Shown: positions 1 through 64,000 of the stretch, in pieces
How positions within the stretch are numbered: position 1 is the first letter of the stretch
Layout: each line of letters starts with the position of its first letter
Source of the DNA: Gammaproteobacteria bacterium
Lineage (GTDB): Bacteria; Pseudomonadota; Gammaproteobacteria; Steroidobacterales; UBA11654
Assembly (NCBI GenBank): GCA_029941465.1
Contig: JAPYQN010000003.1
Coordinates: 4,513-68,512 of the forward strand
Length of the DNA: 64,000 nucleotides
Direction: 5' to 3'
Translations under genes and position numbers: made by a program
Notes under the pieces: generated by a model
What the model was told of the DNA's origin: nothing
What the model saw: the letters and a program-made list of their open reading frames with translations, nothing else
Databases searched by the model: none

Positions 1-342
1 GATTAAGATGTTACTTTCCATTAAATATTTATCAAGCATTTTTGATAGGGAAAAATAAACTTTTTTCTAGATTTATCTTTATGTCCTATTGAGCAACTAA
101 TTTTAGTTTAAAAGATATTTCTAAGCCTTTGAAATTCAATTAAATATAAAAAATAATATTAAAAAATATGTCCTATTAGGCATTTTTATAAATTTCCAAT
201 AAATTTCTATTCTTTGTTCTACTTTGCGCAAAGCAGTTTATTTTTATTAATTATTTTTTAGCTATTTTCTTTATAAAAATCAAACTTAGGTAAACATATC
301 TTAGAAAATCTAGTTTCAATAATCAGTTACAATAAGAGCACT

Positions 343-1107
343 ATGAAGGCTATTAATTCAATCGATCTTAATGCAGATTTAGGGGAGTTTAGAAATGAAG
401 GTGAATTTAGCAACGAGGTGGAACTTCTTCAATTAATTTCTTCGTGCAACATTGCTTGTGGTGGGCACGTTGGTGATAAATTGAGTGTGTCTAGAATTAT
501 TGAACATGCTAAAAAACTCAACGTGGCTATTGGAATACACCCCTCCTATCCAGATAAATTAGGCTTCGGCAGAAGGCCTATGGTAATTTCAGATAACAAA
601 CTTATAAAATCTCTACATCAACAAATCAGTGATTTTATGGAAGTGGCAAGTCAACACTCGGTTGCAGTTGGTCATATCAAAATGCATGGCCAACTTTATA
701 ACGATGCCTCAAAGAGCAAAAAGTTATGTGAGATGATTCTGAAGGTCATTAAAGAGTGTGACTTAACCCTTAAGATTGTCGGTCAATTTAATTCAGTGCT
801 TGAAGAAGTGTGCAATGAACACAACCAACCCTTTATAGCAGAAGCATTTATTGATCGACGTTATAACTCAGATTTGTCATTGGTTCAACGATCAAAGATC
901 AACGCTATGATTGATTCTGTGAATGAACAAGTTCTTCAAGCAAAACAAATTGTCATTAACCGTTCTATTATTGTTGATGACCACCCAATCGCAATTAGGG
1001 CTGAAACTTTATGTGTTCATGGGGATCATCCAGGTGCCTTAGCGTCATTAAGGCTGATACGATCAGCAATAGAAGCGGAAGGCATTGAGATTAAATACTA
1101 TGCTTAA
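343..1107 (+). CDS. pxpA: 5-oxoprolinase subunit A (LamB/YcsF family)
   Basis: 254-aa ORF with N-terminal DLNADLGE and CGGHVGD motifs typical of LamB/YcsF. PxpB- and PxpC-like genes follow directly. Confidence 0.85.
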   Translation: MKAINSIDLNADLGEFRNEGEFSNEVELLQLISSCNIACGGHVGDKLSVSRIIEHAKKLNVAIGIHPSYPDKLGFGRRPMVISDNKLIKSLHQQISDFMEVASQHSVAVGHIKMHGQLYNDASKSKKLCEMILKVIKECDLTLKIVGQFNSVLEEVCNEHNQPFIAEAFIDRRYNSDLSLVQRSKINAMIDSVNEQVLQAKQIVINRSIIVDDHPIAIRAETLCVHGDHPGALASLRLIRSAIEAEGIEIKYYA

Positions 1108-1789
1108 TCGTATTGAATTCTCAGTAAATAATTTTGCAGAAGATCTGATGCTAATCAAGTGCAAATCAGATGCTCTTAACCAAAACCCTTTAATTTTCTG
1201 GCAACTTTCTAAAACCTTGCTTGCCTCATTATCAGATATTGAAGTTATACCTGGTGAAGATTCTTTGGCTGTAAAAATAAATATTTTAAAGAAAACAAGA
1301 GTACAGCATCTGGCAGATCTCAAAAATTTATTGGGTACTTATCAGCCTGAAGTCACAGAAGAATCCAACAAATTAACAACCGTGCCTATTTGTTATGACG
1401 ATGAGTTTGCTCTCGATATGAATGACATCTCATTATCTAAAGGCATATCAAAGGCAGAGGTGATTAGTGCACATTGTGGAATTGAATATCAGGTCAAAAT
1501 GATTGGCTTTACACCAGGCTTCATCTATATCGGTGACTTATCGGATGAGTTGACTCTACCAAGACTAAAGACGCCGCGTGTTTTTGTGCCTTCGGGTTCA
1601 ATTGGTTTAGCCAATAAAAGAACTGGAATCTATTCTTTGGGTGGCCCTGGCGGTTGGTCAATCATTGGCAGAACACCCACTAATTTCTTTGATCCAAAAA
1701 AAGAAGATCCCTTATTAATTCAACCCGGCATGAGACTGAGATTTGAATCAATTACGAAAGAAGAATTTAGAAACATGTTAGGCAATTAA
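1100..1789 (+). CDS. pxpB: 5-oxoprolinase subunit B (KipI / allophanate hydrolase subunit 1 family)
   Basis: KipI-like sequence (FTPGF.Y.G, GGW.IIG). I prefer the ATG at 1100, which overlaps the pxpA stop by 8 nt, over the TTG at 1085 used by the ORF track. Confidence 0.8.
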   Translation: MLNRIEFSVNNFAEDLMLIKCKSDALNQNPLIFWQLSKTLLASLSDIEVIPGEDSLAVKINILKKTRVQHLADLKNLLGTYQPEVTEESNKLTTVPICYDDEFALDMNDISLSKGISKAEVISAHCGIEYQVKMIGFTPGFIYIGDLSDELTLPRLKTPRVFVPSGSIGLANKRTGIYSLGGPGGWSIIGRTPTNFFDPKKEDPLLIQPGMRLRFESITKEEFRNMLGN

Positions 1790-1790
1790 C

Positions 1791-2720
1791 ATGAAAGGCC
1801 TTGAAGTTATTTCATCAGGATTGATGACCACCGTCCAAGATCTAGGAAGAATAGGTTGGACTCAGATGGGAGTGCCAGTGTCTGGTGCAGCAGATCAATT
1901 CTCAGCAGCTTTAGCAAATGTTCTTTTAGGCAAAGATATCAATTCCCCGGTTCTTGAATGCACACTCTCTGGGCCTAAACTTAAATTACTGATTGATCAA
2001 CAGGTTGTAGTTACTGGTGCAAGGATGCAGGTCAAGATAAACAATAAGGTTGTTCCTCATAACACAGTCATCAATGCTGATGCTGGAAGTACTATTGGGA
2101 TTCAGTCAAGTAACTGTGGCTGCCGTTGCTATGTTGCCTTTTCAAATGACATGGAGGTCACTAAATTTCTAGGCAGTGTCTCAACCTATGTGCCTGGGAA
2201 ACTAGGAGGTATAAACGGAAGAGCCCTAAAGAAAGGCGACACGATTAGCTTTAATAGTATTGATACGAATTTAATAAAATCAAGCCATGGAGCTTTACCG
2301 CAATACTATAATTCTTGGTTAATAAAAGTAACTGAAGGTCCAGAGTTCAAGCGACTGAGTTCGCACACAAAAGACAACATAGAAAACATCGAATATGTGA
2401 TCAGTAATGATTCCAACCGTATGGGAATTAGACTTGAGGGGCCAACCCTAGAGATCAATGAAAGCGGTGAAATGATTAGTGGTCCTGTGTTTACAGGAAC
2501 CATTCAATGTCCTGGAAATGGCCTACCAATTTTGTTGGGGCCTGACGCGCAGACCCTGGGCGGTTACCCAAGAATTTTTCAAGTAGCTAAAGTTGATCGA
2601 TTTTTGATCGGTCAAATGCGACCTGGGGACCAGCTAAAATTTAAGCGGATTAAGATAGAGGAGGCTGAAAAACTTTGGCTAGATAGGGTGTTAAGTTTTC
2701 CATTTCTTTCTAAGATATAA
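1791..2720 (+). CDS. pxpC: 5-oxoprolinase subunit C (KipA / allophanate hydrolase subunit 2 family)
   Basis: 309-aa ORF starting 1 nt after pxpB. KipA-like features (QDLGR.G, SNDSNRMGIRL, GGYP) and operon context. Confidence 0.8.
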   Translation: MKGLEVISSGLMTTVQDLGRIGWTQMGVPVSGAADQFSAALANVLLGKDINSPVLECTLSGPKLKLLIDQQVVVTGARMQVKINNKVVPHNTVINADAGSTIGIQSSNCGCRCYVAFSNDMEVTKFLGSVSTYVPGKLGGINGRALKKGDTISFNSIDTNLIKSSHGALPQYYNSWLIKVTEGPEFKRLSSHTKDNIENIEYVISNDSNRMGIRLEGPTLEINESGEMISGPVFTGTIQCPGNGLPILLGPDAQTLGGYPRIFQVAKVDRFLIGQMRPGDQLKFKRIKIEEAEKLWLDRVLSFPFLSKI

Positions 2721-2732
2721 TGTGATTAGAGT

Positions 2733-2809
2733 GCGCCTGTAGCTCAGCTGGATAGAGTACCTGGCTTCGAACCAGGTGGTCGGGGGTTCGAATCCCTCCG
2801 GGCGCGCCA
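2733..2809 (+). tRNA. tRNA-Arg (anticodon UCG)
   Basis: Hand-folded 77-nt cloverleaf. Acceptor stem GCGCCTG/CGGGCGC, anticodon stem CCTGG/CCAGG with loop CTTCGAA (anticodon TCG), T-arm GGGGG-TTCGAAT-CCCTC, encoded CCA end. Closely resembles E. coli tRNA-Arg. Confidence 0.9.
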
Positions 2810-2833
2810 TAGTTTAATAAGAAGGAGAAGACA

Positions 2834-3397
2834 GTGAGTAACGCACACCCTTGGTTAGAAGACATTCCATGGACAACTAAACCGCTTCCTAGAGAACAAT
2901 TAGAAGAAAGGATTCAACGTGTATTAACCTTTACAAATCTAGGCATGTTAGGAACCTTAGGATTAAATGGGCCTATTGTAAGTCCTCTTGAATTTTATGC
3001 TGATGGACTAAGTGTTTATATTTTTCCACAGTCAGGAAGCCCAAAACTAAAAGCCATGGAAAGAGATCCAAGAGTCTCTTTTGCAGTAGCTAATCCTATG
3101 GCAGGGTGGGTCGCTGCAAATGGAGCTCAGTTGTTTGGTAAAGCTGCTTTATTAGAACCTGGAACCGAAGAATGGGAATACGGAATGACTATTTTTAGGT
3201 GGGAATCTTCAGCCGCTGAAATTAACACTGGTTTTGATGCTCCCCCACAAGGTAAATTGATGAGACTTGATCCTGATCGAATTGTCTACACTGAACACTT
3301 TCTGAGAAAAGACGGCTACGGACCAAGACAAATTTGGCGTAGAGATGAAAAAAATGAACAGGCCTCAGATGGGCTTACGGAAGCTCAGAAAACCTAA
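2834..3397 (+). CDS. pyridoxamine 5'-phosphate oxidase-like FMN/F420-binding split-barrel protein
   Basis: GTG start preceded by AAGGAGAAG. 187 aa with a PNPOx-like pattern (RVSFAV... LFGKAALL). The flavin versus deazaflavin cofactor cannot be decided by eye. Confidence 0.55.
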   Translation: MSNAHPWLEDIPWTTKPLPREQLEERIQRVLTFTNLGMLGTLGLNGPIVSPLEFYADGLSVYIFPQSGSPKLKAMERDPRVSFAVANPMAGWVAANGAQLFGKAALLEPGTEEWEYGMTIFRWESSAAEINTGFDAPPQGKLMRLDPDRIVYTEHFLRKDGYGPRQIWRRDEKNEQASDGLTEAQKT

Positions 3398-3425
3398 GAT
3401 TTTGCAAATCAAATAACCACAATTC

Positions 3426-4442
3426 TCAGAAGGACGTTAGAAAAGAGGCAGCGTTGCCACCTGTGGTTTCACCTTTTCTAGCAGCGATTAAATAGTTTTT
3501 ACCGCTGGGTGCATTATCGTCATGGTTACCATAAATTCTTATTACACGATTGTTATGAAAAATCTTCAATTGGGATAAAAACGGCACGACATTTTCCGGG
3601 CTCTCACCAAATAGTTCTCGATGCTTCTTAGGCAGACGATACCACGGGATGGTCATATTATGATGATGAGCATTGTGAAAACCAAAATTCAAGGTTAACC
3701 AGTTGACCGCTTCTATATCAAATGAATGCGGGTTACTAAATGTGTGTTCTTGTTCCCATTCATATTGACCTTTCCTAGGCGCTTTATCACGACTAAAAAG
3801 AGTTAAATTATAGGGATAATCATGCTGAATGGAATCCATAAAACGCAACACAGTTAGCAATAGAATATAAGAAAAAATATACAACACTCCAACTTTCGGG
3901 AATAGCAACATGAGTATCGCAAATAAAGAAAATCGTATGATAATAACTGCAGTATTTCTAGAACGCTGGTTTTTTCTTTGAGGAATAATAAATGAAGAAA
4001 ACGTCATAATAAAATGCATAATAAATTCATGAGCAGGGATATAGAACCATTCCAATATTTTGGTTAATTGAAATAATTTAGGGTTCTCTTCAAAAAAGGC
4101 TTCATAGTCAAACCACACCACATCGTCATTATCAACATGATGTCTAAAGTGTTTGTATTGGATATCTTCAAATGTCCCATAAGAAGAACCACAAATCCAA
4201 CTTAAGAAACGACCAAGATAGGTGTTCAATCTAATTTTTTTAAAAACTAAATTATGCGAACATTCATGAACTAAATAAGCCGCTATAATCATTGCGTGAC
4301 CTAATAGCAGGGCCGCAAGGGCGTTAATAATAATACTGCTATTGAATAGACCTAAAAACCCTATGACATAGGCGGTGATTGCATAGAGAGTCGCCCCTCC
4401 ATTATAAATAATGCCTTCTGGCTCTTTAAAATTTTTTTGCAT
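3426..4442 (-). CDS. membrane fatty-acid desaturase family protein
   Basis: Three histidine boxes (HECSH, HFRHH, HNAHHH) separated by hydrophobic segments. Confidence 0.75.
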   Translation of the reverse strand: MQKNFKEPEGIIYNGGATLYAITAYVIGFLGLFNSSIIINALAALLLGHAMIIAAYLVHECSHNLVFKKIRLNTYLGRFLSWICGSSYGTFEDIQYKHFRHHVDNDDVVWFDYEAFFEENPKLFQLTKILEWFYIPAHEFIMHFIMTFSSFIIPQRKNQRSRNTAVIIIRFSLFAILMLLFPKVGVLYIFSYILLLTVLRFMDSIQHDYPYNLTLFSRDKAPRKGQYEWEQEHTFSNPHSFDIEAVNWLTLNFGFHNAHHHNMTIPWYRLPKKHRELFGESPENVVPFLSQLKIFHNNRVIRIYGNHDDNAPSGKNYLIAARKGETTGGNAASFLTSF

Positions 4443-4494
4443 TATCTCTATTATGAAAAAAAATCCATGAAATAGGAAAATTATTATCTATTGA

Positions 4495-5721
4495 CTAATT
4501 TTTATTCTTATCGGTTATTTGGTTTTCATTTTCAGTAACATTGACAAACTGGAAGTAAATACCTAATACAATGGCAATCAATCCTCCATAGTAAAAAGGG
4601 TATGTTGGATCAATATTGTATAAGACGGTCCCAAGTGGCGGTCCAAATATCATGCCAACAACCGGTGCTGCTGATAAGAAACCTGCAACCTCGCCTTGCT
4701 CAGAAGATTCAACACTTAGAGTTGCAGCAGAATTTAATCCCGGCGTGATCATACTAAAGGCGACCCCTATACCAGCAAAAGCAAGATAGAACTGGGTTAG
4801 ATTGCTAACAAAACTTATTGATATGAGCACCGCACCAAAGACAAGAAAGCATATCCTAAGAAGTGTTGTCGGTTTGAAATGAATTATTTGTAAAACCACA
4901 GCTTGCATAAAAGTGGTCGTGAGTGCCATTGACAGCAAGGAGATACTGGTGGCTTTAATAATCTCACGCTGGCTGATTACACCCAATTGATCTTCAATAA
5001 AAAATGCCGCAATAACTTGTGTTGAGGTAAAAACTAAAAAGGCAATGGCCCACCCAATGAGATAAGGGAATATTCTATTATCATAGAATTTAAGTGTACT
5101 TTTGTTAATTGGGGCAGGTTCAATGTTTGTTTGTTGTAAATATTTCATAGCAAGAAGACCGCCAATGATTGCTATAACTGCTCCAAAATACATTGGAAAC
5201 AGTGGATGTATAAAGGAAAACCCACCACCAATAACTGGTCCTATCATGGTGCCAATCCCGGCAGCCATGCCAATTAAGGCCATGCCTTGAGCTCTTTTTG
5301 AGGTTTCAGTGGTGTCGGAAATATAAGCAACTGCAGCCGGTTGAATGCCTCCAATTAAAGCCCCATAGAAGATTCGTATCAGTAAGAGCATTATGAAGAG
5401 ATATAACGGTTCAAGCAGTTTCCAAAGACCGATTTGAATGCCAAAAGCAAAGACCGTATAGGCTATCGCGTATGAAAACAAACCAATAATAAACACTCTT
5501 TTTCGTCCTATAATCTGACTTCGTTTACCCCAGTAATACGAGGAGAAAACAAGAGTGACATTAGAAATAGCTATGAGCACTCCAAATTGATTTGTGGATA
5601 GACCTATGCTTCTAGACAGAGGTGCAAAAATAACATAAAGCAATGAAAACCCGGTTCCGTATATCACTAAACCTAAAATCAATATGATTTTATCAAGACC
5701 TAATTTATTCTCGGAAGTCAT
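4495..5721 (-). CDS. MFS transporter
   Basis: About 12 hydrophobic helices and a GxxSDxxGRK/R-like loop (WGKRSQIIGRKR). I place the start at ATG 5721, which forms an ATGA overlap with the stop of the upstream DUF1244 gene. The ORF-track start at 5790 lies inside that gene. Confidence 0.75.
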   Translation of the reverse strand: MTSENKLGLDKIILILGLVIYGTGFSLLYVIFAPLSRSIGLSTNQFGVLIAISNVTLVFSSYYWGKRSQIIGRKRVFIIGLFSYAIAYTVFAFGIQIGLWKLLEPLYLFIMLLLIRIFYGALIGGIQPAAVAYISDTTETSKRAQGMALIGMAAGIGTMIGPVIGGGFSFIHPLFPMYFGAVIAIIGGLLAMKYLQQTNIEPAPINKSTLKFYDNRIFPYLIGWAIAFLVFTSTQVIAAFFIEDQLGVISQREIIKATSISLLSMALTTTFMQAVVLQIIHFKPTTLLRICFLVFGAVLISISFVSNLTQFYLAFAGIGVAFSMITPGLNSAATLSVESSEQGEVAGFLSAAPVVGMIFGPPLGTVLYNIDPTYPFYYGGLIAIVLGIYFQFVNVTENENQITDKNKN

Positions 5722-6005
5722 TTTTTTTGTTTGTCTTGCATAGCGTCCAGTTGTTCTTGGGTAGCCGGCTTTTGATATTTTTTCTTCCATTCGGCATAGT
5801 CCATCCCATATATTTTTGCCCTTGCAGTCTCTTGATCAGTGGGGTGTCCTATTGCTGAAGCTTCCTCAACATACCATTTGCTTAAGCAATTCCGACAGAA
5901 ACCAGCAAGGTTCATTAAATCTATGTTTTGAAGAGCTGTTTCTTTTTTAAGATGATTCACTAATCTTCTGAAGATGGCAGCTTCGATTTCTGTGTCTTTA
6001 GTCAT
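5718..6005 (-). CDS. DUF1244-family small protein
   Basis: 95 aa. The segment QNIDLMNLAGFCRNCLSKWY matches my recollection of the DUF1244 signature. Confidence 0.6.
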   Translation of the reverse strand: MTKDTEIEAAIFRRLVNHLKKETALQNIDLMNLAGFCRNCLSKWYVEEASAIGHPTDQETARAKIYGMDYAEWKKKYQKPATQEQLDAMQDKQKK

Positions 6006-6090
6006 GCTAGCTTAACAATTTTGGATGATATCTAAACACAATATCCTTTAGAATAGTATTATATTCTTCCTAAATAATACGACTAGAATT

Positions 6091-7272
6091 ATGAATGATT
6101 CACTACGACCATTGTCAGGTATAAAAGTTATAGAAATGACCCATATGGTTATGGGGCCTGCGGTTGGGGTCATCCTAGGAGATTTAGGTGCTGATGTTAT
6201 AAAAATTGAACCGCTTACAGGCGATAAAACCAGAAAACTAAAAGCCTCAGGTTCAGGTTATTTCTTAACTTATAATCGCAATAAAAGAAGTTTAGCCTTG
6301 GACGTAAAAACTCCTGAGGGAAAAGATATTGTTTTAAAATTATTATCTGGTGCTGACGTGTTTATCGAGAATTTTAGGCCGGGTGCCATGGATAATTTAG
6401 GGTTCAGTTACTCCGAGTTAGAAAAAACCAACCCTGGATTAATTTATTGTTCTGCCAAAGGCTTTCTAAATGGCCCTTATCAACACCGAACTGCTCTCGA
6501 TGAGGTGGCTCAAATGATGGGAGGATTGGCCTACATGACAGGCCCTCCCGGCAGACCTTTAAGAGCAGGTTCTTCGGTTATTGATATTATGGGCGGCATG
6601 TATGGTGTGATTGCAATTTTGGCGGCATTAGAGGAACGTCATCGTACTAAACAAGGCCAGAAGGTTACCAGTGCCTTATTTGAGAATGTTGTGTATTTAA
6701 TGGGGCAGCATATGGCACAAACTGCCACCACTGGCTCAGCCCCTCCACCAATGTCAGTGAGAGTACCTGCCTGGGCTGTCTATGATATTTTCGAAACCAA
6801 AGGCGATGATCAAATATTTGTTGGGGTAGTAAGCGATAGCCAATGGAAGATATTTTGTGAATCTTTTGGGCTAACAGATTTTATCTCTGATAAAAACATG
6901 GGAGTTAATAGTGGAAGAGTTGAAAAAAGAGATGTCATTATTCCTGTATTGCAAAAACTCTTTAAAACCTATACTAAAGTTGAATTGATGGAAAAACTTG
7001 AAAAAACCGGCCTACCTTTTGCCCCAATCAACACCCCTGAAGATTTATTTAACGATCCACATTTAAATGTATCGGGTGGGTTATTAGATATAGATATTCC
7101 TGATGGAGGGTCAACCAAGCTACCAGCAATGCCTATCGAGATGAATGATCGCCGATTTGGTGTGCATCACCAAGCTCCCAGAATTGGTGAACATTCACAC
7201 GAAATATTAAGGGAGCTAGGCTTTGATGAATTAGTGATTGAGAGTTTATATAAGAAAGACATTTTCTCTTAG
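6091..7272 (+). CDS. family III CoA-transferase (CaiB/BaiF type)
   Basis: 393 aa. N-terminal L.G.KV.E......GP..G..L.D.GA.VIK.E pattern and family-typical length. Confidence 0.8.
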   Translation: MNDSLRPLSGIKVIEMTHMVMGPAVGVILGDLGADVIKIEPLTGDKTRKLKASGSGYFLTYNRNKRSLALDVKTPEGKDIVLKLLSGADVFIENFRPGAMDNLGFSYSELEKTNPGLIYCSAKGFLNGPYQHRTALDEVAQMMGGLAYMTGPPGRPLRAGSSVIDIMGGMYGVIAILAALEERHRTKQGQKVTSALFENVVYLMGQHMAQTATTGSAPPPMSVRVPAWAVYDIFETKGDDQIFVGVVSDSQWKIFCESFGLTDFISDKNMGVNSGRVEKRDVIIPVLQKLFKTYTKVELMEKLEKTGLPFAPINTPEDLFNDPHLNVSGGLLDIDIPDGGSTKLPAMPIEMNDRRFGVHHQAPRIGEHSHEILRELGFDELVIESLYKKDIFS

Positions 7273-8618
7273 TTTGAATCAACTATCGTCGGTTGTTTTC
7301 GAAAATAATTTAGTGACTTAAATCCTGCATAAGTACCTATTAAACCTACAACCAAAGAAACAATGGATATTGAATAGGTAATCAAGCTCTCATCTTTAAA
7401 AACAAAATCAGTGATCAAGGCCACACTGGTTGGTCCTAATGTATAGCCTGTCAGACTAATTATAAAGAAATAGACAGCAGTAACTTGTCCCCTAATTTGG
7501 TTGGGAGTGATGTTTATCATTGCAACCGGCGCCAATGCTGTTTGTCCAGCAGCCATTATAATTTGTGGCATGAACATTAGTGTTGCTGTTTGGTAGCTTG
7601 GCATTAATGGAACCAATGTAGCTGCAACAGTGAGGACAATCATACTGTATGCAAATAACATCACATGAGAGCTATTATTATATTTTGTATAAAGTTTATC
7701 TCCCAACCAACCACCCATGGTAGCTCCAAGGGGGCCACCTACTAGAAAAGCAACGCCTAGCCAAAGTGTGATGGTGGATATGGATACATCATATGCACGC
7801 ATGTACATTGTTGGTAACCAAGAAAGGAATGCATAACCCATCAAGACAGAGCATGCCATTGATAAGAAAAGCCATCCATAAGCTTCTTTTCTTTCGTATA
7901 TAAATCGGATGGTTTCTTTAATGGATATCTCTTCACTTGTATCACCACTTTTAGTAAGAATCTTCATCTTTCCTTTCCTAGAAGGTTCTTTGATTGTGGT
8001 CATTAGTAAAGCAACGAGTAAACCTGGAATACCTATGCATATAAATAGTACCTGCCATTCATAGATCTGCCCAACTATAGGTAGAATGATAGGTGGAAAG
8101 TCAGCAAAATAAGCAACAATTTGCCCACCAAGAATTAGTGCAATACCTGATCCTACTGATACTCCCATATTAAAAAAGCCCATTGCAGTTCCCCTTTTTT
8201 CCTTAGGAAAGTAATCACTTATTATTGATAAGGCACTTGGACTTAAAGTTGCTTCACCTACACCAACCCCAACCCTTGCAATGAATAGTTGCAGGTACGT
8301 TTTAATAATTCCTGTAGCAGCGGTCATTAAACACCAAACACTTATTCCAATTCCAATAATTGTTTTTCTGCTCTTTTTATCAGCAAGTCTTCCAATTGGA
8401 ATTCCCATGGTTGTGTAAAAAAGAGCAAACGCGAACCCCAGAATAATACTCATTTGACTATCAGTTAATTCGAGGTCAGTTTTTATATCTGTGACCACTA
8501 GAGACAGTAATTGTCTATCAAGAAAAGACAACACATAAGCAAGTGTCAATATAACCACCCCATACCAGGCTTGAGTGTGCGAAGGGTATGAACCTAATTC
8601 ATTTTTATCAGGCGTCAT
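7269..8618 (-). CDS. MFS transporter
   Basis: 449 aa, 12 predicted helices, D-R-x-x-R-like loop (GRLADKKSRK). Last gene of a tightly packed six-gene minus-strand operon. Confidence 0.8.
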   Translation of the reverse strand: MTPDKNELGSYPSHTQAWYGVVILTLAYVLSFLDRQLLSLVVTDIKTDLELTDSQMSIILGFAFALFYTTMGIPIGRLADKKSRKTIIGIGISVWCLMTAATGIIKTYLQLFIARVGVGVGEATLSPSALSIISDYFPKEKRGTAMGFFNMGVSVGSGIALILGGQIVAYFADFPPIILPIVGQIYEWQVLFICIGIPGLLVALLMTTIKEPSRKGKMKILTKSGDTSEEISIKETIRFIYERKEAYGWLFLSMACSVLMGYAFLSWLPTMYMRAYDVSISTITLWLGVAFLVGGPLGATMGGWLGDKLYTKYNNSSHVMLFAYSMIVLTVAATLVPLMPSYQTATLMFMPQIIMAAGQTALAPVAMINITPNQIRGQVTAVYFFIISLTGYTLGPTSVALITDFVFKDESLITYSISIVSLVVGLIGTYAGFKSLNYFRKQPTIVDSN

Positions 8619-8628
8619 TTGAACCTGA

Positions 8629-9501
8629 TTATTCTTCTAGAGCTGGAGCAGGCGTTTGTTCTCTTGAGTAATATTCTAGACTTGAAATACTTGGACCATA
8701 ATCTTCTGTAGGAGCAGCCAACATTCCAGGATATCTTTCTTCTGAAAATTTCCTAATATGTTCAGGAATAATTTCAATATTGTCTGACTTTAGCATGGTG
8801 CTCATGTAGAGGCAGTGACCAGGAGTTTTACCCATCAGCATCCAAGGAAGCCAAGGAGTTATTCTATTCCATGTGCCCGTATAATTGACTGAGGTTAATT
8901 CTGGATTTTCTAAGTCTTTTGCTGAAACAAAATAGCGCATCATTTCTGATACTTGAGCCATTTCGCCTGACGATTCTCTTACCCATTTGTCAGGTTGTAA
9001 TGCATTTGGGTAGTGTAAGTGCATGTCAGTATTTAGAGTAATAACATCACCCGATCGTTTCCAAGGAAAAAGCAAAGGAATCTTTCTTGGTTCTCCTTTT
9101 TTTCCTCCTCCAAAGTCTTCCGGGGCAAGTATGAGCCATTCTGAGATTGTATAGTTGAAAGGGTCATTCGCCACATGAACAACTTTCACCTCTTCATCGG
9201 TCCACGGGTTAGTCCATTCGTCTATCATTTGCCCTGTTCTTGAGTCGGTATAAAAGATAACTTCTTTATTTAATCGTCTGATACTCCCGTCTTCTGCTGC
9301 CGGCATTAAGCGAGTGCATAAGAAAGTTTCAAACCCGCACAGTTGTTTAACTGCTTCACCTGGTCTTACCCCCAATATTTGTCCAGTCGTATAGCAGATT
9401 GATTCTTTTTCTGAATCTAGATCAGCTTGAATTCTTGCCCAAGCATCTCGATTCCAGGTGTTGGATTGGAAATTGATTTCAGTTTCAAATTTTACTCCCA
9501 T
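8629..9501 (-). CDS. DUF1838-like protein of unknown function
   Basis: 290 aa with no signal peptide. The block YTDSRTGQMIDEWTNPWTDEEVKVVHVANDP resembles the remembered DUF1838 pattern. Assignment is from memory only. Confidence 0.45.
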   Translation of the reverse strand: MGVKFETEINFQSNTWNRDAWARIQADLDSEKESICYTTGQILGVRPGEAVKQLCGFETFLCTRLMPAAEDGSIRRLNKEVIFYTDSRTGQMIDEWTNPWTDEEVKVVHVANDPFNYTISEWLILAPEDFGGGKKGEPRKIPLLFPWKRSGDVITLNTDMHLHYPNALQPDKWVRESSGEMAQVSEMMRYFVSAKDLENPELTSVNYTGTWNRITPWLPWMLMGKTPGHCLYMSTMLKSDNIEIIPEHIRKFSEERYPGMLAAPTEDYGPSISSLEYYSREQTPAPALEE

Positions 9502-9514
9502 TTTAGTCTCCTTA

Positions 9515-10054
9515 TTATTGTGATTCTCTGATCAAGTAGTTAATTATCAATTGTCTAGTCTCAGGGTCTTTAATACCCTCGAGTCTCATCCTGTTTGCAG
9601 GAATATAATTCTCAGGATCTGATATGAAAGCATCGATTGTTTCTGGTGTCCAGACCAATCCGTTGTTACGCATTTCTATTAATGACTGCGAATAGGTGAA
9701 ATTTTCACCCACCGCAGCTGGCTTACCAAGAATCCTATATAAACTAGGTGCCATTCTAGCTCGATCATCTTCCCTAAGGGAGTGACAGAACCTACATTTC
9801 CCGCCTTCCCAACTATCAAATGCTTGTTTTTCTAGTAACTTGTCTTCTTCAGTTGCTTGATCAATATGCAAATCATAGTAGTTGGGAAGATCTAACTCCT
9901 TGACCAAGTTCTCAATCTTATCTTCAGACAGATTAACTTGTGTAGCAAAAGGGAAGGCACCAAAGATTAAATAAGGTAAATAACTTGCTACAGCAAATAA
10001 AATCACTACCAATAACCAGTGTGTTGCTCTTGCATTAATAAAGTAGCTTCTCAT
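9515..10054 (-). CDS. membrane-anchored class I (c2-type) cytochrome c
   Basis: N-terminal TM helix and a single CxxCH site (CRFCH). The downstream pattern YS....W......F...P...IP..RM matches mitochondrial-type cytochrome c. Confidence 0.75.
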   Translation of the reverse strand: MRSYFINARATHWLLVVILFAVASYLPYLIFGAFPFATQVNLSEDKIENLVKELDLPNYYDLHIDQATEEDKLLEKQAFDSWEGGKCRFCHSLREDDRARMAPSLYRILGKPAAVGENFTYSQSLIEMRNNGLVWTPETIDAFISDPENYIPANRMRLEGIKDPETRQLIINYLIRESQ

Positions 10055-10059
10055 GGTTG

Positions 10060-10569
10060 TTAGGCAAAAATATTGATACTAATGACTCTGTACCTTAGTA
10101 AATGATAGATTCTAAATAATAGAATGAAGAAGATCAGGATGAGATAAAAAAAGGCAAAAACACTATGCAGATAACCAGACGTTACCCAAAGAGAATGATT
10201 AACTGAGTCGGCGCCTGGTAGAAACTGAATTAACCCATCTGACCACGCTGTAAAAATTCCTGAGAGCCCTTGTGCAATGAATGATATATAGAGCATGAAT
10301 TGAAGAATATGAATTTGAGTGTAGGCCTGATCAGGGAGTAATCGCTGAGTATTTTGTGGAGGGAAATACAGCCATAGGTAAACCCGAATGAAGCTAAACA
10401 CAAGTAACAGTGATCCTATAACCAAATGGAAGCTCCTTAAGATTTCACGTTCTGGTGACTCTGTCGGGATTCTGGGTGTTTCAGACATATTCAAGAAAAC
10501 TATCACAAAAAGGATAAAGACCAACCAACTGGTTAGAGAAGATAAACGTTGTGTAAATTGATTATCCAT
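10060..10569 (-). CDS. cytochrome b561-like four-helix membrane protein
   Basis: 169 aa with four TM helices carrying His residues (FHLV, IHIL, NHSL, YLHSV). Sits 5 nt upstream of the cytochrome c gene. Confidence 0.45.
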   Translation of the reverse strand: MDNQFTQRLSSLTSWLVFILFVIVFLNMSETPRIPTESPEREILRSFHLVIGSLLLVFSFIRVYLWLYFPPQNTQRLLPDQAYTQIHILQFMLYISFIAQGLSGIFTAWSDGLIQFLPGADSVNHSLWVTSGYLHSVFAFFYLILIFFILLFRIYHLLRYRVISINIFA

Positions 10570-10577
10570 ATGAAATC

Positions 10578-11360
10578 CTAGATCTTATTTATAAAGCCTT
10601 TAAATTTATTTGCAATGGATTCAGTGTCTAAATCCAATTCTAGATTTTTACCCAGAATTACTTGTGTTTGTGAGTCCGGATTAATTTCTTTTGCACGATT
10701 GAAAAAGGGGTACATCACATCGTCTTTTGCGCACATTATTAAACACGGTTGTTGTATTTTTTTATAAGCATCAATGTCAGAGTATTCCCAAACCGCATGA
10801 TGTATTTGTTCTGCAGAATGATGTGCTCCCAATGCATCCAAAGTTTCTCTTTGCCTAAGATCTAAATCATTTTTTGCACCAAGAATTTCCCCTGCTAGAT
10901 GCCAGGCTTTTTTAAGATGAGAACCATCCTTTGTTGGGCTCCAATTAGAACTGATATTTTTTTTCATTTTCATTTTTTCCTCTGCTGTTGCTAGAAAAGG
11001 TCCCACCAGTGTTAATGATTTGACTGATCGTTCTTCCATGAGTGAGATCTGCATGGCTATTGAAGCTCCAGTGTGATGGCCAAATAAATGATAATGATTA
11101 ATTTCAAGAGAATTTATTGCCTCAATTAACCAAGATGAGTAGTCCTTAATCATGGGCTGGCCTAGAGGATTAAAGCTATGACCAAACCCAGGAGTGTCAA
11201 TAGCTACTGCATTCATTCCTTCTAAGGAATGCATTAACTTTTCAAACATTAATGAAGAACTTGGTGTTTGATGCAAGAAAACAATTGGAGTGCCTTGTCC
11301 TTCAATATATCTATAATGACATTGCCCACCTGATGTATCGACATAACCTTTTCTTATCAT
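10578..11360 (-). CDS. alpha/beta-hydrolase fold protein
   Basis: 260 aa with oxyanion region VFLHQTPSSS and DTPGFGHS. The nucleophile elbow reads FGHHTGAS rather than GxSxG (see findings). Confidence 0.65.
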   Translation of the reverse strand: MIRKGYVDTSGGQCHYRYIEGQGTPIVFLHQTPSSSLMFEKLMHSLEGMNAVAIDTPGFGHSFNPLGQPMIKDYSSWLIEAINSLEINHYHLFGHHTGASIAMQISLMEERSVKSLTLVGPFLATAEEKMKMKKNISSNWSPTKDGSHLKKAWHLAGEILGAKNDLDLRQRETLDALGAHHSAEQIHHAVWEYSDIDAYKKIQQPCLIMCAKDDVMYPFFNRAKEINPDSQTQVILGKNLELDLDTESIANKFKGFINKI

Positions 11361-12664
11361 TAAATCGTCTCTTTGTTGGCACCAAAGTATTCACCCGGTG
11401 ATTTAATTCTTACAAAAATAGCACCAAAGAAGATTATTGCATGTATAAAGCAGATAAGTAGGAACGGCCCTTTTGGACCAAAACTATCAAATAATACACC
11501 ACCTACTGAAGTTGCAACCAGTATCCCGCAAGCGCCAAAGAATGCGCTGACACCAATTACACTTCCTCTTTCTCTTACTGGAGCTTCTTGCCCAATTAAA
11601 CTAGCCGTAGCGATCACTGTCCCAATGGCACTGGCAGAGATTAGTATAAAAATCGGTAAATTAGAATAATTCAGTGGTGTATCAACAAAAACTATTGATC
11701 CATAAGCTATGACTCCAAGCCCCATTGCAATTACCATTGCCGTTACTCTGTTGATTCGATCGATAATTGATCCAAAAAGAAAAGCCCAGACAATACTCAG
11801 AAGATTTGTGATCACGATCACAGGCACAATTTGTTTAAATGCTTCACCTGTAGAGATTCCTAAATCAATCGCACTGGTTACTGCCCACAGCGAAATGAAA
11901 ATCCCATTAACTGAAACATCAGCACGAGCTAAAAGTGTTGCTGCGAAAGCCAGAGAAATCCTAGGGTTCCTCATGGATTTTATGGCTGTAGCCATTAGAT
12001 GTTTAAAGCCTGGTTTTTCTTTTTGATTTTCTACTGTGCCTCCTTTTAATCCACCTGCAAATATCAGGCCAGATAAAAATGCAACACTAGCAACAAACAA
12101 CATCGTAAAACGGCCTGCAGTTATAGGGTCATAGCCTAAATTAGTGAAAACTGTTGGTAGTCTTCCTAGAAACGCAGCAAAGATTGCAACCCCAAGTGCA
12201 TTAAGGACTGAATGAAGACTTACAAATTTCCCTCTTGATTGTTCAGTTGGATAATCGTTTACAATAATAGCCAATACTGAGGAGAGTGCAGCAGCACCTA
12301 TTGCAAAAATAGATCTGTAGATGTACAACTCATTAATATTTGCTGCATAAGGAAACAATGCAAAGCCCAATGCCACTACCATTGTTCCAAAAACCATTAC
12401 TGGCCTTCGACCAATCCGATCAGATAAAATGCCAAAGAAAGACACTAAAATTATGGCAATAATTTCTTGCATAAAAGCAAGGCTTCCACTAATGGTACCT
12501 TGTTCAGATCTTGGTATTTCTAGAACTACGCTGAGTATGTATGGCTGAATAAAATTCAATCCAGCCAGAATACCAATACAAATAATGCAAGCATAAAGGT
12601 AAGTGACGGCATTAAATCTAGATATACCTTCAGACAATTTTATCGGACCAATTCTTGCTTCCAC
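11360..12664 (-). CDS. MFS transporter
   Basis: 434 aa, 12 hydrophobic helices, LSDRIGRRP loop. Its stop overlaps the hydrolase start by 1 nt (TAATG). Confidence 0.75.
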   Translation of the reverse strand: MEARIGPIKLSEGISRFNAVTYLYACIICIGILAGLNFIQPYILSVVLEIPRSEQGTISGSLAFMQEIIAIILVSFFGILSDRIGRRPVMVFGTMVVALGFALFPYAANINELYIYRSIFAIGAAALSSVLAIIVNDYPTEQSRGKFVSLHSVLNALGVAIFAAFLGRLPTVFTNLGYDPITAGRFTMLFVASVAFLSGLIFAGGLKGGTVENQKEKPGFKHLMATAIKSMRNPRISLAFAATLLARADVSVNGIFISLWAVTSAIDLGISTGEAFKQIVPVIVITNLLSIVWAFLFGSIIDRINRVTAMVIAMGLGVIAYGSIVFVDTPLNYSNLPIFILISASAIGTVIATASLIGQEAPVRERGSVIGVSAFFGACGILVATSVGGVLFDSFGPKGPFLLICFIHAIIFFGAIFVRIKSPGEYFGANKETI

Positions 12665-12750
12665 ACTGCCTCCTTGACTGAATTATTGTTATCTTTTTTT
12701 GATTTTATGAAGTTATAATAACTAACTAATTTTAACAATGTATAAAAATT

Positions 12751-13503
12751 ATGGCTAATAGATTGGAAGGTAAAGTTGCTCTTATAACTGGTGGAGCTTC
12801 AGGTTTTGGTAAGAGAACTGCAGAAATGTTCAAGGCCGAAGGAGCAGTTGTTTATATCTCAGATATTAATCAGCAGGGTGGCGAAATAGTGGCAGAGGAA
12901 TTTGATCTAAATTTCTTACACCATGATGTCACCAACACAGCAGACTGGGAAAAAGTTGTAGACGATATCCAAGGCGCTGAAGGAAAATTAAATATACTGG
13001 TAAATAATGCTGGTATCGGCTTCATGGGAGATGTTGAGGCAACAACTGTTGAAGAATGGGATTTGGTTCATAAGGTTGATTTAGACTCTGTGTTTTATGG
13101 CTGTAAATATGCAATACCGCTTATGAGAGATTCTGGGAATGGCTCTATAGTCAATGTTTCTTCTATAGCTGGAATAGTCGCAGGACATAATTTTGCTGCT
13201 TATAACAGCGCTAAAGCAGCAGTCAGGCACCTTTCAAAATCTGTTGCCCTTCACTGTGCGAGAACAACAAACTTAGTGAGATGTAATAGCATTCATCCAG
13301 TGTTTGCTAAAACTGAAATGATGAAATCTTTTTTTGCAAACCCTAGTGATGAGTTAGTCCAAAAACTAGAAAAACAAATCCCAGCAAGAAGCCTGGCTGA
13401 TGTAGAAGATGTTGCTAATGCAATCTTATTTCTTGCATCTGATGAGTCAAAATTAATCACTGGAAGTGAGTTAGTTATTGATGGGGGCTTATCTGCCCAA
13501 TAG
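12751..13503 (+). CDS. short-chain dehydrogenase/reductase (classical SDR)
   Basis: TGGASGFG cofactor motif, NNAG, catalytic S...YxxxK (YNSAK). Confidence 0.85.
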   Translation: MANRLEGKVALITGGASGFGKRTAEMFKAEGAVVYISDINQQGGEIVAEEFDLNFLHHDVTNTADWEKVVDDIQGAEGKLNILVNNAGIGFMGDVEATTVEEWDLVHKVDLDSVFYGCKYAIPLMRDSGNGSIVNVSSIAGIVAGHNFAAYNSAKAAVRHLSKSVALHCARTTNLVRCNSIHPVFAKTEMMKSFFANPSDELVQKLEKQIPARSLADVEDVANAILFLASDESKLITGSELVIDGGLSAQ

Positions 13504-13523
13504 AATCCTCTATGAAGGGTATT

Positions 13524-14645
13524 TTATTTCCCTTTAATCAATGGAATAGGGTCTAGAACCCAGTTTTTTTCAGTTTTCCTGTCAGGACAAGGAATTGAAA
13601 AGGCGGTGTTATGTTGCTTATCTTTTAGTTCTTTTGTGTCTATCTTATAGCCCTTATTTTTGAAGTCTTCCAATGTGCTTCGGTATTTTCCAATGATAAG
13701 GTCTGCTGGCACTAATGTTTCTTTTGTTGACACAGGTGGAGTCACTGTAGGTCTAAGATCGTTCATAACAACAATGTCTTCGTTTGCAATAGCCATGTTT
13801 CTTTCCATGATCATTGAATCCATGTTTTCATCCATTAGCCAGTTTCGCATGTTGACAAAAAAGATTTTGGTTTGAAATTGATTGATGGGTTGTTCAAAAA
13901 AATATTGATGGAACCAATTGATATCTTGTTTAGTGTGAATTTGAGTAATTAATGTATTTGGGCCATGGTATCCACCAAAAACAGTTAAGTCTCCCGATTC
14001 TTGTCTTGCCTCATCTCCATAGATCTCTTTGTCTAAAGGTGGGGCATCAAATAGTTGAGCAAAATTTGCTCCCCAGTCGGTATCAGTTATTTGTGTTGGG
14101 TTAACTTTATAGTCATTCTTTGCGCCCTCAAATCCATGGGTTGGGTGAATAAACTCATTATGAGCAGGGTCTAGCCCATTTTCAACGGATCGCTCATAGT
14201 TATAGTTAATATCTATAGTTATAGTTTTATTTGCCCGCCAACCTTCTGCTGTGTATTCTTCAATTTCATAAAGAGGAGGGCGATCTTTTTCAGACAGATC
14301 TCCTAGGAAAGCAAAAACAATGCCGTATTTATCTTCCACAGGGTAGCTATCGACTTTAGCTCTTGCTGGAATTTTACTGTCATTGCCTAAAGAGGGAATC
14401 TGTGTGCATTTCCCTGATCCATTGTATCGCCAGCCATGATATGGACAAGCAATGGTGTTGTCTTCTTGATGACAGAGACCGCCCGCAAGAGACCCACCAC
14501 GATGAACACACACATCGCTTAAACAGTGCGCGTCTCCATTACTGTCTCTAAAGGCAACAAAATCAAGACCAAGAATGGTGACCTTGACAGGCTTGTCTTG
14601 GAGTTCGTCACTTAAACAAACAGGGTACCAGAAATTAATATACAT
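13524..14645 (-). CDS. Rieske [2Fe-2S] non-haem-iron oxygenase, alpha-subunit type
   Basis: CVHRGGSL ... CPYHGW Rieske motif and a mononuclear iron motif NGLDPAHNEFIHPTH. Tandem paralogue of the upstream gene. Confidence 0.85.
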   Translation of the reverse strand: MYINFWYPVCLSDELQDKPVKVTILGLDFVAFRDSNGDAHCLSDVCVHRGGSLAGGLCHQEDNTIACPYHGWRYNGSGKCTQIPSLGNDSKIPARAKVDSYPVEDKYGIVFAFLGDLSEKDRPPLYEIEEYTAEGWRANKTITIDINYNYERSVENGLDPAHNEFIHPTHGFEGAKNDYKVNPTQITDTDWGANFAQLFDAPPLDKEIYGDEARQESGDLTVFGGYHGPNTLITQIHTKQDINWFHQYFFEQPINQFQTKIFFVNMRNWLMDENMDSMIMERNMAIANEDIVVMNDLRPTVTPPVSTKETLVPADLIIGKYRSTLEDFKNKGYKIDTKELKDKQHNTAFSIPCPDRKTEKNWVLDPIPLIKGK

Positions 14646-14708
14646 ACTTTTTATCGTCCTTTAATTAGATTATATGTCTATACAGTCAAGCTATGAAGTA
14701 GTTTTCTT

Positions 14709-15818
14709 TTAAGGCTTTAATATTGGAATAGGGTCTACCACCCAGCCTTTGGTTTTTCGTCGACCTGGGCTGGGTACAGCATAAGCATGACTCATTCTAG
14801 TTCGGCTCACTTCATCGATGTTAATTCTCCAACCGTTTTGTTGCCACTCATCAAGTAAATCTCTGTATCGTTTTATTGGACGATCCATGGTTACAAAAAA
14901 TTCATTTTTTATGGTTTCCGGAGTTAATCTCGGGTGTAGATTTATTAGAACATCACGGTCTTGAAAGGCCACAACCTGATTGCGTTCCATCACTCTCTCA
15001 TCATGCTCTGGTTCTATTAAAAAGTTTCTGGTGTTAATAAGGAACAAATTAGTATGTGTTTCATCAATGGGTGTTTCATACATGTACTGATGAATAAAAA
15101 TATCTGGGGTTGGATGGATATGTGTCCATAGCATTGATATTCCGTGGTGCCCAGTGCCTGCTTCAATCACGGCATTCTCATCTCTCCCTGAAGCTTCTCT
15201 CATGGTTTTTTCTTTGAGTGGAGGGGCATACATTTGACTAAAGAATCCAGTACCCCATTTTGTGTTTTTGATATCAATTGAGGGAGATTTGTAATCATCT
15301 TCTTCACCTGAAAATCCATGGGTAGGGTGAACAAACTCATTATGTGCACCGTCAATCCCATTTTCTATGGAACGCTTATAATCGATATTAAATTGAAAAT
15401 ATTGAGTTGTGGTTCTCCAGCCTTCTTGTTTATATTCACTTACTTTCATAATTGGACATCGTTCTTTTTCAGGTAAATCACCAAGAAAACAGAACACTAG
15501 GCCGTACAATTCTTTTGTGGGATAAGAGTCCACTTTAACTCGTGAAGGAATTTTTGTACCTTTGTCCAACGAAGGAATCTTTTGACATTTGCCTTTTCCG
15601 TTAAATTGCCAGCCATGGTAAGGGCATTGAATGCAATCTTTAACAATTTTTCCGCCTGATAGAGAACCGCCTCGATGAACGCAAACATCACTTAAGCAAT
15701 GTACTTTACCTTTGGTGTCTCTAAACAGAACAAAATTTTGACCCAGCATTTTTTTCTTAACTGGTGACTCAGTGATGTTTTGGCTTTGATCTGCCACATA
15801 CCAGAAATTGATATACAT
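14709..15818 (-). CDS. Rieske [2Fe-2S] non-haem-iron oxygenase, alpha-subunit type
   Basis: Same motifs (CVHRGGSL, CPYHGW, NGIDGAHNEFVHPTH). Both paralogues begin MYINFWY. Confidence 0.85.
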   Translation of the reverse strand: MYINFWYVADQSQNITESPVKKKMLGQNFVLFRDTKGKVHCLSDVCVHRGGSLSGGKIVKDCIQCPYHGWQFNGKGKCQKIPSLDKGTKIPSRVKVDSYPTKELYGLVFCFLGDLPEKERCPIMKVSEYKQEGWRTTTQYFQFNIDYKRSIENGIDGAHNEFVHPTHGFSGEEDDYKSPSIDIKNTKWGTGFFSQMYAPPLKEKTMREASGRDENAVIEAGTGHHGISMLWTHIHPTPDIFIHQYMYETPIDETHTNLFLINTRNFLIEPEHDERVMERNQVVAFQDRDVLINLHPRLTPETIKNEFFVTMDRPIKRYRDLLDEWQQNGWRINIDEVSRTRMSHAYAVPSPGRRKTKGWVVDPIPILKP

Positions 15819-16717
15819 TAGTCCTGCTGTCGTTGCTCTTCACTGAGCCTTTGTTTTTCTCCCTCAGGCGTAATGACAGCAATAAGAATCCCTAATGAGA
15901 TTGCGCCAAAGATCATTAATAACTCAGATAAGTATTCTTTTGGATAAACCCAGAACTCAACCAAGAGTCCCCATCTACCTATAATTTCATATGAACTATA
16001 AGCAATAATAGCAGTGGGTATTGCGTATCTAATTGCTCGAGTTACATTCCAAAATTTACTTAACCTGAACATCAAAAAAAGCGCCCAAACGGTGTTCAGA
16101 AAGAAGAATATGTAAGTTAAGGGATGCTGATCTCCCACAAAAGCATCCTCATAGAGTAGTAACAAGACAATATAAAAGAACCAGATGACATAAACCGTCT
16201 CCATCGCAGTAATGGCTGCATAATTTCTTTTATAACCCGCTGTTGGTCTGCCCGTCGATAATTTGAGATTTCTTTGAAACCAGCGAAAGAAGTTACATTT
16301 TGTTTCTCGATTGAAGAAAAAATATAAAAGACTAACCATTAATACACCAATGGACGATTGCATAACTAAATATTCTGGGTAGGGGTTGAGTCTTCCGTCA
16401 GGGAGGATTTGTTCAACGTTGAGGTATTCAGCATAAAAAACGAAGGAAAATTCAATCCAGCCAGTCCATAAGCAAAAACCAGCAAAATAGCCTAACCATG
16501 TTGCCGGGACTTCATTCTCATTTTTCATTCCAATAAAAAGTAGCAAAGCACCAATAAGCCCTAGGATAAAAGCCGCTTGATATTGATAACCTGATCCAAA
16601 GAATTGCTCGACCAATACCATTAAGGTATGCCCTAACCCTTGGGTAATAAAAACCACAATAAATGCGAGCAAACCGACCAGAGGTGGTTTATAAAATAAT
16701 CTTCTCAGCGATACCAT
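15818..16717 (-). CDS. polytopic membrane protein, unknown family
   Basis: 299 aa with about 8 hydrophobic helices. Its stop overlaps the Rieske start (TAATG at 15816-15820). No family recognised. Confidence 0.6.
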   Translation of the reverse strand: MVSLRRLFYKPPLVGLLAFIVVFITQGLGHTLMVLVEQFFGSGYQYQAAFILGLIGALLLFIGMKNENEVPATWLGYFAGFCLWTGWIEFSFVFYAEYLNVEQILPDGRLNPYPEYLVMQSSIGVLMVSLLYFFFNRETKCNFFRWFQRNLKLSTGRPTAGYKRNYAAITAMETVYVIWFFYIVLLLLYEDAFVGDQHPLTYIFFFLNTVWALFLMFRLSKFWNVTRAIRYAIPTAIIAYSSYEIIGRWGLLVEFWVYPKEYLSELLMIFGAISLGILIAVITPEGEKQRLSEEQRQQD

Positions 16718-16719
16718 AA

Positions 16720-17901
16720 CTAAACTATAACACTCCCTGGGTCATAATGAAAAAGCCCTAATTCCTCTTCATTCTTGTGATCTTCTTTTGAATATTTATC
16801 CGGATCACTGCCTGTAAATCTTTGCCCAGCTTTTTTTGAGTGTTCAGTTACAAAATGGGCTCGCTCTATCCTTGAGGACTCGTATCTTGAAATTATTTCT
16901 TTGGTACTGGAAGCCGTTTCGATAATCCTTCCAAGAACCACGCCATCCTCTATTGCAAGACTAGCACCTTGACCCATAAAAGGTTCAATAGGATGAGCGG
17001 CATCACCTAAAAGTGTTACTTTATCACTCGACCATTTGGATACCGGTTCTCTTGTGAAAATACCCCATTTAAAGAGCTCTTCTGGTGGTGTTGCAGAGAT
17101 AATATTTTTAACTTGTTGGTTATAATCTGAAAAAATATCGAGAACAATATCCACTTCAGATGGAATAGACCAGCCTTCTTCTGCCCATTGGTCGGTTGCA
17201 AGAAAGGCCACATAATTATACAACTCACTATTACGAACCAGGTATCTTGCAAAGACCCTTCCAGGGGCTATGAAAGCTGATGATCCGCATTCATCAAAAT
17301 CAGTCTTACTTAGATCTTTGGTCGGGACCAGTCCACGCCAAGCCACGTAACCAGCAAATTTTGGGTCATCATCACCAATTATTATTTTTCTAACTGCCGA
17401 TCGATTACCGTCTGCCCCAATTACAAAATCAAATTCATGCATCTGACCGTTACTGAAAATTAACTCCACAGTATCAGCCTTTTCTTTAAGGTCAGTGAGT
17501 TGATGGTCCACATATATTGAATCAGCATGATTTAACTTAAACTTATCAATTAATACATTATGAACATCTGCTCTATGGGCTTGGAACTGATAGGCACCGT
17601 ATTTTTCTAGCATTTTTTCACCACGCTCAAGTGGCACAATCATGTCTCCTGTTTTGAAATGTCTTACACCTTGTTTTGTATGAGCCATGCCCACTTTTTT
17701 CATTTCTTGATCTAAGCCAAGATGAATTAAGCCTTTGGTTGCATTTGGTGTAATGGTTATTCCAGCTCCCACTTCACTCAGTTCAGGAGCTTGTTCAAAA
17801 ACACTGACTTGAATATCTTTTTGAGCTAAGGTCACAGCAGCAGTCATGCCGCCAATGCCAGCACCTATAATCGCTATTCTTTTTTCTTTCAAATTGAGCA
17901 C
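16720..17901 (-). CDS. FAD-dependent aromatic-type monooxygenase (salicylate hydroxylase-like)
   Basis: GAGIGG dinucleotide fold at the N-terminus, DG..S motif (GADGNRSAVR), GDAAHP motif. Confidence 0.85.
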   Translation of the reverse strand: MLNLKEKRIAIIGAGIGGMTAAVTLAQKDIQVSVFEQAPELSEVGAGITITPNATKGLIHLGLDQEMKKVGMAHTKQGVRHFKTGDMIVPLERGEKMLEKYGAYQFQAHRADVHNVLIDKFKLNHADSIYVDHQLTDLKEKADTVELIFSNGQMHEFDFVIGADGNRSAVRKIIIGDDDPKFAGYVAWRGLVPTKDLSKTDFDECGSSAFIAPGRVFARYLVRNSELYNYVAFLATDQWAEEGWSIPSEVDIVLDIFSDYNQQVKNIISATPPEELFKWGIFTREPVSKWSSDKVTLLGDAAHPIEPFMGQGASLAIEDGVVLGRIIETASSTKEIISRYESSRIERAHFVTEHSKKAGQRFTGSDPDKYSKEDHKNEEELGLFHYDPGSVIV

Positions 17902-18059
17902 CTAAGGACTATTCGATTGAATGATATTACTATTTAGAATCTTCTATTTCCATTGTTACAAAAAGTTACTGTGAGATTAGCTATTAAATAGTGTTTATTT
18001 TTGTTTTTCATCCCTTATAAGTCATAATGGCTGGAAATTTGAGTTTTATTGGAGAGCAA

Positions 18060-19034
18060 ATGACTCAGTTAATGTATATTTTTCCTGGTCAGGGATCACA
18101 ATATAAAGGAATTGGTAAAGATTTATATGAAAGCTATAAGTCGGCAAGAAACATTTACCATCAAGCCAGTGAACTCTTAGGCTACGATCTAGTCGAATTG
18201 TCTTTCAGTGATCAGAAAGAGCAAATTAGCCTTACACGTTACACACAACCAGTGCTTTTTACTCATCAAATAGCTTGCTTGAAGGTTTTTAATGAGTTGA
18301 CTGACAATCAATACACACCTGGTTTGTTAGCTGGACACAGTTTAGGGGAATACACTGCATTAGTAGCAGCAGGAAGTATTAGCTTCGAAGATGGACTTGA
18401 GCTTGTCAACAAAAGGGGTGAATTGATGGGTAATTTTGGGTCAGGATCAATGCTTGCTTTACCTTTCAATCAAGTTGAAAGTGCTGCACTTGCTGAAGAC
18501 TTCGGGTGTCAGGTGGCTACCATCAATTTACAACAACAAACAGTAATTGGTGGAACTGAGTCCAATATTGATCAATTGCAAGAACATATCTTGACACTTC
18601 ATCCTAAAAAAAGAACAGTTAAACTTGATACAGAAGGTGCATTTCATACTGATTTAATGAAGGGCGCAGCAGATGAATTTAAAACAATGCTTGATAGGAC
18701 TCATTTTGGATCATTGAGTGCGCCCGTATTATCAAATTATTCAGCTGATATTCATCAACAAGACGGTAGCTCCACTGCAGATCTTCTCTATCAACAGTTA
18801 TACAAACCAGTTAATTGGTTAGGGTGTATGCAGACCTCATTGATTTATCAAATTGATACCATTATTGAATTTGGTGGGGGGATTGGCAAAGGTGATAAGC
18901 CAGAGGAGAAGAGGCCAAATTTAGAAGCAATGACCAAGAGAAATTTCAGAAGTTTTGAACATCAGATCAATTATTACTCGTCAATCAATGCATCCACTTT
19001 GACTGCAACAGCTAACTCTCTACTTAATTTATGA
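18060..19034 (+). CDS. ACP S-malonyltransferase-like acyltransferase with C-terminal extension
   Basis: FPGQGSQ, GHSLGEYTA and GAFHT motifs of FabD/trans-AT enzymes. Start placed at ATG 18060, preceded by GGAGAG. Not located in a fab cluster. Confidence 0.8.
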   Translation: MTQLMYIFPGQGSQYKGIGKDLYESYKSARNIYHQASELLGYDLVELSFSDQKEQISLTRYTQPVLFTHQIACLKVFNELTDNQYTPGLLAGHSLGEYTALVAAGSISFEDGLELVNKRGELMGNFGSGSMLALPFNQVESAALAEDFGCQVATINLQQQTVIGGTESNIDQLQEHILTLHPKKRTVKLDTEGAFHTDLMKGAADEFKTMLDRTHFGSLSAPVLSNYSADIHQQDGSSTADLLYQQLYKPVNWLGCMQTSLIYQIDTIIEFGGGIGKGDKPEEKRPNLEAMTKRNFRSFEHQINYYSSINASTLTATANSLLNL

Positions 19035-21346
19035 ATAAGATTAAAACTCTCTTTTTTTTAATACTGCTTGGTGCGACTTTTCCAGTATTTTCTGAAATTA
19101 CTATTGACGGTGTTTTGGATGAAAAAGAGTGGCAAGAAGCTCAGCAGTTGAATGATTTTTTCATCACGAACCCCTTTAGCCTAGAGCCAGCCCCATTGGA
19201 CACCCAAGTGTTGATTTATTCAGACATAAAGGGTCTATATTTTGCCTTCATAAATGCTCAAGAATATGACACCAGAGACAGAAGACTGCACCGAAGAGAC
19301 GACCTAATGCATAAGTTTGATCGTAATGTGGTTGTGGTTGATTTTGATAATAAGGCAAATACAGGCTATATGTTAGGCGTCTCACTCGGTGATGCTTTGA
19401 TAGATTTCACCATAACCAATGAGAGTAATTTAGATGGAGATTGGGATGGGGAGTGGTTTGCTAAAACATCTGAATCAGAAGAAGTTTGGTTTTCAGAATT
19501 TTTTATTCCCTGGACTATGGCTCCAATGAATGAGCAAGAAGGGGATAAAAGAACTATTGGTATCAGTGTTAGTCGTGAGGTGAGGTATCTAGGTAATTAT
19601 TTTGCTTTCCCCAAAAGTACCCCACAACGAGAAAAATTCTTGTCCACACTTCATCAAATTCAAGTGGTTAAATCCAATCCTAGCCAACTTGATTTCTTCC
19701 CTTACGCAGTTGCAAATAATGATTTTATTGAGGATGACTCTTCATTTGATGCCGGTGCTGAAGTGTTTTATAACAACGGTAAAGGCGGAGAGATTACTGC
19801 AACAATAAACCCTGATTTTGGTCAAGTTGAGAGTGATAATGTGGTAATCAATTATTCACCTAGAGAAACATTTTATTCAGATAAAAGACCTTTTTTCACT
19901 CAAAGTCAGTCCCTATTTGATGTCAGTTTGAATTGGTATCCTGGGTTTGAAATGTATTCTATTTTCCATACCAGGCGAATTGGTGGTAACCCAGACTATG
20001 ATTGCACTAACTATTCAGCTGCTGAAGGCGGCAGCGATGAATTAGAAGCAGAATGTGAGGCCAGTCAACAGAGCATCAATGACATTGATACAGCCATTAA
20101 GTACACAAAGCTTGGAGAGACCACAGACATTGGCGCTTTTGCAGCCTTTGAGAAAGATGAGGATTTTAGCCAGGGCAATGATTTTTTTGCTTTCAGAGCA
20201 TTACGTCATCAAGGTGATCAGAAAATTGGTTACATGGTTACCCACACTCAGAAAGATGTTATTGATCGACAGGCAACCGTTAATGCTTTTGATTACCAGT
20301 ATCTTCCTGACAATGGCTTAAAGGTTGAGCACTTGACTATGATGTCTAGTATTGACCAAGAGGATAGTGGTTTTGGGTCTAGAACAGCTGTCTCTTATAG
20401 ACCATCAAAAGAGATTCGATATGCAGCTGAAGTTTATTATTTTGATGAGGATCTCAATATTAATGACATGGGGTACCTATGGAGAAATGATTTATTATCC
20501 TATGGAGTTTCTGTTAACTACGCCAGAACTGATTTTCCAAAAGATTCAAAAATCAACAATCGAACCTATAACTTTGATATTTGGGACCAAAATAATTCAG
20601 ACCATGATAACTTAAATGAATTCTACACCCTCTTTTTCAGGCAGAGCTTTAAAAGCACTGCATCGCTAAGTGTAAATATTTTTGCGAAAGCAGAAGGTAA
20701 AGATGATGAAATTACTCGAGGGAGCTTAATTGCACCGTTTATAAAGACCGGATCGGGAGCTAATTATGAGGTTGATTACAGAAGCCCTACCTACGGGGCT
20801 TGGAATTATAATTTAGGATTACAATCCGAAATGGATGATTTCTATGCCTTTAAAAATCATCATAAAAAAATATCCGGTGGTGTTACATTCACTCCTAAGG
20901 ACAATCTTAGGTTCTGGATAAGAACTCACCATCACACCAGCACTAATTGGTTAACCCGCTTAGGAGACAACCATTACGGAACCTATGCTCAAACTCGAAC
21001 CAGTCTTAATTTTGGAACACGTTGGTACCCAAGCCAGAAACAAGAGTTGCAGATCAAACTAGAAGCCGTGTCTTTTAGAAATCAGGAAGGCAAAGGTTGG
21101 TATGCAGACGGTAAAGGTTTTTTGGTTAGTAGCAATGAAACTGAGAACAGTATTAATCTTGGAAAAATAGGTTTTCAGATTCGTTATAAATATGAAATAG
21201 CTCCGTTGTCAAATTTCTATCTAGTTTATACTCGTGGAGGCGGTTATTACTTTGATGACGAGGCCGGAACTTCTAAAATCTTTCGAACCACTTGGCAAGA
21301 ACCTGAAGGCAACACCTTCGCTGCAAAAATTAGATATCGATTTTGA
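19031..21346 (+). CDS. outer-membrane CBM9-like / DUF5916-type protein (paralogue 1)
   Basis: 771 aa with a signal peptide (cleavage near VFS/E). N-terminal DG.LDE.EW..A pattern of CBM9/DOMON-like domains, long beta-rich region, C-terminal aromatic residue (YRF). The ATG overlaps the upstream stop (ATGA). Confidence 0.6.
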   Translation: MNKIKTLFFLILLGATFPVFSEITIDGVLDEKEWQEAQQLNDFFITNPFSLEPAPLDTQVLIYSDIKGLYFAFINAQEYDTRDRRLHRRDDLMHKFDRNVVVVDFDNKANTGYMLGVSLGDALIDFTITNESNLDGDWDGEWFAKTSESEEVWFSEFFIPWTMAPMNEQEGDKRTIGISVSREVRYLGNYFAFPKSTPQREKFLSTLHQIQVVKSNPSQLDFFPYAVANNDFIEDDSSFDAGAEVFYNNGKGGEITATINPDFGQVESDNVVINYSPRETFYSDKRPFFTQSQSLFDVSLNWYPGFEMYSIFHTRRIGGNPDYDCTNYSAAEGGSDELEAECEASQQSINDIDTAIKYTKLGETTDIGAFAAFEKDEDFSQGNDFFAFRALRHQGDQKIGYMVTHTQKDVIDRQATVNAFDYQYLPDNGLKVEHLTMMSSIDQEDSGFGSRTAVSYRPSKEIRYAAEVYYFDEDLNINDMGYLWRNDLLSYGVSVNYARTDFPKDSKINNRTYNFDIWDQNNSDHDNLNEFYTLFFRQSFKSTASLSVNIFAKAEGKDDEITRGSLIAPFIKTGSGANYEVDYRSPTYGAWNYNLGLQSEMDDFYAFKNHHKKISGGVTFTPKDNLRFWIRTHHHTSTNWLTRLGDNHYGTYAQTRTSLNFGTRWYPSQKQELQIKLEAVSFRNQEGKGWYADGKGFLVSSNETENSINLGKIGFQIRYKYEIAPLSNFYLVYTRGGGYYFDDEAGTSKIFRTTWQEPEGNTFAAKIRYRF

Positions 21347-21352
21347 TAAGAG

Positions 21353-21760
21353 TTAATCTTTCTGTTCTAGTTCAATTAAAGTGCCTAAAAAATCTTTGGG
21401 ATGCATAAAAATAACAGGTTTGTTGTGTGCACCAATAGCGGGTTCTTTTGCTCCAACAATGGTTGCTCCTAATGCAATCATCTGGTCTCTGGCCTGGAAG
21501 ATATCATTAACCTCAAAGCACACATGATGCATGCCACCCTTTGGGTGTTTTTTAATAAACGCACTTATGGGTGATTCTTCACCCAAAGGCTCTATCAGTT
21601 CTATCTTGGTATTGGGAAGTTCAACAAAGACAGTGGTGACTCCATGATCAGGCATTGGCACTGGTTCTGAGACTATAGCACCTAGTGTTTCTTTATATAC
21701 CTGGCTGGCATCTTCTAGGTTAGGTACTGCGATGGCAATGTGATTTAATCGTCCTATCAT
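21353..21760 (-). CDS. mce: methylmalonyl-CoA epimerase
   Basis: 135-aa VOC-fold protein (LNHIAIAV...HHVCFEV). Last gene of the propionate operon. Confidence 0.85.
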   Translation of the reverse strand: MIGRLNHIAIAVPNLEDASQVYKETLGAIVSEPVPMPDHGVTTVFVELPNTKIELIEPLGEESPISAFIKKHPKGGMHHVCFEVNDIFQARDQMIALGATIVGAKEPAIGAHNKPVIFMHPKDFLGTLIELEQKD

Positions 21761-22755
21761 TTCATTTTTTCTTTAATTTTTTTTATAACATCAGACAAGA
21801 AACTAGTTTCTTTAATTTCTTGCCACTGTGTTGTCTTTGTCTGGCTAAGTTTATCAATTAAAGTTTCATCTGACTCTATAGCAGCAAGTATAAGATTTTT
21901 TTTCTTATTTTTTAACCAAATTTCATTTTGTCTTTGTCTCTTTTCTTTAAGTTGCCCAGTGTTTATTAGATGATTTTTTAGTTCAAGAATTTGATCCCAG
22001 ACCTCATTAATTCCTTCTTTTTGCAGGGCAGAGCAAGAAAGAATGGGAATAGTCCATTGTTTAATTCTAGGTTTTAGGAGTTTAAGAGCATTTTTGTAAT
22101 CAAGCACTGTGCTTTTAGAAGTTGCTAAAAGATTGCCGTCAGATTTATTGACCACAAGGATATCAGCCAACTCAGTAATTCCTCGTTTTATGCCTTGTAA
22201 TTCATCACCACCGCCAGGACTTAGTAGGACCAAAAAGATATCAGTCATTTCAAAAACTTCAGTTTCAGCTTGACCAACACCAACAGTTTCAATCAAGATT
22301 ACAGAATATCCAGCGGCTTCAAGAATACTTATTGATTCTCTGGTAGATCGGTTAACACCGCCTAAGTTACCTCCTGAAGGAGAAGGCCTAATAAAAGTGT
22401 TTTTACTTCGAGATAAGGACTCCATTCTAGTTTTATCTCCGAGTATAGATCCTCCACTAATACTTGAGCTTGGATCTATTGCCAGAATGGCTAAACACTC
22501 ACCAGTTTCTAAAACTGGGTGGCCTATGGCTTCGATAAATGTTGATTTCCCAACCCCTGGTGGCCCTGATATGCCTATTCTAATACTGTCGTTTGTTGAA
22601 GTTTTAAGTTTGCTCAAGAGTTGTTCAGCTAAGGCTTGATCTTCTTCTTTTGTTGACTCAACTAAGGTGATTCCATTCGCAATGGCTTTTCTATCTCCTG
22701 ATGTGATTGACTGAGCTAATAATTCAATATCTGATGTCTTCAAATTAATCCTCAA
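21757..22755 (-). CDS. meaB: methylmalonyl-CoA mutase-associated G-protein chaperone
   Basis: P-loop GPPGVGKST, ETVGVGQ, NKSD motifs. 4-nt overlap with mce. Confidence 0.85.
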   Translation of the reverse strand: MRINLKTSDIELLAQSITSGDRKAIANGITLVESTKEEDQALAEQLLSKLKTSTNDSIRIGISGPPGVGKSTFIEAIGHPVLETGECLAILAIDPSSSISGGSILGDKTRMESLSRSKNTFIRPSPSGGNLGGVNRSTRESISILEAAGYSVILIETVGVGQAETEVFEMTDIFLVLLSPGGGDELQGIKRGITELADILVVNKSDGNLLATSKSTVLDYKNALKLLKPRIKQWTIPILSCSALQKEGINEVWDQILELKNHLINTGQLKEKRQRQNEIWLKNKKKNLILAAIESDETLIDKLSQTKTTQWQEIKETSFLSDVIKKIKEKMK

Positions 22756-24709
22756 ATTCCAGAATTTTTTGGTCTACTGCTAGGTTAGCGCCTTCTGTTG
22801 TTAATATCGATTTAATTTTAACGTCTTTGCTTGCTCTTAGGCTATTTTCCATTTTCATTGCTTCGACAACTGCTAGCTCTTCTCCGCTTTTAATAGTTTG
22901 CCCTTCCTCTACACAAATTTTCATCAGTAGACCAGGCATAGGTGAGAGCAGATATTTAGAAAGATCAAGCGGAATTTTTTTTGGCATTAAACGATTTAAT
23001 TCTGCAGTTCTTTGTCTAGAAACTAATGCACTGAACACTCTGCCTCTATGAGTGAGTTGATATCCTGGGTATTGATTTTCAATTTGGAAGTAGAGCTCTT
23101 CATCATTAATCTTTATTTGGACTCTAGGATCATTAGGTTGTTTGTTGATAAGAATGTTGTATTCATTTGTTTGCGATATAGCTTTCATTAGTGTGTCTGT
23201 ATCCTCAGTTCTCACAGGTATTTGTTGCTCATTAATTTTTACAGTCCATTGATTGGTAATCATACGGTTTGTTTTTATCCGTTTAAGTTGATCGGTATGA
23301 TAACAGGCCAGAACACAGGCGATTGTTTGTGTTTCGTGTTCAGTTCCAGATTCTCCCTTAAAGCCATCTTGGTATTCCTCAGCAATAAAATTAGTTGTTG
23401 TATTACCCGATTGAAACCTTGTATTTTGCATAATTGAGCTCAAAAAATTAAGATTATGAGAGACCCCTGAAATAACGTATTGATCAATGGCACTCAGCAT
23501 ATACTGAATGGCTTCATCACGCGTATTACCATAGGTAATTAGCTTTGCAATCATAGGATCATAAAACATTGACACTTCGCTGCCCTCTCTGATTCCAGTA
23601 TCAATCCTTACATTCATTGAAGATTTGGGAGTACGATATTTTGTTAGACGTCCAATCGAAGGCATAAATTCCCTATAGGGGTCCTCAGCATATATTCTTG
23701 ATTCAAGTGCCCAACCTGAGGTAGTAATTTTGTCTTGCTGAAGATTTAATGATTCACCTGCAGCAATGGTTATCATTTTTTCGACCAGGTCAATTCCAGT
23801 AACCATTTCTGTAACCGGGTGTTCAACTTGAAGTCTGGTGTTCATTTCCAGAAAATAGAATTGTTGTTCTTTATCAACGATAAATTCAACTGTACCAGCT
23901 GATTCATAGTTGACAGCTTTCGCAAGAGCCACAGCTTGCTCACCCATTTTTATTCTAGTTTTATCACTGATGAAAGGAGAGGGGGCTTCCTCAACAACTT
24001 TTTGATGTCGCCTTTGAATAGAGCACTCTCTTTCCCCAAGGTAAACAGTATTACCTTGTTGGTCTGCCAAAAGTTGTATTTCAATATGGTGTGGCTCAGT
24101 AATGAATTTCTCAGCAAATATTCGATCATCACCAAAGCTTGATAAGCTTTCATTTTTCGCATGTTCAAAACCATCAAGACATTCTTGGTCATTATTAACA
24201 ACTCTCATGCCTTTACCACCGCCACCAGCACTGGCTTTCAGCATCACCGGATAACCAATATCATTTGCCACCTTTACCGCCTCTTCACTATCTTTTATTG
24301 CTTTTGTAAATCCAGGGATAACATTGACCCCAACTTTCTCAGCGATCTTCTTTGATTCGATCTTATCGCCCATGCTGACAATGGCTTCGCTCTTGGGTCC
24401 TATGAAGACGATATTGTTTTTTTCTAAGGTCGTAGCAAAATCATCATTCTCTGACAAGAAGCCATAACCTGGGTGTACAGCTTCAGCACCACATTCGAGG
24501 CATGCTTTTATGATTTTATCTATAACAAGATAACTTTCTGAAGCAGTTGAGCCACCAATACAAAATGATTCATCAGCCAAATCAACATGCATGGCATTCG
24601 CATCTTCATCAGAATAAACCGCAACTGTTTTAATACCCATATCCTTACAAGTTTTAATGACTCGACAGGCAATTTCACCGCGATTGGCAATGAGTATTTT
24701 ATTAAACAT
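22745..24709 (-). CDS. pccA: propionyl-CoA carboxylase alpha subunit (biotin carboxylase + BCCP)
   Basis: N-terminal MFNKILIANRGEIA, ATP-grasp region, C-terminal biotinylation site EAMKME. Context with pccB and the mutase. Confidence 0.9.
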   Translation of the reverse strand: MFNKILIANRGEIACRVIKTCKDMGIKTVAVYSDEDANAMHVDLADESFCIGGSTASESYLVIDKIIKACLECGAEAVHPGYGFLSENDDFATTLEKNNIVFIGPKSEAIVSMGDKIESKKIAEKVGVNVIPGFTKAIKDSEEAVKVANDIGYPVMLKASAGGGGKGMRVVNNDQECLDGFEHAKNESLSSFGDDRIFAEKFITEPHHIEIQLLADQQGNTVYLGERECSIQRRHQKVVEEAPSPFISDKTRIKMGEQAVALAKAVNYESAGTVEFIVDKEQQFYFLEMNTRLQVEHPVTEMVTGIDLVEKMITIAAGESLNLQQDKITTSGWALESRIYAEDPYREFMPSIGRLTKYRTPKSSMNVRIDTGIREGSEVSMFYDPMIAKLITYGNTRDEAIQYMLSAIDQYVISGVSHNLNFLSSIMQNTRFQSGNTTTNFIAEEYQDGFKGESGTEHETQTIACVLACYHTDQLKRIKTNRMITNQWTVKINEQQIPVRTEDTDTLMKAISQTNEYNILINKQPNDPRVQIKINDEELYFQIENQYPGYQLTHRGRVFSALVSRQRTAELNRLMPKKIPLDLSKYLLSPMPGLLMKICVEEGQTIKSGEELAVVEAMKMENSLRASKDVKIKSILTTEGANLAVDQKILEFED

Positions 24710-24712
24710 ATT

Positions 24713-26257
24713 CTATAAAGGAATATTGTCGTGTTTACGCCATGGGTTGGTTTGTTGTTTATCCTTTAGCATGTCAAATGAACGGCATAATTTCTCTCTA
24801 GATCGATGGGGCAATATCACATCGTCTATGAAACCACGACTAGCTGCAATAAATGGATTAGCAAATTTTTCCCTATATTCTTCGGTTCTTTTTTGAATCT
24901 TTTGTTCATCACCAATGTCTTTTCTAAAGATAATCTCGACCGCACCTTTTGGTCCCATCACAGCAATTTCTGCAGATGGCCAGGCAAAATTCACATCACC
25001 TCTGATGTGTTTTGAACTCATAACATCATAAGCTCCACCATAAGCTTTTCTGGTGATTAATGTCACTTTTGGGACGGTGGCTTCAGCGTATGCAAAAAGT
25101 AGTTTAGCACCATGTTTTATGATACCGCCATGTTCCTGAGAGGTTCCTGGCATGAATCCTGGAACGTCAACTAGAGTGAGTAGGGGGACATTAAACGCAT
25201 CACAGAAGCGGACAAATCTAGCTGCTTTTATTGATGAATCTATATCAAGACATCCAGCTAACACCATCGGCTGATTACCTACAACACCAACCGTAGTACC
25301 GTTCAATCTAATAAAACCAATAACAATGTTTTGTGCATAATTAGGTTGTATTTCAAAAAATTCTCCCTCATCACCGAGCTTATGAATCACTTCTTTCATA
25401 TCATAGGGTTTTGCAGGATCTTGTGGCACTAAGGTATCAAGGGATGTTTCTTCCCTATCCATTGGATCTTGATTCTCAATTACAGGTGGTTTCTCTCGAT
25501 TATTTTGTGGCAAAAAACTCATGAATTCACGGGTCATTAATAATGCTTCTGTATCATTCTCAAAAGTAAGATCAGCGACACCAGATTTTTTACTATGTGT
25601 CGAAGCTCCACCAAGTTCTTCTGCCGAAACTTCTTCATGGGTTACAGTTTTTACGACATCAGGGCCTGTGACAAACATATAAGAACTGTCTTCAACCATA
25701 AAAATAAAATCTGTCATGGCTGGTGAATATACTGCACCACCTGCACACGGACCCATGACTAAGGAGATTTGTGGCACTACTCCTGAAGCTAGGACATTGC
25801 GCTTAAACACCTCTGCATAACCACCCAAAGAAACAACGCCTTCTTGGATCCTAGCACCACCAGAATCATTCAACCCAATTAAAGGCGCGCCGTTTTGCAT
25901 TGCATGGTCCATTACTTTGCATATTTTTTCAGCATGAGTTTCAGATAATGAGCCACCAAACACAGTAAAATCTTGACTAAATACATAAACTAAACGCCCG
26001 TTTATTTTTCCGTACCCGGTGACCACTCCATCACCAGGAATTTTTTGTTCTTCCATGCCAAAATCAACTGCTCGGTGTTCAACCAAGGTGTCTAATTCTT
26101 CGAATGTACCTTCATCAATTAAGATATCAATTCTCTCTCTAGCAGTCAGCTTACCTTTGGCATGCTGTTTCTGAATTCGTTCTTCGCCACCACCCAAGCG
26201 GGCAGCTTCTTTTCTTTTTTCTAATTCTTTTATATTTCCTTTCATGCTTTTATTCAA
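24713..26257 (-). CDS. pccB: propionyl-CoA carboxylase beta subunit (carboxyltransferase)
   Basis: 514-aa carboxyltransferase with typical blocks ([18 protein letters not shown]). Confidence 0.9.
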
Positions 26258-28370
26258 TTAAATCTAGGACTTTAAGAGCGGCTTTTGCAATATTTGTACC
26301 CGGTCCAAAAACTGCTCCTACACCTATAGATTCAAGTTCTGGTATGTCCTGCTTAGGAATGATTCCTCCGCAAACAATCAGTATGTTTTCTGCATTCTGT
26401 TCCTTAAGTGCCTCTATTAACATTGGCACTAAGGTTTTGTGAGCAGCAGCTTGTGTTGATACACCAAGAATATGCACATCATTCTCAATTGCTTGTTTAG
26501 CAGCTTCTTCAGGCGTTTGAAATAATGGGCCAATATCTACATCAAAGCCCATATCAGCAAAGGCAGTCGCAATAACTTTGGCCCCACGATCATGCCCATC
26601 TTGACCCAATTTGACCACCAGAATTCTTGGTCTTCGGCCGTTAGCAGAAGAAAAGTTAGCAATTTTTTCTTCAATGTTCATAAATTCATCGTCCCCTTCA
26701 TATTCACTACGATACACACCACTTATTGAGCGGGCTACTGCTTGATGCCTACCAAACACATTTTCCATGGCTTGGGAAATTTCTCCCACTGTGGCTCTAG
26801 TTTTTGCAGCTTCAATGGCTACCTCTAAAAGGTTGCCGCCATTTCGTGCTGTTGACTCTATGTTTTCAAGAGTCTGTTGGCACCTCTCTTCATCACGTGA
26901 TTCTTTAATTGTTTTTAGTTTATTGAGTTGTTGTTCTCTGACATCTTGGTTATCAATGGATAAGATGTCGACAACTTGCTCATTCGAAGAAAAGTAGTCA
27001 TTTACGCCAACAATAATTTCTTCTTTTTTTTCAATTTTTGCTTGTCTAATTGCAGCAGACTCTTCGATTCTGAGTTTTGGAACACCGGCCTGAACAGCTT
27101 TTGTCATTCCCCCAAGTTCCTCAACTTCATCGATAAGCTTTCGGGCTTCTTTAATAATTGATCCAGTCAATGATTCAACATAATATGACCCTGCAAGTGG
27201 ATCGACAACTTTTGTTAACCCAGTCTCCTCCCTAAGTACCAGCTGAGTGTTTCTTGCAATTTCTGCTGAGAAAGGGGTTGGCAAGGCAAGCGCTTCATCA
27301 AATGAGTTTGTATGTAAGGATTGAGTTCCCCCAAGGACTGCAGCCATAGCTTCGATGGTGGTTCGAACAATATTATTGTATGGGTCCTGACTCGTTAAGC
27401 TTACTCCAGAAGTTTGACAGTGAGTTCTTAACATCAAGGATTTTGGATTTTTTGGTTTGAATTCTTGCTCAATTAATTCAGACCATAGGACTCTTGCCGC
27501 TCTGAGCTTCGCAATTTCCATAAAGAAATTCATCCCAATACCAAAAAAGAATGACAACCGAGGAGCAAATGAATCGACATCAAGATCTTGGTTTTTAGCA
27601 GCTCTTACATATTCAAGTCCATCAGCAATGGTATAGGCTAATTCTTGGGTACAAGTAGCACCCGCTTCAAGCATGTGATATCCAGAAATAGAAACAGAAT
27701 TAAATAAAGGAAGTTGTTTAGAGCAATAGGCAATAATGTCTGCCACAATCCTCATTGAATCCTCAGGTGGGTAGATATAGGTATTCCTCACCATAAATTC
27801 TTTTAATATATCGTTTTGCAAAGTTCCTTTAAGCACCTCTTTTGCCACACCTTGTTCCTCTGCCGCAACAATGAACATTGCCATTATGGGTATTACTGCC
27901 CCATTCATGGTCATCGAGACTGACATTTTATCTAGCGGTATTTGATCAAATAAAATCTTCATATCTTCGACACTGTCTATAGCAACACCTGCTTTCCCGA
28001 CATCGCCTGGAACCCTTGGATGATCTGAGTCGTACCCCCTGTGTGTGGCTAAATCAAAAGCTACAGAGAGCCCTGTTTGACCTGCAGATAAATTATCTCG
28101 GTAAAACTTATTTGATTCTGCTGCCGTAGAAAATCCAGAGTACTGCCTAACAGTCCAAGGTCTTTTGCTGTACATTGTGGCTCTTGGGCCTCTCAAGAAT
28201 GGTGGGAACCCAGGTAAGTTGTTTAAATGTTCCAGTTCCATAAGATCATCCGCCGTATACAGCGGTTTCACTTCTATGCCCTCTAGAGTATTCCAGTTAA
28301 GCGATTCAGTGTTGTCACCCTTGAGTTCTTCAGCGGCTTTTTCTTGCCATTTTTTATCTATTTTTCCCAT
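26250..28370 (-). CDS. scpA: methylmalonyl-CoA mutase, single-chain B12-dependent form
   Basis: 706 aa. Mutase TIM-barrel blocks ([23 protein letters not shown]) and a C-terminal B12-binding DGHDRG motif. Confidence 0.9.
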
Positions 28371-28486
28371 AATAAAAATAGTCAGTCTTAGATTATAATC
28401 TTAGGATCCTATTCTATAGCTCCATATTTGGCAATCATAGAAAATAAAAGAAAAAATTATTAAAGAGTTTAATTTAAGTTCTTGTT

Positions 28487-28514
28487 TTGAAATAAAAATA
28501 CTTCATCCTATAAT
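28487..28514 (+). promoter_or_regulatory. candidate sigma-70 promoter for the LLM oxidoreductase gene
   Basis: TTGAAA (28487-28492), 16-nt spacer, TATAAT (28509-28514), 35 nt upstream of the ATG at 28549. AT-rich DNA makes chance matches likely. Confidence 0.3.
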
Positions 28515-28548
28515 AGTTATTCATTCAATATTTGGGACAATAGAAATC

Positions 28549-29586
28549 ATGAAATTAGGAATGGGATTAGGCTACTCTCCAGCCAAGCTTGAAATACCAA
28601 TGGATGATATTTTAGCTGCTGAGGAATTTGGGTTTGAATCAGTTTGGGCTGCAGAATCATATGGCTCAGATGCAGTTTCTGTTGCCGCTTATGTTTTGGC
28701 TTCCACATCAACAATAAAAGTCGGTACAGCAATTATGCAAATGCAAGCCAGAACACCGACTATGACAGCAATGACAGCTATGTCATTAAATGCTCTTTCG
28801 GATAACCGCTTTCTTTTAGGGCTTGGCCCATCTGGACCCCAAGTTGTTGAAGGATGGTATGGGCAACCTTATGGAAGGCCTCTGACCAGAACAAAAGAGT
28901 ATATTTCCATTGTTAGAAAGATTATTGAGAGAAAGGAGCGCTTAGTTCATGAGGGATACCATTATCAGATCCCTTATACTGGAGAAGGCTCATCAGGATT
29001 AGGTAAACCGCTAAAAAGTATTTTACATAGCACTGACGATCTAAAAATTTATACCGCCTCTATTACCCCTGCAGGATTGAGATGTGCAGGAGAAGTGGCC
29101 GATGGTGTTTTTCCGATTTGGATGAACCCAGAAAAGTTTGATCTTATTGGTCAATATGTAGAGGAAGGTTTCCAGAAGGCTGCAGAAGATAAAAGTTATG
29201 ATGGCTTTGATGTTGCACCATTTGTTCCTGTGGCTATGGGTGACGTTGATTTTTGTACCATGGCGATGAAACCAATGTTTGCACTATATATTGGAGGCAT
29301 GGGTGCAAAATCAAAAAATTTTTATAATGACTATGCTAAAAGACTAGGTTACGAGGAAGCCGCAGAAACTATCCAAGATCTTTATCTATCTGGAAAAAAA
29401 GAAGAAGCCATAATGGCAGTGCCTAATGAGCTAGTTGATGAATGTGCACTCATTGGCCCCCCAGAAAGAATTAAGGAAAGACTACAGTCATGGAAGGCTC
29501 TTGATAAAACTGGGAAGATTGGTACTTTGGTTCTAGGAAATGCCAATAAGAAATCCATGGAAGTCATAGCTAATGAAGTGTTTTAG
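28549..29586 (+). CDS. luciferase-like monooxygenase (LLM) class, probable F420-dependent oxidoreductase
   Basis: 345 aa. The blocks FESVWAAESYGSDA, RTPTMTAM, LGLGPSGPQVVEGWYG match my recollection of the actinobacterial F420-dependent LLM subfamily. F420 biosynthesis genes lie 2 kb away. Confidence 0.7.
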   Translation: MKLGMGLGYSPAKLEIPMDDILAAEEFGFESVWAAESYGSDAVSVAAYVLASTSTIKVGTAIMQMQARTPTMTAMTAMSLNALSDNRFLLGLGPSGPQVVEGWYGQPYGRPLTRTKEYISIVRKIIERKERLVHEGYHYQIPYTGEGSSGLGKPLKSILHSTDDLKIYTASITPAGLRCAGEVADGVFPIWMNPEKFDLIGQYVEEGFQKAAEDKSYDGFDVAPFVPVAMGDVDFCTMAMKPMFALYIGGMGAKSKNFYNDYAKRLGYEEAAETIQDLYLSGKKEEAIMAVPNELVDECALIGPPERIKERLQSWKALDKTGKIGTLVLGNANKKSMEVIANEVF

Positions 29587-29598
29587 GTGGTTATTAAA

Positions 29599-29991
29599 AT
29601 GAACTACACCAGCTATTTTAGATTTCTTATCTTGGCACCCATGGCAATGGTTTTTTTAGCTGTGGCGCTTGATTTTTCTTATGCCTTTCCAGAGTCTGTT
29701 AATGGATACTATGGACAAACGGCAGTGGAGGGCTATAGTCGCCTCTATTATGCCTATCTCCTCTTGGCTGTGATGGCATTTATTGCTGATTTAATGATGC
29801 TGTTTTTCATCAGTCATTCCAGAGAAATCTGGATACTTCTTATTTCTGCCTTTTATATTGTGGCTTCTCTGATGCCTGAGTTAACTATCATGTCGCCTTT
29901 CTCAATTGTATTGGTTCAAATTGCTTCGTTAATGGCAGGACTTAAAATTTCTTTGGCTTACCTGTCTCCACCAATAAGAGACTTATTCTGA
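29599..29991 (+). CDS. small four-helix membrane protein, unknown function
   Basis: About 130 aa and hydrophobic throughout. Follows the LLM gene directly (GTG at 29587 abuts its stop; ATG at 29599). Confidence 0.5.
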   Translation: MNYTSYFRFLILAPMAMVFLAVALDFSYAFPESVNGYYGQTAVEGYSRLYYAYLLLAVMAFIADLMMLFFISHSREIWILLISAFYIVASLMPELTIMSPFSIVLVQIASLMAGLKISLAYLSPPIRDLF

Positions 29992-30011
29992 ATTCTTAAA
30001 TAGAAAAGGGG

Positions 30012-30920
30012 CTATGATTTCTGGAAGTAAAATTGTCTCCAAAACTTTAATCCTAAGACAAGAGAGAGTATCCAGATAATAAATTCAACCCAGTTTGGAT
30101 TGCTGTTGTAACCAAAAAATCCCTTTAAGAAAACACCAAATCTTCCCTTATCATGCAAAAGATGTGTGAATTTACCTTTGTCATTTAAGTCATAAGAATA
30201 AAATGATGGGTTATTCATTTCATTGAGTTCAGTTTTGGGCTGTAAAACGTCCCAAACTCGAGTAATTTGACTTTTATTATCAAGACCAACCCAATTCAAA
30301 TGGTCACCTTTAACAAGAAATTCTTCGGCTTCATGGCTGCCATAAGCAATCATTCCTGAAGCAAATAACACGAGTAAAAATGTCGTGGCTCTGAAAAATA
30401 ATCGAAGATCAATCCTTCGTCCTTGCATCACAATTAAGTAGCCAATCACGACAGCTATAAGCATTCCCATTACAAAACCAAGGTAGGAGAAGGTGCCCAG
30501 CATTGAGAAACTTCCCATTAGAAATATCACTGTTTCGAAGCCTTCCCTTAAAATTGCAAAAAACACAACTAAAAACACCCCCCAACCTGATGTTGCTATA
30601 GCTTGTTTAGTCTGGTCTTCCAAAGCATCTCTATCACTGACATGCTTAGATAGCCAAAAAATAACATACCAAAGCAGACCCGCAGTAATGAACATAAAGA
30701 CAGCTTCAAAAAGAGCAGTGTATGAGGCATTACCAACTGACTGTTTTATATCATTTAGAATCACCGCAACTATGACGCTAGCAATTAATGCAGCGATGAC
30801 ACCTAACCAGAGTTGTTTAATTTCTTTTATTAGATTATTTTTTTCTAGAAGAGTGAAAATTATTCCAACAATCAGACATGCTTCTAGGCTTTCTCGAAAA
30901 ACAATAATAAATTCATTCAT
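30012..30920 (-). CDS. FTR1-family high-affinity iron permease with C-terminal extension
   Basis: Two REXXE motifs (FRESLE, LREGFE) in TM helices. Start placed at MNEFIIVFRESLE (ATG 30920). A Fur box lies upstream. Confidence 0.75.
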   Translation of the reverse strand: MNEFIIVFRESLEACLIVGIIFTLLEKNNLIKEIKQLWLGVIAALIASVIVAVILNDIKQSVGNASYTALFEAVFMFITAGLLWYVIFWLSKHVSDRDALEDQTKQAIATSGWGVFLVVFFAILREGFETVIFLMGSFSMLGTFSYLGFVMGMLIAVVIGYLIVMQGRRIDLRLFFRATTFLLVLFASGMIAYGSHEAEEFLVKGDHLNWVGLDNKSQITRVWDVLQPKTELNEMNNPSFYSYDLNDKGKFTHLLHDKGRFGVFLKGFFGYNSNPNWVEFIIWILSLVLGLKFWRQFYFQKS

Positions 30921-31010
30921 GGTTAACAATTCCTGGTAATCAGAAAAGGAGAGCAAGAGAAACTTTCGGTTGAAGGTTAAGGATTGTTAATCTTGCTTTC
31001 CTAATTAATA

Positions 31011-31028
31011 GAAATGATAATCATTTCC
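31011..31028 (-). promoter_or_regulatory. Fur box
   Basis: GAAATGATAATCATTTCC contains the perfect palindrome AAATGATAATCATTT and matches the AATGATAATCATT core of the GATAATGATAATCATTATC consensus. Lies 55-90 nt upstream of the iron permease start. Confidence 0.65.
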
Positions 31029-31201
31029 ATTTAGGAATCATACCTATCTTTTCATTCAGATCAAATTTCTGTCCTAAAATAAAAGTACGGTAGCAGAATA
31101 TTAGTGTTGTGAGAGTTTGACGATGCGTATCATTGTATTCTTAATTATAGGCATTGCACATTCCAAGGTGATTAAGGTTGAGTGTTGCCATGGAAAAAGA
31201 A

Positions 31202-33559
31202 CTAATAAGCTGGATGGGCACTGTTCAAAAATAATTCCATCCCATCAATAGTTTCATAATCACTATTTAATAATTCATTATAAAGTGTGTCTCTTAGTGC
31301 AGGGGATCTTTGTGCTTTTTTAATAAATTCTTCCATTTTTACCGGTGCAAACTCCTGTCCATGGATACTGCCCGCAGCTTTAGAAATAGATTCATTCATT
31401 AATGTTCCACCCATATCATTAACGCCAGCGTTAAGGCAACTCTCAGCTCCTTTAGGACCTAATTTAACCCAACTAACCTGTATGTTTTGAATGTGCGGAT
31501 GAAGAGTCAATCTTGAAACTGCATGCATTAAGAGAACTTCCCTAAACGTTGGACCTGGTCGGGCATCTCCTCTTTTATACATCGGTGATTCCATACTAAC
31601 GAAAGGTAGAGGTATAAATTCTGTTATGCCTTGAGTTTCTTTTTGAAGTTCTCTTAGCTTGACTAAATGCGTAGACCAATCTTTCACTGATTCTTGATGA
31701 CCAAACATAATGGTTGAGGTGGTATTAATACCCACTCGATGAGCAGTTCTAATAACATCCAACCATTCTTCTGATTTGAGCTTGTCTGGACAAATATGTT
31801 GCCTGACTCGATCATCAAGTATTTCAGCAGCAGTCCCCGGCATTGTTTTTAATCCTGAATCTTTTAAGAGTAGAAGGAAATTCTCTACGGACATATCCAT
31901 CGTTGAAGCACCATGCTGTATTTCAAGTGGTGAGAATGCATGGATGTGTATTTCAGGTACTTTCTTCATAATCGCATTACAAATATTGATGTATGTTTTT
32001 CCATCAAAATGTGGATGTATCCCACCCTGAAGACACACCTCAGTAGCTCCTCTATTCCATGCTTCATAAGCACGGTTAGCAATTTCATCGAAGGATAATA
32101 GGTAAGGTTTACCTCTTAGATTTTCCTTGGTTTTGCCCTTTGAAAAAGCACAAAAATGACATGTGTATTTACATATGTTGGTGTAGTTAATATTTCTGGT
32201 AATCACATAGCTAACTTTATCTCCATTAACCGCTTTCCTTAACTCATCAGCTTTGTTCAATACAAAATGAAGATCATCGCCTCTGCTTTGAAATAGTGTT
32301 GTAATTTCATCATGATTAAGATCTGTTTTAGAAAAGGCTTTTTCAATAATTTGATGAATATTTTCATTATTGGTATCAACTGCTTTGCTCCAGATTTGGT
32401 GATTACCAGATGAAGGAATATTTTTAGACTCTCCGCATCGCCAATCATTATCCCTTCCATACCCTTGTGTGTTAGATTGCTCATAAACATAGGGCTTCAA
32501 TTGATTATCAAACCAGTTCCCGTCAAGATACTCTGGATAGACAGCTAATCTTTCTTTTAGTTCAAAGCCTTTATTATTAGTGGCTAGTTTCAGTAATTCT
32601 AAATTAGGCCATGGTGATTCTGGATTAACATGGTCTTGGGTTACTGGCGACACACCTCCCCAATCATTAATGCCAGAATCTATGACGTCAGGCAGTGATC
32701 CCATGTTTAGATTTGGTGGGCATTGGAGGTTCATTGAAGTTCCAAATATGAGTCTTGTCATCGACAAGGTCCACAGTAAATCTTCTTTTGTAGGTGCCGG
32801 TGTATTTCTCATCTTGGTGTCTGGCTTAGGGATAAAATTCTGCACAATAATTTCTTGAATGTGTCCATACAAGTCATGGAGTTTTTTTATCTCCAGAAGA
32901 CTTTCTAATCTTTCTGTCCTGGTCTCCCCAATACCGATTAATATTCCTGTGGTTACCGGTATATTGGCTTTGCCCAAATTTTCGATTGTACTTAGCCTTA
33001 ACTCAGGGTTTTTATCAGGAGAGCCAAAGTGAGGGCCACCTTTCTCACAAAGCCTTGTTGATGAGGACTCAAGCATAATTCCCATGGAAACCGAAACCTC
33101 TCTTAATCGTTTTATTTCCTCAAGATTCATGGTTCCTGGGTTAAGGTGTGGAAGCAGACCCGTTTCTTCAATAACAAGTTTGGACATGTCATATAGGTAG
33201 TCAATGGTGCTTTGATAGCCTAAGTATTTAAGGTCATCCTTTGCTGCTTGGTATCTAAGTTCAGGTTTTTCACCTAGAGTAAATAATGCCTCTTTGCATT
33301 GATGTAGCGCTCCTTTTTTAGCAATGTCTAACACTTCATTTGATCTTAAATAAGGGTGTGCAAGTTTTCTTGGAACCTTTGCAAAGGTGCAATAATGACA
33401 AACATCTCGACACAACATTGTCAGTGGTATAAACACTTTTTTTGAAAATGTAATGGGCGTGCCTTTTTGATCACGGAGAATCCTTGCTTTCTCCATCAAT
33501 TCATTTAAGGGTGTTGATTCACCAATTTTTTTAAAATAAGAAAGTGAGTCGTTTTTCAT
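31202..33559 (-). CDS. fbiC: bifunctional FO synthase (CofG + CofH domains), 7,8-didemethyl-8-hydroxy-5-deazariboflavin synthase
   Basis: 785 aa with two radical-SAM CxxxCxxC sites (CRDVCHYC near the N-terminus, CKYTCHFC mid-protein). Sits in a cofCDE context. Confidence 0.9.
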   Translation of the reverse strand: MKNDSLSYFKKIGESTPLNELMEKARILRDQKGTPITFSKKVFIPLTMLCRDVCHYCTFAKVPRKLAHPYLRSNEVLDIAKKGALHQCKEALFTLGEKPELRYQAAKDDLKYLGYQSTIDYLYDMSKLVIEETGLLPHLNPGTMNLEEIKRLREVSVSMGIMLESSSTRLCEKGGPHFGSPDKNPELRLSTIENLGKANIPVTTGILIGIGETRTERLESLLEIKKLHDLYGHIQEIIVQNFIPKPDTKMRNTPAPTKEDLLWTLSMTRLIFGTSMNLQCPPNLNMGSLPDVIDSGINDWGGVSPVTQDHVNPESPWPNLELLKLATNNKGFELKERLAVYPEYLDGNWFDNQLKPYVYEQSNTQGYGRDNDWRCGESKNIPSSGNHQIWSKAVDTNNENIHQIIEKAFSKTDLNHDEITTLFQSRGDDLHFVLNKADELRKAVNGDKVSYVITRNINYTNICKYTCHFCAFSKGKTKENLRGKPYLLSFDEIANRAYEAWNRGATEVCLQGGIHPHFDGKTYINICNAIMKKVPEIHIHAFSPLEIQHGASTMDMSVENFLLLLKDSGLKTMPGTAAEILDDRVRQHICPDKLKSEEWLDVIRTAHRVGINTTSTIMFGHQESVKDWSTHLVKLRELQKETQGITEFIPLPFVSMESPMYKRGDARPGPTFREVLLMHAVSRLTLHPHIQNIQVSWVKLGPKGAESCLNAGVNDMGGTLMNESISKAAGSIHGQEFAPVKMEEFIKKAQRSPALRDTLYNELLNSDYETIDGMELFLNSAHPAY

Positions 33560-33597
33560 AGATTATTTATAGCTTTTTAGTAACGCGTTCACAATGA

Positions 33598-34227
33598 CTA
33601 TTTCCGAATCTCATAGAATTGATTTAAAGCAAGATCGCTCTCACTATTTCTATCGATTAAATCTTTCCAATCTTCAACATCATCTAGGTCAAAACTCAAG
33701 CCTTCTATTTGGAGTTCATTTGTTTGAATTCCAAGGCTTTCAGCTGTCCTTATATGCTTCTCAAAACTGTGCTTACCAAATTGAAATCTCATCAAATAAG
33801 ACAGATCAATAATTAATGCATTGGTGCCCCCATCTTTTTTTGCTTCCACTATTGTTAACCCTTTTGTGTGTTGATTGAGAAGCTCTATCAAATCATTTTT
33901 TTCAGCAAAGGGAAGATCGATGGAAACATATAGCATTTGTTTTACGCCTTGTTGATAGAGCCAATCAGCTGTTAGGTTTATATTTTCTTTTAGATCAATA
34001 GAAGTCTTGTCTTTGCGATGGATAATTTTATTATTGTGGTAAGTTTTGACCCATTTTGATTCATTGGTCAACAACACAATTTTTTCTATTTCTGGAATAT
34101 TAGTTAAATTGTTAATCATTCGATCAGCCATCATTTTAGTTAGTTCAATTCTTTTATTTTGATCTAAGATCTTTGATAACCGAGTCATGGTCTTTAGGAA
34201 ACTATTAATAGGAATGACTGCCCACAT
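33598..34227 (-). CDS. cofC: phospho-acid guanylyltransferase of F420 biosynthesis (CofC/FbiD)
   Basis: 209 aa with MWAVIPIN start, DGGTNAL, FGKHSFEKH and DLDDVEDW blocks characteristic of CofC. Confidence 0.8.
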   Translation of the reverse strand: MWAVIPINSFLKTMTRLSKILDQNKRIELTKMMADRMINNLTNIPEIEKIVLLTNESKWVKTYHNNKIIHRKDKTSIDLKENINLTADWLYQQGVKQMLYVSIDLPFAEKNDLIELLNQHTKGLTIVEAKKDGGTNALIIDLSYLMRFQFGKHSFEKHIRTAESLGIQTNELQIEGLSFDLDDVEDWKDLIDRNSESDLALNQFYEIRK

Positions 34228-34239
34228 AACTGATTTTAT

Positions 34240-35187
34240 TTATGATATGTGATCAATAAAATGAATGACATCTTCTGCGACACGTTTTTTGTCATCATCA
34301 TTGTTCATCATAATCTCTGAGAGTTTAACCTGTATTCCCATTGATTCTATCTGTCCTACATAGTCTTGATCAGAAGTATCAATGACGATTCCATCTATAT
34401 AGTCCTTATAATGTTGAGCTATTGTTAACACATTAGTTTCTAAACCTAGTTCATCCATGATTTTAGTGGTGGGTCCTTTGACACTCTGTCCATTAATTAT
34501 AGGTGAAACTGCGACTCTGGGATGTTTAGATTCTGTGATGGACTGTCTTATCTTTTCAATAGACAGTATTGGATCTATGCTGAGATAAGGATTAGATGGA
34601 CATATAACAATGCCCTTTAAGTCAGGGTCCATTAATATTTCAGTAACTTCAGCAGAAGGTTCTGGGTTTTTACTTTTAAATGAAATATTTTTAATCTTGG
34701 GCTTATTAGCTTGTTTTACAAAATATTCTTGGAATGACAGTAACCCTTTATTGGTATCAACGACTGTTTGGATCATGTGATCACTCATTGGTAATACAGT
34801 TGCTTTTAAATGGAAGCGATTAGCGATGTCTTGCGTAATCGATGTTAACCGTTCTCCGTTTCTTAATGCTTTTGATCGATGAAGGTGCAAGGCTAAATCT
34901 TTATCTCCAAGTTTAAACCAATTATCAGCGCCAAGTTCACCTAGTACATTATGAGTTTTCCATGTCTCATCTGCTCTTCCCCAGCCTGTTTCAGTATTAT
35001 TTACTCCAGCCAAGGTGTATACCAATGTATCGACATCTGGAGCAATATAAAAGCCAAGATATAAGAAATCATCTCCGGTATTGGTGATGAAGTATAATTC
35101 TTCTGGTGCACAAATTTGATGTAGGCCTAAACCTAATTTAGCACCTCCAACACCCCCACTAAGAGCTATAATTTTTCCACTAGCCAT
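34240..35187 (-). CDS. cofD: 2-phospho-L-lactate (or analogue) transferase CofD/FbiA
   Basis: LSGGVGGAKL N-terminus and CofD-typical blocks. I prefer the ATG at 35187 (MASGKII) over the TTG at 35193 of the ORF track. Confidence 0.9.
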   Translation of the reverse strand: MASGKIIALSGGVGGAKLGLGLHQICAPEELYFITNTGDDFLYLGFYIAPDVDTLVYTLAGVNNTETGWGRADETWKTHNVLGELGADNWFKLGDKDLALHLHRSKALRNGERLTSITQDIANRFHLKATVLPMSDHMIQTVVDTNKGLLSFQEYFVKQANKPKIKNISFKSKNPEPSAEVTEILMDPDLKGIVICPSNPYLSIDPILSIEKIRQSITESKHPRVAVSPIINGQSVKGPTTKIMDELGLETNVLTIAQHYKDYIDGIVIDTSDQDYVGQIESMGIQVKLSEIMMNNDDDKKRVAEDVIHFIDHIS

Positions 35188-35189
35188 GT

Positions 35190-35975
35190 TCAACGAAATA
35201 GATCTTCTTCTTTTGGTCTAATTAAATCATCGACGGTATCAGAATCTGATGGCATATCAATGCCTTTAACCAGAACAATTGGTTTTCCTTCATTACTTTC
35301 TCCCATAATTAGTGTGGCAGAAGAGGCTATTTGATCTGCCAAACCAATAACAGTTGTTTGAAGTTCACGACCAAATAAGTCAGTGCCTTTTTGTCTTAAA
35401 TCAACTATTGTTTTTACACCAGATGCTCCGATAGCATGCCCAATCGTACCTAATCTCCAAGGTCTTCCTATACTATCAGTAATGATAACCCCTATTGTTT
35501 TACCGGTTTGAATCTCTATGTATTCTTTAATCTTTTTAGCTGATTCATTTGGGTTCTTGGGTAGTAATAAAACGGTTTCTTTGCCTGGTTTATGATCTAT
35601 ATTCGACTGATCGATACCAGCGTTAGCAAGTATGTGTCCCAGACGATGTTCAACAATGATTACACCTTTTTTAATTCTGATAATTTCTTTAGATTCTTGA
35701 ATAATCAATTCAACTAATCGTGGGTCCTTGTCTGTTTTTTCTGCTATTTTTATTGATTCATTAGAGGGAGTAATGGTTTCTAAATCAACTAAACAGCCTT
35801 CAGCTTTGGAGATTATTTTCTGAGCTATAACAACGATGTCATTGTCTTCTAATTCAAGAGAATCTTTGTTCATAGATTTAAGAATAATTTCTGCAATGTC
35901 ATCATTCTCTTTAATTGAAGGCACATGATTTAGTGCTGACACTTCAAGTTTGCTAATAGCCAATTTAAAGCTCAT
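35190..35975 (-). CDS. cofE: coenzyme F420-0:L-glutamate ligase (ligase domain only)
   Basis: 261 aa with CofE blocks (VVIAQKIISKAEG, NAGID.SN, DS.GRPWR.G). No C-terminal nitroreductase-like domain. Confidence 0.85.
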   Translation of the reverse strand: MSFKLAISKLEVSALNHVPSIKENDDIAEIILKSMNKDSLELEDNDIVVIAQKIISKAEGCLVDLETITPSNESIKIAEKTDKDPRLVELIIQESKEIIRIKKGVIIVEHRLGHILANAGIDQSNIDHKPGKETVLLLPKNPNESAKKIKEYIEIQTGKTIGVIITDSIGRPWRLGTIGHAIGASGVKTIVDLRQKGTDLFGRELQTTVIGLADQIASSATLIMGESNEGKPIVLVKGIDMPSDSDTVDDLIRPKEEDLFR

Positions 35976-35994
35976 GAAATTATTACGCGTCAGG

Positions 35995-36651
35995 CTAATG
36001 CGAGGTAATTTTGATACCCGACGATTTTAATTTATGGTTTTTATTGATCACAATAAGAACAGATGTTAGAGCTTCAGCTGCTGCTGAGTTTTCTAGACCA
36101 CCTGCATACCAACATTTAAGACCAAGACAACCAAGTAAAGACATAACTGTTTCAGCAGATTCTTTATTATTTCCAGTGACTAAAACTTCTGCTTTAATAG
36201 TATCCTTTGAGTCAATCAGGTGTGAGCCAATATTTTGCAGAGCTGCAACAATTTCAACCTCGGTACCAAGGATTCTTTGGGCTTCCATTGCTGCTGAGCC
36301 AATTGCTGGTAATTGAACTTTTGTAACCATTTTTTGCAGTGGTACAGTTGTATCAATCAAGATTTTGCCTTTAAGATCTTCCTTAACTAAATTAAGAGTA
36401 TCAGCATGACTTGAATAAGGCACTGTTAAAACAGAAATATCAGATTCTCTTGCTGCTGTTTTCGAATCCAATCCTTGGATATTACTTACATTGAGTTCTG
36501 CGTTAACTTGTGTTGCTATTTTTTGAGCTTTTACAGGGTCTCTGGACCCAATTAATATTTCATATCCAGCTATAGCCCACTTTTTTGTTAAAGCTGAGCC
36601 TAAGGCTCCAGTTCCACCTAAAATTCCAATTTTTCTAATTTTATCAATCAT
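35995..36651 (-). CDS. npdG: NADPH-dependent F420 reductase (Fno/NpdG)
   Basis: [15 protein letters not shown] Rossmann start, about 218 aa. ATG at 36651 lies 8 nt inside the 3' end of ilvD. The ORF-track start at 36687 would overlap ilvD further. Confidence 0.85.
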
Positions 36652-38497
36652 GTTTCTTTTCCTCAGGAACAATTCTAACAGCTCCATCAGAGGCAGAAGC
36701 AGCCATCAATGCATAGGCTTTCAATGCTTGGCTAACAACCCTATTCCTAGCTCTGGGTTTCCATGCCTTAGAACCTCCACTCTTCATTAGCACCCTTCTT
36801 TGTTCAATTTCTTCAGGTAATAAATCAACATTTATAGTTCTTTTAGGTATGTCTATATTTATTATGTCACCGTCTTCTACCAAAGCAATATTCCCTCCAG
36901 ATGCAGCTTCAGGAGATATGTGACCAATGGATAAACCTGAAGTGGCTCCTGAGAATCTTCCATCAGTGATAAGAGCACATTTTTTCCCTAAGCCTTTTGA
37001 TTTTAGATAACTGGTCGGGTAAAGCATTTCTTGCATGCCAGGTCCGCCTTTAGGGCCCTCATAACGAATAAGCACAACATCACCAGGTTCTATGGCATTA
37101 TTTAGAATGGCCTCGACTGCTTCATCTTGACTTTCAAATATTCTTGCAGTTCCACTAAAGATAAGATTACTTTCATGCACACCTGCAGTTTTTACTATGC
37201 ATCCTTCTTCAGCAATATTGCCTTTAAGTACAGCTAATCCTCCGTCAGTGCTGTATGCATTATCTGTGTTTCTAATACACCCTGTTTCACGATTAAGATC
37301 CAATTTTTCAAAACGTTTATTTTGTGAAAAGGGTTCAATTGTTGGAATCATACCTGGTGCAGCCGAGTAGAACTTTTTAATTTTATCACTGGGATTACGA
37401 TTAATATCCCATTGCTCAATGGCTTTTTCTAATGAAGAAGAATGGACAGTTTTTGTTTCAGTATTTAGTAATTTTGCTTTTTCTAGTTCACCTAAAATTG
37501 CCATTACGCCTCCAGCACGATGCACATCTTCTAGATGAAATTGACTGCTTGGAGCGACTTTACACAAATTTGGAACTCGTCTTGATAATCGATCGATGTC
37601 ATTAATTGTAAAATTGATGTTTCCCTCTTTAGCCGCAGCTAAAATATGTAGGACAGTGTTGGTTGAACCACCCATCGCTATATCTAAGGTCATGGCATTT
37701 TCAAATGCTTCTTTACTAGCAATATTTCTTGGAAGCACTTGTTCATTGTCTTCTTCATAATATGCTTTGGTGATTTCAACAATAAGCTTCCCAGCTTTTA
37801 GAAATAAGTCTTTTCTATCAACATGTGTTGCTAAAACACTCCCATTACCTGGGAGTCCGAAGCCTAAGGCTTCAACAAGACAATTCATGGAATTAGCAGT
37901 AAACATTCCAGAGCATGAACCGCAAGTTGGGCAAGCAGATCGTTCTACGTTCTCAAGATCTTCGTCTGAAATCGAGTCATCAGCAGCCAGACCCATAGCA
38001 TCCACTAAATCTAATGTTGTTTCTTTACCTTTAATAAAACTCTTACCCGCTTCCATTGGGCCACCTGAAACAAAGATTGTTGGAACGTTTAAACGCATTG
38101 TGGCCATTAACATTCCTGGGGTTATTTTGTCACAGTTTGAAAGACATACTAAGGCATCAGCACAATGCGCATTAACCATGTATTCAACTGCATCTGCTAT
38201 GAGTTCTCTTGAGGGAAGACTATATAACATGCCTGAATGACCCATAGCAATTCCATCATCAACAGCTATAGTACTGAATTCTTTTGCTACTCCCCCAGAT
38301 TTGTCTATTTCTCGAGCCACCATTTGCCCCAAATCTTTAAGATGAATATGACCAGGAACAAACTGAGTAAAAGAATTAGCTATAGCAATTATAGGTTTCC
38401 CAAAATCGTTATCTTTCATTCCCGTGGCACGCCATAATGCTCTGGCGCCGGTCATATTTCTCCCGTGCGTTGATGTTTTCGATCTATAATCAGGCAT
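36644..38497 (-). CDS. ilvD: dihydroxy-acid dehydratase
   Basis: 617 aa. N-terminus [27 protein letters not shown]...[19 protein letters not shown] is nearly identical to enterobacterial IlvD. Confidence 0.95.
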
Positions 38498-38633
38498 ATT
38501 TGTAACTTTTTATTTGTATTTATCCTATGGTTAATATTATCTCATTTCTGCAAAACAATTATAATTCTCATGGTACAGTAGTCTCTATAAATTTTAGTGA
38601 ATCGTTGTTATTAAAATATTTGGACCAACTAGG

Positions 38634-41246
38634 ATGAGTGACCCCAAAAAAGCTGCTGATATTATATCCATAGAGAATTCTTCAGACAAAAGCTTTGAGG
38701 ACGAATGGAAAATTGAAGTTAATGAGTGGGTTGAGTCCTTAGCAGCAGTCAAGGACAGTTATGGTCAAAAACAAGTCAAAGAACTGCTTAGATCTTTACA
38801 AAACTTTGCTTTAAGTCAAGGCATTACTTTAACTGAAGCAACCCTAAATACACCTTATAGAAATACCATTCCCTTATCTGAACAGCCTAGTTATCCAGGT
38901 AATTTAGAGTTAGAAAAAAAGATTGAAAATACCATACGTTGGAACGCCATGGCAATGGTTTTACAAGCTTATGATTCTGGAGAAGGTGTGGGAGGTCATA
39001 TTGCTACCTATGCTTCATCTGCCACAATGACAGAGGTGGCTTTAAATCATTTCATCAAATCCAGATCAGATGATTACCAAGGAGACATGATGAATATTCA
39101 GGCACATGCATCTCCTGGCATCTATTCTAGAGCATTTTTAGAAGGTCGACTTTCAATTGAAGAGTTAGGAAATTTTAGAAGAGAGTTGCAAGAAGAGGGC
39201 GGCCTTCCGTCTTATCCTCATCCAAGGAGACGTCCAGAATTATGGCCAAGTCCTACTGCATCAATGGGGCTTAATGGGGTGAATTCTATTTATTACGCTA
39301 GATTTGCAAAATATTTAAAAAATAGAGGATTATTGTCTAAGGATGTAGGGAAGATTTGGGCTTTTTTGGGTGATGGAGAGATGGATGAACCTGAGAGCAT
39401 TGGGACCATTAACATTGCTTCAAGAGAGCAACTAGATAATCTTATTTTTGTGGTTAATTGCAATCTTCAAAGATTGGATGGACCGGTTAGAGGTAATGGT
39501 AAGATTATTCAAGAGCTTGAAGCTGTATTTAGAGGCTCAGGATGGAATGTCATTAAAGTTATATGGGGTTCTGAGTGGGACTCATTATTTTCTATAGATC
39601 ATAATGATGTGATGCAGCGAAGAATGGATGAAGTTGTTGATGGTGAGTATCAAATGTATTCAGTTTCATCTGGTGAAAATCAAAGAGCGCATTGGATCAA
39701 AGGTAACAAGGAGCTTGAGTCTATAATGTCTAATTTGAGTGATAAAGAACTAAAAGACATCAAACGCGGTGGTTTTGATCATAAAAAACTTTATGCAGCA
39801 TTCGATAATGCTATGAAATCTAAGGGAAAACCAACTGTGCTTTTAGTTAAAACCCTAAAAGGTTATGGATTGGGAGAAGGGTCGGAAGGACGTAACATAG
39901 CACATCAAAAGAAGACCATGTCAGATGATGAGAGAATCGAGATTGCTGAACATTTGGGTATTCCATTATCGGATGAGGATAGGAAATTAGCTAAGTTTTA
40001 TATTCCAGATCCTAACTCTGAAGAAATGATGTATTTGCACTCTAGAAGAAAGGAGCTCGGAGGTTATCAACCAATTAGATTTAATTCTTGCGAGAAGCTT
40101 AAAGCGCCTGATATTGAATTATTTGATGATTTTGTTAATGGGATAGATCGATCTATTTCAACTACGCTAGTTTTGGTTAGGATGATTTCAAAAATGTTAA
40201 GAGAGGAAGATATTGGCAAGTATATTGTTCCAATTGTTCCTGACGAAGCTAGAACATTTGGCATGGACGGGTTGTTCTCACAAGCAGGAATTTATTCTCC
40301 TGAGGGCCAAAATTATCAACCTGTTGATGCAGGAACAATAGCTCCCTATAAAGAAGCTAAAGACGGTCAGATTCTCCAAGAAGGAATTTGTGAAGCCGGT
40401 GCAATGGCCTCATTCATGGCTGCAGGAACTGCTTATTCGCATTTTGAGCTACCCATGATTCCGTTTTATATTTTTTATTCCATCTTTGGTTTTCAAAGAG
40501 TTGGCGATATGATCTGGGCATGCGGTGATGCATTAACCAGAGGGTTTTTGATTGGCGGTACCGCAGGACGAACCACTCTTAATGGTGAAGGTGTTCAACA
40601 TCAAGATGGACATTCTCATGTCCTTGCTTCTGTGGTGCCAAACCTGATGACCTATGACCCGGCTTTTGGGTTTGAGTTGGCTGTGATTGTGCGAGAAGGA
40701 ATAAGAAGAATGTATCAAGAACAAGAGGATATTTTTTACTACATCACCGTTTACAATGAAAATTATACCCACCCACCCATCAACGATGTTACTCAAGATA
40801 GTATTCTAAAAGGCATGTATTGTTTTAAAAGAGCTACAAAAGATTTAGTAGATAAATATCAAGGTGAGCCCATACACTTGCTTGGCAGTGGCAGTATTAT
40901 GCAACAAGTCATTCAGGCACAAGAGGAATTAGAGCAAGAGGGGATTCCAACAAATATATGGAGTGTGACCAGTTATAATTTGTTGCATAAGGATTATCAA
41001 GAAGCAAGAAGTGAGGGTAAAAGTTCCTACCTTGAGACAATATTGGAAAATGAGCAGGGCCATTTTATTTCAGTTAGTGATTGGATAACTCTTTTACCAG
41101 ATAGTCTGGCTCACTTATTTCCAGGAACTTTTACAGCCTTGGGCACAGATGGTTTTGGTTTAAGCGAGTCTAGAGAAGCATTAAGAAATTACTTCGGTAT
41201 TAGTTCACAAGCGATCGTTGAAAAAGCTAAAGAATTAGCTAAATAA
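38634..41246 (+). CDS. aceE: pyruvate dehydrogenase E1 component, homodimeric type
   Basis: 870 aa. ThDP motif region GDGEMDEPES...NCNLQRLDG and overall AceE-like blocks. Confidence 0.9.
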   Translation: MSDPKKAADIISIENSSDKSFEDEWKIEVNEWVESLAAVKDSYGQKQVKELLRSLQNFALSQGITLTEATLNTPYRNTIPLSEQPSYPGNLELEKKIENTIRWNAMAMVLQAYDSGEGVGGHIATYASSATMTEVALNHFIKSRSDDYQGDMMNIQAHASPGIYSRAFLEGRLSIEELGNFRRELQEEGGLPSYPHPRRRPELWPSPTASMGLNGVNSIYYARFAKYLKNRGLLSKDVGKIWAFLGDGEMDEPESIGTINIASREQLDNLIFVVNCNLQRLDGPVRGNGKIIQELEAVFRGSGWNVIKVIWGSEWDSLFSIDHNDVMQRRMDEVVDGEYQMYSVSSGENQRAHWIKGNKELESIMSNLSDKELKDIKRGGFDHKKLYAAFDNAMKSKGKPTVLLVKTLKGYGLGEGSEGRNIAHQKKTMSDDERIEIAEHLGIPLSDEDRKLAKFYIPDPNSEEMMYLHSRRKELGGYQPIRFNSCEKLKAPDIELFDDFVNGIDRSISTTLVLVRMISKMLREEDIGKYIVPIVPDEARTFGMDGLFSQAGIYSPEGQNYQPVDAGTIAPYKEAKDGQILQEGICEAGAMASFMAAGTAYSHFELPMIPFYIFYSIFGFQRVGDMIWACGDALTRGFLIGGTAGRTTLNGEGVQHQDGHSHVLASVVPNLMTYDPAFGFELAVIVREGIRRMYQEQEDIFYYITVYNENYTHPPINDVTQDSILKGMYCFKRATKDLVDKYQGEPIHLLGSGSIMQQVIQAQEELEQEGIPTNIWSVTSYNLLHKDYQEARSEGKSSYLETILENEQGHFISVSDWITLLPDSLAHLFPGTFTALGTDGFGLSESREALRNYFGISSQAIVEKAKELAK

Positions 41247-41283
41247 TTCTGTCGTTACGGAGTGTTTTACTACAGTAAATAAG

Positions 41284-41889
41284 TTATGCCTCATTAGTGG
41301 TGGTTGAAGGGTTGCTAATTGCATTCTCATAAACTGCTATATAAGTCATCATTATAAAAGGCATTAAAAAGATAATGAATAAGCCTAGAATAGGAATAAT
41401 GGAAATTAACTCTGTGGCTATTGTTAGCGCTATAACTACAGCAAAAATTTTCCAGAAACCTAACTGATGCACAAGTTCTCTCGATTTACCTAATGCCTCT
41501 GTTGGAAGCATCTCTTTGTCCACCAATAAATAAATTCCTAGAACCCATGCTGTAATAAGATATAAACCGGGGGCTAGTAAAAGCATAAGCCCTAATGCTA
41601 TTCCTACTGTGTAAATGATGGAAAAAAGCAAGGCTTTCCACCACATTCCATTTTCGAAACCCGCCGACAAGGAATCTCCGACATCTACTTCCTCGCCCCT
41701 GGCAGCTTTTAACAAGAATTTAATAAACCCTACGAAAATAGCAGGTACGATAAGTATTCCCACAACCGTAATTGCTGCACATACACACAAAACTGCGTAG
41801 ATTAAAAAATTGAAAAATATTGTCCAATAATTCCTTTTTCCCAACTCAAACCCAATTGAAAAGTATTCTTCAGCTCTTATTTCTTTCAT
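41284..41889 (-). CDS. polytopic membrane protein, unknown function
   Basis: 201 aa with 4-5 helices. No family confidently recognised. Confidence 0.5.
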   Translation of the reverse strand: MKEIRAEEYFSIGFELGKRNYWTIFFNFLIYAVLCVCAAITVVGILIVPAIFVGFIKFLLKAARGEEVDVGDSLSAGFENGMWWKALLFSIIYTVGIALGLMLLLAPGLYLITAWVLGIYLLVDKEMLPTEALGKSRELVHQLGFWKIFAVVIALTIATELISIIPILGLFIIFLMPFIMMTYIAVYENAISNPSTTTNEA

Positions 41890-41920
41890 AAATGCTCCCT
41901 GTTTAATTCACTGTTATGCT

Positions 41921-42829
41921 CTACTCCACAGTAGTTAGCTTAGAAATTTCTTTGATATGTTCTGGACCAGTGCTGCAACATCCGCCAATTACATAAGCTC
42001 CTTTATCACTCCACTTTTTTGCTTCAAGTCCATACTCTTTTGGTGAGACTGTAACAGTATTAGCGTGATGATTTTCATCGATATCAAAAGCTTCACCTAA
42101 ATCGTTAATGGGGTTCTTCAATACGCATGAATTTGCAAATACTCCAAACTTCCCAGCCAGCTTTAAGGTATCAATCTGTGCCGAAACTAAGTCCATTGCT
42201 AAGCAATTAATTAGTTGGCATTCAATGTTAAGTTCATTCGCTGCATTAACCGCATCAATTAATGATTCACCGCTTGGTAATGCTTCACCATATAGACCTC
42301 TGGTTGTCCAGCTTAACCACACCCGATCAGAATATTGCTTCGCTGTACTCGCAGCCTGAATACCTTCTCTTATTGAACTCATTGTTTCACAGATAATTAG
42401 GTCAACTTGGTTTTCCATTATTGAACCAATTAAAGAATAAAATTGACTAAGTGCCTCATCTTTAGGGGTTAAGTCCGGTCTGAAACTTGTTTCAATTGGT
42501 GGGAAGGACCCAGCTATTAATGCCTCATAATCTTTCGAGGCTTCTTTGGCTAAATCTATTGATAGCTGAGTCAGTTCTTCGAACCGTATTTCTTCACCTT
42601 CTCTCTTGAGAATATTAGGTGTTATATAATAGTTATTAGTCGTTATAACGTTGCAACCCATTTTAATATTGTCTTCATGGATTTCTTTAACTGCTTGTGG
42701 ATTATGTATTAGGGCGTGTGCAGACCAAATAGATTTTTTCCAATCAGGTACTTCAAAACCTCTTTTATTAAGTTCTGTGCCCATAGCGCTATCGAGTATG
42801 TATTTCATATCTACCAACCCATGGTTCAA
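41921..42829 (-). CDS. homocysteine S-methyltransferase family protein
   Basis: About 300 aa with the C-terminal zinc-ligand motif GGCCSTGPEHI and an earlier Cys (NCLAM). An alternative start is at 42808 (MKYILDS). Confidence 0.75.
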   Translation of the reverse strand: MNHGLVDMKYILDSAMGTELNKRGFEVPDWKKSIWSAHALIHNPQAVKEIHEDNIKMGCNVITTNNYYITPNILKREGEEIRFEELTQLSIDLAKEASKDYEALIAGSFPPIETSFRPDLTPKDEALSQFYSLIGSIMENQVDLIICETMSSIREGIQAASTAKQYSDRVWLSWTTRGLYGEALPSGESLIDAVNAANELNIECQLINCLAMDLVSAQIDTLKLAGKFGVFANSCVLKNPINDLGEAFDIDENHHANTVTVSPKEYGLEAKKWSDKGAYVIGGCCSTGPEHIKEISKLTTVE

Positions 42830-42854
42830 TGAGTCAAGTTAACTTCTAAATTAA

Positions 42855-43052
42855 TCATTGTTTTGTTTTATCTTGCTGGTAAAAATAGATGTAAAGAATG
42901 GGCAACATACCCGCGGTGTTCAAAATAGCAAGAACAATAAACCATGCCAGTTGTCTATTGGTTGCTGCTTTCCATAGAGCAACTAATTCCCAACATAATG
43001 ACCAAATGATTAGAGGAATAATCCAGTAATATAATAATGGTGGTTCAAGCAT
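42855..43052 (-). CDS. small two-helix membrane protein (DUF5652-like)
   Basis: 65 aa. The LWKAATNRQLAWFIVLAILNT segment resembles the remembered DUF5652 pattern. Lies 17 nt after the kinase-like gene. Confidence 0.45.
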   Translation of the reverse strand: MLEPPLLYYWIIPLIIWSLCWELVALWKAATNRQLAWFIVLAILNTAGMLPILYIYFYQQDKTKQ

Positions 43053-43069
43053 ATCTTTTACATTTAGTG

Positions 43070-43756
43070 TTAATTTTTATAGATTAAATTTCTTATAATC
43101 CTATAATATTTTTCTACCAGGGTAGGTGCATAGTATATTAAATCTTTTGTGTCTATATCCTCATAATTTCTTTTATATTTATGTTTTATCCAAGCGTTTA
43201 GATCAGTTTTTCTTAAGAAGTTGAAACCCCACTTCTGTATGATCCAGCTTTCTTTATTAATTGTTATGGCTGTACCAAAATCAATCAGGAAAGGCTCGTT
43301 ATTTGCATTTACTAGGATATTATCTTTTCTTTTTAAATCTCCATGAGCTACACCCATTTTGTGCATTGTAGTAATTAGTTCAAATAATGACTGAAAAAAT
43401 ATTTCGTTATCAGACAGTTCATATTGTTTCTCACGATAAGAATGCCCCTCTATATGTTCTAAAATAAGATCCCCATTATTAGTTAATCCATAACAACCGG
43501 GGATACCCTTTAAACCTCTTAATTTATTGTATATTTTGCTCTCTTTTTTAAGTGAACGCTGATTAAAGAAACTTAATATAGTTTTAGACGTATTGGCTTT
43601 TTTAATGAGATAACATTGTCCGTTAAGTTTGAGGGCATACAGAAGACCTTGATTGCCCTCATAAGATTTAATCAATTTTTTACCAGTCTTAAGCTCTTTC
43701 TCTATAGACTGTACAAGAGCTGATTCGTTTAATGATTCTTGTTGTTGATTAGACAC
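43070..43756 (-). CDS. protein-kinase-like fold protein (Kdo/WaaP/RIO-like)
   Basis: Catalytic loop HGDLKRKDNILV and DFG motif. 8-nt overlap with the upstream methyltransferase gene. Confidence 0.6.
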   Translation of the reverse strand: MSNQQQESLNESALVQSIEKELKTGKKLIKSYEGNQGLLYALKLNGQCYLIKKANTSKTILSFFNQRSLKKESKIYNKLRGLKGIPGCYGLTNNGDLILEHIEGHSYREKQYELSDNEIFFQSLFELITTMHKMGVAHGDLKRKDNILVNANNEPFLIDFGTAITINKESWIIQKWGFNFLRKTDLNAWIKHKYKRNYEDIDTKDLIYYAPTLVEKYYRIIRNLIYKN

Positions 43757-44354
43757 GATTCCAAATAATAACTAACCATGTGAGAACATAGATTACAATC
43801 ACCGGTTCATAATTTGTAATTAAACTCTTCTTGAGTGACCAGCGTTTTAGATCTAATGGTTTATTAAAAATACCTTGGTTGAGTTTTGGCACTAGAGCAG
43901 GAGTTTTATTTGCCCAATTTTCCCAAGTTTCAGGGAATAATGATTTTAGCTTTCTATCTTCATATTCAATCGCTGGTGGATAATAAAACCAGAAAAATAT
44001 AGCAGCAGTTATCAAGGACCAAAGAGAACCATTGACTCCACACAACCCAAAGAGAATTATAATATTTCCAGTGTATAAAGGATGTCTCATAAAGGCATAA
44101 GGACCTGTAGTGGATAGTTCTTTATTCTTTAATACAAACCCTGAGGCATACATACGAGTAATAAGACCAAAAATGATTAGAGATATAGAAAAATGATGCT
44201 GAAATGGAATAGAAGGGTGTGGATCTGCAAAGTAACAAAAAATACTCACCAGTATTATTCCAATACCTTGTCTTGAAAATTCGTGATATCTCAATTCTCT
44301 AATCAGATGAGATAATCCAGATAATTTAGGCAGGTCGTGGGTTCGATGTGACAT
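43749..44354 (-). CDS. ICMT/PEMT-type membrane methyltransferase family protein
   Basis: 201 aa with multiple TM helices and the RHPLYTG motif typical of isoprenylcysteine carboxyl / phospholipid methyltransferase-like enzymes. Confidence 0.7.
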   Translation of the reverse strand: MSHRTHDLPKLSGLSHLIRELRYHEFSRQGIGIILVSIFCYFADPHPSIPFQHHFSISLIIFGLITRMYASGFVLKNKELSTTGPYAFMRHPLYTGNIIILFGLCGVNGSLWSLITAAIFFWFYYPPAIEYEDRKLKSLFPETWENWANKTPALVPKLNQGIFNKPLDLKRWSLKKSLITNYEPVIVIYVLTWLVIIWNRV

Positions 44355-44360
44355 AACTTC

Positions 44361-45233
44361 TTATTTCCTATTCTCGTTCACTTCTTCGACAAAAGCTTGA
44401 TCAATTTTTGAGATCCCTTGATTTTTTGCTTCTTTGATAATGCCTTTCAGCACCGTTTTAACAAATACTTTTGGTACTCCTGTTAATTGCTTGCAAGCAT
44501 TTGCAGTGAAAGTGATGTCTTCATCTAGCCTATTAGCTATATACATAACTGCTTCGTGTTCTGCTCCTTTCCCCTCTGGAGTCGGTATCCAAAAGGCTTT
44601 TTTATGTTTTGCAAACCAGAATTGGTTCGCATTTCTAAACCCAAAACTAATAGGCATATTTGGTACTTTCATATCGTCACCTAGATCAAGATTATCTCTC
44701 CAGGTTTCTCTCAGATATATTTTGTTTATTTTGAGGAGTAGATACTCAGTAGTTTCAGTGCCTTTATAATAAAAATCCTCGGGATTATCATTCAGTTCGC
44801 ATTCAAACACTTGAAACGCACCTTTAATGACTTTTGGTCTTTCAGGGTCTTCTCGATAAGCAACACTTGGGGTTTCTTCAAGTTCGAAAGCACAGTCTTT
44901 CATTTTTTCTTCAGGTTCTTGACCCGGGTAACCTAAGTCTACTATGTTTTTAATTTTGCTCTTATCGTACTCCACAAAATTCATCGCACACTTTTTAATT
45001 CTTTTGATGTTAGTTGAAGTGTTTGACCCTCTCCTCGAGATTACAATCCATTCTCTTCTGTTAATTACACCAAAGGGAAAAGAAAGCTGATAAGGCCCGA
45101 TACTTGTTATCCCTTGTTCATTTGTGGTTGTAATAAGAGCGAAAGAGCTGAGGAAATAAGCACTGGATTGATACCAGTTATCATGCATTGGGCTTTCAAC
45201 CCATCTCTCATCTTTCTTTTTCGAAAAAAGCAT
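44361..45233 (-). CDS. flavin-reductase-like split-barrel protein with BchB/ChlB C-terminal-like (PCP_red-like) tail
   Basis: The N-terminal half (FALITTTNEQGITSIGPYQLSFPFG) resembles flavin reductase-like domains. The last ~50 aa (FTANACKQLTGVPKVFVKTVLKGIIKEAKNQGISKI) fit the W/F..eA...L..vP.FVr....iE.fA...Gi..It pattern. Both calls are from memory. Confidence 0.45.
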   Translation of the reverse strand: MLFSKKKDERWVESPMHDNWYQSSAYFLSSFALITTTNEQGITSIGPYQLSFPFGVINRREWIVISRRGSNTSTNIKRIKKCAMNFVEYDKSKIKNIVDLGYPGQEPEEKMKDCAFELEETPSVAYREDPERPKVIKGAFQVFECELNDNPEDFYYKGTETTEYLLLKINKIYLRETWRDNLDLGDDMKVPNMPISFGFRNANQFWFAKHKKAFWIPTPEGKGAEHEAVMYIANRLDEDITFTANACKQLTGVPKVFVKTVLKGIIKEAKNQGISKIDQAFVEEVNENRK

Positions 45234-45309
45234 TTCAGAATTCTAACCGTTTTATCTTTAAAGTAATAATGCTAATTTATATTTTAGTTTATTAAATTTA
45301 TTAAATAAG

Positions 45310-46107
45310 ATGATCAGGGGATTTACATTACTCTTTTTTTACATTATCAGTGCTAGTGTGCAGGCTGTTCCAACAGATGAGCAGTTAGAAAAAGCTGATT
45401 ATTTAAATGGCAAGAATGTTTTTCAGCAACGATGTAGTGCTTGCCATACCTTAGCTGAAGATAGTGCTAATATAATTGGGCCAAATCTATGGCATATATT
45501 TAATCGGGGTGTTGGAGACGATATCAATTTTAGATACTCGGACTCAATGAGTTCTTCTAATTTAATTTGGGACAAGGAATTAATCTATAAATTTTTACGA
45601 GGACCTCAACAACTCTTTCCAGATAGTAATATGATAATTCCTGAACCTGTTCCTGAAGAACTATTGACCGATATGATTGCTTTTATGATGATTGAAACAG
45701 ACGCCCCCTATAAACCAAATATAGAAAGAATATTTATTGCTGAAAAACAAGACAAAAGTCTTCCAATTTCAGCACGTTTTCCTAGTTTTTGGAATCATTT
45801 AATGTTCAACACAACTCACTACAGATTAATTACGAATAATAATGAGATTGAATTTGATGCCTATTTTAATACCGACGGTTCTGTTTCAACAAACCTCAAG
45901 GATACAATTGGTTTCTGGCATGTTACAAATAAAGACATGTTTTGTTATGCGATCCACCGCATACCTTTTTCAATATCAGAATTTGTTGAATGTTTTCCTA
46001 TAGGTGCAATGGCAATACCTCGATTTGCTAAGGAGCTTTGGCGTTCAAAACCCAAAGAAGGGGTAATTCTTCATGGCGGGATTTTGCCAGGGAGACCTGT
46101 AGAATAA
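45310..46107 (+). CDS. secreted c2-type cytochrome c fused to an unknown ~140-aa C-terminal domain
   Basis: Signal peptide, single CSACH haem site, GPNL and YS motifs. The C-terminal half has no recognised family. Confidence 0.7.
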   Translation: MIRGFTLLFFYIISASVQAVPTDEQLEKADYLNGKNVFQQRCSACHTLAEDSANIIGPNLWHIFNRGVGDDINFRYSDSMSSSNLIWDKELIYKFLRGPQQLFPDSNMIIPEPVPEELLTDMIAFMMIETDAPYKPNIERIFIAEKQDKSLPISARFPSFWNHLMFNTTHYRLITNNNEIEFDAYFNTDGSVSTNLKDTIGFWHVTNKDMFCYAIHRIPFSISEFVECFPIGAMAIPRFAKELWRSKPKEGVILHGGILPGRPVE

Positions 46108-46126
46108 AAAAAGTTATAATAAAAAA

Positions 46127-47092
46127 ATGATAGATTTCAAAGAACTAAGTGATTCGCTTACTGGCAAGGTTAGAGGTAATCCAGTTGCAATAAGCCTATT
46201 TGAAGAAGTAATCCCAGAAGTTTATCAGAAGAAGAAAGTTGTTCCTTGTTCCATCGTTAGACATGCGATGGATAAGGGTGAAATAGTTTCATTTGATAAA
46301 CATCATCATGATTGTACAACCGGTGTTTATACAGCAGGTGTTCATGAGGGCACTGAAGAAATCAGAACAGGGCAATATCTTGCACAAAATATTCCTGCAT
46401 ATACCGATCTAGGGGCAGAGAAAATTAAAACTGGAGAATATATACTGCCACAAAACACAGTTGTAGGAATTGGTGCAGCTCCTCTTTCAGAGGTACCTTC
46501 AGGCATTCATGTTGATTGGATAGTCGTGGTTTGCACACCTCATTGGGCTAATTTCATTGGTGGAGCTCGGACAGTTTTAGACGGTACACCGCCTCGAGGG
46601 GCTGCCGGCTCTTCTTTCTGTAGCGACCTTTTTGCAACGCCATGGCATGATGGAAATGTTGTTATTACCCCAGGTGATCTAGGTGGTCGGATGAATAATC
46701 GTCTAAAACCTGAGGAAATGTTTGTGGTTGTACCAAATAAATATTTAGAAAGTTTGCTTAGCATCATGACTACAACGCCAGATGCAAGAGCTGTTCTTGA
46801 AGCCACTAAACCAGAAGAATCAGAATATTGGGATAAGAGAAAAAGAGCCAAGAAGGCTAAAGCAAAAAAACAGAATGATGAGCCTACGAACAATGATTTT
46901 GAATCAAAACTCAGCATGACTTGGGATCAAGAATCAAAAGACATCATTGCCATGACGCCTCCAGGAATTATTGAGATGGCGATAAATAATGTAGAGGATT
47001 TTGCAAGAGATAAGGGTATTGAACAAATTACCAAATCAGTGGTTATGGACCAAATGCAAAGCGTTGGCATGGATCCAAGCATGCTAAATTAG
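46127..47092 (+). CDS. DUF169-like protein with Lys-rich linker and PCP_red-like C-terminal domain
   Basis: The N-terminal ~230 aa have a DUF169-like pattern of Cys/Gly. Linker KRKRAKKAKAKKQ. C-terminus MTWDQESKDIIAMTPPGIIEMAINNVEDFARDKGIEQIT resembles the BchB/ChlB C-terminal domain. Confidence 0.5.
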   Translation: MIDFKELSDSLTGKVRGNPVAISLFEEVIPEVYQKKKVVPCSIVRHAMDKGEIVSFDKHHHDCTTGVYTAGVHEGTEEIRTGQYLAQNIPAYTDLGAEKIKTGEYILPQNTVVGIGAAPLSEVPSGIHVDWIVVVCTPHWANFIGGARTVLDGTPPRGAAGSSFCSDLFATPWHDGNVVITPGDLGGRMNNRLKPEEMFVVVPNKYLESLLSIMTTTPDARAVLEATKPEESEYWDKRKRAKKAKAKKQNDEPTNNDFESKLSMTWDQESKDIIAMTPPGIIEMAINNVEDFARDKGIEQITKSVVMDQMQSVGMDPSMLN

Positions 47093-47098
47093 CATTTC

Positions 47099-47959
47099 AT
47101 GAAAGGTAAAACTTGTTTAATTACTGGTACAGCTAGTGGTATGGGTAGAATTGCCGCAAAGGCACTTGCAGAAAAAGGCGCTAATCTCATACTTGTTGAT
47201 TTTGATACAGAGAATGGAATCTTAGCAAAAGATGAAATTATTCAGGACACAGGTAACCAGGCAGTTGAATATATTGATTGTGACGTCTCTTCTTTTGCTA
47301 ATTTAAGAAATTTATCAAAAAATATCTATGCTCGTTATGCTCATTTGGATGTTTTAATAAATAATGCTGGTATTACCGAGTCGTCCAGAAGGGAAAGTGT
47401 GGATGGCCATGAAATGACTATGGCAACAAATTTTCTAGCACCTTTTCTACTGTCTCATCTTCTATTGGATTTATTAAAAAAACGACAACATTCTAGAATT
47501 ATTAATATTTCATCAGACGGTCATAAAATGGCTAAGAATATTAATTTCCAATCAATGAATTTTGAAAGCGGTTGGGAGAATGTTAATCATTCAATGGGTT
47601 TTCAGGCTTATGCAAGATCAAAGCTCTGCCTAAATGCCTTTTCATTTAAATTATCAGAACAACTAAAAGGGACAAGCGTTGATGTTTATGCGGTTTCACC
47701 TGGTTATTTCATCAACACAAATATTCACAGACATATGCGGGGCATGCATGGCCTCTTTGTAAAATTAATTAAGCCTTTTTTGCAGTCTGCTGAGAGAGGT
47801 GCTTTGAACCATATTGTTATGGCTTCTGAATCAAAATATTCTGGTAGAACAGGTTTATACTGGGAGCATGGTGAAACAAAAGAGGCATCAGAACTCTCTT
47901 ATGATTCTGAGATTATAGACTTTGTTTGGGAGTATGCTTCAAAAGCTACAAATATTTGA
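47099..47959 (+). CDS. short-chain dehydrogenase/reductase (retinol-dehydrogenase-like)
   Basis: TGTASGMG, NNAG, YxxSK (YARSK) motifs. 286 aa. Confidence 0.8.
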   Translation: MKGKTCLITGTASGMGRIAAKALAEKGANLILVDFDTENGILAKDEIIQDTGNQAVEYIDCDVSSFANLRNLSKNIYARYAHLDVLINNAGITESSRRESVDGHEMTMATNFLAPFLLSHLLLDLLKKRQHSRIINISSDGHKMAKNINFQSMNFESGWENVNHSMGFQAYARSKLCLNAFSFKLSEQLKGTSVDVYAVSPGYFINTNIHRHMRGMHGLFVKLIKPFLQSAERGALNHIVMASESKYSGRTGLYWEHGETKEASELSYDSEIIDFVWEYASKATNI

Positions 47960-47976
47960 TACTTAGGAATTAAAAA

Positions 47977-48336
47977 ATGAACGACATTATGGATAGTGAT
48001 CTTGAGAAAATTATTATAACCACTGCCCCAACAGTGGCTAACAAAGAGATTGATTATGAAATTGATATTATCACTGCTGAATGTGTTTTTGGTATGAATA
48101 TATTCAGAGATTTATTTGCTGGAATTAGAGATATTTTTGGTGGAAGAAGTGTAGCAAGTCAAAAAATACTAAGAGACTCACGTCAAACCTGTTTAAGAGA
48201 ACTGAAGATAGAAGCACATGAATTAGGTGCCGATGCGATTATTGGTGTTGATCTAGATTACCAGGAATTTTCTGGTAAAGGTAAAGGCATGTTATTTCTT
48301 GTGGCATCTGGCACGGCAGTTAAATTAAGAGGTTAA
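47977..48336 (+). CDS. YbjQ/UPF0145 family protein
   Basis: 119 aa. The blocks GGRS......L...R......L...A...GA.A.IGV..DY are characteristic of YbjQ. Confidence 0.8.
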   Translation: MNDIMDSDLEKIIITTAPTVANKEIDYEIDIITAECVFGMNIFRDLFAGIRDIFGGRSVASQKILRDSRQTCLRELKIEAHELGADAIIGVDLDYQEFSGKGKGMLFLVASGTAVKLRG

Positions 48337-48905
48337 TTAGTTTTTTTTACAACTTTTTTTATATCCTCATTCAGCATATCAATCGAACTTGCGGGGCTAA
48401 AAGAAGCTTTTAGTTGGGCTCTTGGGTTGATTAAAAAAATTGAAGCTGTATGACTAAAATCATATCCATCTTCCTTATTTATTCTTTGAAAGAACACACT
48501 AAGATTTGAGGTCAATTCAACTATTTTATTTATATCACCTGTTAAGCCAGTTATAGATGAGTCAAAAAAGCCGAGATACTCCTTTAATCTCTCCGTATAA
48601 TCACGCTCGGGGTCAAGTGTGATGAAAAGTATTTGTAGATTAATGTTGGGTAATTCTCTATTAATATGTTGTTTTATCTGACCAAGTTTAAAAATTGTTG
48701 TAGGGCAAACATCAGGACAGTTGGTGTATCCAAAGAAAAGAATAGTCCATTTATTTTTTAGGTTATTCTTTGTGTAAAGCTGATCATTTTGATCTTTTAG
48801 TTCAAAATCAATAATTTCTAATGGTTTCTTAAAAGCCTTACCAGTTTCTAGTATTGCCTCTTTCTCAATTAAATTTGGACCTTTTTGGATTACGAACAGT
48901 ATCAA
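48333..48905 (-). CDS. SCO1/SenC-family copper chaperone (thioredoxin fold)
   Basis: CPDVCP copper-binding motif plus a conserved His (FSHT). The TTG start of the ORF track truncates an in-frame N-terminal TM anchor encoded up to 48980 (see findings). Confidence 0.8.
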   Translation of the reverse strand: MILFVIQKGPNLIEKEAILETGKAFKKPLEIIDFELKDQNDQLYTKNNLKNKWTILFFGYTNCPDVCPTTIFKLGQIKQHINRELPNINLQILFITLDPERDYTERLKEYLGFFDSSITGLTGDINKIVELTSNLSVFFQRINKEDGYDFSHTASIFLINPRAQLKASFSPASSIDMLNEDIKKVVKKTN

Positions 48906-48952
48906 TATGAAAACAATGCCAGAAAGTATTATGAAAACTTTATTTCTTTTAT

Positions 48953-49390
48953 CTATAACTTTTGACTCCTTACCTCTGCCTCAATTCTTACAACTTCTGT
49001 TTCATTCTCATTTTTAAAAAAGATTAGCATTTCCACTGCAGTATTTTTTAGAGGCACTGTTTCTGGATTAATTAACATAAAATGTAAACCTCCAGGTTCT
49101 AGTAACAATGATTCATTTGGTTTGATGCTGAGGGTTTCTATTTTTTCCATTGTTATCATGCCGTTATGTGAACTTTTGTGGAGTTCAGTTTTTGTGAAGC
49201 CTTTTGAAATTATTTTCTTAATGTCCATTTCTATGGCTTTCAGGGAATGATTTTCTATAGTCATGTAGGCTGCCATGACCTTAGTTTCTGGTGGTGCTGC
49301 TCTTACCCATGAGTTTTCAATTATGATGTTACCTGATGCTCTGTCTGTCATTGAAAGCAACAGACAGAGCATTACTAGTGATTTTTTCAT
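48953..49390 (-). CDS. periplasmic copper chaperone PCu(A)C (DUF461)
   Basis: Signal peptide. Pattern ENSWVRAAPP...AAYMTIEN...ELHKSSHNGMITMEKI...PGGLHFML matches the PCuAC H/M copper site and family blocks. Confidence 0.75.
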   Translation of the reverse strand: MKKSLVMLCLLLSMTDRASGNIIIENSWVRAAPPETKVMAAYMTIENHSLKAIEMDIKKIISKGFTKTELHKSSHNGMITMEKIETLSIKPNESLLLEPGGLHFMLINPETVPLKNTAVEMLIFFKNENETEVVRIEAEVRSQKL

Positions 49391-49392
49391 CG

Positions 49393-49545
49393 CTACACTC
49401 TAGGACCACAAATAACAGCCACTGGATTGTATTCAGGAAAGAATAGATAGGAAATAAATGCCCAGGCATTAAAAAGAATCAGTATCGCGAAAGGAATTAA
49501 CGCTAGACCAGCAAAAATTAAGAGGTATTTTTTATCTTGGTTCAT
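49393..49545 (-). CDS. unlisted 50-aa two-helix membrane microprotein
   Basis: Hand-translated: MNQDKKYLLIFAGLALIPFAILILFNAWAFISYLFFPEYNPVAVICGPRV. ATG at 49545. The TAG stop ends 2 nt before the PCuAC start. It fills an otherwise empty 190-nt gap in an operon. Below the ORF-track length cut-off. Confidence 0.4.
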   Translation of the reverse strand: MNQDKKYLLIFAGLALIPFAILILFNAWAFISYLFFPEYNPVAVICGPRV

Positions 49546-49581
49546 CTTATGAATCGAATTTTATAGTAATCATAGAAGATA

Positions 49582-50793
49582 TCAATTGAATCTGGATGGC
49601 CTAAAATCTTGTAATATTATATTAGTCGATCCATCTAGGATTTCCTGTGTAGCAAGTTTCCCTACAATAGCTGCCAGACTCACACCACTATGCATTACAG
49701 CAACATATACACCAGGTACTTTATTTAATCTTCCAATCACAGGCTTTCCATCTCTAGGAAGAGGGCGCCAGCCTATTGAAGCTTTTTCAACTTCAAGGTT
49801 ATCTAAATTATTTATAAATGTTGTCGCCATTTTGAGAATTCGATCTACATGTTGCTTAGTAAATAATCCAGATGGAAAATCCTTAGGCCTGTCTTTCAAT
49901 CTTTCCAGGTGGGAGCTGGGAGCTCCTGCTTGTTCTCCAAAAATTACTCTTCCATCTAATTGTTGGTGAACATGAACACCAGGACCAACAACGATCTTAT
50001 TCAATCGTTTTTCACTTGGTGTCGTTCTGACAATGACCCCTGGTTTTGGGGTAGTTATTGAATTAATTGATAATAAATTATCAGTATCTATGCCGCATGC
50101 AAAAACTGCTTGATCTGCTTCTAATTCTCCCAGTGAAGTCTGAACAGATGATAATTTACCATTGCGGTAGTTCAGACCTTGGAATTGACATGGATGCAAA
50201 ACTAACCCACCAAACTGCTTAATTTTTTCTATCATCAAAGAAATGGCATTTATTGTATCGATTGCTCCATCAGCTTCAGAGAGGATAATATTCTGATTTG
50301 AGGTAAAATTTACATTGGGCTCTAAGAATTTTGCCTTTTTATCTGTGATAACTCTAAACGGTGAGAATTTAGGATACTTTTTTAAAATAGCCACTTCATT
50401 GAGTAACTTTTTTTGAGCGTCTATAGAATCAAACCATTCTAAGGAGCCACTCCAACTAATGTTTAAATTGATTTCCTTCTCAAGGTTTTTATAAGCATCG
50501 ATACCAAGCTGAGATAATAAATTATATGAATAAGGTTTCTTGGGATAAGTGGCATTAATCCAGGAAAATGAACTGCCACTCGCTCCTGATGCAGGTGATT
50601 CTTTATCTATTAGGGTAACTTCAGCCCCCATTTTCGATAATTCATATGCAATTGTGGTGCCAATAATTCCAGCACCTACCACCACAACACGATCTCCTCT
50701 GACCAGTGCTTTTAAACCTGAATTATAAGCTATAGCAGCAGTGCCCAACAGTTTTGTAAATGAACGTCTATCCATGCGATGACATTTTCTCAT
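49582..50793 (-). CDS. Tat-exported FAD-dependent oxidoreductase (DAO family)
   Basis: Twin-arginine motif DRRSFTKLLG followed by VVVVGAGIIGT dinucleotide fold. Alternative start ATG at 50775. Confidence 0.8.
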   Translation of the reverse strand: MRKCHRMDRRSFTKLLGTAAIAYNSGLKALVRGDRVVVVGAGIIGTTIAYELSKMGAEVTLIDKESPASGASGSSFSWINATYPKKPYSYNLLSQLGIDAYKNLEKEINLNISWSGSLEWFDSIDAQKKLLNEVAILKKYPKFSPFRVITDKKAKFLEPNVNFTSNQNIILSEADGAIDTINAISLMIEKIKQFGGLVLHPCQFQGLNYRNGKLSSVQTSLGELEADQAVFACGIDTDNLLSINSITTPKPGVIVRTTPSEKRLNKIVVGPGVHVHQQLDGRVIFGEQAGAPSSHLERLKDRPKDFPSGLFTKQHVDRILKMATTFINNLDNLEVEKASIGWRPLPRDGKPVIGRLNKVPGVYVAVMHSGVSLAAIVGKLATQEILDGSTNIILQDFRPSRFN

Positions 50794-50986
50794 TTTTTGT
50801 ATTCAAATGTTTGATCTTTAGAAGACCCAAAAAAATGAAGATGATTATTCACAATTACTTCATGGTCTAAACAAAAAATAACTGTATAAAATGCTCAGCA
50901 ATCTAATAATTGCAAATTAATGTAACTAGTAGTATTTTGTGTCAGCTTTGATGACTGACTTATATTTTTATACCTAAGGAGTAACA

Positions 50987-51544
50987 ATGAAAGAAACAAT
51001 AGTAGGCGCCTTGATTATCGGCGGTTTGATCGGAGGTGCGATTCTTTTAACCAACCCTAAAACCCATAACCCTATGCATCAGATAACTCACGACATGGAT
51101 ATGGTCTGGATGAGTGATGATTTACACATGAAACACCAAAGTGGCAACAAACATGTTGTCATGAAACATATTGGTAAATCAAACGATCAAGAATCAGACC
51201 AACATGCATCCAAAAAGACATTCATCATCAAAATGGATCATGGTGATCAAGATGTCGAGGTTGATGTAAAAGCAACATTAGAAAAATTAAAAGAGGAAAT
51301 GGATTCAGTCGATTGGGATGAAGTCGCTGAAGCAGTATCAGAATCCATCAAGGAGCTTGATATTAATATCGATATTGAGGTTGATTCAGATGATATAACT
51401 GATTCTATTGAAGAAATAGCCAAGGCTATCACCGAATCCGTGAACGAAGCTGTTAAGGGTATTTCTGGTAAATCTGGGAAGGTTAAGATAGAGATCAAAG
51501 TCAACGATAAAGTGACAGAAGTTACTTCTGAGTCCACTGAGTAA
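50987..51544 (+). CDS. membrane-anchored His/Met-rich, highly acidic protein
   Basis: AAGGAG RBS 8 nt upstream, N-terminal TM helix, then 13 His/Met in 41 residues, then a D/E-rich tail. No family recognised. Confidence 0.55.
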   Translation: MKETIVGALIIGGLIGGAILLTNPKTHNPMHQITHDMDMVWMSDDLHMKHQSGNKHVVMKHIGKSNDQESDQHASKKTFIIKMDHGDQDVEVDVKATLEKLKEEMDSVDWDEVAEAVSESIKELDINIDIEVDSDDITDSIEEIAKAITESVNEAVKGISGKSGKVKIEIKVNDKVTEVTSESTE

Positions 51545-51547
51545 TTA

Positions 51548-51811
51548 ATGGAAGAAACCTATACAGTCAAGGATCGATTGATAAAAGGACTCTTTGTTCT
51601 TTTGTTCTTGTTTGCTTTTGGCGTATGCCGGTTTCTTCTTTGGATTATTGTTCTCGTGCAATTTTTCTTTGATCTAATCTCCGGGAAACCAAATAACCGA
51701 TTGTGTCAATTCTCCTCTGAATTCAAAAATTATATTGCTGAAGTCGTTGCTTTTGTGACTTACCAATCAGACAACAAGCCTTTCCCTTTTTCTGATTGGC
51801 CAAACAAATAG
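51548..51811 (+). CDS. DUF4389-like small membrane protein
   Basis: 87 aa with two helices and a tail (SGKPN...FSSEF..Y...V.AFVTYQSD.KPFPFSDWP) fitting the remembered DUF4389 pattern. Confidence 0.5.
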   Translation: MEETYTVKDRLIKGLFVLLFLFAFGVCRFLLWIIVLVQFFFDLISGKPNNRLCQFSSEFKNYIAEVVAFVTYQSDNKPFPFSDWPNK

Positions 51812-51850
51812 AACAATCATGAGTGATTTCAATATTGCAACGTATGAGTT

Positions 51851-54166
51851 ATGAGTAAATTTCACTTATCAGTTAAAATTTGGCTAATTATTTGCTTATC
51901 CAATGCAATATTCTCAGCCTATGTCAGCGCTGAAATCACTGTCGATGGTCGTTTGGATGAAACAGAATGGAAACAAGCACAGCGATTTGAAAACTTTGTT
52001 GAAACAAGCCCTTTCAGTTTGAAGGAAACAACGCATCCGACTGAGGTGTTGATTCTCACTGATGAAAAAGGAATTTATTTTGGGTTTATCAACGAACAGC
52101 CATGGGATACACGATACAGAAGGAAACAAGAGCGTGATGCAATGTGGGCTGATTCCGACCGAAATTTCATCTCTATCGATTTTGATGGCAAAGCCAACAT
52201 GGGCTATTTTTTTGGCGTCAATCTAGGCGGCTCCATGAGTGATGGCTCAATCAGCGGTGAGAGTCAGATGGACAGAGATTGGGACGGGGATTGGGAAGCG
52301 AAGACATCTGAATCAGAAACCCATTGGTATTCGGAGTTTTTTCTCCCCTGGACTGTGGTTCCGATGATGTCAGGACAGGAAAGCAAGAGGAACATCGGCG
52401 TTTATTTTTCTCGACAAATGATGCAGGAGGGAAAAGTGATAGGGTTTCCTGGACTCAATTACGAACGCAAAAAATTTCTCTCCCTCTTTCATCCGGTCAC
52501 AGTGGATCAATATGAGTCGACAAAATTTGATGTTTTCCCTTATACGGTGGGTTCCTACGATAATTTGCAAGATTCCGCTGAATACCAGGCAGGATTGGAT
52601 CTGTTTTGGGCGCTGGGTAATGGTCGGGAGTTGAATATGACTGTGAACCCTGACTTTGGTCAGGTTGAAAGTGATGAAGTGGTGATAAATTTTTCCCCAG
52701 TTGAAACGTTCTTTTCAGATAGAAGGCCATTTTTTGCCGAGAATCAGGGGCTGTTTAATATTTCCCACGGTAATGACTACCACCTCATCAATACTCGTCG
52801 AATCGGGGCCTCTCCTGATTATAATTGCACAGATTTTTCAGCTGCAAATGGTGGTTCTGATGCTTTGCAAGAATCTTGCGAGAATGAACAAGAGGCAAGC
52901 AATGGCATTGACACGGCTGTAAAGTTTACCCAACTGGGAGAAAATACCGATGTTGGTTTCTTTGCTGCTTTTGAGGATGATGAAACATTTAGTGCGGGAC
53001 GTGAATTTTACGCTGTTAGGGCCTTGAGGAGATTAAATCAACATAAGCTGGGGTATCTTGCAACGCACGTTGAACGAGATGCCTTGGATAGAAGTGCTAC
53101 CGTCCACGCGTTTGATTACGAAAATCAAGCAACGGAGACCCTGACATTAAATAGTTTATTGATGTACTCAGACACTATCGATGAAAGTGGCTACGGGATG
53201 CGTTTTGGTATGAACTACGACCCTAATAAGTTCTGGAATACAGAGATTGCTTATTACCGTTTTGATGATGACTTAAACATCAATGATATGGGTTATCAGA
53301 CCCGGAATAATTTGAGTAATTTCAGAACTTTTACCATGTATACTGAGACCGATTTTCTGACAACGTCAAAAATTTTAGAACGCACATACACCTTGCTTTT
53401 TTCAAAAAAAGCCGATACTCATGGTCTGCAATTATCACAAAATATCAATCTTAGCTTTAAGCAAGCATTTAAAGACACTTCTGGTTTTGAAATTAAGTTT
53501 GGGCATGGCTCTTCAGGAAACAATGACCTATTGACCAGAGGCAGTGCGTTGGCACCCTTCGTCAAATTCGGTCAGGGTAGGCAGTTCGAATTGACTTACT
53601 ACGGCAAACAGAATAAGCGTTGGAGTTATTGGGCGTATCTTTCAAGAGACAGGCGATCATTCCAATCATTTACTGAAAGTTCAAATACCATAGCGCTGGG
53701 TGGAAATTATTACCCTTCAGATGATCTAAAATTTGGTATACATCTTGGGAAGGCCAATTCTAAAAATTGGCTCAATTGGCTGGGAGATAACAGGCTTGGG
53801 ACCTATCCTCTTGATTATTTCTCCATAAGGGCCAATGCTACTTGGTTTCCAAAGGAAAAACACGAACTGCGAATTAAATTTCAAACTAATATCATGGAAA
53901 CCAAAATCGGAGCCGAATGGTTGGCTGACAGTACCGGTAACTTGAATTCTGCCAATTCACCAGCTGCTGGATTTGATCTTGGGCAGTTGGCCTTCCAGGT
54001 TAGGTACAAATATGAAATTAGCCCACTGTCTCATTTCTATGCCGTCTATACTCGAGGAGGTAGACATTACGAAGATGATGATGTGAGTGTCAGTGAGATA
54101 ATTAGTGGAACCTGGAACAACCCGAAAGAAGACAGATTTACATTGAAGCTGAGAATGAAGTTTTAA
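51851..54166 (+). CDS. outer-membrane CBM9-like / DUF5916-type protein (paralogue 2)
   Basis: 771 aa with a signal peptide and C-terminal MKF. About 55% identity (80 of 146 positions by hand count, gap-free) with the first mature residues of the 19031-21346 protein. Confidence 0.6.
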   Translation: MSKFHLSVKIWLIICLSNAIFSAYVSAEITVDGRLDETEWKQAQRFENFVETSPFSLKETTHPTEVLILTDEKGIYFGFINEQPWDTRYRRKQERDAMWADSDRNFISIDFDGKANMGYFFGVNLGGSMSDGSISGESQMDRDWDGDWEAKTSESETHWYSEFFLPWTVVPMMSGQESKRNIGVYFSRQMMQEGKVIGFPGLNYERKKFLSLFHPVTVDQYESTKFDVFPYTVGSYDNLQDSAEYQAGLDLFWALGNGRELNMTVNPDFGQVESDEVVINFSPVETFFSDRRPFFAENQGLFNISHGNDYHLINTRRIGASPDYNCTDFSAANGGSDALQESCENEQEASNGIDTAVKFTQLGENTDVGFFAAFEDDETFSAGREFYAVRALRRLNQHKLGYLATHVERDALDRSATVHAFDYENQATETLTLNSLLMYSDTIDESGYGMRFGMNYDPNKFWNTEIAYYRFDDDLNINDMGYQTRNNLSNFRTFTMYTETDFLTTSKILERTYTLLFSKKADTHGLQLSQNINLSFKQAFKDTSGFEIKFGHGSSGNNDLLTRGSALAPFVKFGQGRQFELTYYGKQNKRWSYWAYLSRDRRSFQSFTESSNTIALGGNYYPSDDLKFGIHLGKANSKNWLNWLGDNRLGTYPLDYFSIRANATWFPKEKHELRIKFQTNIMETKIGAEWLADSTGNLNSANSPAAGFDLGQLAFQVRYKYEISPLSHFYAVYTRGGRHYEDDDVSVSEIISGTWNNPKEDRFTLKLRMKF

Positions 54167-54261
54167 TGTAAAGAGTGCCGTCAGTATCTGCAGCTAACAT
54201 CTGCTACAGAAAAATTGAATAAAGAACCATTAGCAGAGAAATTAATTTTGAGAAATTTCAT

Positions 54262-54885
54262 CTATCCATTATTGATAGGGTTATTAATTACAATCACTAG
54301 AAACCATATCCCTGAGGATGCACAAAAGGTGGTTAGACCATGATAAAACTGGTTGTTAGTTTTTAGGAGCTTCTCAAAGAAGAAAACGGTAAAAGCTACC
54401 ATGACTAATTGCATAAAAATAATCCAATTTCCAAAAATAATATAAGCGACTACTGTATTAATTATCCCAATAATACTGGTCGGTAAGAAAACATACTGTC
54501 TTTTAATGTATAAAATAGGGGCAGCAATTATAAAGAAAATGGCGATGATTTTAGCCCAACTATTTTGCCCAACTAAGCTAAGAAGAATAAGAGCCTGGCC
54601 AATTAGAATCGAGAATGTAAATAACCCATCTATTGTACTAAAACCATTACCACTTGCAGTTTCTGCAGTGACATACCAATGATCAATATGATTTTGAATT
54701 ATCTCAAATAAACTGCCAATGATTAGAATTCCTATTGCCAGAAATAACAGTTCAATATTAAAAATACTTTCTTCCAAGAGAAATCTATTTTTATTGATAA
54801 CTGGAATTAGTGCCAATGGGACTAAGAGTGCATAAAGATGAACAGGTAAAACCCAAATTGCAGTTTTTACTGGAATTTTAATCAC
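54262..54885 (-). CDS. polytopic membrane protein, unknown function
   Basis: 207 aa with about 6 hydrophobic helices. No family recognised. Confidence 0.5.
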   Translation of the reverse strand: MIKIPVKTAIWVLPVHLYALLVPLALIPVINKNRFLLEESIFNIELLFLAIGILIIGSLFEIIQNHIDHWYVTAETASGNGFSTIDGLFTFSILIGQALILLSLVGQNSWAKIIAIFFIIAAPILYIKRQYVFLPTSIIGIINTVVAYIIFGNWIIFMQLVMVAFTVFFFEKLLKTNNQFYHGLTTFCASSGIWFLVIVINNPINNG

Positions 54886-54897
54886 GGTATTTTTAAG

Positions 54898-55320
54898 TTA
54901 CCACTCACCTATATTTTCCATAGAGATCCATGGTTCTTGTGGTGAAAGAGCTTCTCCCTTTTGAAGTAACTCAATTGATATATTATCTGGTGATCTAATG
55001 AATGCCATATAACCATCTCTGGGAGGACGATTTATTATCACTCCGGAATTTAATAAATGAGTGCATGTTTCATAAATGTTATCTACTGAATAAGCCAAAT
55101 GTCCAAAGTTTCTTGAACCATCTCCCAAGTTATCACCATCCCAATTATAGGTTAACTCTATCTGAGCAGACTCATCATCAGCAGCAGTTAAGAATATAAG
55201 AGTGAATCTACCCTGGTCATTGTCATATCGCCTCACCTCTTTCAACCCTAACTGATTGCAATAAAAATTGAGTGACTCTTCAATATCACTAACTCTGATC
55301 ATTGTATGTAAATATTTCAT
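54898..55320 (-). CDS. gloA: lactoylglutathione lyase (glyoxalase I)
   Basis: MKYLHTMIRVSDIEESLNFY... ELTYNW ... GHLAY blocks match GloA. Start placed at ATG 55320 rather than 55353. Confidence 0.85.
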   Translation of the reverse strand: MKYLHTMIRVSDIEESLNFYCNQLGLKEVRRYDNDQGRFTLIFLTAADDESAQIELTYNWDGDNLGDGSRNFGHLAYSVDNIYETCTHLLNSGVIINRPPRDGYMAFIRSPDNISIELLQKGEALSPQEPWISMENIGEW

Positions 55321-55431
55321 TATAAGTTTTGTGCTGATCCAAATAGGACACAACCATGCAATTTCATTAACTGTAGCAGGAAAATCATCTGGTGTTAAAC
55401 GATCAGGTAATGGAGTATTATTATTAGAATT

Positions 55432-56391
55432 ATGTTGCGCCCATTTATTATCTTTTCACTAATATTATTTATGTCTTTTGATACTTTAAACTCTGAGCCT
55501 GATAAGGCTGCTAAAGACTTTGCCATTGTTATTCATGGGGGAGCAGGGTGGAGTCGTAATATTTCTGAAGCGAAACAGAATGCAATTCAAGAGGGTTTAA
55601 AGCAGGCCTTATCGACAGGGTATTCAATATTGGAATCAGGAGGCTCAAGCCTGGACGCTATAGAAGCAGCCATCATGATTCTCGAAGATAATATTAATTT
55701 TAACGCTGGCAAAGGATCTGTATACAATTCTGCCGAAAAACAAGAAATGGATGCTTCGATCATGGTTGGGGATTCTCAACAAGCAGGAGCAGTTGCTTCT
55801 GTGAGCAGAATCAAGAACCCAATCAAGTTGGCACGGTATGTGATGGAAAACACTAAACATGTGATGATGGTTGGAGAGGGTGCTGAGAAAATTGCCAAGG
55901 AAGGGGGGTTTGAACTAGTCAATCCAGATTACTTTGCCTCTATCGAGAATCTAGAACGACTTAAAGTAACTCAAGAAAAGGAAAAATTAGGCACTGTAGG
56001 TGCCGTGGCTCTTGATCAGAGTGGAACAATAAGCGCGGGAACCTCTACCGGTGGAATGACTAATAAAAAGCCTGGAAGAATTGGTGATTCGCCAATTATT
56101 GGTGCTGGAACTTGGGCACAAAATAATGTTTGCGGGGTATCTGGAACAGGGCATGGTGAATTTTTTATTCGTTACAATGTGGCTAGAGAAATCTGTGCCA
56201 GAATAGAATATCTTGGCCAGCCTGTTGAGAAAGCTTCATCTGAATTGATTCAAGAATTGAAAGACATAGGAGCTGACGGAGGCGTCATTGTTCTCGATAA
56301 AAATGGAAATGTAGCTATGGTTTTTAATACAGATGGTATGGCTAGGGCCTATAAGAATTCTAAAGGTGATGAAATTGTCACGATTTATTAA
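55432..56391 (+). CDS. iaaA: isoaspartyl peptidase / L-asparaginase (Ntn hydrolase), secreted
   Basis: Signal peptide, HGGAG, autoprocessing site GTVGAVALD, GAG.W blocks. Confidence 0.85.
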   Translation: MLRPFIIFSLILFMSFDTLNSEPDKAAKDFAIVIHGGAGWSRNISEAKQNAIQEGLKQALSTGYSILESGGSSLDAIEAAIMILEDNINFNAGKGSVYNSAEKQEMDASIMVGDSQQAGAVASVSRIKNPIKLARYVMENTKHVMMVGEGAEKIAKEGGFELVNPDYFASIENLERLKVTQEKEKLGTVGAVALDQSGTISAGTSTGGMTNKKPGRIGDSPIIGAGTWAQNNVCGVSGTGHGEFFIRYNVAREICARIEYLGQPVEKASSELIQELKDIGADGGVIVLDKNGNVAMVFNTDGMARAYKNSKGDEIVTIY

Positions 56392-56481
56392 AACTTATGA
56401 AATATCCTGTCTTTCTTGAGTAAGCACCTATAATTGAAATTAAATCTACAACCACATAAGATGAAGGGATAGGAGTTATTT

Positions 56482-58824
56482 GTGAGTCTTATAAAAAATA
56501 CAATTTTATTCTCTTTAGGCTTAGGTCTCGTCTTTCTTGTCATTTTCTTTTCAAGAACCACCTACATACCTGCAAATGGTTACAAGCCAGCAGTTCTATT
56601 AGATAAAGAGGGCGACCCAATCTCACTAAGAATTAAAGATGAACCTGTAGTTATCTTAACAGGCTGGGGGACACCTGAGGGTTTTAACAAGGCTTACGAT
56701 GATTATCTGTATTGGAGAACCTCAGGAGGCGAAAGAATAACTTCTCCGACTCAGGCTTGTACGCAATGGCATGTTGGATCATTTCCTTTTCAAGTAGAAA
56801 TTTCTCGATTGCCTTTTGCAGTTGGAAGAAAGGTTAAAGGCATGGAGAGATTATGGGATAGTGTTGGTGCCTATAGGATTAGCGAGGACAACAAGAGTTA
56901 CATACCGATAGTCGAGAATAAAGCAGGTGAGTTTCCTTATGCAGGAGGTGATGCAGAAATCCTTTATCAAAAGGATCTAGAGGGAATTGAAGTTATTGCT
57001 ATGAAAGATTATGTATCTGCAGCAGCATCTCGTGATACAGGTGGTTTTCCCTTAATAAGATATACACCTGATCCTAGAAATGGGAATGATTATTTAGAAG
57101 GAATCTTCCTCATCAAAAAATCAAATGGGGTTAATGATTATTATGAGATAGACAAAGCCTATAAAGCTCGTGTTGCTGGCATGATGGGTTGGGATCTTAA
57201 TGAGCCTGCATATTATCCAGAATACGATAAAGTTGAAGCTCCTCAAGATCCTTTTATAGAGAATTGGATTGGTGAATACTTTGATGACCAGATTCTTGTA
57301 CGAGAGGGTTATTATTCAAATGTTCCAGGTCTTACAAATCACCTAAAGGATACAATGCCTCGAATGGCTAGATATGGTTATCGAAAGATTGTTTTAGCTA
57401 AGCCGATTACTGATCACAATGTTTATGCAAATAATTTTTGGGATTTAAATTTGTCTTCCCAATCATTATGCAGAGCAGGGTTTGATGTTAATGACTTTGA
57501 TATCAATCAGGTCAGAATGTACGGTAGAACACCAGAATATAATCATATGATGCACAATAACTTAGAACGTCATTTGGATCATATTGACCCCGGTAGTGAA
57601 GTAGCAGTTATATACACTACATTCGGCTTACCTTGGCCAGGAGATAACCCTGTTGGTCCAATGTCAAATGCTGCACCTTTTATTCAAGAGGTCTTTCATG
57701 AGAATGCTTATCTAAATTTCCTCAGCTATAAACGCTATATTGAGCAAAATGAAAGAGAACATAAGATTTCTTTTTATAAAACCGGTGGATCAGGCAGTCC
57801 AGATGCAAGAACTAATAATTTATTTGCCTATGCATTATTCAGCGGAAAACAATTAGGGTATCCAGAAGATCCATTACGTTATATAAATCTTAGAGAAACT
57901 ATAGAGGACACAATCCTCAATCAGAAGAAAAAAGAGGTAATTATTCAATTGTCTCATTGGGGATATTCTTATTGGGTGTTAATCATCAATATGAGAGAAG
58001 CTTTAAATATTCCATTAAACTCAATTGAAGAAATACATCGAGGGGAATTAAGAATGACATGGTGTGAGAAACATCATGCACCTGGAGATTATGAACAAGT
58101 CCCAGCTGTTAATCATCAGTGCCCCGAAGGGTTTAGCAGAATTCAATTAATGGAGGCTTTTGAAGACTTTGTAGATGATATGGCAGTTAATTATGTCAAC
58201 AGGATTCGTGGAGGCATAGAGCGATTACAAATATATCCAAACCTTGGTATAAATATTGCCGCTAAAGGGCAAATTACTAAGTTAAACGGGGGCATTGTTG
58301 AGGTCAATAGTGGTGCTTTAGCGGGAGCAAAAATAGCAATCAATGCAGACCCTAATCCTAAAAAACCTATATCGTATACTTGGGATAATCGATGGCGTCC
58401 AGAAAGCGACAGAAACCCCAATACAGGCTCTGATGCTGTAAGAGCAATTAATGAGTACGATCAAATTTCAGATTATCTGGATAGTTCTAAAGATGATTTG
58501 ATTATTGTAATCGGAACTCAAGAAAAGGCTTCGCCCAGAGAAAAAATGCCAATACATCCAAATGCTATTTCTCAGGCAGTTTTTTTTGGTCCACATAGAA
58601 CAATTTTCAATGTACCCGCACTAATTACTATCCCTTATGACCAAGAGAAATTAAAGAACTCGGCTAATATCAAGCCACTTGTTTTCAATGAAATTACTCA
58701 GTCTTTTGAAATTCATCCTAAAGTCAGAAGAAATTATAATAATCAGTTAGATACAACACATGGCACGTTTACTTTTGAAACTCAGATTTTAGGTCAATTT
58801 ATTTTGGCAGAAATAAGCGATTAA
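56482..58824 (+). CDS. large N-terminally anchored protein of unknown function
   Basis: GTG start with AGGAG 7 nt upstream. 780 aa with a single N-terminal TM helix. No family recognised (speculative chelatase-like pattern, see findings). Confidence 0.6.
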   Translation: MSLIKNTILFSLGLGLVFLVIFFSRTTYIPANGYKPAVLLDKEGDPISLRIKDEPVVILTGWGTPEGFNKAYDDYLYWRTSGGERITSPTQACTQWHVGSFPFQVEISRLPFAVGRKVKGMERLWDSVGAYRISEDNKSYIPIVENKAGEFPYAGGDAEILYQKDLEGIEVIAMKDYVSAAASRDTGGFPLIRYTPDPRNGNDYLEGIFLIKKSNGVNDYYEIDKAYKARVAGMMGWDLNEPAYYPEYDKVEAPQDPFIENWIGEYFDDQILVREGYYSNVPGLTNHLKDTMPRMARYGYRKIVLAKPITDHNVYANNFWDLNLSSQSLCRAGFDVNDFDINQVRMYGRTPEYNHMMHNNLERHLDHIDPGSEVAVIYTTFGLPWPGDNPVGPMSNAAPFIQEVFHENAYLNFLSYKRYIEQNEREHKISFYKTGGSGSPDARTNNLFAYALFSGKQLGYPEDPLRYINLRETIEDTILNQKKKEVIIQLSHWGYSYWVLIINMREALNIPLNSIEEIHRGELRMTWCEKHHAPGDYEQVPAVNHQCPEGFSRIQLMEAFEDFVDDMAVNYVNRIRGGIERLQIYPNLGINIAAKGQITKLNGGIVEVNSGALAGAKIAINADPNPKKPISYTWDNRWRPESDRNPNTGSDAVRAINEYDQISDYLDSSKDDLIIVIGTQEKASPREKMPIHPNAISQAVFFGPHRTIFNVPALITIPYDQEKLKNSANIKPLVFNEITQSFEIHPKVRRNYNNQLDTTHGTFTFETQILGQFILAEISD

Positions 58825-58905
58825 ATATTTATGAGCACCATCACATATTTACACAAAATTTGCCGGAAATTATTACACCATCCCTGATGATGGAGAGCAT
58901 TTTAA

Positions 58906-59853
58906 CTATGATTCTCTTGAAGACGAATAATTTTTACCAATATGTTTTTCATTGCGTTGCCTAGCTAGTTCGATTTGTTTTTGTCTTTCACTGAACCTAA
59001 GTTTTCTTTCATCTGAATGCAAATCATAACAATTAGGGCAACTAATTCCTTCAAGGTATTTGTTACTTTTCATATCATCATCATCAATTGGCATTCTGCA
59101 GGCATGACACATTGAATAGTTTCCCTCAAGAAGTCCATGTTGTATCGAAACTCGATCATCAAAAACAAAACATTCACCTTCCCATAAACTATTTTCAAGA
59201 TTAATATTTTCTAGATATTTTAGGATCCCACCTTGAAGTTGAAAAACTTCTTCAAAACCTTCTTGTAATAAATAAGAAGATGCTTTTTCACATCTAATAC
59301 CACCTGTACAAAACATAGCCACCTTCTTTTTATTTTGCTTTTCCATTAGTGGTTTTAATTTTTTTTCAACCCATTTTGGGAACTCCCTGAATGAAGTTGT
59401 TGCAGGATCTACTGAGCCTTCAAAGCTTCCAATGGCATGTTCATATTGATTTCTCGTATCAATAACTAACATATTAGGATCTTGAATGATCTGATTCCAT
59501 TGCTCAGGAGAGACACTTGTTCCAGTCATTTGCCCAGGATTTACACTGTCCTTGCCCATTGAGACAATCTCTTTTTTTAGTCTGACTTTCATTCTTTTAA
59601 ATGTTTCACCCATCGCTTCTGAAAATTTAGGTTCTAAATCTAATAGCCGAGAGTCCTTTTTTAGCTCTTCAATGGTTGTGAGAATTCCTTCATGAGAACC
59701 CGAGATTGTTCCATTAATACCTTCAGGCGCTAATAATATGGTTCCAACAATGTTATTTTTTCGACAAATTTTCTCTAAGATAGGTTTTTTTTCTTGAAAG
59801 TCACTCCAATCAATAAATTTATAAAATGAAGCAATAATTTTTTTCTCAAGCAT
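58906..59853 (-). CDS. trhO: rhodanese-domain tRNA uridine(34) hydroxylase (YceA/TrhO, UPF0176)
   Basis: Active-site loop CTGGIRCEKAS and a C-terminal Cys cluster (CHAC...CPNC) typical of TrhO. Confidence 0.85.
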   Translation of the reverse strand: MLEKKIIASFYKFIDWSDFQEKKPILEKICRKNNIVGTILLAPEGINGTISGSHEGILTTIEELKKDSRLLDLEPKFSEAMGETFKRMKVRLKKEIVSMGKDSVNPGQMTGTSVSPEQWNQIIQDPNMLVIDTRNQYEHAIGSFEGSVDPATTSFREFPKWVEKKLKPLMEKQNKKKVAMFCTGGIRCEKASSYLLQEGFEEVFQLQGGILKYLENINLENSLWEGECFVFDDRVSIQHGLLEGNYSMCHACRMPIDDDDMKSNKYLEGISCPNCYDLHSDERKLRFSERQKQIELARQRNEKHIGKNYSSSRES

Positions 59854-59862
59854 CTATGGATT

Positions 59863-60870
59863 CTAAAAAGGTCTATTCACAGTAAATTCAGCAAGACTAA
59901 TTAATGCTTCTTTATACTGATTGTTTGGGAGCTGTTTTAAGGCCTCGATGGCTTTTATAGATGATTCTCTAGCTTTTGATTCTGTTAACGCAAGAGAACC
60001 TGTTTGTTCAATGCAATCTATTATTTCATTGCGATGAGAGGCATCTTTTTTTGTTATTGCATCACGGATGGTCATCTGCATTTCTGGGTTAGCTCTTTCT
60101 AAGGCATATATTAAAGGTAGCGTAGGTTTACCTTCAGACAGGTCATCACCCATTTCTTTTCCCATCATTTCGTATGAAGAACTATAATCTAGGGCATCAT
60201 CAATTAGTTGATAAGCCATACCTAGTTCTTGTCCATAAATATTTAAACTATCTTCAATTTTATTTGATTGACCAGCTAAAACACCTCCAATGGTAGCGGC
60301 TGATGCAAAGAGTTTTGCTGTTTTTCTATAGATAACTTCCAGATACTGTTCTTTGGTCGTGTCTGGATTACCGCAGTTAATAAGTTGCATTACTTCACCC
60401 TCAGCAATGGTGTTGGTAGCTTCAGACATAATCTCCATTATTCTCATATGTCCAATTTCAACCATAATCTGAAAGGCTCTTGAATATAAAAAGTCCCCAA
60501 CAAGAATAGTGGACTCATTTCCAAAATTTTTATGTGCAGTGATTGTTCCTCTTCTGGTAGCAGAATCATCAACTACATCATCATGAAGAAGCGTTGCAGT
60601 ATGAATAAATTCAATCATTGCAGCGGCTTTTATAGATTCTTGATTGTTGTTCTTACCGCATGCTCTATAGGCAAGTAAGACGATTAGAGGTCTTAATCTT
60701 TTTCCTCCACTATTTATAATATAGTGAGAAATGCTATTAATGAGACCAATATCACTATGCAGTTGATCTTGTATCTCTTTATTCATCGATACCCAGTCTT
60801 CTTTGACAAGGCTTCTTAATCCTTCAATTAAATTTTTCGATTGATTAACCTGTTCTATACTTTGAATCAT
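59863..60870 (-). CDS. ispB: octaprenyl-diphosphate synthase
   Basis: Two Asp-rich motifs (LLHDDVVDD, LIDDALD). Classical position divergent from rplU. Confidence 0.9.
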   Translation of the reverse strand: MIQSIEQVNQSKNLIEGLRSLVKEDWVSMNKEIQDQLHSDIGLINSISHYIINSGGKRLRPLIVLLAYRACGKNNNQESIKAAAMIEFIHTATLLHDDVVDDSATRRGTITAHKNFGNESTILVGDFLYSRAFQIMVEIGHMRIMEIMSEATNTIAEGEVMQLINCGNPDTTKEQYLEVIYRKTAKLFASAATIGGVLAGQSNKIEDSLNIYGQELGMAYQLIDDALDYSSSYEMMGKEMGDDLSEGKPTLPLIYALERANPEMQMTIRDAITKKDASHRNEIIDCIEQTGSLALTESKARESSIKAIEALKQLPNNQYKEALISLAEFTVNRPF

Positions 60871-60930
60871 AAATAAAAGTAATTTTTTAACTGTTTATAA
60901 TCAAGACAATATAACAAACCCTTAAAATTA

Positions 60931-60959
60931 TTGAATTAAAAAGCTTTAATCTATAGAAT
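60931..60959 (+). promoter_or_regulatory. candidate sigma-70 promoter of rplU-rpmA
   Basis: TTGAAT (60931-60936), 17-nt spacer, TAGAAT (60954-60959), 37 nt upstream of the rplU ATG. Chance match is possible in AT-rich DNA. Confidence 0.3.
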
Positions 60960-60995
60960 TGCCAGATTCTTGGGGTCAAGAGAAGGAAAAGATAA

Positions 60996-61352
60996 ATGTA
61001 TGCCGTGTTTAAATCAGGTGGAAAACAATACCGAGTCAGTAAGGGTGAAAAGCTAAAGCTGGAAAAGCTAGGTACTGAAGTTGGTAAGAAAGTTGTTTTT
61101 GAAGAAATTCTTTCTATCGGTGAAGGGAGTAAAATTAATATTGGAACTCCTTACCTAGTAAACGCCACTGTAGAAGCAAAAGTCCTAGAAGAAGGTAAAG
61201 GCAAGAAAATTGAAGTGGTGAAGTTTAAAAGGCGAAAGAACTATAAGCGTAATTTTGGACATCGACAAATTTATTCTTTAATTGAAATAACAGCCATTAA
61301 TCTTAAGAAAAAGACTGCTCCAAAGAAAACAAAGCAGCAAGCAGAAAAATAA
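60996..61352 (+). CDS. rplU: 50S ribosomal protein L21
   Basis: MYAVFKSGGKQYRVSKGE N-terminus is diagnostic. Lys-rich C-terminal tail. Confidence 0.95.
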   Translation: MYAVFKSGGKQYRVSKGEKLKLEKLGTEVGKKVVFEEILSIGEGSKINIGTPYLVNATVEAKVLEEGKGKKIEVVKFKRRKNYKRNFGHRQIYSLIEITAINLKKKTAPKKTKQQAEK

Positions 61353-61375
61353 TATAACGAATTAGGTTAAATATT

Positions 61376-61639
61376 ATGGCTCATAAAAAAGCAGGTGGAA
61401 GTACTAGAAACGGAAGAGATTCTGAATCCAAGAGATTAGGTGTCAAAAAATTTGGAGGGCAGTATGTTCAAGCGGGAAATATTATTGTTCGTCAAAGAGG
61501 AACTAAGTTTCATCCTGGAAAAAATGTTGGAATAGGAAAGGACCATACTTTGTTTGCTAAAATTGATGGAGAATTAAAGTTTGAAAAAAAAGGTCCAAAA
61601 ATGAGACAGTTCGCAACAGTTCATCCAATTTCTGAATAG
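61376..61639 (+). CDS. rpmA: 50S ribosomal protein L27
   Basis: [24 protein letters not shown] is diagnostic. Confidence 0.95.
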
Positions 61640-61661
61640 TTTATTGTTTATTTTTTAATAC

Positions 61662-61689
61662 AACCCCGCTTTTTTGCGGGGTTTTTTTA
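61662..61689 (+). terminator. rho-independent terminator/attenuator after rpmA
   Basis: Stem AACCCCGC (61662-61669), loop TTTTTT, stem GCGGGGTT (61676-61683), running into a T-tract. Confidence 0.8.
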
Positions 61690-61695
61690 TTATAG

Positions 61696-62730
<1,035 letters not shown>

Positions 62731-62735
62731 TTTAT

Positions 62736-62999
62736 TTAATTGATTAACTTGATGCCTTTGATCAATTTTCTTTTCTGATTAGCCGCTTTATTTTTATGAA
62801 TAAGACCTTTTCTCGCAAGAGAATCAATTAGTGGTTGGGTTTTTTTATACAGCTCAGTTGCCTCACCTGCATTTTTTTCATCAATTGCTTTAATTACTTT
62901 TTTTACAGAGGTACGCATCCTGCTCTTTAGAGCCATATTGTTTTCTCTATGCCTTTCGTTTTGCCTAACTCTTTTTTTTGCTGAACTGGTGTTCGCCAT
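62736..62999 (-). CDS. rpsT: 30S ribosomal protein S20
   Basis: MANTSSAKKRVRQNERHR N-terminus is diagnostic. Confidence 0.95.
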   Translation of the reverse strand: MANTSSAKKRVRQNERHRENNMALKSRMRTSVKKVIKAIDEKNAGEATELYKKTQPLIDSLARKGLIHKNKAANQKRKLIKGIKLIN

Positions 63000-63147
63000 T
63001 GTTTTTACCTATTCTTTACTCATGTTATAAAAAAGGGGTGTATTCTTTTATATTTTGTATGTCTTTGTCAATATTATTTGTTTATATATAAATAAATAGT
63101 TTTTTATATTAACCAACAATTTGACGGGGTAAATTAAGAAATAATTC

Positions 63148-64000
63148 ATGAATAATCAATCAAATGGAAGTAATTATCTTCTGAAGTCTACTACCACTGT
63201 AGGTTTCATGACTTTCTTATCAAGAGTTATGGGTCTGGTTAGAGATATTTGCTTTGCACGTTTGTTTGGTGCTTTTCCCATTATGGATGCTTTTTTTGTT
63301 GCTTTTAAAATACCAAATTCTTTTCGTCGTTTTTTTGCAGAGGGCGCATTTTCTAGGGCATTTATTCCTGTTCTTTCTGATTATGAACAGAATAAAAGTG
63401 AGTTAGAGACCCAGGAATTAATTGATAAAACATCTGGAACACTGGGCATTATTTTATTTTTAGTTACTTTGATTGGTGTTTTATTGGCCCCCTTACTGAT
63501 AATTATTTTTGCGCCAGGATTTTTTGAACAACAATCAGAGGTTCATGACCGGTACGATATAGCAGTTGATATGTTGCGGTTTACATTTCCTTATTTACTG
63601 TTTATTTCACTTACGGCTTTTGCAGGCGCAATCCTAAACACAAAAAAACATTTCTGGGCCACAGCTATTAATCCAGTAATTTTAAATATCGTGCTTATTA
63701 TTGCTGCAGGTTTTATTGCACCCAATTCTTCAAATCCTGGTCGAATATTAGCAATTGCAGTATTTATAGCAGGACTCATTCAACTGATCTTCTTGTTACC
63801 TTTCTTAAAAACAATGAATCGTCTGCCAAGACCCACTTGGGGATGGAATGATGAAGGCGTCAAAAGAATTATTAAACTTATGATCCCTTCTATGATTGGT
63901 AGCTCAGCTTCTCAGTTTAATTTATTATTTAATACACTTATCGCTTCGTTTCTTAGTGCTGGAAGTATTAGTTGGATATATTATTCTGATCGATTATTGG
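63148..64000 (+). CDS. murJ: lipid II flippase MurJ (5' partial, runs off window end)
   Basis: Not in the ORF track because no stop is reached. Hand translation from ATG 63148 gives MNNQSNGSNYLLKSTTTVGFMTFLSRVMGLVRDICFARLFGAFPIMDAFFVAFKIPNSFRRFFAEGAFSRAFIPVLS, the canonical MurJ N-terminus. Divergent from rpsT, as in many gammaproteobacteria. Confidence 0.85.
   Translation, partial: MNNQSNGSNYLLKSTTTVGFMTFLSRVMGLVRDICFARLFGAFPIMDAFFVAFKIPNSFRRFFAEGAFSRAFIPVLSDYEQNKSELETQELIDKTSGTLGIILFLVTLIGVLLAPLLIIIFAPGFFEQQSEVHDRYDIAVDMLRFTFPYLLFISLTAFAGAILNTKKHFWATAINPVILNIVLIIAAGFIAPNSSNPGRILAIAVFIAGLIQLIFLLPFLKTMNRLPRPTWGWNDEGVKRIIKLMIPSMIGSSASQFNLLFNTLIASFLSAGSISWIYYSDRLL

Follow-up and report, generated by a model that had tools for sequence, protein, structure and literature searches.

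In archaea, F420 is made by a 2-phospholactate pathway that employs CofC, CofD, a single-domain CofE, and separate CofG and CofH proteins. The mycobacterial FbiABCD pathway leads from PEP through dehydro-F420-0 to F420; its FO synthase is a fused protein (FbiC), and its ligase carries a C-terminal nitroreductase domain. The 3PG-F420 cluster of the proteobacterium Mycetohabitans (Paraburkholderia) rhizoxinica encodes a single-domain CofE and no reductase. Among Alphaproteobacteria, F420 production has been shown for Paracoccus denitrificans and Oligotropha carboxidovorans (PMC8498797). The alphaproteobacterial operon of Chelativorans sp. J32 (locus L008) has the order fno-cofE-cofD-cofC-fbiC, with a single-domain CofE, a fused FbiC, and an LLM-family gene nearby.

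We analyzed a 64-kb stretch of DNA (the window) from an uncultured marine gammaproteobacterium, in which a head-to-tail run of ilvD, fno, cofE, cofD, cofC, and a fused fbiC occupies the minus strand at positions 31202-38497. The order of the last five genes, the single-domain CofE, the fused FbiC, and the presence of an LLM gene are all as in Chelativorans. However, the proteins of the two loci are only 22-57% identical (22-28% for CofC), the Chelativorans LLM protein is not a close homologue of that in the window, and ABC transporter genes lie upstream in place of ilvD. The five-gene order without ilvD is also found in a second alphaproteobacterial locus (L006), and these occurrences lower the novelty of the arrangement. 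The locus in the window is, by its predicted gene content, an already known type of proteobacterial F420 operon in a new lineage. The preliminary description of this DNA had not included the alphaproteobacterial order in its account.

The window shares the fused FbiC and a homologous family for each step with mycobacteria, but its CofE is devoid of the nitroreductase domain. The single-domain CofE is shared with both archaea and Mycetohabitans. Archaeal structures are the best solved matches of CofD and CofE, and CofD is nearer to archaeal CofD (188 bits to the M. mazei protein) than to mycobacterial FbiA (139 bits to the M. smegmatis protein). In contrast to the archaeal pathway, the window has one fused FO synthase, and its genes, including fno, form one operon. 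Judged from sequence, the locus is very probably a functional, vertically inherited chromosomal F420 operon, probably driven from the ilvD promoter and most likely yielding a classical side chain. Predicted F420 use is thereby extended to widespread planktonic marine Gammaproteobacteria.

Gene content and distribution of the operon

The six genes of the run are as follows (scores are followed by the curated cut-offs).

36644..38497, minus strand: ilvD, dihydroxy-acid dehydratase, 617 aa (NF009103, 1131 bits, cut-off 710; Pfam ILVD_EDD_N and ILV_EDD_C)
35995..36651, minus strand: fno/npdG, NADPH-dependent F420 reductase, 218 aa (TIGR01915, 164 bits, cut-off 150)
35190..35975, minus strand: cofE, F420-0:L-glutamate ligase, single domain, 261 aa (TIGR01916, 269 bits, cut-off 181)
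34240..35187, minus strand: cofD, phospho-acid transferase, 315 aa (TIGR01819, 281 bits, cut-off 257)
33598..34227, minus strand: cofC, phospho-acid guanylyltransferase, 209 aa, divergent clade variant (TIGR03552, 125 bits, cut-off 105)
31202..33559, minus strand: fbiC, fused CofG and CofH FO synthase, 785 aa (NF006687, 1052 bits, cut-off 1018)

All six minus-strand ORFs were found where the preliminary description had placed them, and an independent gene call on record GCA_029935935.1 (contig JAPOGP010000476.1) gave identical protein lengths. Families were assigned using the curated NCBIfam cut-offs (equivalog scores), with Pfam as a second source. The cut-off was exceeded by 6/6 genes and Pfam was concordant, so that this profile-HMM check upheld the gene identities proposed earlier for CofC, CofD, CofE, FbiC, Fno, and IlvD. 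Below fno, the intergenic gaps measure 19, 2, 12, and 38 nt in the order of the genes, matching the range of 2-38 nt given previously; an alternative TTG start of cofD at 35193 would overlap the cofE stop.

Individual proteins retain the features of their families. The best solved relatives of Fno are those of T. fusca (5N2I, 103 bits) and A. fulgidus (1JAX). In CofE, the sole Pfam domain is F420_ligase, which covers residues 18-238 of 261, and the Pfam search detected no PF00881 domain in the protein, as expected from its earlier description as a ligase only; its nearest solved structures are the archaeal CofE proteins 2PHN and 2G9I, plus 7ULD. An alignment indicated that CofD retains equivalents of the catalytic metal ligands D45 and D57 of M. 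smegmatis FbiA, in the motifs NTGDD and PDVDT. FbiC consists of a CofG domain (residues 37-357) and a CofH domain (residues 415-762) and contains two radical-SAM CxxxCxxC motifs (C50-x3-C-x2-C and C463-x3-C-x2-C). By family membership, FbiC would produce the deazaflavin FO, CofC would activate a three-carbon phospho-acid with GTP, CofD would move the activated acid onto FO, and the single-domain CofE would add the gamma-glutamyl tail; Fno would then exchange hydride between NADPH and F420.

The order ilvD-fno-cofE-cofD-cofC-fbiC is common to eight related marine loci (L001-L004, L009, L011, L012, and L014). These relatives are labeled "uncultured Woeseia sp." or "Gammaproteobacteria bacterium," and homologous genes turn up repeatedly in marine assemblies from Tara, ENA, and JGI, the largest cluster having 360 members. 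The operon genes are under purifying selection, with dN/dS values of 0.07-0.28 against L001 and L002 (dS, about 0.31-0.43).

The ilvD/fno junction and transcription

The 8-nt overlap between ilvD and fno noted in the preliminary description was read directly from the sequence: it extends from the fno start ATG (36651-36649) to the ilvD stop TGA (36646-36644) and occupies 36644..36651 on the minus strand (ATGATTGA), within the junction sequence ...GAGGAAAAGAAACATGATTGA. A GAGGA motif lies 8 nt upstream. A longer fno ORF is possible from 36687; it would add 12 residues that are absent from canonical Fno proteins, and no Shine-Dalgarno (SD)-like sequence was found for that start.

The same overlap geometry recurs in the eight related loci. 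Together with the window, they follow the pattern ATGNNTRR, in which the stop is TGA, TAG, or TAA; a purine-rich SD-like run lies 7-10 nt upstream, inside ilvD. Identity across these loci falls to 46% for CofC and is about 80% for IlvD. Because overlap and gene order have been kept through three different stop codons and this degree of divergence, the comparison marks the join of ilvD and fno as an old, maintained arrangement. Conservation of the geometry with varying stops also makes translational coupling a fair inference, and translation of fno is probably coupled to the termination of ilvD. The locus illustrates cleanly how a cofactor operon can be joined to a housekeeping gene in nature.

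Transcription of the F420 genes probably starts at the ilvD promoter, for which the candidate region is as follows.

38498..38633, minus strand: divergent aceE/ilvD intergenic region, candidate promoter region of the ilvD-F420 unit (sigma-70-like matches)

No minus-strand terminator-like site was found between the operon genes. The best two minus-strand sigma-70-like matches (10/12 each) are at 38689-38661 and 38587-38558; promoter-like sites are no more numerous than in shuffled sequence, and the placement of the promoter is therefore only suggestive. Weak minus-strand matches also occur inside ilvD and fno, again in numbers not above those in shuffled sequence. They would suit an incidental overlap, with the F420 genes expressed independently from a promoter of their own inside the ilvD 3' end. 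We regard this arrangement as unlikely, since the 8-nt geometry and the SD-like run have been retained in eight relatives despite changes of the stop codon and the divergence described above.

CofC and the side-chain precursor

Residues D104, D180, D182, T135, G151, and S154 of CofC are invariant or nearly so in a set of 62 sequences, composed of the clade and alphaproteobacterial sequences. Their counterparts in M. tuberculosis (Mtb) FbiD are the Mg-binding Asp triad (D116, D188, and D190) and the acid-binding residues T148, G163, and S166, and seven of the eight residues that contact PEP in Mtb FbiD are retained in the window.

However, CofC in the window has N8, M14, and K80 in place of K, K, and N, all three of which are retained in Chelativorans (K8, K14, and N80). 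The equivalents of Mtb K17 and K23 are thus Asn and Met, and that of M. mazei CofC K13 is missing. The marine clade has Met, Leu, or Phe at position 14, where 144/144 of the nearest non-clade representatives have Lys; Lys80 is specific to the clade and invariant there. In solved structures, the alpha-phosphate is contacted by a lysine NZ (MycB3 K26, Mtb K23, and Mmaz K13; Table S1 of PMC8764529). The lysine with this role in all solved CofC homologues is missing from the window, so the chemistry of its CofC may differ in detail. This unusual lysine pattern had been overlooked in the preliminary description. It is the one feature that specialists might pursue, and mutating the variant would be a simple way to examine how CofC positions GTP and the phospho-acid.

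The preliminary description had left three candidate precursors: 2-phospholactate, PEP, and 3-phosphoglycerate. This choice can be narrowed, in that the diagnostic position of CofC makes 3-phosphoglycerate unlikely. The side chain most likely derives from the 2-phospholactate/PEP class, the predicted product being classical F420 rather than 3PG-F420. Within that class, PEP, with a reductase encoded elsewhere, and 2-phospholactate are about equally probable entry substrates, PEP being only marginally ahead.

As had been noted, the operon itself has no nitroreductase partner, either as a PF00881 domain or as a gene. A search for PF00881 genes in the 64-kb window, in the relatives' annotated neighborhoods, and in the tested flanking ORFs of L003, L004, and Chelativorans found none. 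Bacteria have no known source of 2-phospholactate, and the hypothetical kinase CofB has not been identified in any organism (PMC6450877). Either route therefore includes one step to which no gene is assigned. This raises no new question: the same gap is already known from every proteobacterial operon of this type, and it would be easier to close in the cultured Alphaproteobacteria.

The absence of PF00881 from CofE and these neighborhoods, the universality of PEP, and the preference for PEP of the cognate CofC/CofD of the Gram-negative "Ca. Entotheonella factor" (PMC8764529) would also fit a PEP route in which CofC and CofD yield dehydro-F420-0 and the cell either uses dehydro-F420-n or reduces it with an enzyme outside the nitroreductase family. 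Yet a stand-alone FbiE-type reductase could be encoded elsewhere, as in Thermomicrobium (PMC8498797), and dehydro-F420 is reportedly less stable (PMC8764529); we consider this variant of the PEP route quite unlikely. An undescribed side-chain variant or route, resulting from a different phospho-acid or reaction geometry, appears more doubtful still, although it would accommodate a CofC rewired by loss of the alpha-phosphate lysine and the Mtb K17 equivalent and gain of Lys80, with no reductase gene nearby.

Activation of 3-phospho-D-glycerate as in Mycetohabitans, for which no reductase is needed, is highly improbable. The operon is like that of Mycetohabitans in lacking a reductase, and the CofC family profile scores the 3-PG enzyme 7P97 (100 bits) above M. 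mazei CofC (76 bits) and Mtb FbiD (72 bits). However, Ser162 of the Mycetohabitans enzyme corresponds to Gly151, which is Gly in 62/62 sequences, and M91, C95, and H145 correspond to L79, I83, and G133, also of the non-3-PG type (PMC8764529). Mutation of S162 to residues other than Ser or Thr abolishes the preference for 3-PG (PMC8764529).

Neighboring genes

Three further genes flank the operon downstream of fbiC.

28549..29586, plus strand: predicted F420-dependent luciferase-like (LLM) oxidoreductase, Rv3520c subfamily (TIGR03559, 366 bits, cut-off 335)
29599..29991, plus strand: small hydrophobic ORF of about 130 aa, directly 3' of the LLM gene
30012..30956, minus strand: efeU/FTR1-type iron permease, 245 nt downstream of fbiC (Pfam FTR1, 137 bits)

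The LLM gene had gone unmentioned in the preliminary description. Its product is 85-97% identical across the clade (dN/dS, 0.035-0.058 against L001 and L002), with Mer enzymes as its best solved relatives, and is the likely user of F420H2. Subfamily TIGR03559 (Rv3520c type) is present in mycobacteria too, which already have the FbiB reductase domain, and this argues against the LLM protein as the missing reductase.

FO synthesis needs FbiC alone, but a locus that makes no F420 and mainly supplies FO, for instance to serve as a photolyase antenna, is scarcely credible here. The genes cofC, cofD, cofE, and fno are all intact; they are conserved and evolve under purifying selection. The predicted F420-dependent LLM gene adjoins the operon, and a search of the 64-kb window revealed no photolyase gene.

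The small hydrophobic ORF, which has no Pfam or NCBIfam match, adjoins the LLM gene in all relatives. The iron permease gene is a conserved same-strand neighbor of the operon, found downstream of fbiC in all relatives, with variable insertions between the two in some.

Gene content of the operon and its junction with ilvD

Six ORFs were called in a row on the minus strand at 31202-38497. All six exceeded the curated NCBIfam cut-offs.

Profile matches of the operon ORFs (bit scores, with curated cut-offs in parentheses)
ilvD, minus strand: NF009103, 1131 bits (710)
fno/npdG, minus strand: TIGR01915, 164 bits (150)
cofE, minus strand: TIGR01916, 269 bits (181)
cofD, minus strand: TIGR01819, 281 bits (257)
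cofC, minus strand: TIGR03552, 125 bits (105)
fbiC, minus strand, fused CofG and CofH FO synthase: NF006687, 1052 bits (1018)

Pfam assignments were consistent with these matches, both radical-SAM CxxxCxxC motifs were present in FbiC, and an independent gene call (GCA_029935935.1, contig JAPOGP010000476.1) gave the same protein lengths. The profile searches bear out the F420 gene assignments of the preliminary description as well as its account of CofE as a ligase domain alone (residues 18 to 238 of 261); taken as a whole, both that observation and its interpretation stand.

At the ilvD/fno junction, the sequence is GAGGAAAAGAAACATGATTGA. The fno gene starts with the ATG at 36651, and the TGA of ilvD extends to 36644 (i.e., the 8-nt overlap originally described), with GAGGA upstream. 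The remaining intergenic gaps, previously put at 2 to 38 nt, measured 19, 2, 12, and 38 nt; the 2-nt gap may instead be a TTGA overlap. A longer alternative fno ORF is open from 36687; this start lacks an SD-like sequence and would place 12 extra residues before the Rossmann strand, at which canonical Fno proteins start. No terminator-like sites were found in the minus-strand scan between the operon genes, and the site counts of the promoter and terminator scans were not above those of shuffled sequence. The only match in the Rfam and tRNA scans was a tRNA-Arg at 2733-2809; no riboswitch was detected near the operon.

Relatives of the locus

With CofD as the query and one genome per species, close relatives were detected only in MAGs labeled "uncultured Woeseia sp." (CAYQEV01 and CAYVTR01 among them) and in an assembly labeled "uncultured gamma proteobacterium" (CACPJA01, contig AG-435-A22). 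More distant copies were found in Alphaproteobacteria, including Chelativorans sp. J32. The related marine loci (L001 to L004, L009, L011, L012, and L014) share the order aceE (divergent), ilvD, fno, cofE, cofD, cofC, fbiC, and efeU, followed by a luciferase-like oxidoreductase (LLM) gene and a small ORF, both on the opposite strand, and then by methylmalonyl-CoA mutase. Across these loci, CofC identity falls as low as 46% and IlvD identity to about 80%. Each of them has the 8-nt overlap of the fno ATG with the ilvD stop, with TGA, TAG, or TAA as the stop codon; what is conserved is the geometry of the overlap rather than its sequence. The attachment of the F420 operon to ilvD is permanent in this lineage.

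The five F420 genes are under purifying selection, given dN/dS values of 0.07 to 0.28 relative to the closest relatives (dS of about 0.31 to 0.43). Their GC and GC3 contents are like those of neighboring genes and thus give no sign of recent transfer. In two alphaproteobacterial loci (L006 and L008, the latter from Chelativorans), the order fno-cofE-cofD-cofC-fbiC is identical but ilvD is absent (25 to 57% identity). The five-gene module is therefore of a proteobacterial type already known, joined to ilvD only in this lineage, and the locus is a known operon type in a new lineage.

The fbiC-efeU interval is variable. It spans only 245 nt in the window (30957-31201), and its coordinates in relatives are 12197-16209 (L003), 14001-16906 (L004), and 13038-16897 (L009); the inserts there hold a TonB-dependent receptor together with small ORFs, or else an S15 peptidase and a FAD_binding_4 oxidase.

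The LLM oxidoreductase and other neighbors

Features of the window outside the operon
2834-3397, plus strand: PNPOx-fold protein with a weak F420-dependent PPOX-class match (TIGR03618, 30 bits; cut-off, 79)
13524-17901, minus strand: two tandem Rieske/VanA-type oxygenases, an unassigned 299-aa ORF, and an FAD-dependent monooxygenase
19031-21346 and 51851-54166, plus strand: two 771-aa proteins, both matching DUF5916
21353-28370, minus strand, divergent from the LLM gene: complete propionyl-CoA to succinyl-CoA gene cluster (glyoxalase-fold epimerase-like protein, MeaB, propionyl-CoA carboxylase alpha and beta, and methylmalonyl-CoA mutase)
28549-29586, plus strand: LLM, predicted F420-dependent Rv3520c subfamily (TIGR03559, 366 bits; cut-off, 335)
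46127-47092, plus strand: DUF169 protein extended by about 100 aa at its C terminus

The best solved relatives of the LLM protein are Mer enzymes. Its identity is still 85% in loci where that of CofC is 46 to 48%, and its dN/dS (0.035 to 0.058 relative to L001 and L002) falls in the range of aceE and ilvD. An adjacent, conserved gene of this predicted F420-dependent type supports F420, rather than the precursor FO alone, as the probable product of the operon. Directly after the LLM gene there is always a small ORF of about 130 aa, hydrophobic and without a family match, and the pair (28549-29991, plus strand) is kept in every relative. This ORF, of 134 codons in the window, was considered as a small oxidoreductase and rejected, being hydrophobic, of membrane type, and without a family match.

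The PNPOx-fold protein may be a second F420 user. In Chelativorans L008, an LLM-family gene (17412-18371, plus strand) lies a few kilobases downstream of the F420 operon; it gave no tblastn match to the window LLM at an E value of ≤1e-5. The two DUF5916 proteins may be paralogues, and the genes at 13524-17901 look like a small oxidation cluster for aromatic or methylated compounds. The DUF169 extension is weakly similar to the C terminus of subunit B of protochlorophyllide reductase, a match (E = 7e-5) that falls far short of the cut-off.

Side-chain precursor and the CofC active site

The preliminary description had left 2-phospholactate, PEP, and 3-phosphoglycerate as candidate side-chain precursors, a question that is now narrowed, though not closed. 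The CofC sequence cannot tell PEP from 2-phospholactate, and by the account of PMC8764529 neither can CofC assays. No CofD residues separating PEP-type from 2-phospholactate-type enzymes are described in PMC7253369, and the CofD comparison therefore rests on overall similarity. CofD scored 188 bits against Methanosarcina mazei CofD versus 139 bits against Mycobacterium smegmatis FbiA, and CofE matched solved single-domain CofE structures, the archaeal 2PHN and 2G9I among them. These similarities lean weakly toward an archaeal-like route.

The nitroreductase partner reported missing from the operon was likewise absent from its surroundings: PF00881 was found in no ORF of at least 100 aa in the 64-kb window (short ORFs overlapping longer ones on the other strand or frame were left out), and no nitroreductase-family gene was found in the annotated 20-kb neighborhoods of relatives or among the tested operon-flanking ORFs of L003, L004, and Chelativorans L008. 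The same gap exists in all Proteobacteria with this operon type. A stand-alone reductase may be encoded elsewhere in the genome, by analogy with Thermomicrobium, in which this is the case (PMC8498797). LLM as the missing dehydro-F420 reductase was rejected as the main reading because TIGR03559 (Rv3520c type) is also found in mycobacteria, which already own the FbiB reductase domain.

The residue diagnostic of 3-phosphoglycerate activation is Ser162 of Mycetohabitans CofC, with contributions to this activity from M91, C95, and H145 (Hasan et al., PMC8764529). Aligned to the solved CofC-family structures 7P97 (the Mycetohabitans enzyme), 6BWG, and 2I5E, the window CofC has Gly151 at the Ser162 position and Leu79, Ile83, and Gly133 at the other 3-phosphoglycerate-linked positions. 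Gly151 is constant across 59 sequences of the marine clade and 3 from Alphaproteobacteria, and Gly also occupies this position in 143 of 144 more distant CofC representatives. Such an invariant Gly in place of Ser makes 3PG-F420 an unlikely product.

Only in the CofC lysine pattern does the locus deviate from what was already known. Marine-clade CofC forms an isolated branch, with E values of ≤1e-30 for only two of 1.84 billion representatives and identities of ≤35% for the next relatives. Among the 144 nearest nonclade CofCs, all have Lys at position 14, 142 have Lys or Arg at position 8, and 129 have Asn or Ser at position 80, where Lys occurs only once; the marine clade has Met, Leu, or Phe at position 14, Asn at position 8, and an invariant Lys80. 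The window CofC (33598-34227, minus strand) carries Asn8, Met14, and Lys80. In solved structures, the side chain of the position-14 lysine (MycB3 K26, Mtb K23, and Mmaz K13) touches the alpha-phosphate of the bound product (PMC8764529, Table S1), and position 8 is equivalent to Mtb K17, one of eight reported PEP-contact residues. Elsewhere the site is intact. The pattern would be read most simply as a relocation of the positive charge to Lys80, the residue next after the substrate-lining Leu79.

Follow-up and report, generated by a model that had tools for sequence, protein, structure and literature searches.

In an uncultured marine gammaproteobacterium, two neighbouring redox enzymes that are not related to each other, a flavin-reductase-like protein (here fam1) and a DUF169 protein, end in tails that resemble PCP_red. 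This module, known from the C-terminus of BchB/ChlB, comprises about 50 residues arranged as beta-alpha-alpha-beta-alpha. The resemblance raises the question of whether both tails are real copies of this domain and, if so, whether the shared domain joins the two enzymes in a shared function. The window, meaning the whole stretch of 64,000 nucleotides that was analysed, contains two PCP_red tails only, and the genes around them are arranged as follows.

42855-43052, minus strand: DUF5652 membrane peptide, co-oriented with fam1 and tightly packed behind it
43070-43756, minus strand: RIO/Bud32-like small kinase, likewise co-oriented and tightly packed behind fam1
43749-44354, minus strand: PEMT/ICMT-type membrane methyltransferase, likewise co-oriented and tightly packed behind fam1
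44361-45233, minus strand: fam1, an open reading frame of 290 aa, split-barrel flavin-reductase-like with a C-terminal PCP_red-like tail
44379-44513, minus strand: PCP_red domain of fam1 (A-type, residues 241-285); a short conserved N-x-E-R tail comes after it
45234-45309: divergent intergenic spacer of 76 nt between fam1 and the cytochrome c gene
45310-46107, plus strand: cytochrome c gene (PF00034, residues 33-112)
46127-47092, plus strand: DUF169 enzyme (321 aa; PF02596) that ends in a basic linker and PCP_red
46922-47092, plus strand: B-type PCP_red of the DUF169 protein (residues 266-306) with the C-terminal extension ...QSVGMDPSMLN
47099-47959, plus strand: SDR gene (adh_short, 2e-34), starting 6 nt downstream of the DUF169 gene
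47977-48336, plus strand: YbjQ-family protein (PF01906, 7e-29), which ends the rightward gene string

On recheck, the coordinates and peptide strings of the earlier note were correct and its 76-nt divergent gap was confirmed, while the interval 44361-47959, said to encode five proteins, holds only four genes. fam1 opens a leftward operon, and the leftward string behind it (42855-44354) is kept across the window's clade; the presence of the YbjQ-family gene varies among the loci of relatives. A consensus scan of the 76-nt spacer revealed no sigma-70-like site. An F420 biosynthesis cluster lies near fam1, and F420 dependence of fam1, which we considered given this cluster, is possible.

The DUF169 protein ends in a genuine, divergent PCP_red domain. 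When the full protein was scanned, its segment WDQESK...KSVV (residues 266-306, nt 46922-47044) matched positions 1-41 of the 45 in the Pfam profile (PF08369) at 20.0 bits (E 7e-4), and the isolated tail scored 23 bits, both below the gathering cut-off of 32.5 bits. Its orthologues P0241 and P0243 exceed this cut-off, at 33.5 and 36.3 bits, and PF08369 is precomputed on many of its close relatives. Profile-profile alignment of DUF169 tails with five canonical PCP_red repeats using hhalign gave a probability of 97.8% (E 7.7e-13, score 59.6). A Foldseek search with the AF2 model of the whole protein (pLDDT 86.2) returned as its top match 2KRU, the NMR structure of the BchB PCP_red domain, with an rmsd of 0.9 Å over 51 columns and a target-normalised TM of 0.77; 2L09 ranked second and chain D of 2YNM twenty-seventh, and the tail of the predicted structure thus has the PCP_red fold seen in 2KRU, 2L09 and the ChlB of 2YNM. 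The BchB equivalog model of NCBIfam aligned residues 223-312 of the DUF169 protein to positions 443-532 of its 535, that is, over its last 90 positions only, at 21.8 bits against a cut-off of 509. A DUF169-tail profile search of the PDB returned only a weak ChlB match (E 0.19), and the tail occurs in each of the 66 related loci.

For fam1, we had to consider that the similarity to PCP_red might be chance, produced by short amphipathic helices, with only the DUF169 tail being real. A scan of full-length fam1 with Pfam gave no PCP_red match, and its isolated tail, FTANAC...QAFV (residues 242-282, nt 44388-44510), reached 13.9 bits (E 0.055) over positions 2-43 of 45, again below the cut-off. In addition, a fam1-tail profile search of the PDB did not find BchB, and BLASTP produced no alignment between the two window tails, because pairwise comparison is too insensitive. 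Against chance, hhalign matched the fam1 tails to five canonical PCP_red repeats over 45 columns with a probability of 93.3% (E 2.8e-7, score 35.9), indicating homology across the whole domain. This score lies about 13 standard deviations above the column-shuffled controls for the fam1 tails (9.4 ± 2.0, maximum 14.7); for both tail sets, 100 such controls had a mean of about 9.5, a standard deviation of about 2 and a maximum of 19.2. Moreover, 30 of 51 fam1 family tails match PCP_red weakly but over its full length (best E 7.5e-5), and two fam1-like proteins, L076 and L077, reach 21.7-23.1 bits over profile positions 1-44. The tail of L076 is also matched by an HMM of the DUF169 tails (E 3e-5), and the fam1 tail aligns collinearly with the tails of P0336, L076 and L077 that score as PCP_red; intermediate sequences bridge the fam1 tail and PCP_red. 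The barrel dominates the fold-search matches of the fam1 model; within the tail, the predicted pattern EE-H-H-EE-H (pLDDT 87-95) is identical to that of the DUF169 tail. Judged from its family's sequences, the fam1 tail is a genuine but more divergent PCP_red copy, and we regard a chance likeness as highly improbable.

The two tails are also related to each other. Comparison of the fam1 and DUF169 family profiles by hhalign gave E-values of 1e-3 to 1e-4 in the register that had been proposed. The earlier note's reading of both tails as PCP_red-like is therefore borne out by hhalign and, for the DUF169 protein, by the Pfam scores of orthologues and by Foldseek; in the Pfam scan that it had suggested as a check, the window's own tails stay under the threshold and the DUF169 orthologues pass it. 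PCP_red sequences fall into two subtypes, A, comprising fam1 and free-standing proteins, and B, comprising the DUF169 proteins and a second flavin reductase family (fam2). Mean net charge is opposite between the tail subtypes (+2.8 versus -4.5 and -2.7). Charge complementarity between A and B tails was examined as a candidate and rejected: it is real on average and broken by the free-standing and P0336 A-type copies.

The scaffolds that carry the two tails are unrelated, as had been claimed: a DUF169 core on one side and a split barrel of the Flavin_Reduct type on the other (Foldseek E 1e-10). fam1 has 462 full-length homologues, several with PF01613 or PF01243 precomputed, and a Pfam scan of fam1 itself gave no PF01613 match and only a weak match to DUF447_N. 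Its AF2 model (pLDDT 84.9) matched flavin reductases, NbaA (E 1.6e-10), flavoredoxins and FMN-binding proteins (1e-9 to 1e-8) in Foldseek, placing the predicted structure in the split-barrel FMN-binding fold. The DUF169 protein is a clear member of PF02596 (82.9 bits over residues 14-211; cut-off 27), and three of its cysteines, C41, C63 and C165, occur without exception in 67 sequences of the subfamily and in 23 generic DUF169 sequences. A fold search of the DUF169 core against the PDB gave no match at E <= 1e-3, and literature and structure searches found neither a function nor a solved structure for DUF169. Neither fam1 nor the DUF169 protein matched the Oxidored_nitro core in the Pfam scan.

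Beyond the window, PCP_red is a mobile accessory module. It is carried by DUF169 enzymes, two split-barrel flavin reductase families, DUF169-SRPBCC fusions (P0244 and P0245) and free-standing proteins of 60-70 aa, and in P0323 five PCP_red repeats are combined with Usp and a rubredoxin-like domain. fam2, which combines Flavin_Reduct with PCP_red, returned 667 matches, nearly all with PF01613 and PF08369 precomputed; its neighbours include enzymes that typically consume reduced flavin, namely UbiD and a luciferase-like monooxygenase, and this fits a role as electron or flavin supplier. The domain call itself is not new, given that DUF169 with PCP_red and Flavin_Reduct with PCP_red are already auto-assigned, the latter in more than 660 clusters. 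To speak of an undescribed architecture is too strong, with PF08369 precomputed for a large family of Flavin_Reduct proteins as well as for close relatives of the DUF169 protein. A literature search on PF08369, PCP_red, IPR013580 and DUF169 found no functional description.

The SDR is the most recurrent neighbour of PCP_red-bearing genes. It is a classical SDR of the PRK06197 (RDH/WWOX/LPOR) branch, scoring 169 bits against the PRK06197 cut-off of 268. LPOR structures are the main PDB entries that cover most or all of it (E about 1e-14, about 57 bits), and generic SDRs score equally high over the Rossmann half. We rejected its identification as an LPOR, given that the best model, PRK06197, is below cut-off and that its top 25 NCBIfam matches contain no LPOR model. 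The cytochrome c, included in the proposed system, is a secreted class I protein (mitochondrial/c2-type) with a hydrophobic N-terminal leader (signal peptide) and a CSACH motif, to which a conserved, uncharacterised domain of about 135 aa is fused at the C-terminus; PDB cytochromes c match its residues 30-127 (E 5e-16). Because it has a signal peptide and about half of the loci in the clade lack its gene, it is an unlikely component. Its gene also adjoins SCO1/PCuAC genes, and we rejected it as a candidate; it is probably a bystander rather than part of the PCP_red pair. A homologue with 47% identity lies near fam1 in locus L001.

The conservation of the locus is strong within a narrow range. 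The divergent, adjacent fam1/DUF169 pair was present in 21 of 21 loci of the window's clade in which the flank was available; the pairing does not reach beyond a single shallow clade, in which DUF169 identity is at least 76%, and is absent from 43 deeper DUF169-PCP_red loci and five deeper fam1 loci. In distant genomes, fam1 is found in varied contexts with no DUF169 gene. A metagenome scan with P0336 yielded two short contigs only, with single-tailed fam1-like genes and no DUF169. The SDR is lacking in about half of the clade's loci, and an orthologous SDR adjoins DUF169-PCP_red in 7 of 46 deep loci; a count of 27 of 46 obtained by an initial neighbour clustering was discarded as inflated by generic SDRs. 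Four sampled fam2 loci had neither DUF169 nor an A-type PCP_red nearby.

PCP_red-bearing genes nevertheless come together elsewhere in other combinations. In an alphaproteobacterial lineage, the genes for DUF169-PCP_red and the orthologous SDR lie together with one for a free-standing PCP_red and one for a PCP_red-tailed flavin reductase of another kind. Within 4.3 kb, locus L027 encodes DUF169-PCP_red, the orthologous SDR, a membrane protein, a 70-aa A-type PCP_red and a Flavin_Reduct protein with a B-type PCP_red (37.3 bits). In L081, the orthologous SDR (2e-76) is next to an A-type free-standing PCP_red and fam2, with a PEMT/ICMT gene also near fam2. Finally, P0336 is a fam1 homologue (34% identity, 4e-52) that carries A and B tails in tandem. 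These independent recurrences make a link between PCP_red-bearing enzymes plausible. DUF169-PCP_red genes also occur in contexts that suggest a hydrophobic substrate, with SRPBCC fused or overlapping upstream, an RND pump overlapping upstream, or a TspO-like gene downstream.

The explanation that we favour is that fam1 and the DUF169 enzyme, with its three invariant cysteines, would act in one cytoplasmic reductive pathway in this clade, in most cases together with the SDR next to them. fam1 would take up electrons from NAD(P)H by way of a flavin and then deliver reduced flavin or electrons to the DUF169 enzyme. The PCP_red tails may serve as trans-acting lid or docking elements, as in DPOR, either joining fam1 and the DUF169 enzyme, and possibly the SDR, or closing over a shared substrate that would be bulky and probably lipophilic. 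We consider this account, with the cytochrome c as a bystander, to stand at an even balance; functional coupling of fam1 and DUF169 is plausible, and the common partner or ligand of the two tails that the earlier note suggested is inferred. Counted against coupling were the absence of the pairing outside the shallow clade, the loci without the SDR, the four fam2 loci without DUF169 or an A-type PCP_red, the position of the fam1 tail below the Pfam cut-off and the exceptions to the opposite mean tail charge.

Much of the same evidence could be read as shared ancestry of the tails without shared function, each tail being a generic lid or oligomerisation element of its own homo-oligomer and the adjacency a neutral gene order inherited within the clade. 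The confinement of the pairing to close relatives agrees with this, as do the unrelated contexts of fam1 and fam2 (UbiD, a luciferase-like monooxygenase, generic SDRs or none), the similarly varied context of DUF169-PCP_red and the fact that the C-terminal helix of DPOR works within the NB complex itself (PMC4071322). It accounts poorly for the independent L027 and L081 clusters, in which a different flavin reductase family accompanies a free-standing PCP_red, and for the tandem A and B tails of P0336; chance would hardly bring two or three genes that bear so rare a small domain into the same 3-4 kb. We rate this alternative as possible, if on the doubtful side. Alternatively, the locus might act on a tetrapyrrole or another large planar pigment, such as a breakdown product of haem or chlorophyll, with PCP_red capping the macrocycle and the SDR and DUF169 enzyme as the reductases. 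The sole known role of PCP_red points this way, the C-terminal helix of BchB covering the substrate cavity with bound protochlorophyllide (PMC4071322), as do the alignment of LPORs over most or all of the SDR and three tetrapyrrole-linked neighbours at other loci: a TspO-like gene follows DUF169-PCP_red in 4 loci, fam1 of L001 adjoins a CpeT-like protein, and L027 encodes an MtrA-like corrinoid protein. These hints were all picked post hoc and are weak one by one, TspO reaching 23.9 bits where the cut-off is 24; the SDR itself is not an LPOR, and the window proteins scanned included no tetrapyrrole biosynthesis or degradation genes. Quinones, aromatics and other lipophiles would suit SRPBCC, the RND pump and UbiD just as well. 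This reading seems unlikely to us.

Taken together, our results amount mainly to a correct remote-homology call on architectures that are partly annotated in databases. So far, discussion of PCP_red has been confined to its part as the C-terminal lid in BchB; here it is mobile, widespread and attached to at least four non-photosynthetic scaffolds, and genes that bear it tend to cluster together and with one type of SDR. This gives a starting point for work on three unknowns: PCP_red itself, the DUF169 family and the large group of flavin reductases that carry a tail. Should the tails turn out to be docking elements, they would reveal how abundant marine heterotrophs channel reduced flavin or electrons from one soluble enzyme to another. 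A more far-reaching idea, which we think improbable, is that PCP_red is a general docking and capping module, whose mostly basic A and acidic B forms would pair with each other or with an SDR of the RDH/LPOR branch. In marine bacteria that are not photosynthetic, this would give a soluble multi-enzyme reductase whose substrate would be bulky and either macrocyclic or lipophilic, perhaps a tetrapyrrole; the C-terminal lid of DPOR would then be one specialised case of a wider principle of assembly.

Among known systems, the PCP_red of BchB/ChlB (2KRU, 2YNM chain D, 2XDQ chain B) shares with the window tails its C-terminal placement on a redox enzyme and the signature W/F-x-x-E/A-A...L...P-x-F...A...G...I/V-T/D, and with the DUF169 tail, as predicted, its fold. 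The window proteins differ in having no nitrogenase-like Oxidored_nitro core, BchN/BchL partner or photosynthesis context, and their copies are under the Pfam cut-off, the B-type adding a conserved ...GMDxxML extension and the A-type having F for the signature W. HpaC, NTA monooxygenase component B, NbaA and flavoredoxin have the split-barrel fold predicted for fam1 (Foldseek E 1e-10 to 1e-7), but are proteins of 150-200 aa without a PCP_red tail. fam2 (about 275 aa; named flavin reductase (DIM6/NTAB) family, RutF) has, like fam1, a split barrel and a C-terminal PCP_red, and its relatives adjoin luciferase-like monooxygenases and UbiD, as two-component reductases do; its tails are of the B subtype (49-54 bits), like the window's DUF169 tail, whereas that of fam1, which no database annotates as PCP_red, is of the A subtype, and the two barrels are only remotely related (E 1e-3 to 1e-5, in a small database). 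The window's DUF169 protein keeps the three invariant cysteines of its family (PF02596, COG2043), most members of which are tailless and about 210-270 aa long, whereas the window's subfamily adds the basic linker and PCP_red, and some of its Actinomycetota members an SRPBCC domain too. The alignment of the SDR with the LPOR structures 6L1H, 7JK9 and 9TL6 includes the C-terminal segment typical of the RDH/WWOX/LPOR branch, at a low similarity that is under every family cut-off, and nothing points to light dependence or a protochlorophyllide substrate. Lastly, asr4154 of Nostoc PCC 7120 (2L09) is a free-standing PCP_red outside DPOR; it comes from a phototroph and, unlike it, the window copies are fused, but the 70-aa free-standing PCP_red genes of L027 and L081, which adjoin flavin reductase-PCP_red genes, are comparable to it.

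The closest public relatives of the window, which has a G+C content of 34-42%, are marine gammaproteobacterial MAGs, several of them labelled 'uncultured Woeseia sp.', with DUF169 protein identities of up to 97%. Two strings of genes diverge here from a short spacer:

42855-43052, minus strand: DUF5652 peptide, leftward string
43070-43756, minus strand: small RIO/Bud32-like kinase, leftward string
43749-44354, minus strand: PEMT/ICMT-type membrane methyltransferase, leftward string
44361-45233, minus strand: fam1, the split-barrel flavin-reductase-like protein, 290 aa, leftward string
45234-45309: spacer of 76 nt between fam1 and the cytochrome c gene
45310-46107, plus strand: secreted cytochrome c fusion, rightward string
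46127-47092, plus strand: DUF169 protein, 321 aa, rightward string
47099-47959, plus strand: SDR, rightward string
47977-48336, plus strand: YbjQ protein, rightward string

Genes for SCO1, PCuAC and a DAO-type flavoprotein run convergent to those of the fam1/DUF169 region. The minus-strand string at 42855-44354 is tightly packed, with fam1 at its head, and is conserved in the clade of close relatives. The coordinates and peptide strings of the earlier note check out against the window ORFs, except that four genes, and not the five proteins it counted, lie between 44361 and 47959.

The earlier note had proposed that the fam1 and DUF169 proteins both end in a domain resembling PCP_red (PF08369), the C-terminal domain of BchB/ChlB, subunit B of DPOR. 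This non-trivial remote-homology call was correct, with a clear copy on DUF169 and a divergent one on fam1. By a plain Pfam scan the DUF169 tail would only nearly be called PCP_red: alongside 82.9 bits for the DUF169 model, the full-length protein scores 20.0 bits (E 7e-4, profile positions 1-41 of 45) and the isolated tail 23 bits, against a cut-off of 32.5 bits. The tail is nevertheless a genuine PCP_red domain, because more distant orthologues in our representative library exceed the cut-off (P0241, 33.5 bits; P0243, 36.3 bits), the last 90 positions of the NCBIfam BchB model align with residues 223-312, and the best PDB match of the whole AF2 model (pLDDT 86.2) is 2KRU, the BchB PCP_red domain as solved by NMR (rmsd 0.9 A, 51 columns). 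Behind it, 2L09 (asr4154 of Nostoc, a free-standing protein) ranked second and 2YNM_D (ChlB of the DPOR complex) 27th. PF08369 is also precomputed on many relatives at 82-95% identity, and the tail is kept in 66/66 related genomic loci. Carriers of DUF169-PCP_red include Halioglobus japonicus and Thalassomonas sp. M1454. Between DUF169 and PCP_red lies a Lys/Arg-rich, predicted helical linker (residues 228-262, EYWDKRKRAKKAKAKKQ...), which varies in length and sequence among orthologues while keeping its basic character.

The fam1 tail is a more divergent copy. A full-length Pfam scan of fam1 gave no PCP_red match, and the isolated tail reached 13.9 bits (E 0.055, profile positions 2-43), as might be seen if the likeness had arisen by chance. 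That explanation is very improbable given the wider family, in which the tail is strongly conserved across at least 462 clusters and 30 of 51 diverse tails match PCP_red (best E 7.5e-5). P0323, whose five canonical PCP_red repeats each score about 40 bits with the Pfam model, served as the reference for profile-profile comparisons: fam1 tails aligned with these repeats over 45 columns at 93.3% (E 2.8e-7) and DUF169 tails at 97.8% (E 7.7e-13). The corresponding scores were 35.9 and 59.6, with 25.3 for fam1 against DUF169 tails, whereas 100 column-shuffled controls gave 9-10 +/- 2 (maximum 19.2). Intermediate sequences connect the two tail families: P0336, which is homologous to fam1 (34% identity, E 4e-52) and aligns collinearly with it through the tail, has a first tail with the canonical W at its start, spanning profile positions 1-45, followed by a second, DUF169-type tail; PCP_red scores reach 21.7-23.1 bits for the fam1-like proteins in L076 and L077, and the L076 tail is matched by a DUF169-tail HMM (E 3e-5). 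The two AF2 models share the element order EE-H-H-EE-H. We therefore regard the fam1 tail as almost certainly homologous to PCP_red. The earlier note would have given up its claim in the absence of significant HMM hits; applied naively to the full-length scans, which are sub-threshold for DUF169 and show no PCP_red for fam1, that test would wrongly reject fam1.

The two tails sit on different scaffolds. In fam1 the tail is attached to a split barrel of the Flavin_Reduct type, for which Foldseek ranked NbaA highest (E 1.6e-10), ahead of flavoredoxins, FMN-binding proteins and HpaC-type reductases. A structure search with the AF2 model gave no PDB match to the DUF169 core at E <= 1e-3; C41, C63 and C165 do not vary among 67 members of the subfamily and 23 generic DUF169 proteins, and this conservation suggests that the active site may rely on a metal, Fe-S or thiols. 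The SDR falls in the PRK06197 branch (NCBIfam), and we rejected its identification as an LPOR, since LPOR structures, the main PDB entries spanning most or all of its length, align at only ~57 bits.

The earlier note took the shared tails to suggest a common partner or ligand. In favour of this, all 21 clade loci with the flank present (DUF169 identity 76-97%) place fam1 and DUF169-PCP_red side by side in divergent orientation, with cytochrome c, SDR and YbjQ variably present. An alphaproteobacterial MAG (L027) packs five genes into 4.3 kb: DUF169-PCP_red, an SDR orthologous to that of the window, a membrane protein, a free-standing fam1-type PCP_red of 70 aa, and a member of fam2, a separate flavin reductase family (PCP_red 37.3 bits). 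L081 combines an SDR orthologue (2e-76), a free-standing PCP_red and fam2, without DUF169 at the cluster. With P0336, which bears both subtypes on one protein, these make three independent juxtapositions of A-type (fam1 and free-standing) and B-type (DUF169 and fam2) tails, two of the three sharing an SDR neighbour. A PEMT/ICMT gene also lies near fam2, an unrelated tailed flavin reductase, in L081 (10767-11369), and in L027 a fusion of PterinBD-DUF4346 with an MtrA-like protein, MtrA being the corrinoid-binding subunit A of a methyltransferase, lies 0.9 kb from the cluster (6836-7711, minus strand).

In DPOR, the protochlorophyllide cavity is covered by the C-terminal helix of BchB (PMC4071322). 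By our preferred reading, the DUF169 enzyme, and perhaps the SDR as well, would receive electrons or reduced flavin from fam1, and the PCP_red tails would work in trans, as lids or for docking, on a shared substrate or partner that is probably lipophilic; we hold this joint reading to be evenly poised. A tetrapyrrole-specific reading of the locus is unlikely. Independent lids, with tails lacking a shared function and the fam1/DUF169 adjacency being neutral synteny, are a possible if doubtful explanation. Beyond the clade the pairing dissolves: all 43 deeper DUF169-PCP_red loci (<= 61% identity), from lineages such as Halieaceae, Spongiibacteraceae, Acidimicrobiales and Nanopelagicales, lack fam1 within 10 kb, DUF169 is absent at five deeper fam1 loci, and the orthologous SDR adjoins DUF169-PCP_red in only 7/46 deep loci. 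Tight coupling of DUF169-PCP_red is also seen with SRPBCC, with an RND pump and with a TspO-like protein, and fam2 elsewhere adjoins UbiD decarboxylases or a luciferase-like monooxygenase, which are typical flavin reductase clients. PCP_red-mediated enzyme assembly, as in our preferred reading, is an idea that merits testing rather than an established one.

Several neighbourhoods deserve mention in their own right. A UbiD-family decarboxylase and an MFS transporter adjoin fam1 in L074 (4351-9282) and fam2 in L078/L079 (6264-10162); UbiD enzymes are prenyl-FMN-dependent decarboxylases, and this adjacency hints at UbiD-type enzymes as clients of tailed flavin reductases in some genomes. In one gammaproteobacterial lineage (L030, L035, L037, L039 and L041, ~10001-12071), an RND efflux pump gene ends within DUF169-PCP_red, the two sharing 18-30 nt, and in all but L041 a TspO/MBR-like membrane protein follows (23.9 bits, cut-off 24). 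In Actinomycetota, an SRPBCC (polyketide-cyclase/START-like) ligand-binding gene lies just upstream of, and overlaps, DUF169-PCP_red (L058-L060, L065), or is fused at the C-terminus after PCP_red (P0244, P0245, P0252).

The cytochrome c, which the earlier note mentioned alongside the pair at the divergent promoter, is probably unrelated to the cytoplasmic fam1/DUF169 pair: its c2/mitochondrial-type domain (E 5e-16) follows a signal peptide, and the gene (45310-46107, plus strand) comes and goes among clade loci. Neither Pfam nor the PDB gave a match to its conserved C-terminal domain of ~135 aa. In L001 a homologue with 47% identity (11226-12071) is encoded 2.3 kb downstream of fam1, within a same-strand unannotated gene string including a CpeT/CpcT-like (bilin-lyase family) protein.

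Elsewhere, the window holds a complete coenzyme F420/F0 biosynthesis cluster (31202-36687, minus strand; 28549-29586, plus strand), comprising a fused FbiC-like radical-SAM protein with CofH_C, CofC, CofD, CofE and an F420-dependent NADP oxidoreductase, with a luciferase-like monooxygenase nearby. A full F420 cluster is unusual in a low-GC pelagic gammaproteobacterium, and its presence makes it conceivable that split-barrel proteins, fam1 among them, could use deazaflavin. The window also encodes two secreted DUF5916 paralogues of 771 aa, similar at their N-termini and separated by 30 kb (19031-21346 and 51851-54166, both plus strand), and two tandem VanA-type Rieske [2Fe-2S] oxygenase paralogues (13524-15818, minus strand), which adjoin a 299-aa membrane protein without annotation and an FAD-dependent monooxygenase (16720-17901).

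PCP_red is found on DUF169, on DUF169 with SRPBCC, on a five-repeat Usp protein that also has a rubredoxin-like domain (P0323), on a lipoprotein-like protein (P0343), and free-standing in 2L09, L027 and L081. The ~275-aa fam2 flavin reductases (667 hits) nearly all carry precomputed PF01613 and PF08369, with tails of the same subtype as that of the window's DUF169 protein (49-54 bits). Our literature search returned nothing on the function of the DUF169 or Flavin_Reduct architectures with PCP_red. Since databases already list PCP_red and the two types of architecture through automatic annotation, the window proteins represent a new, divergent PCP_red member rather than a new kind.
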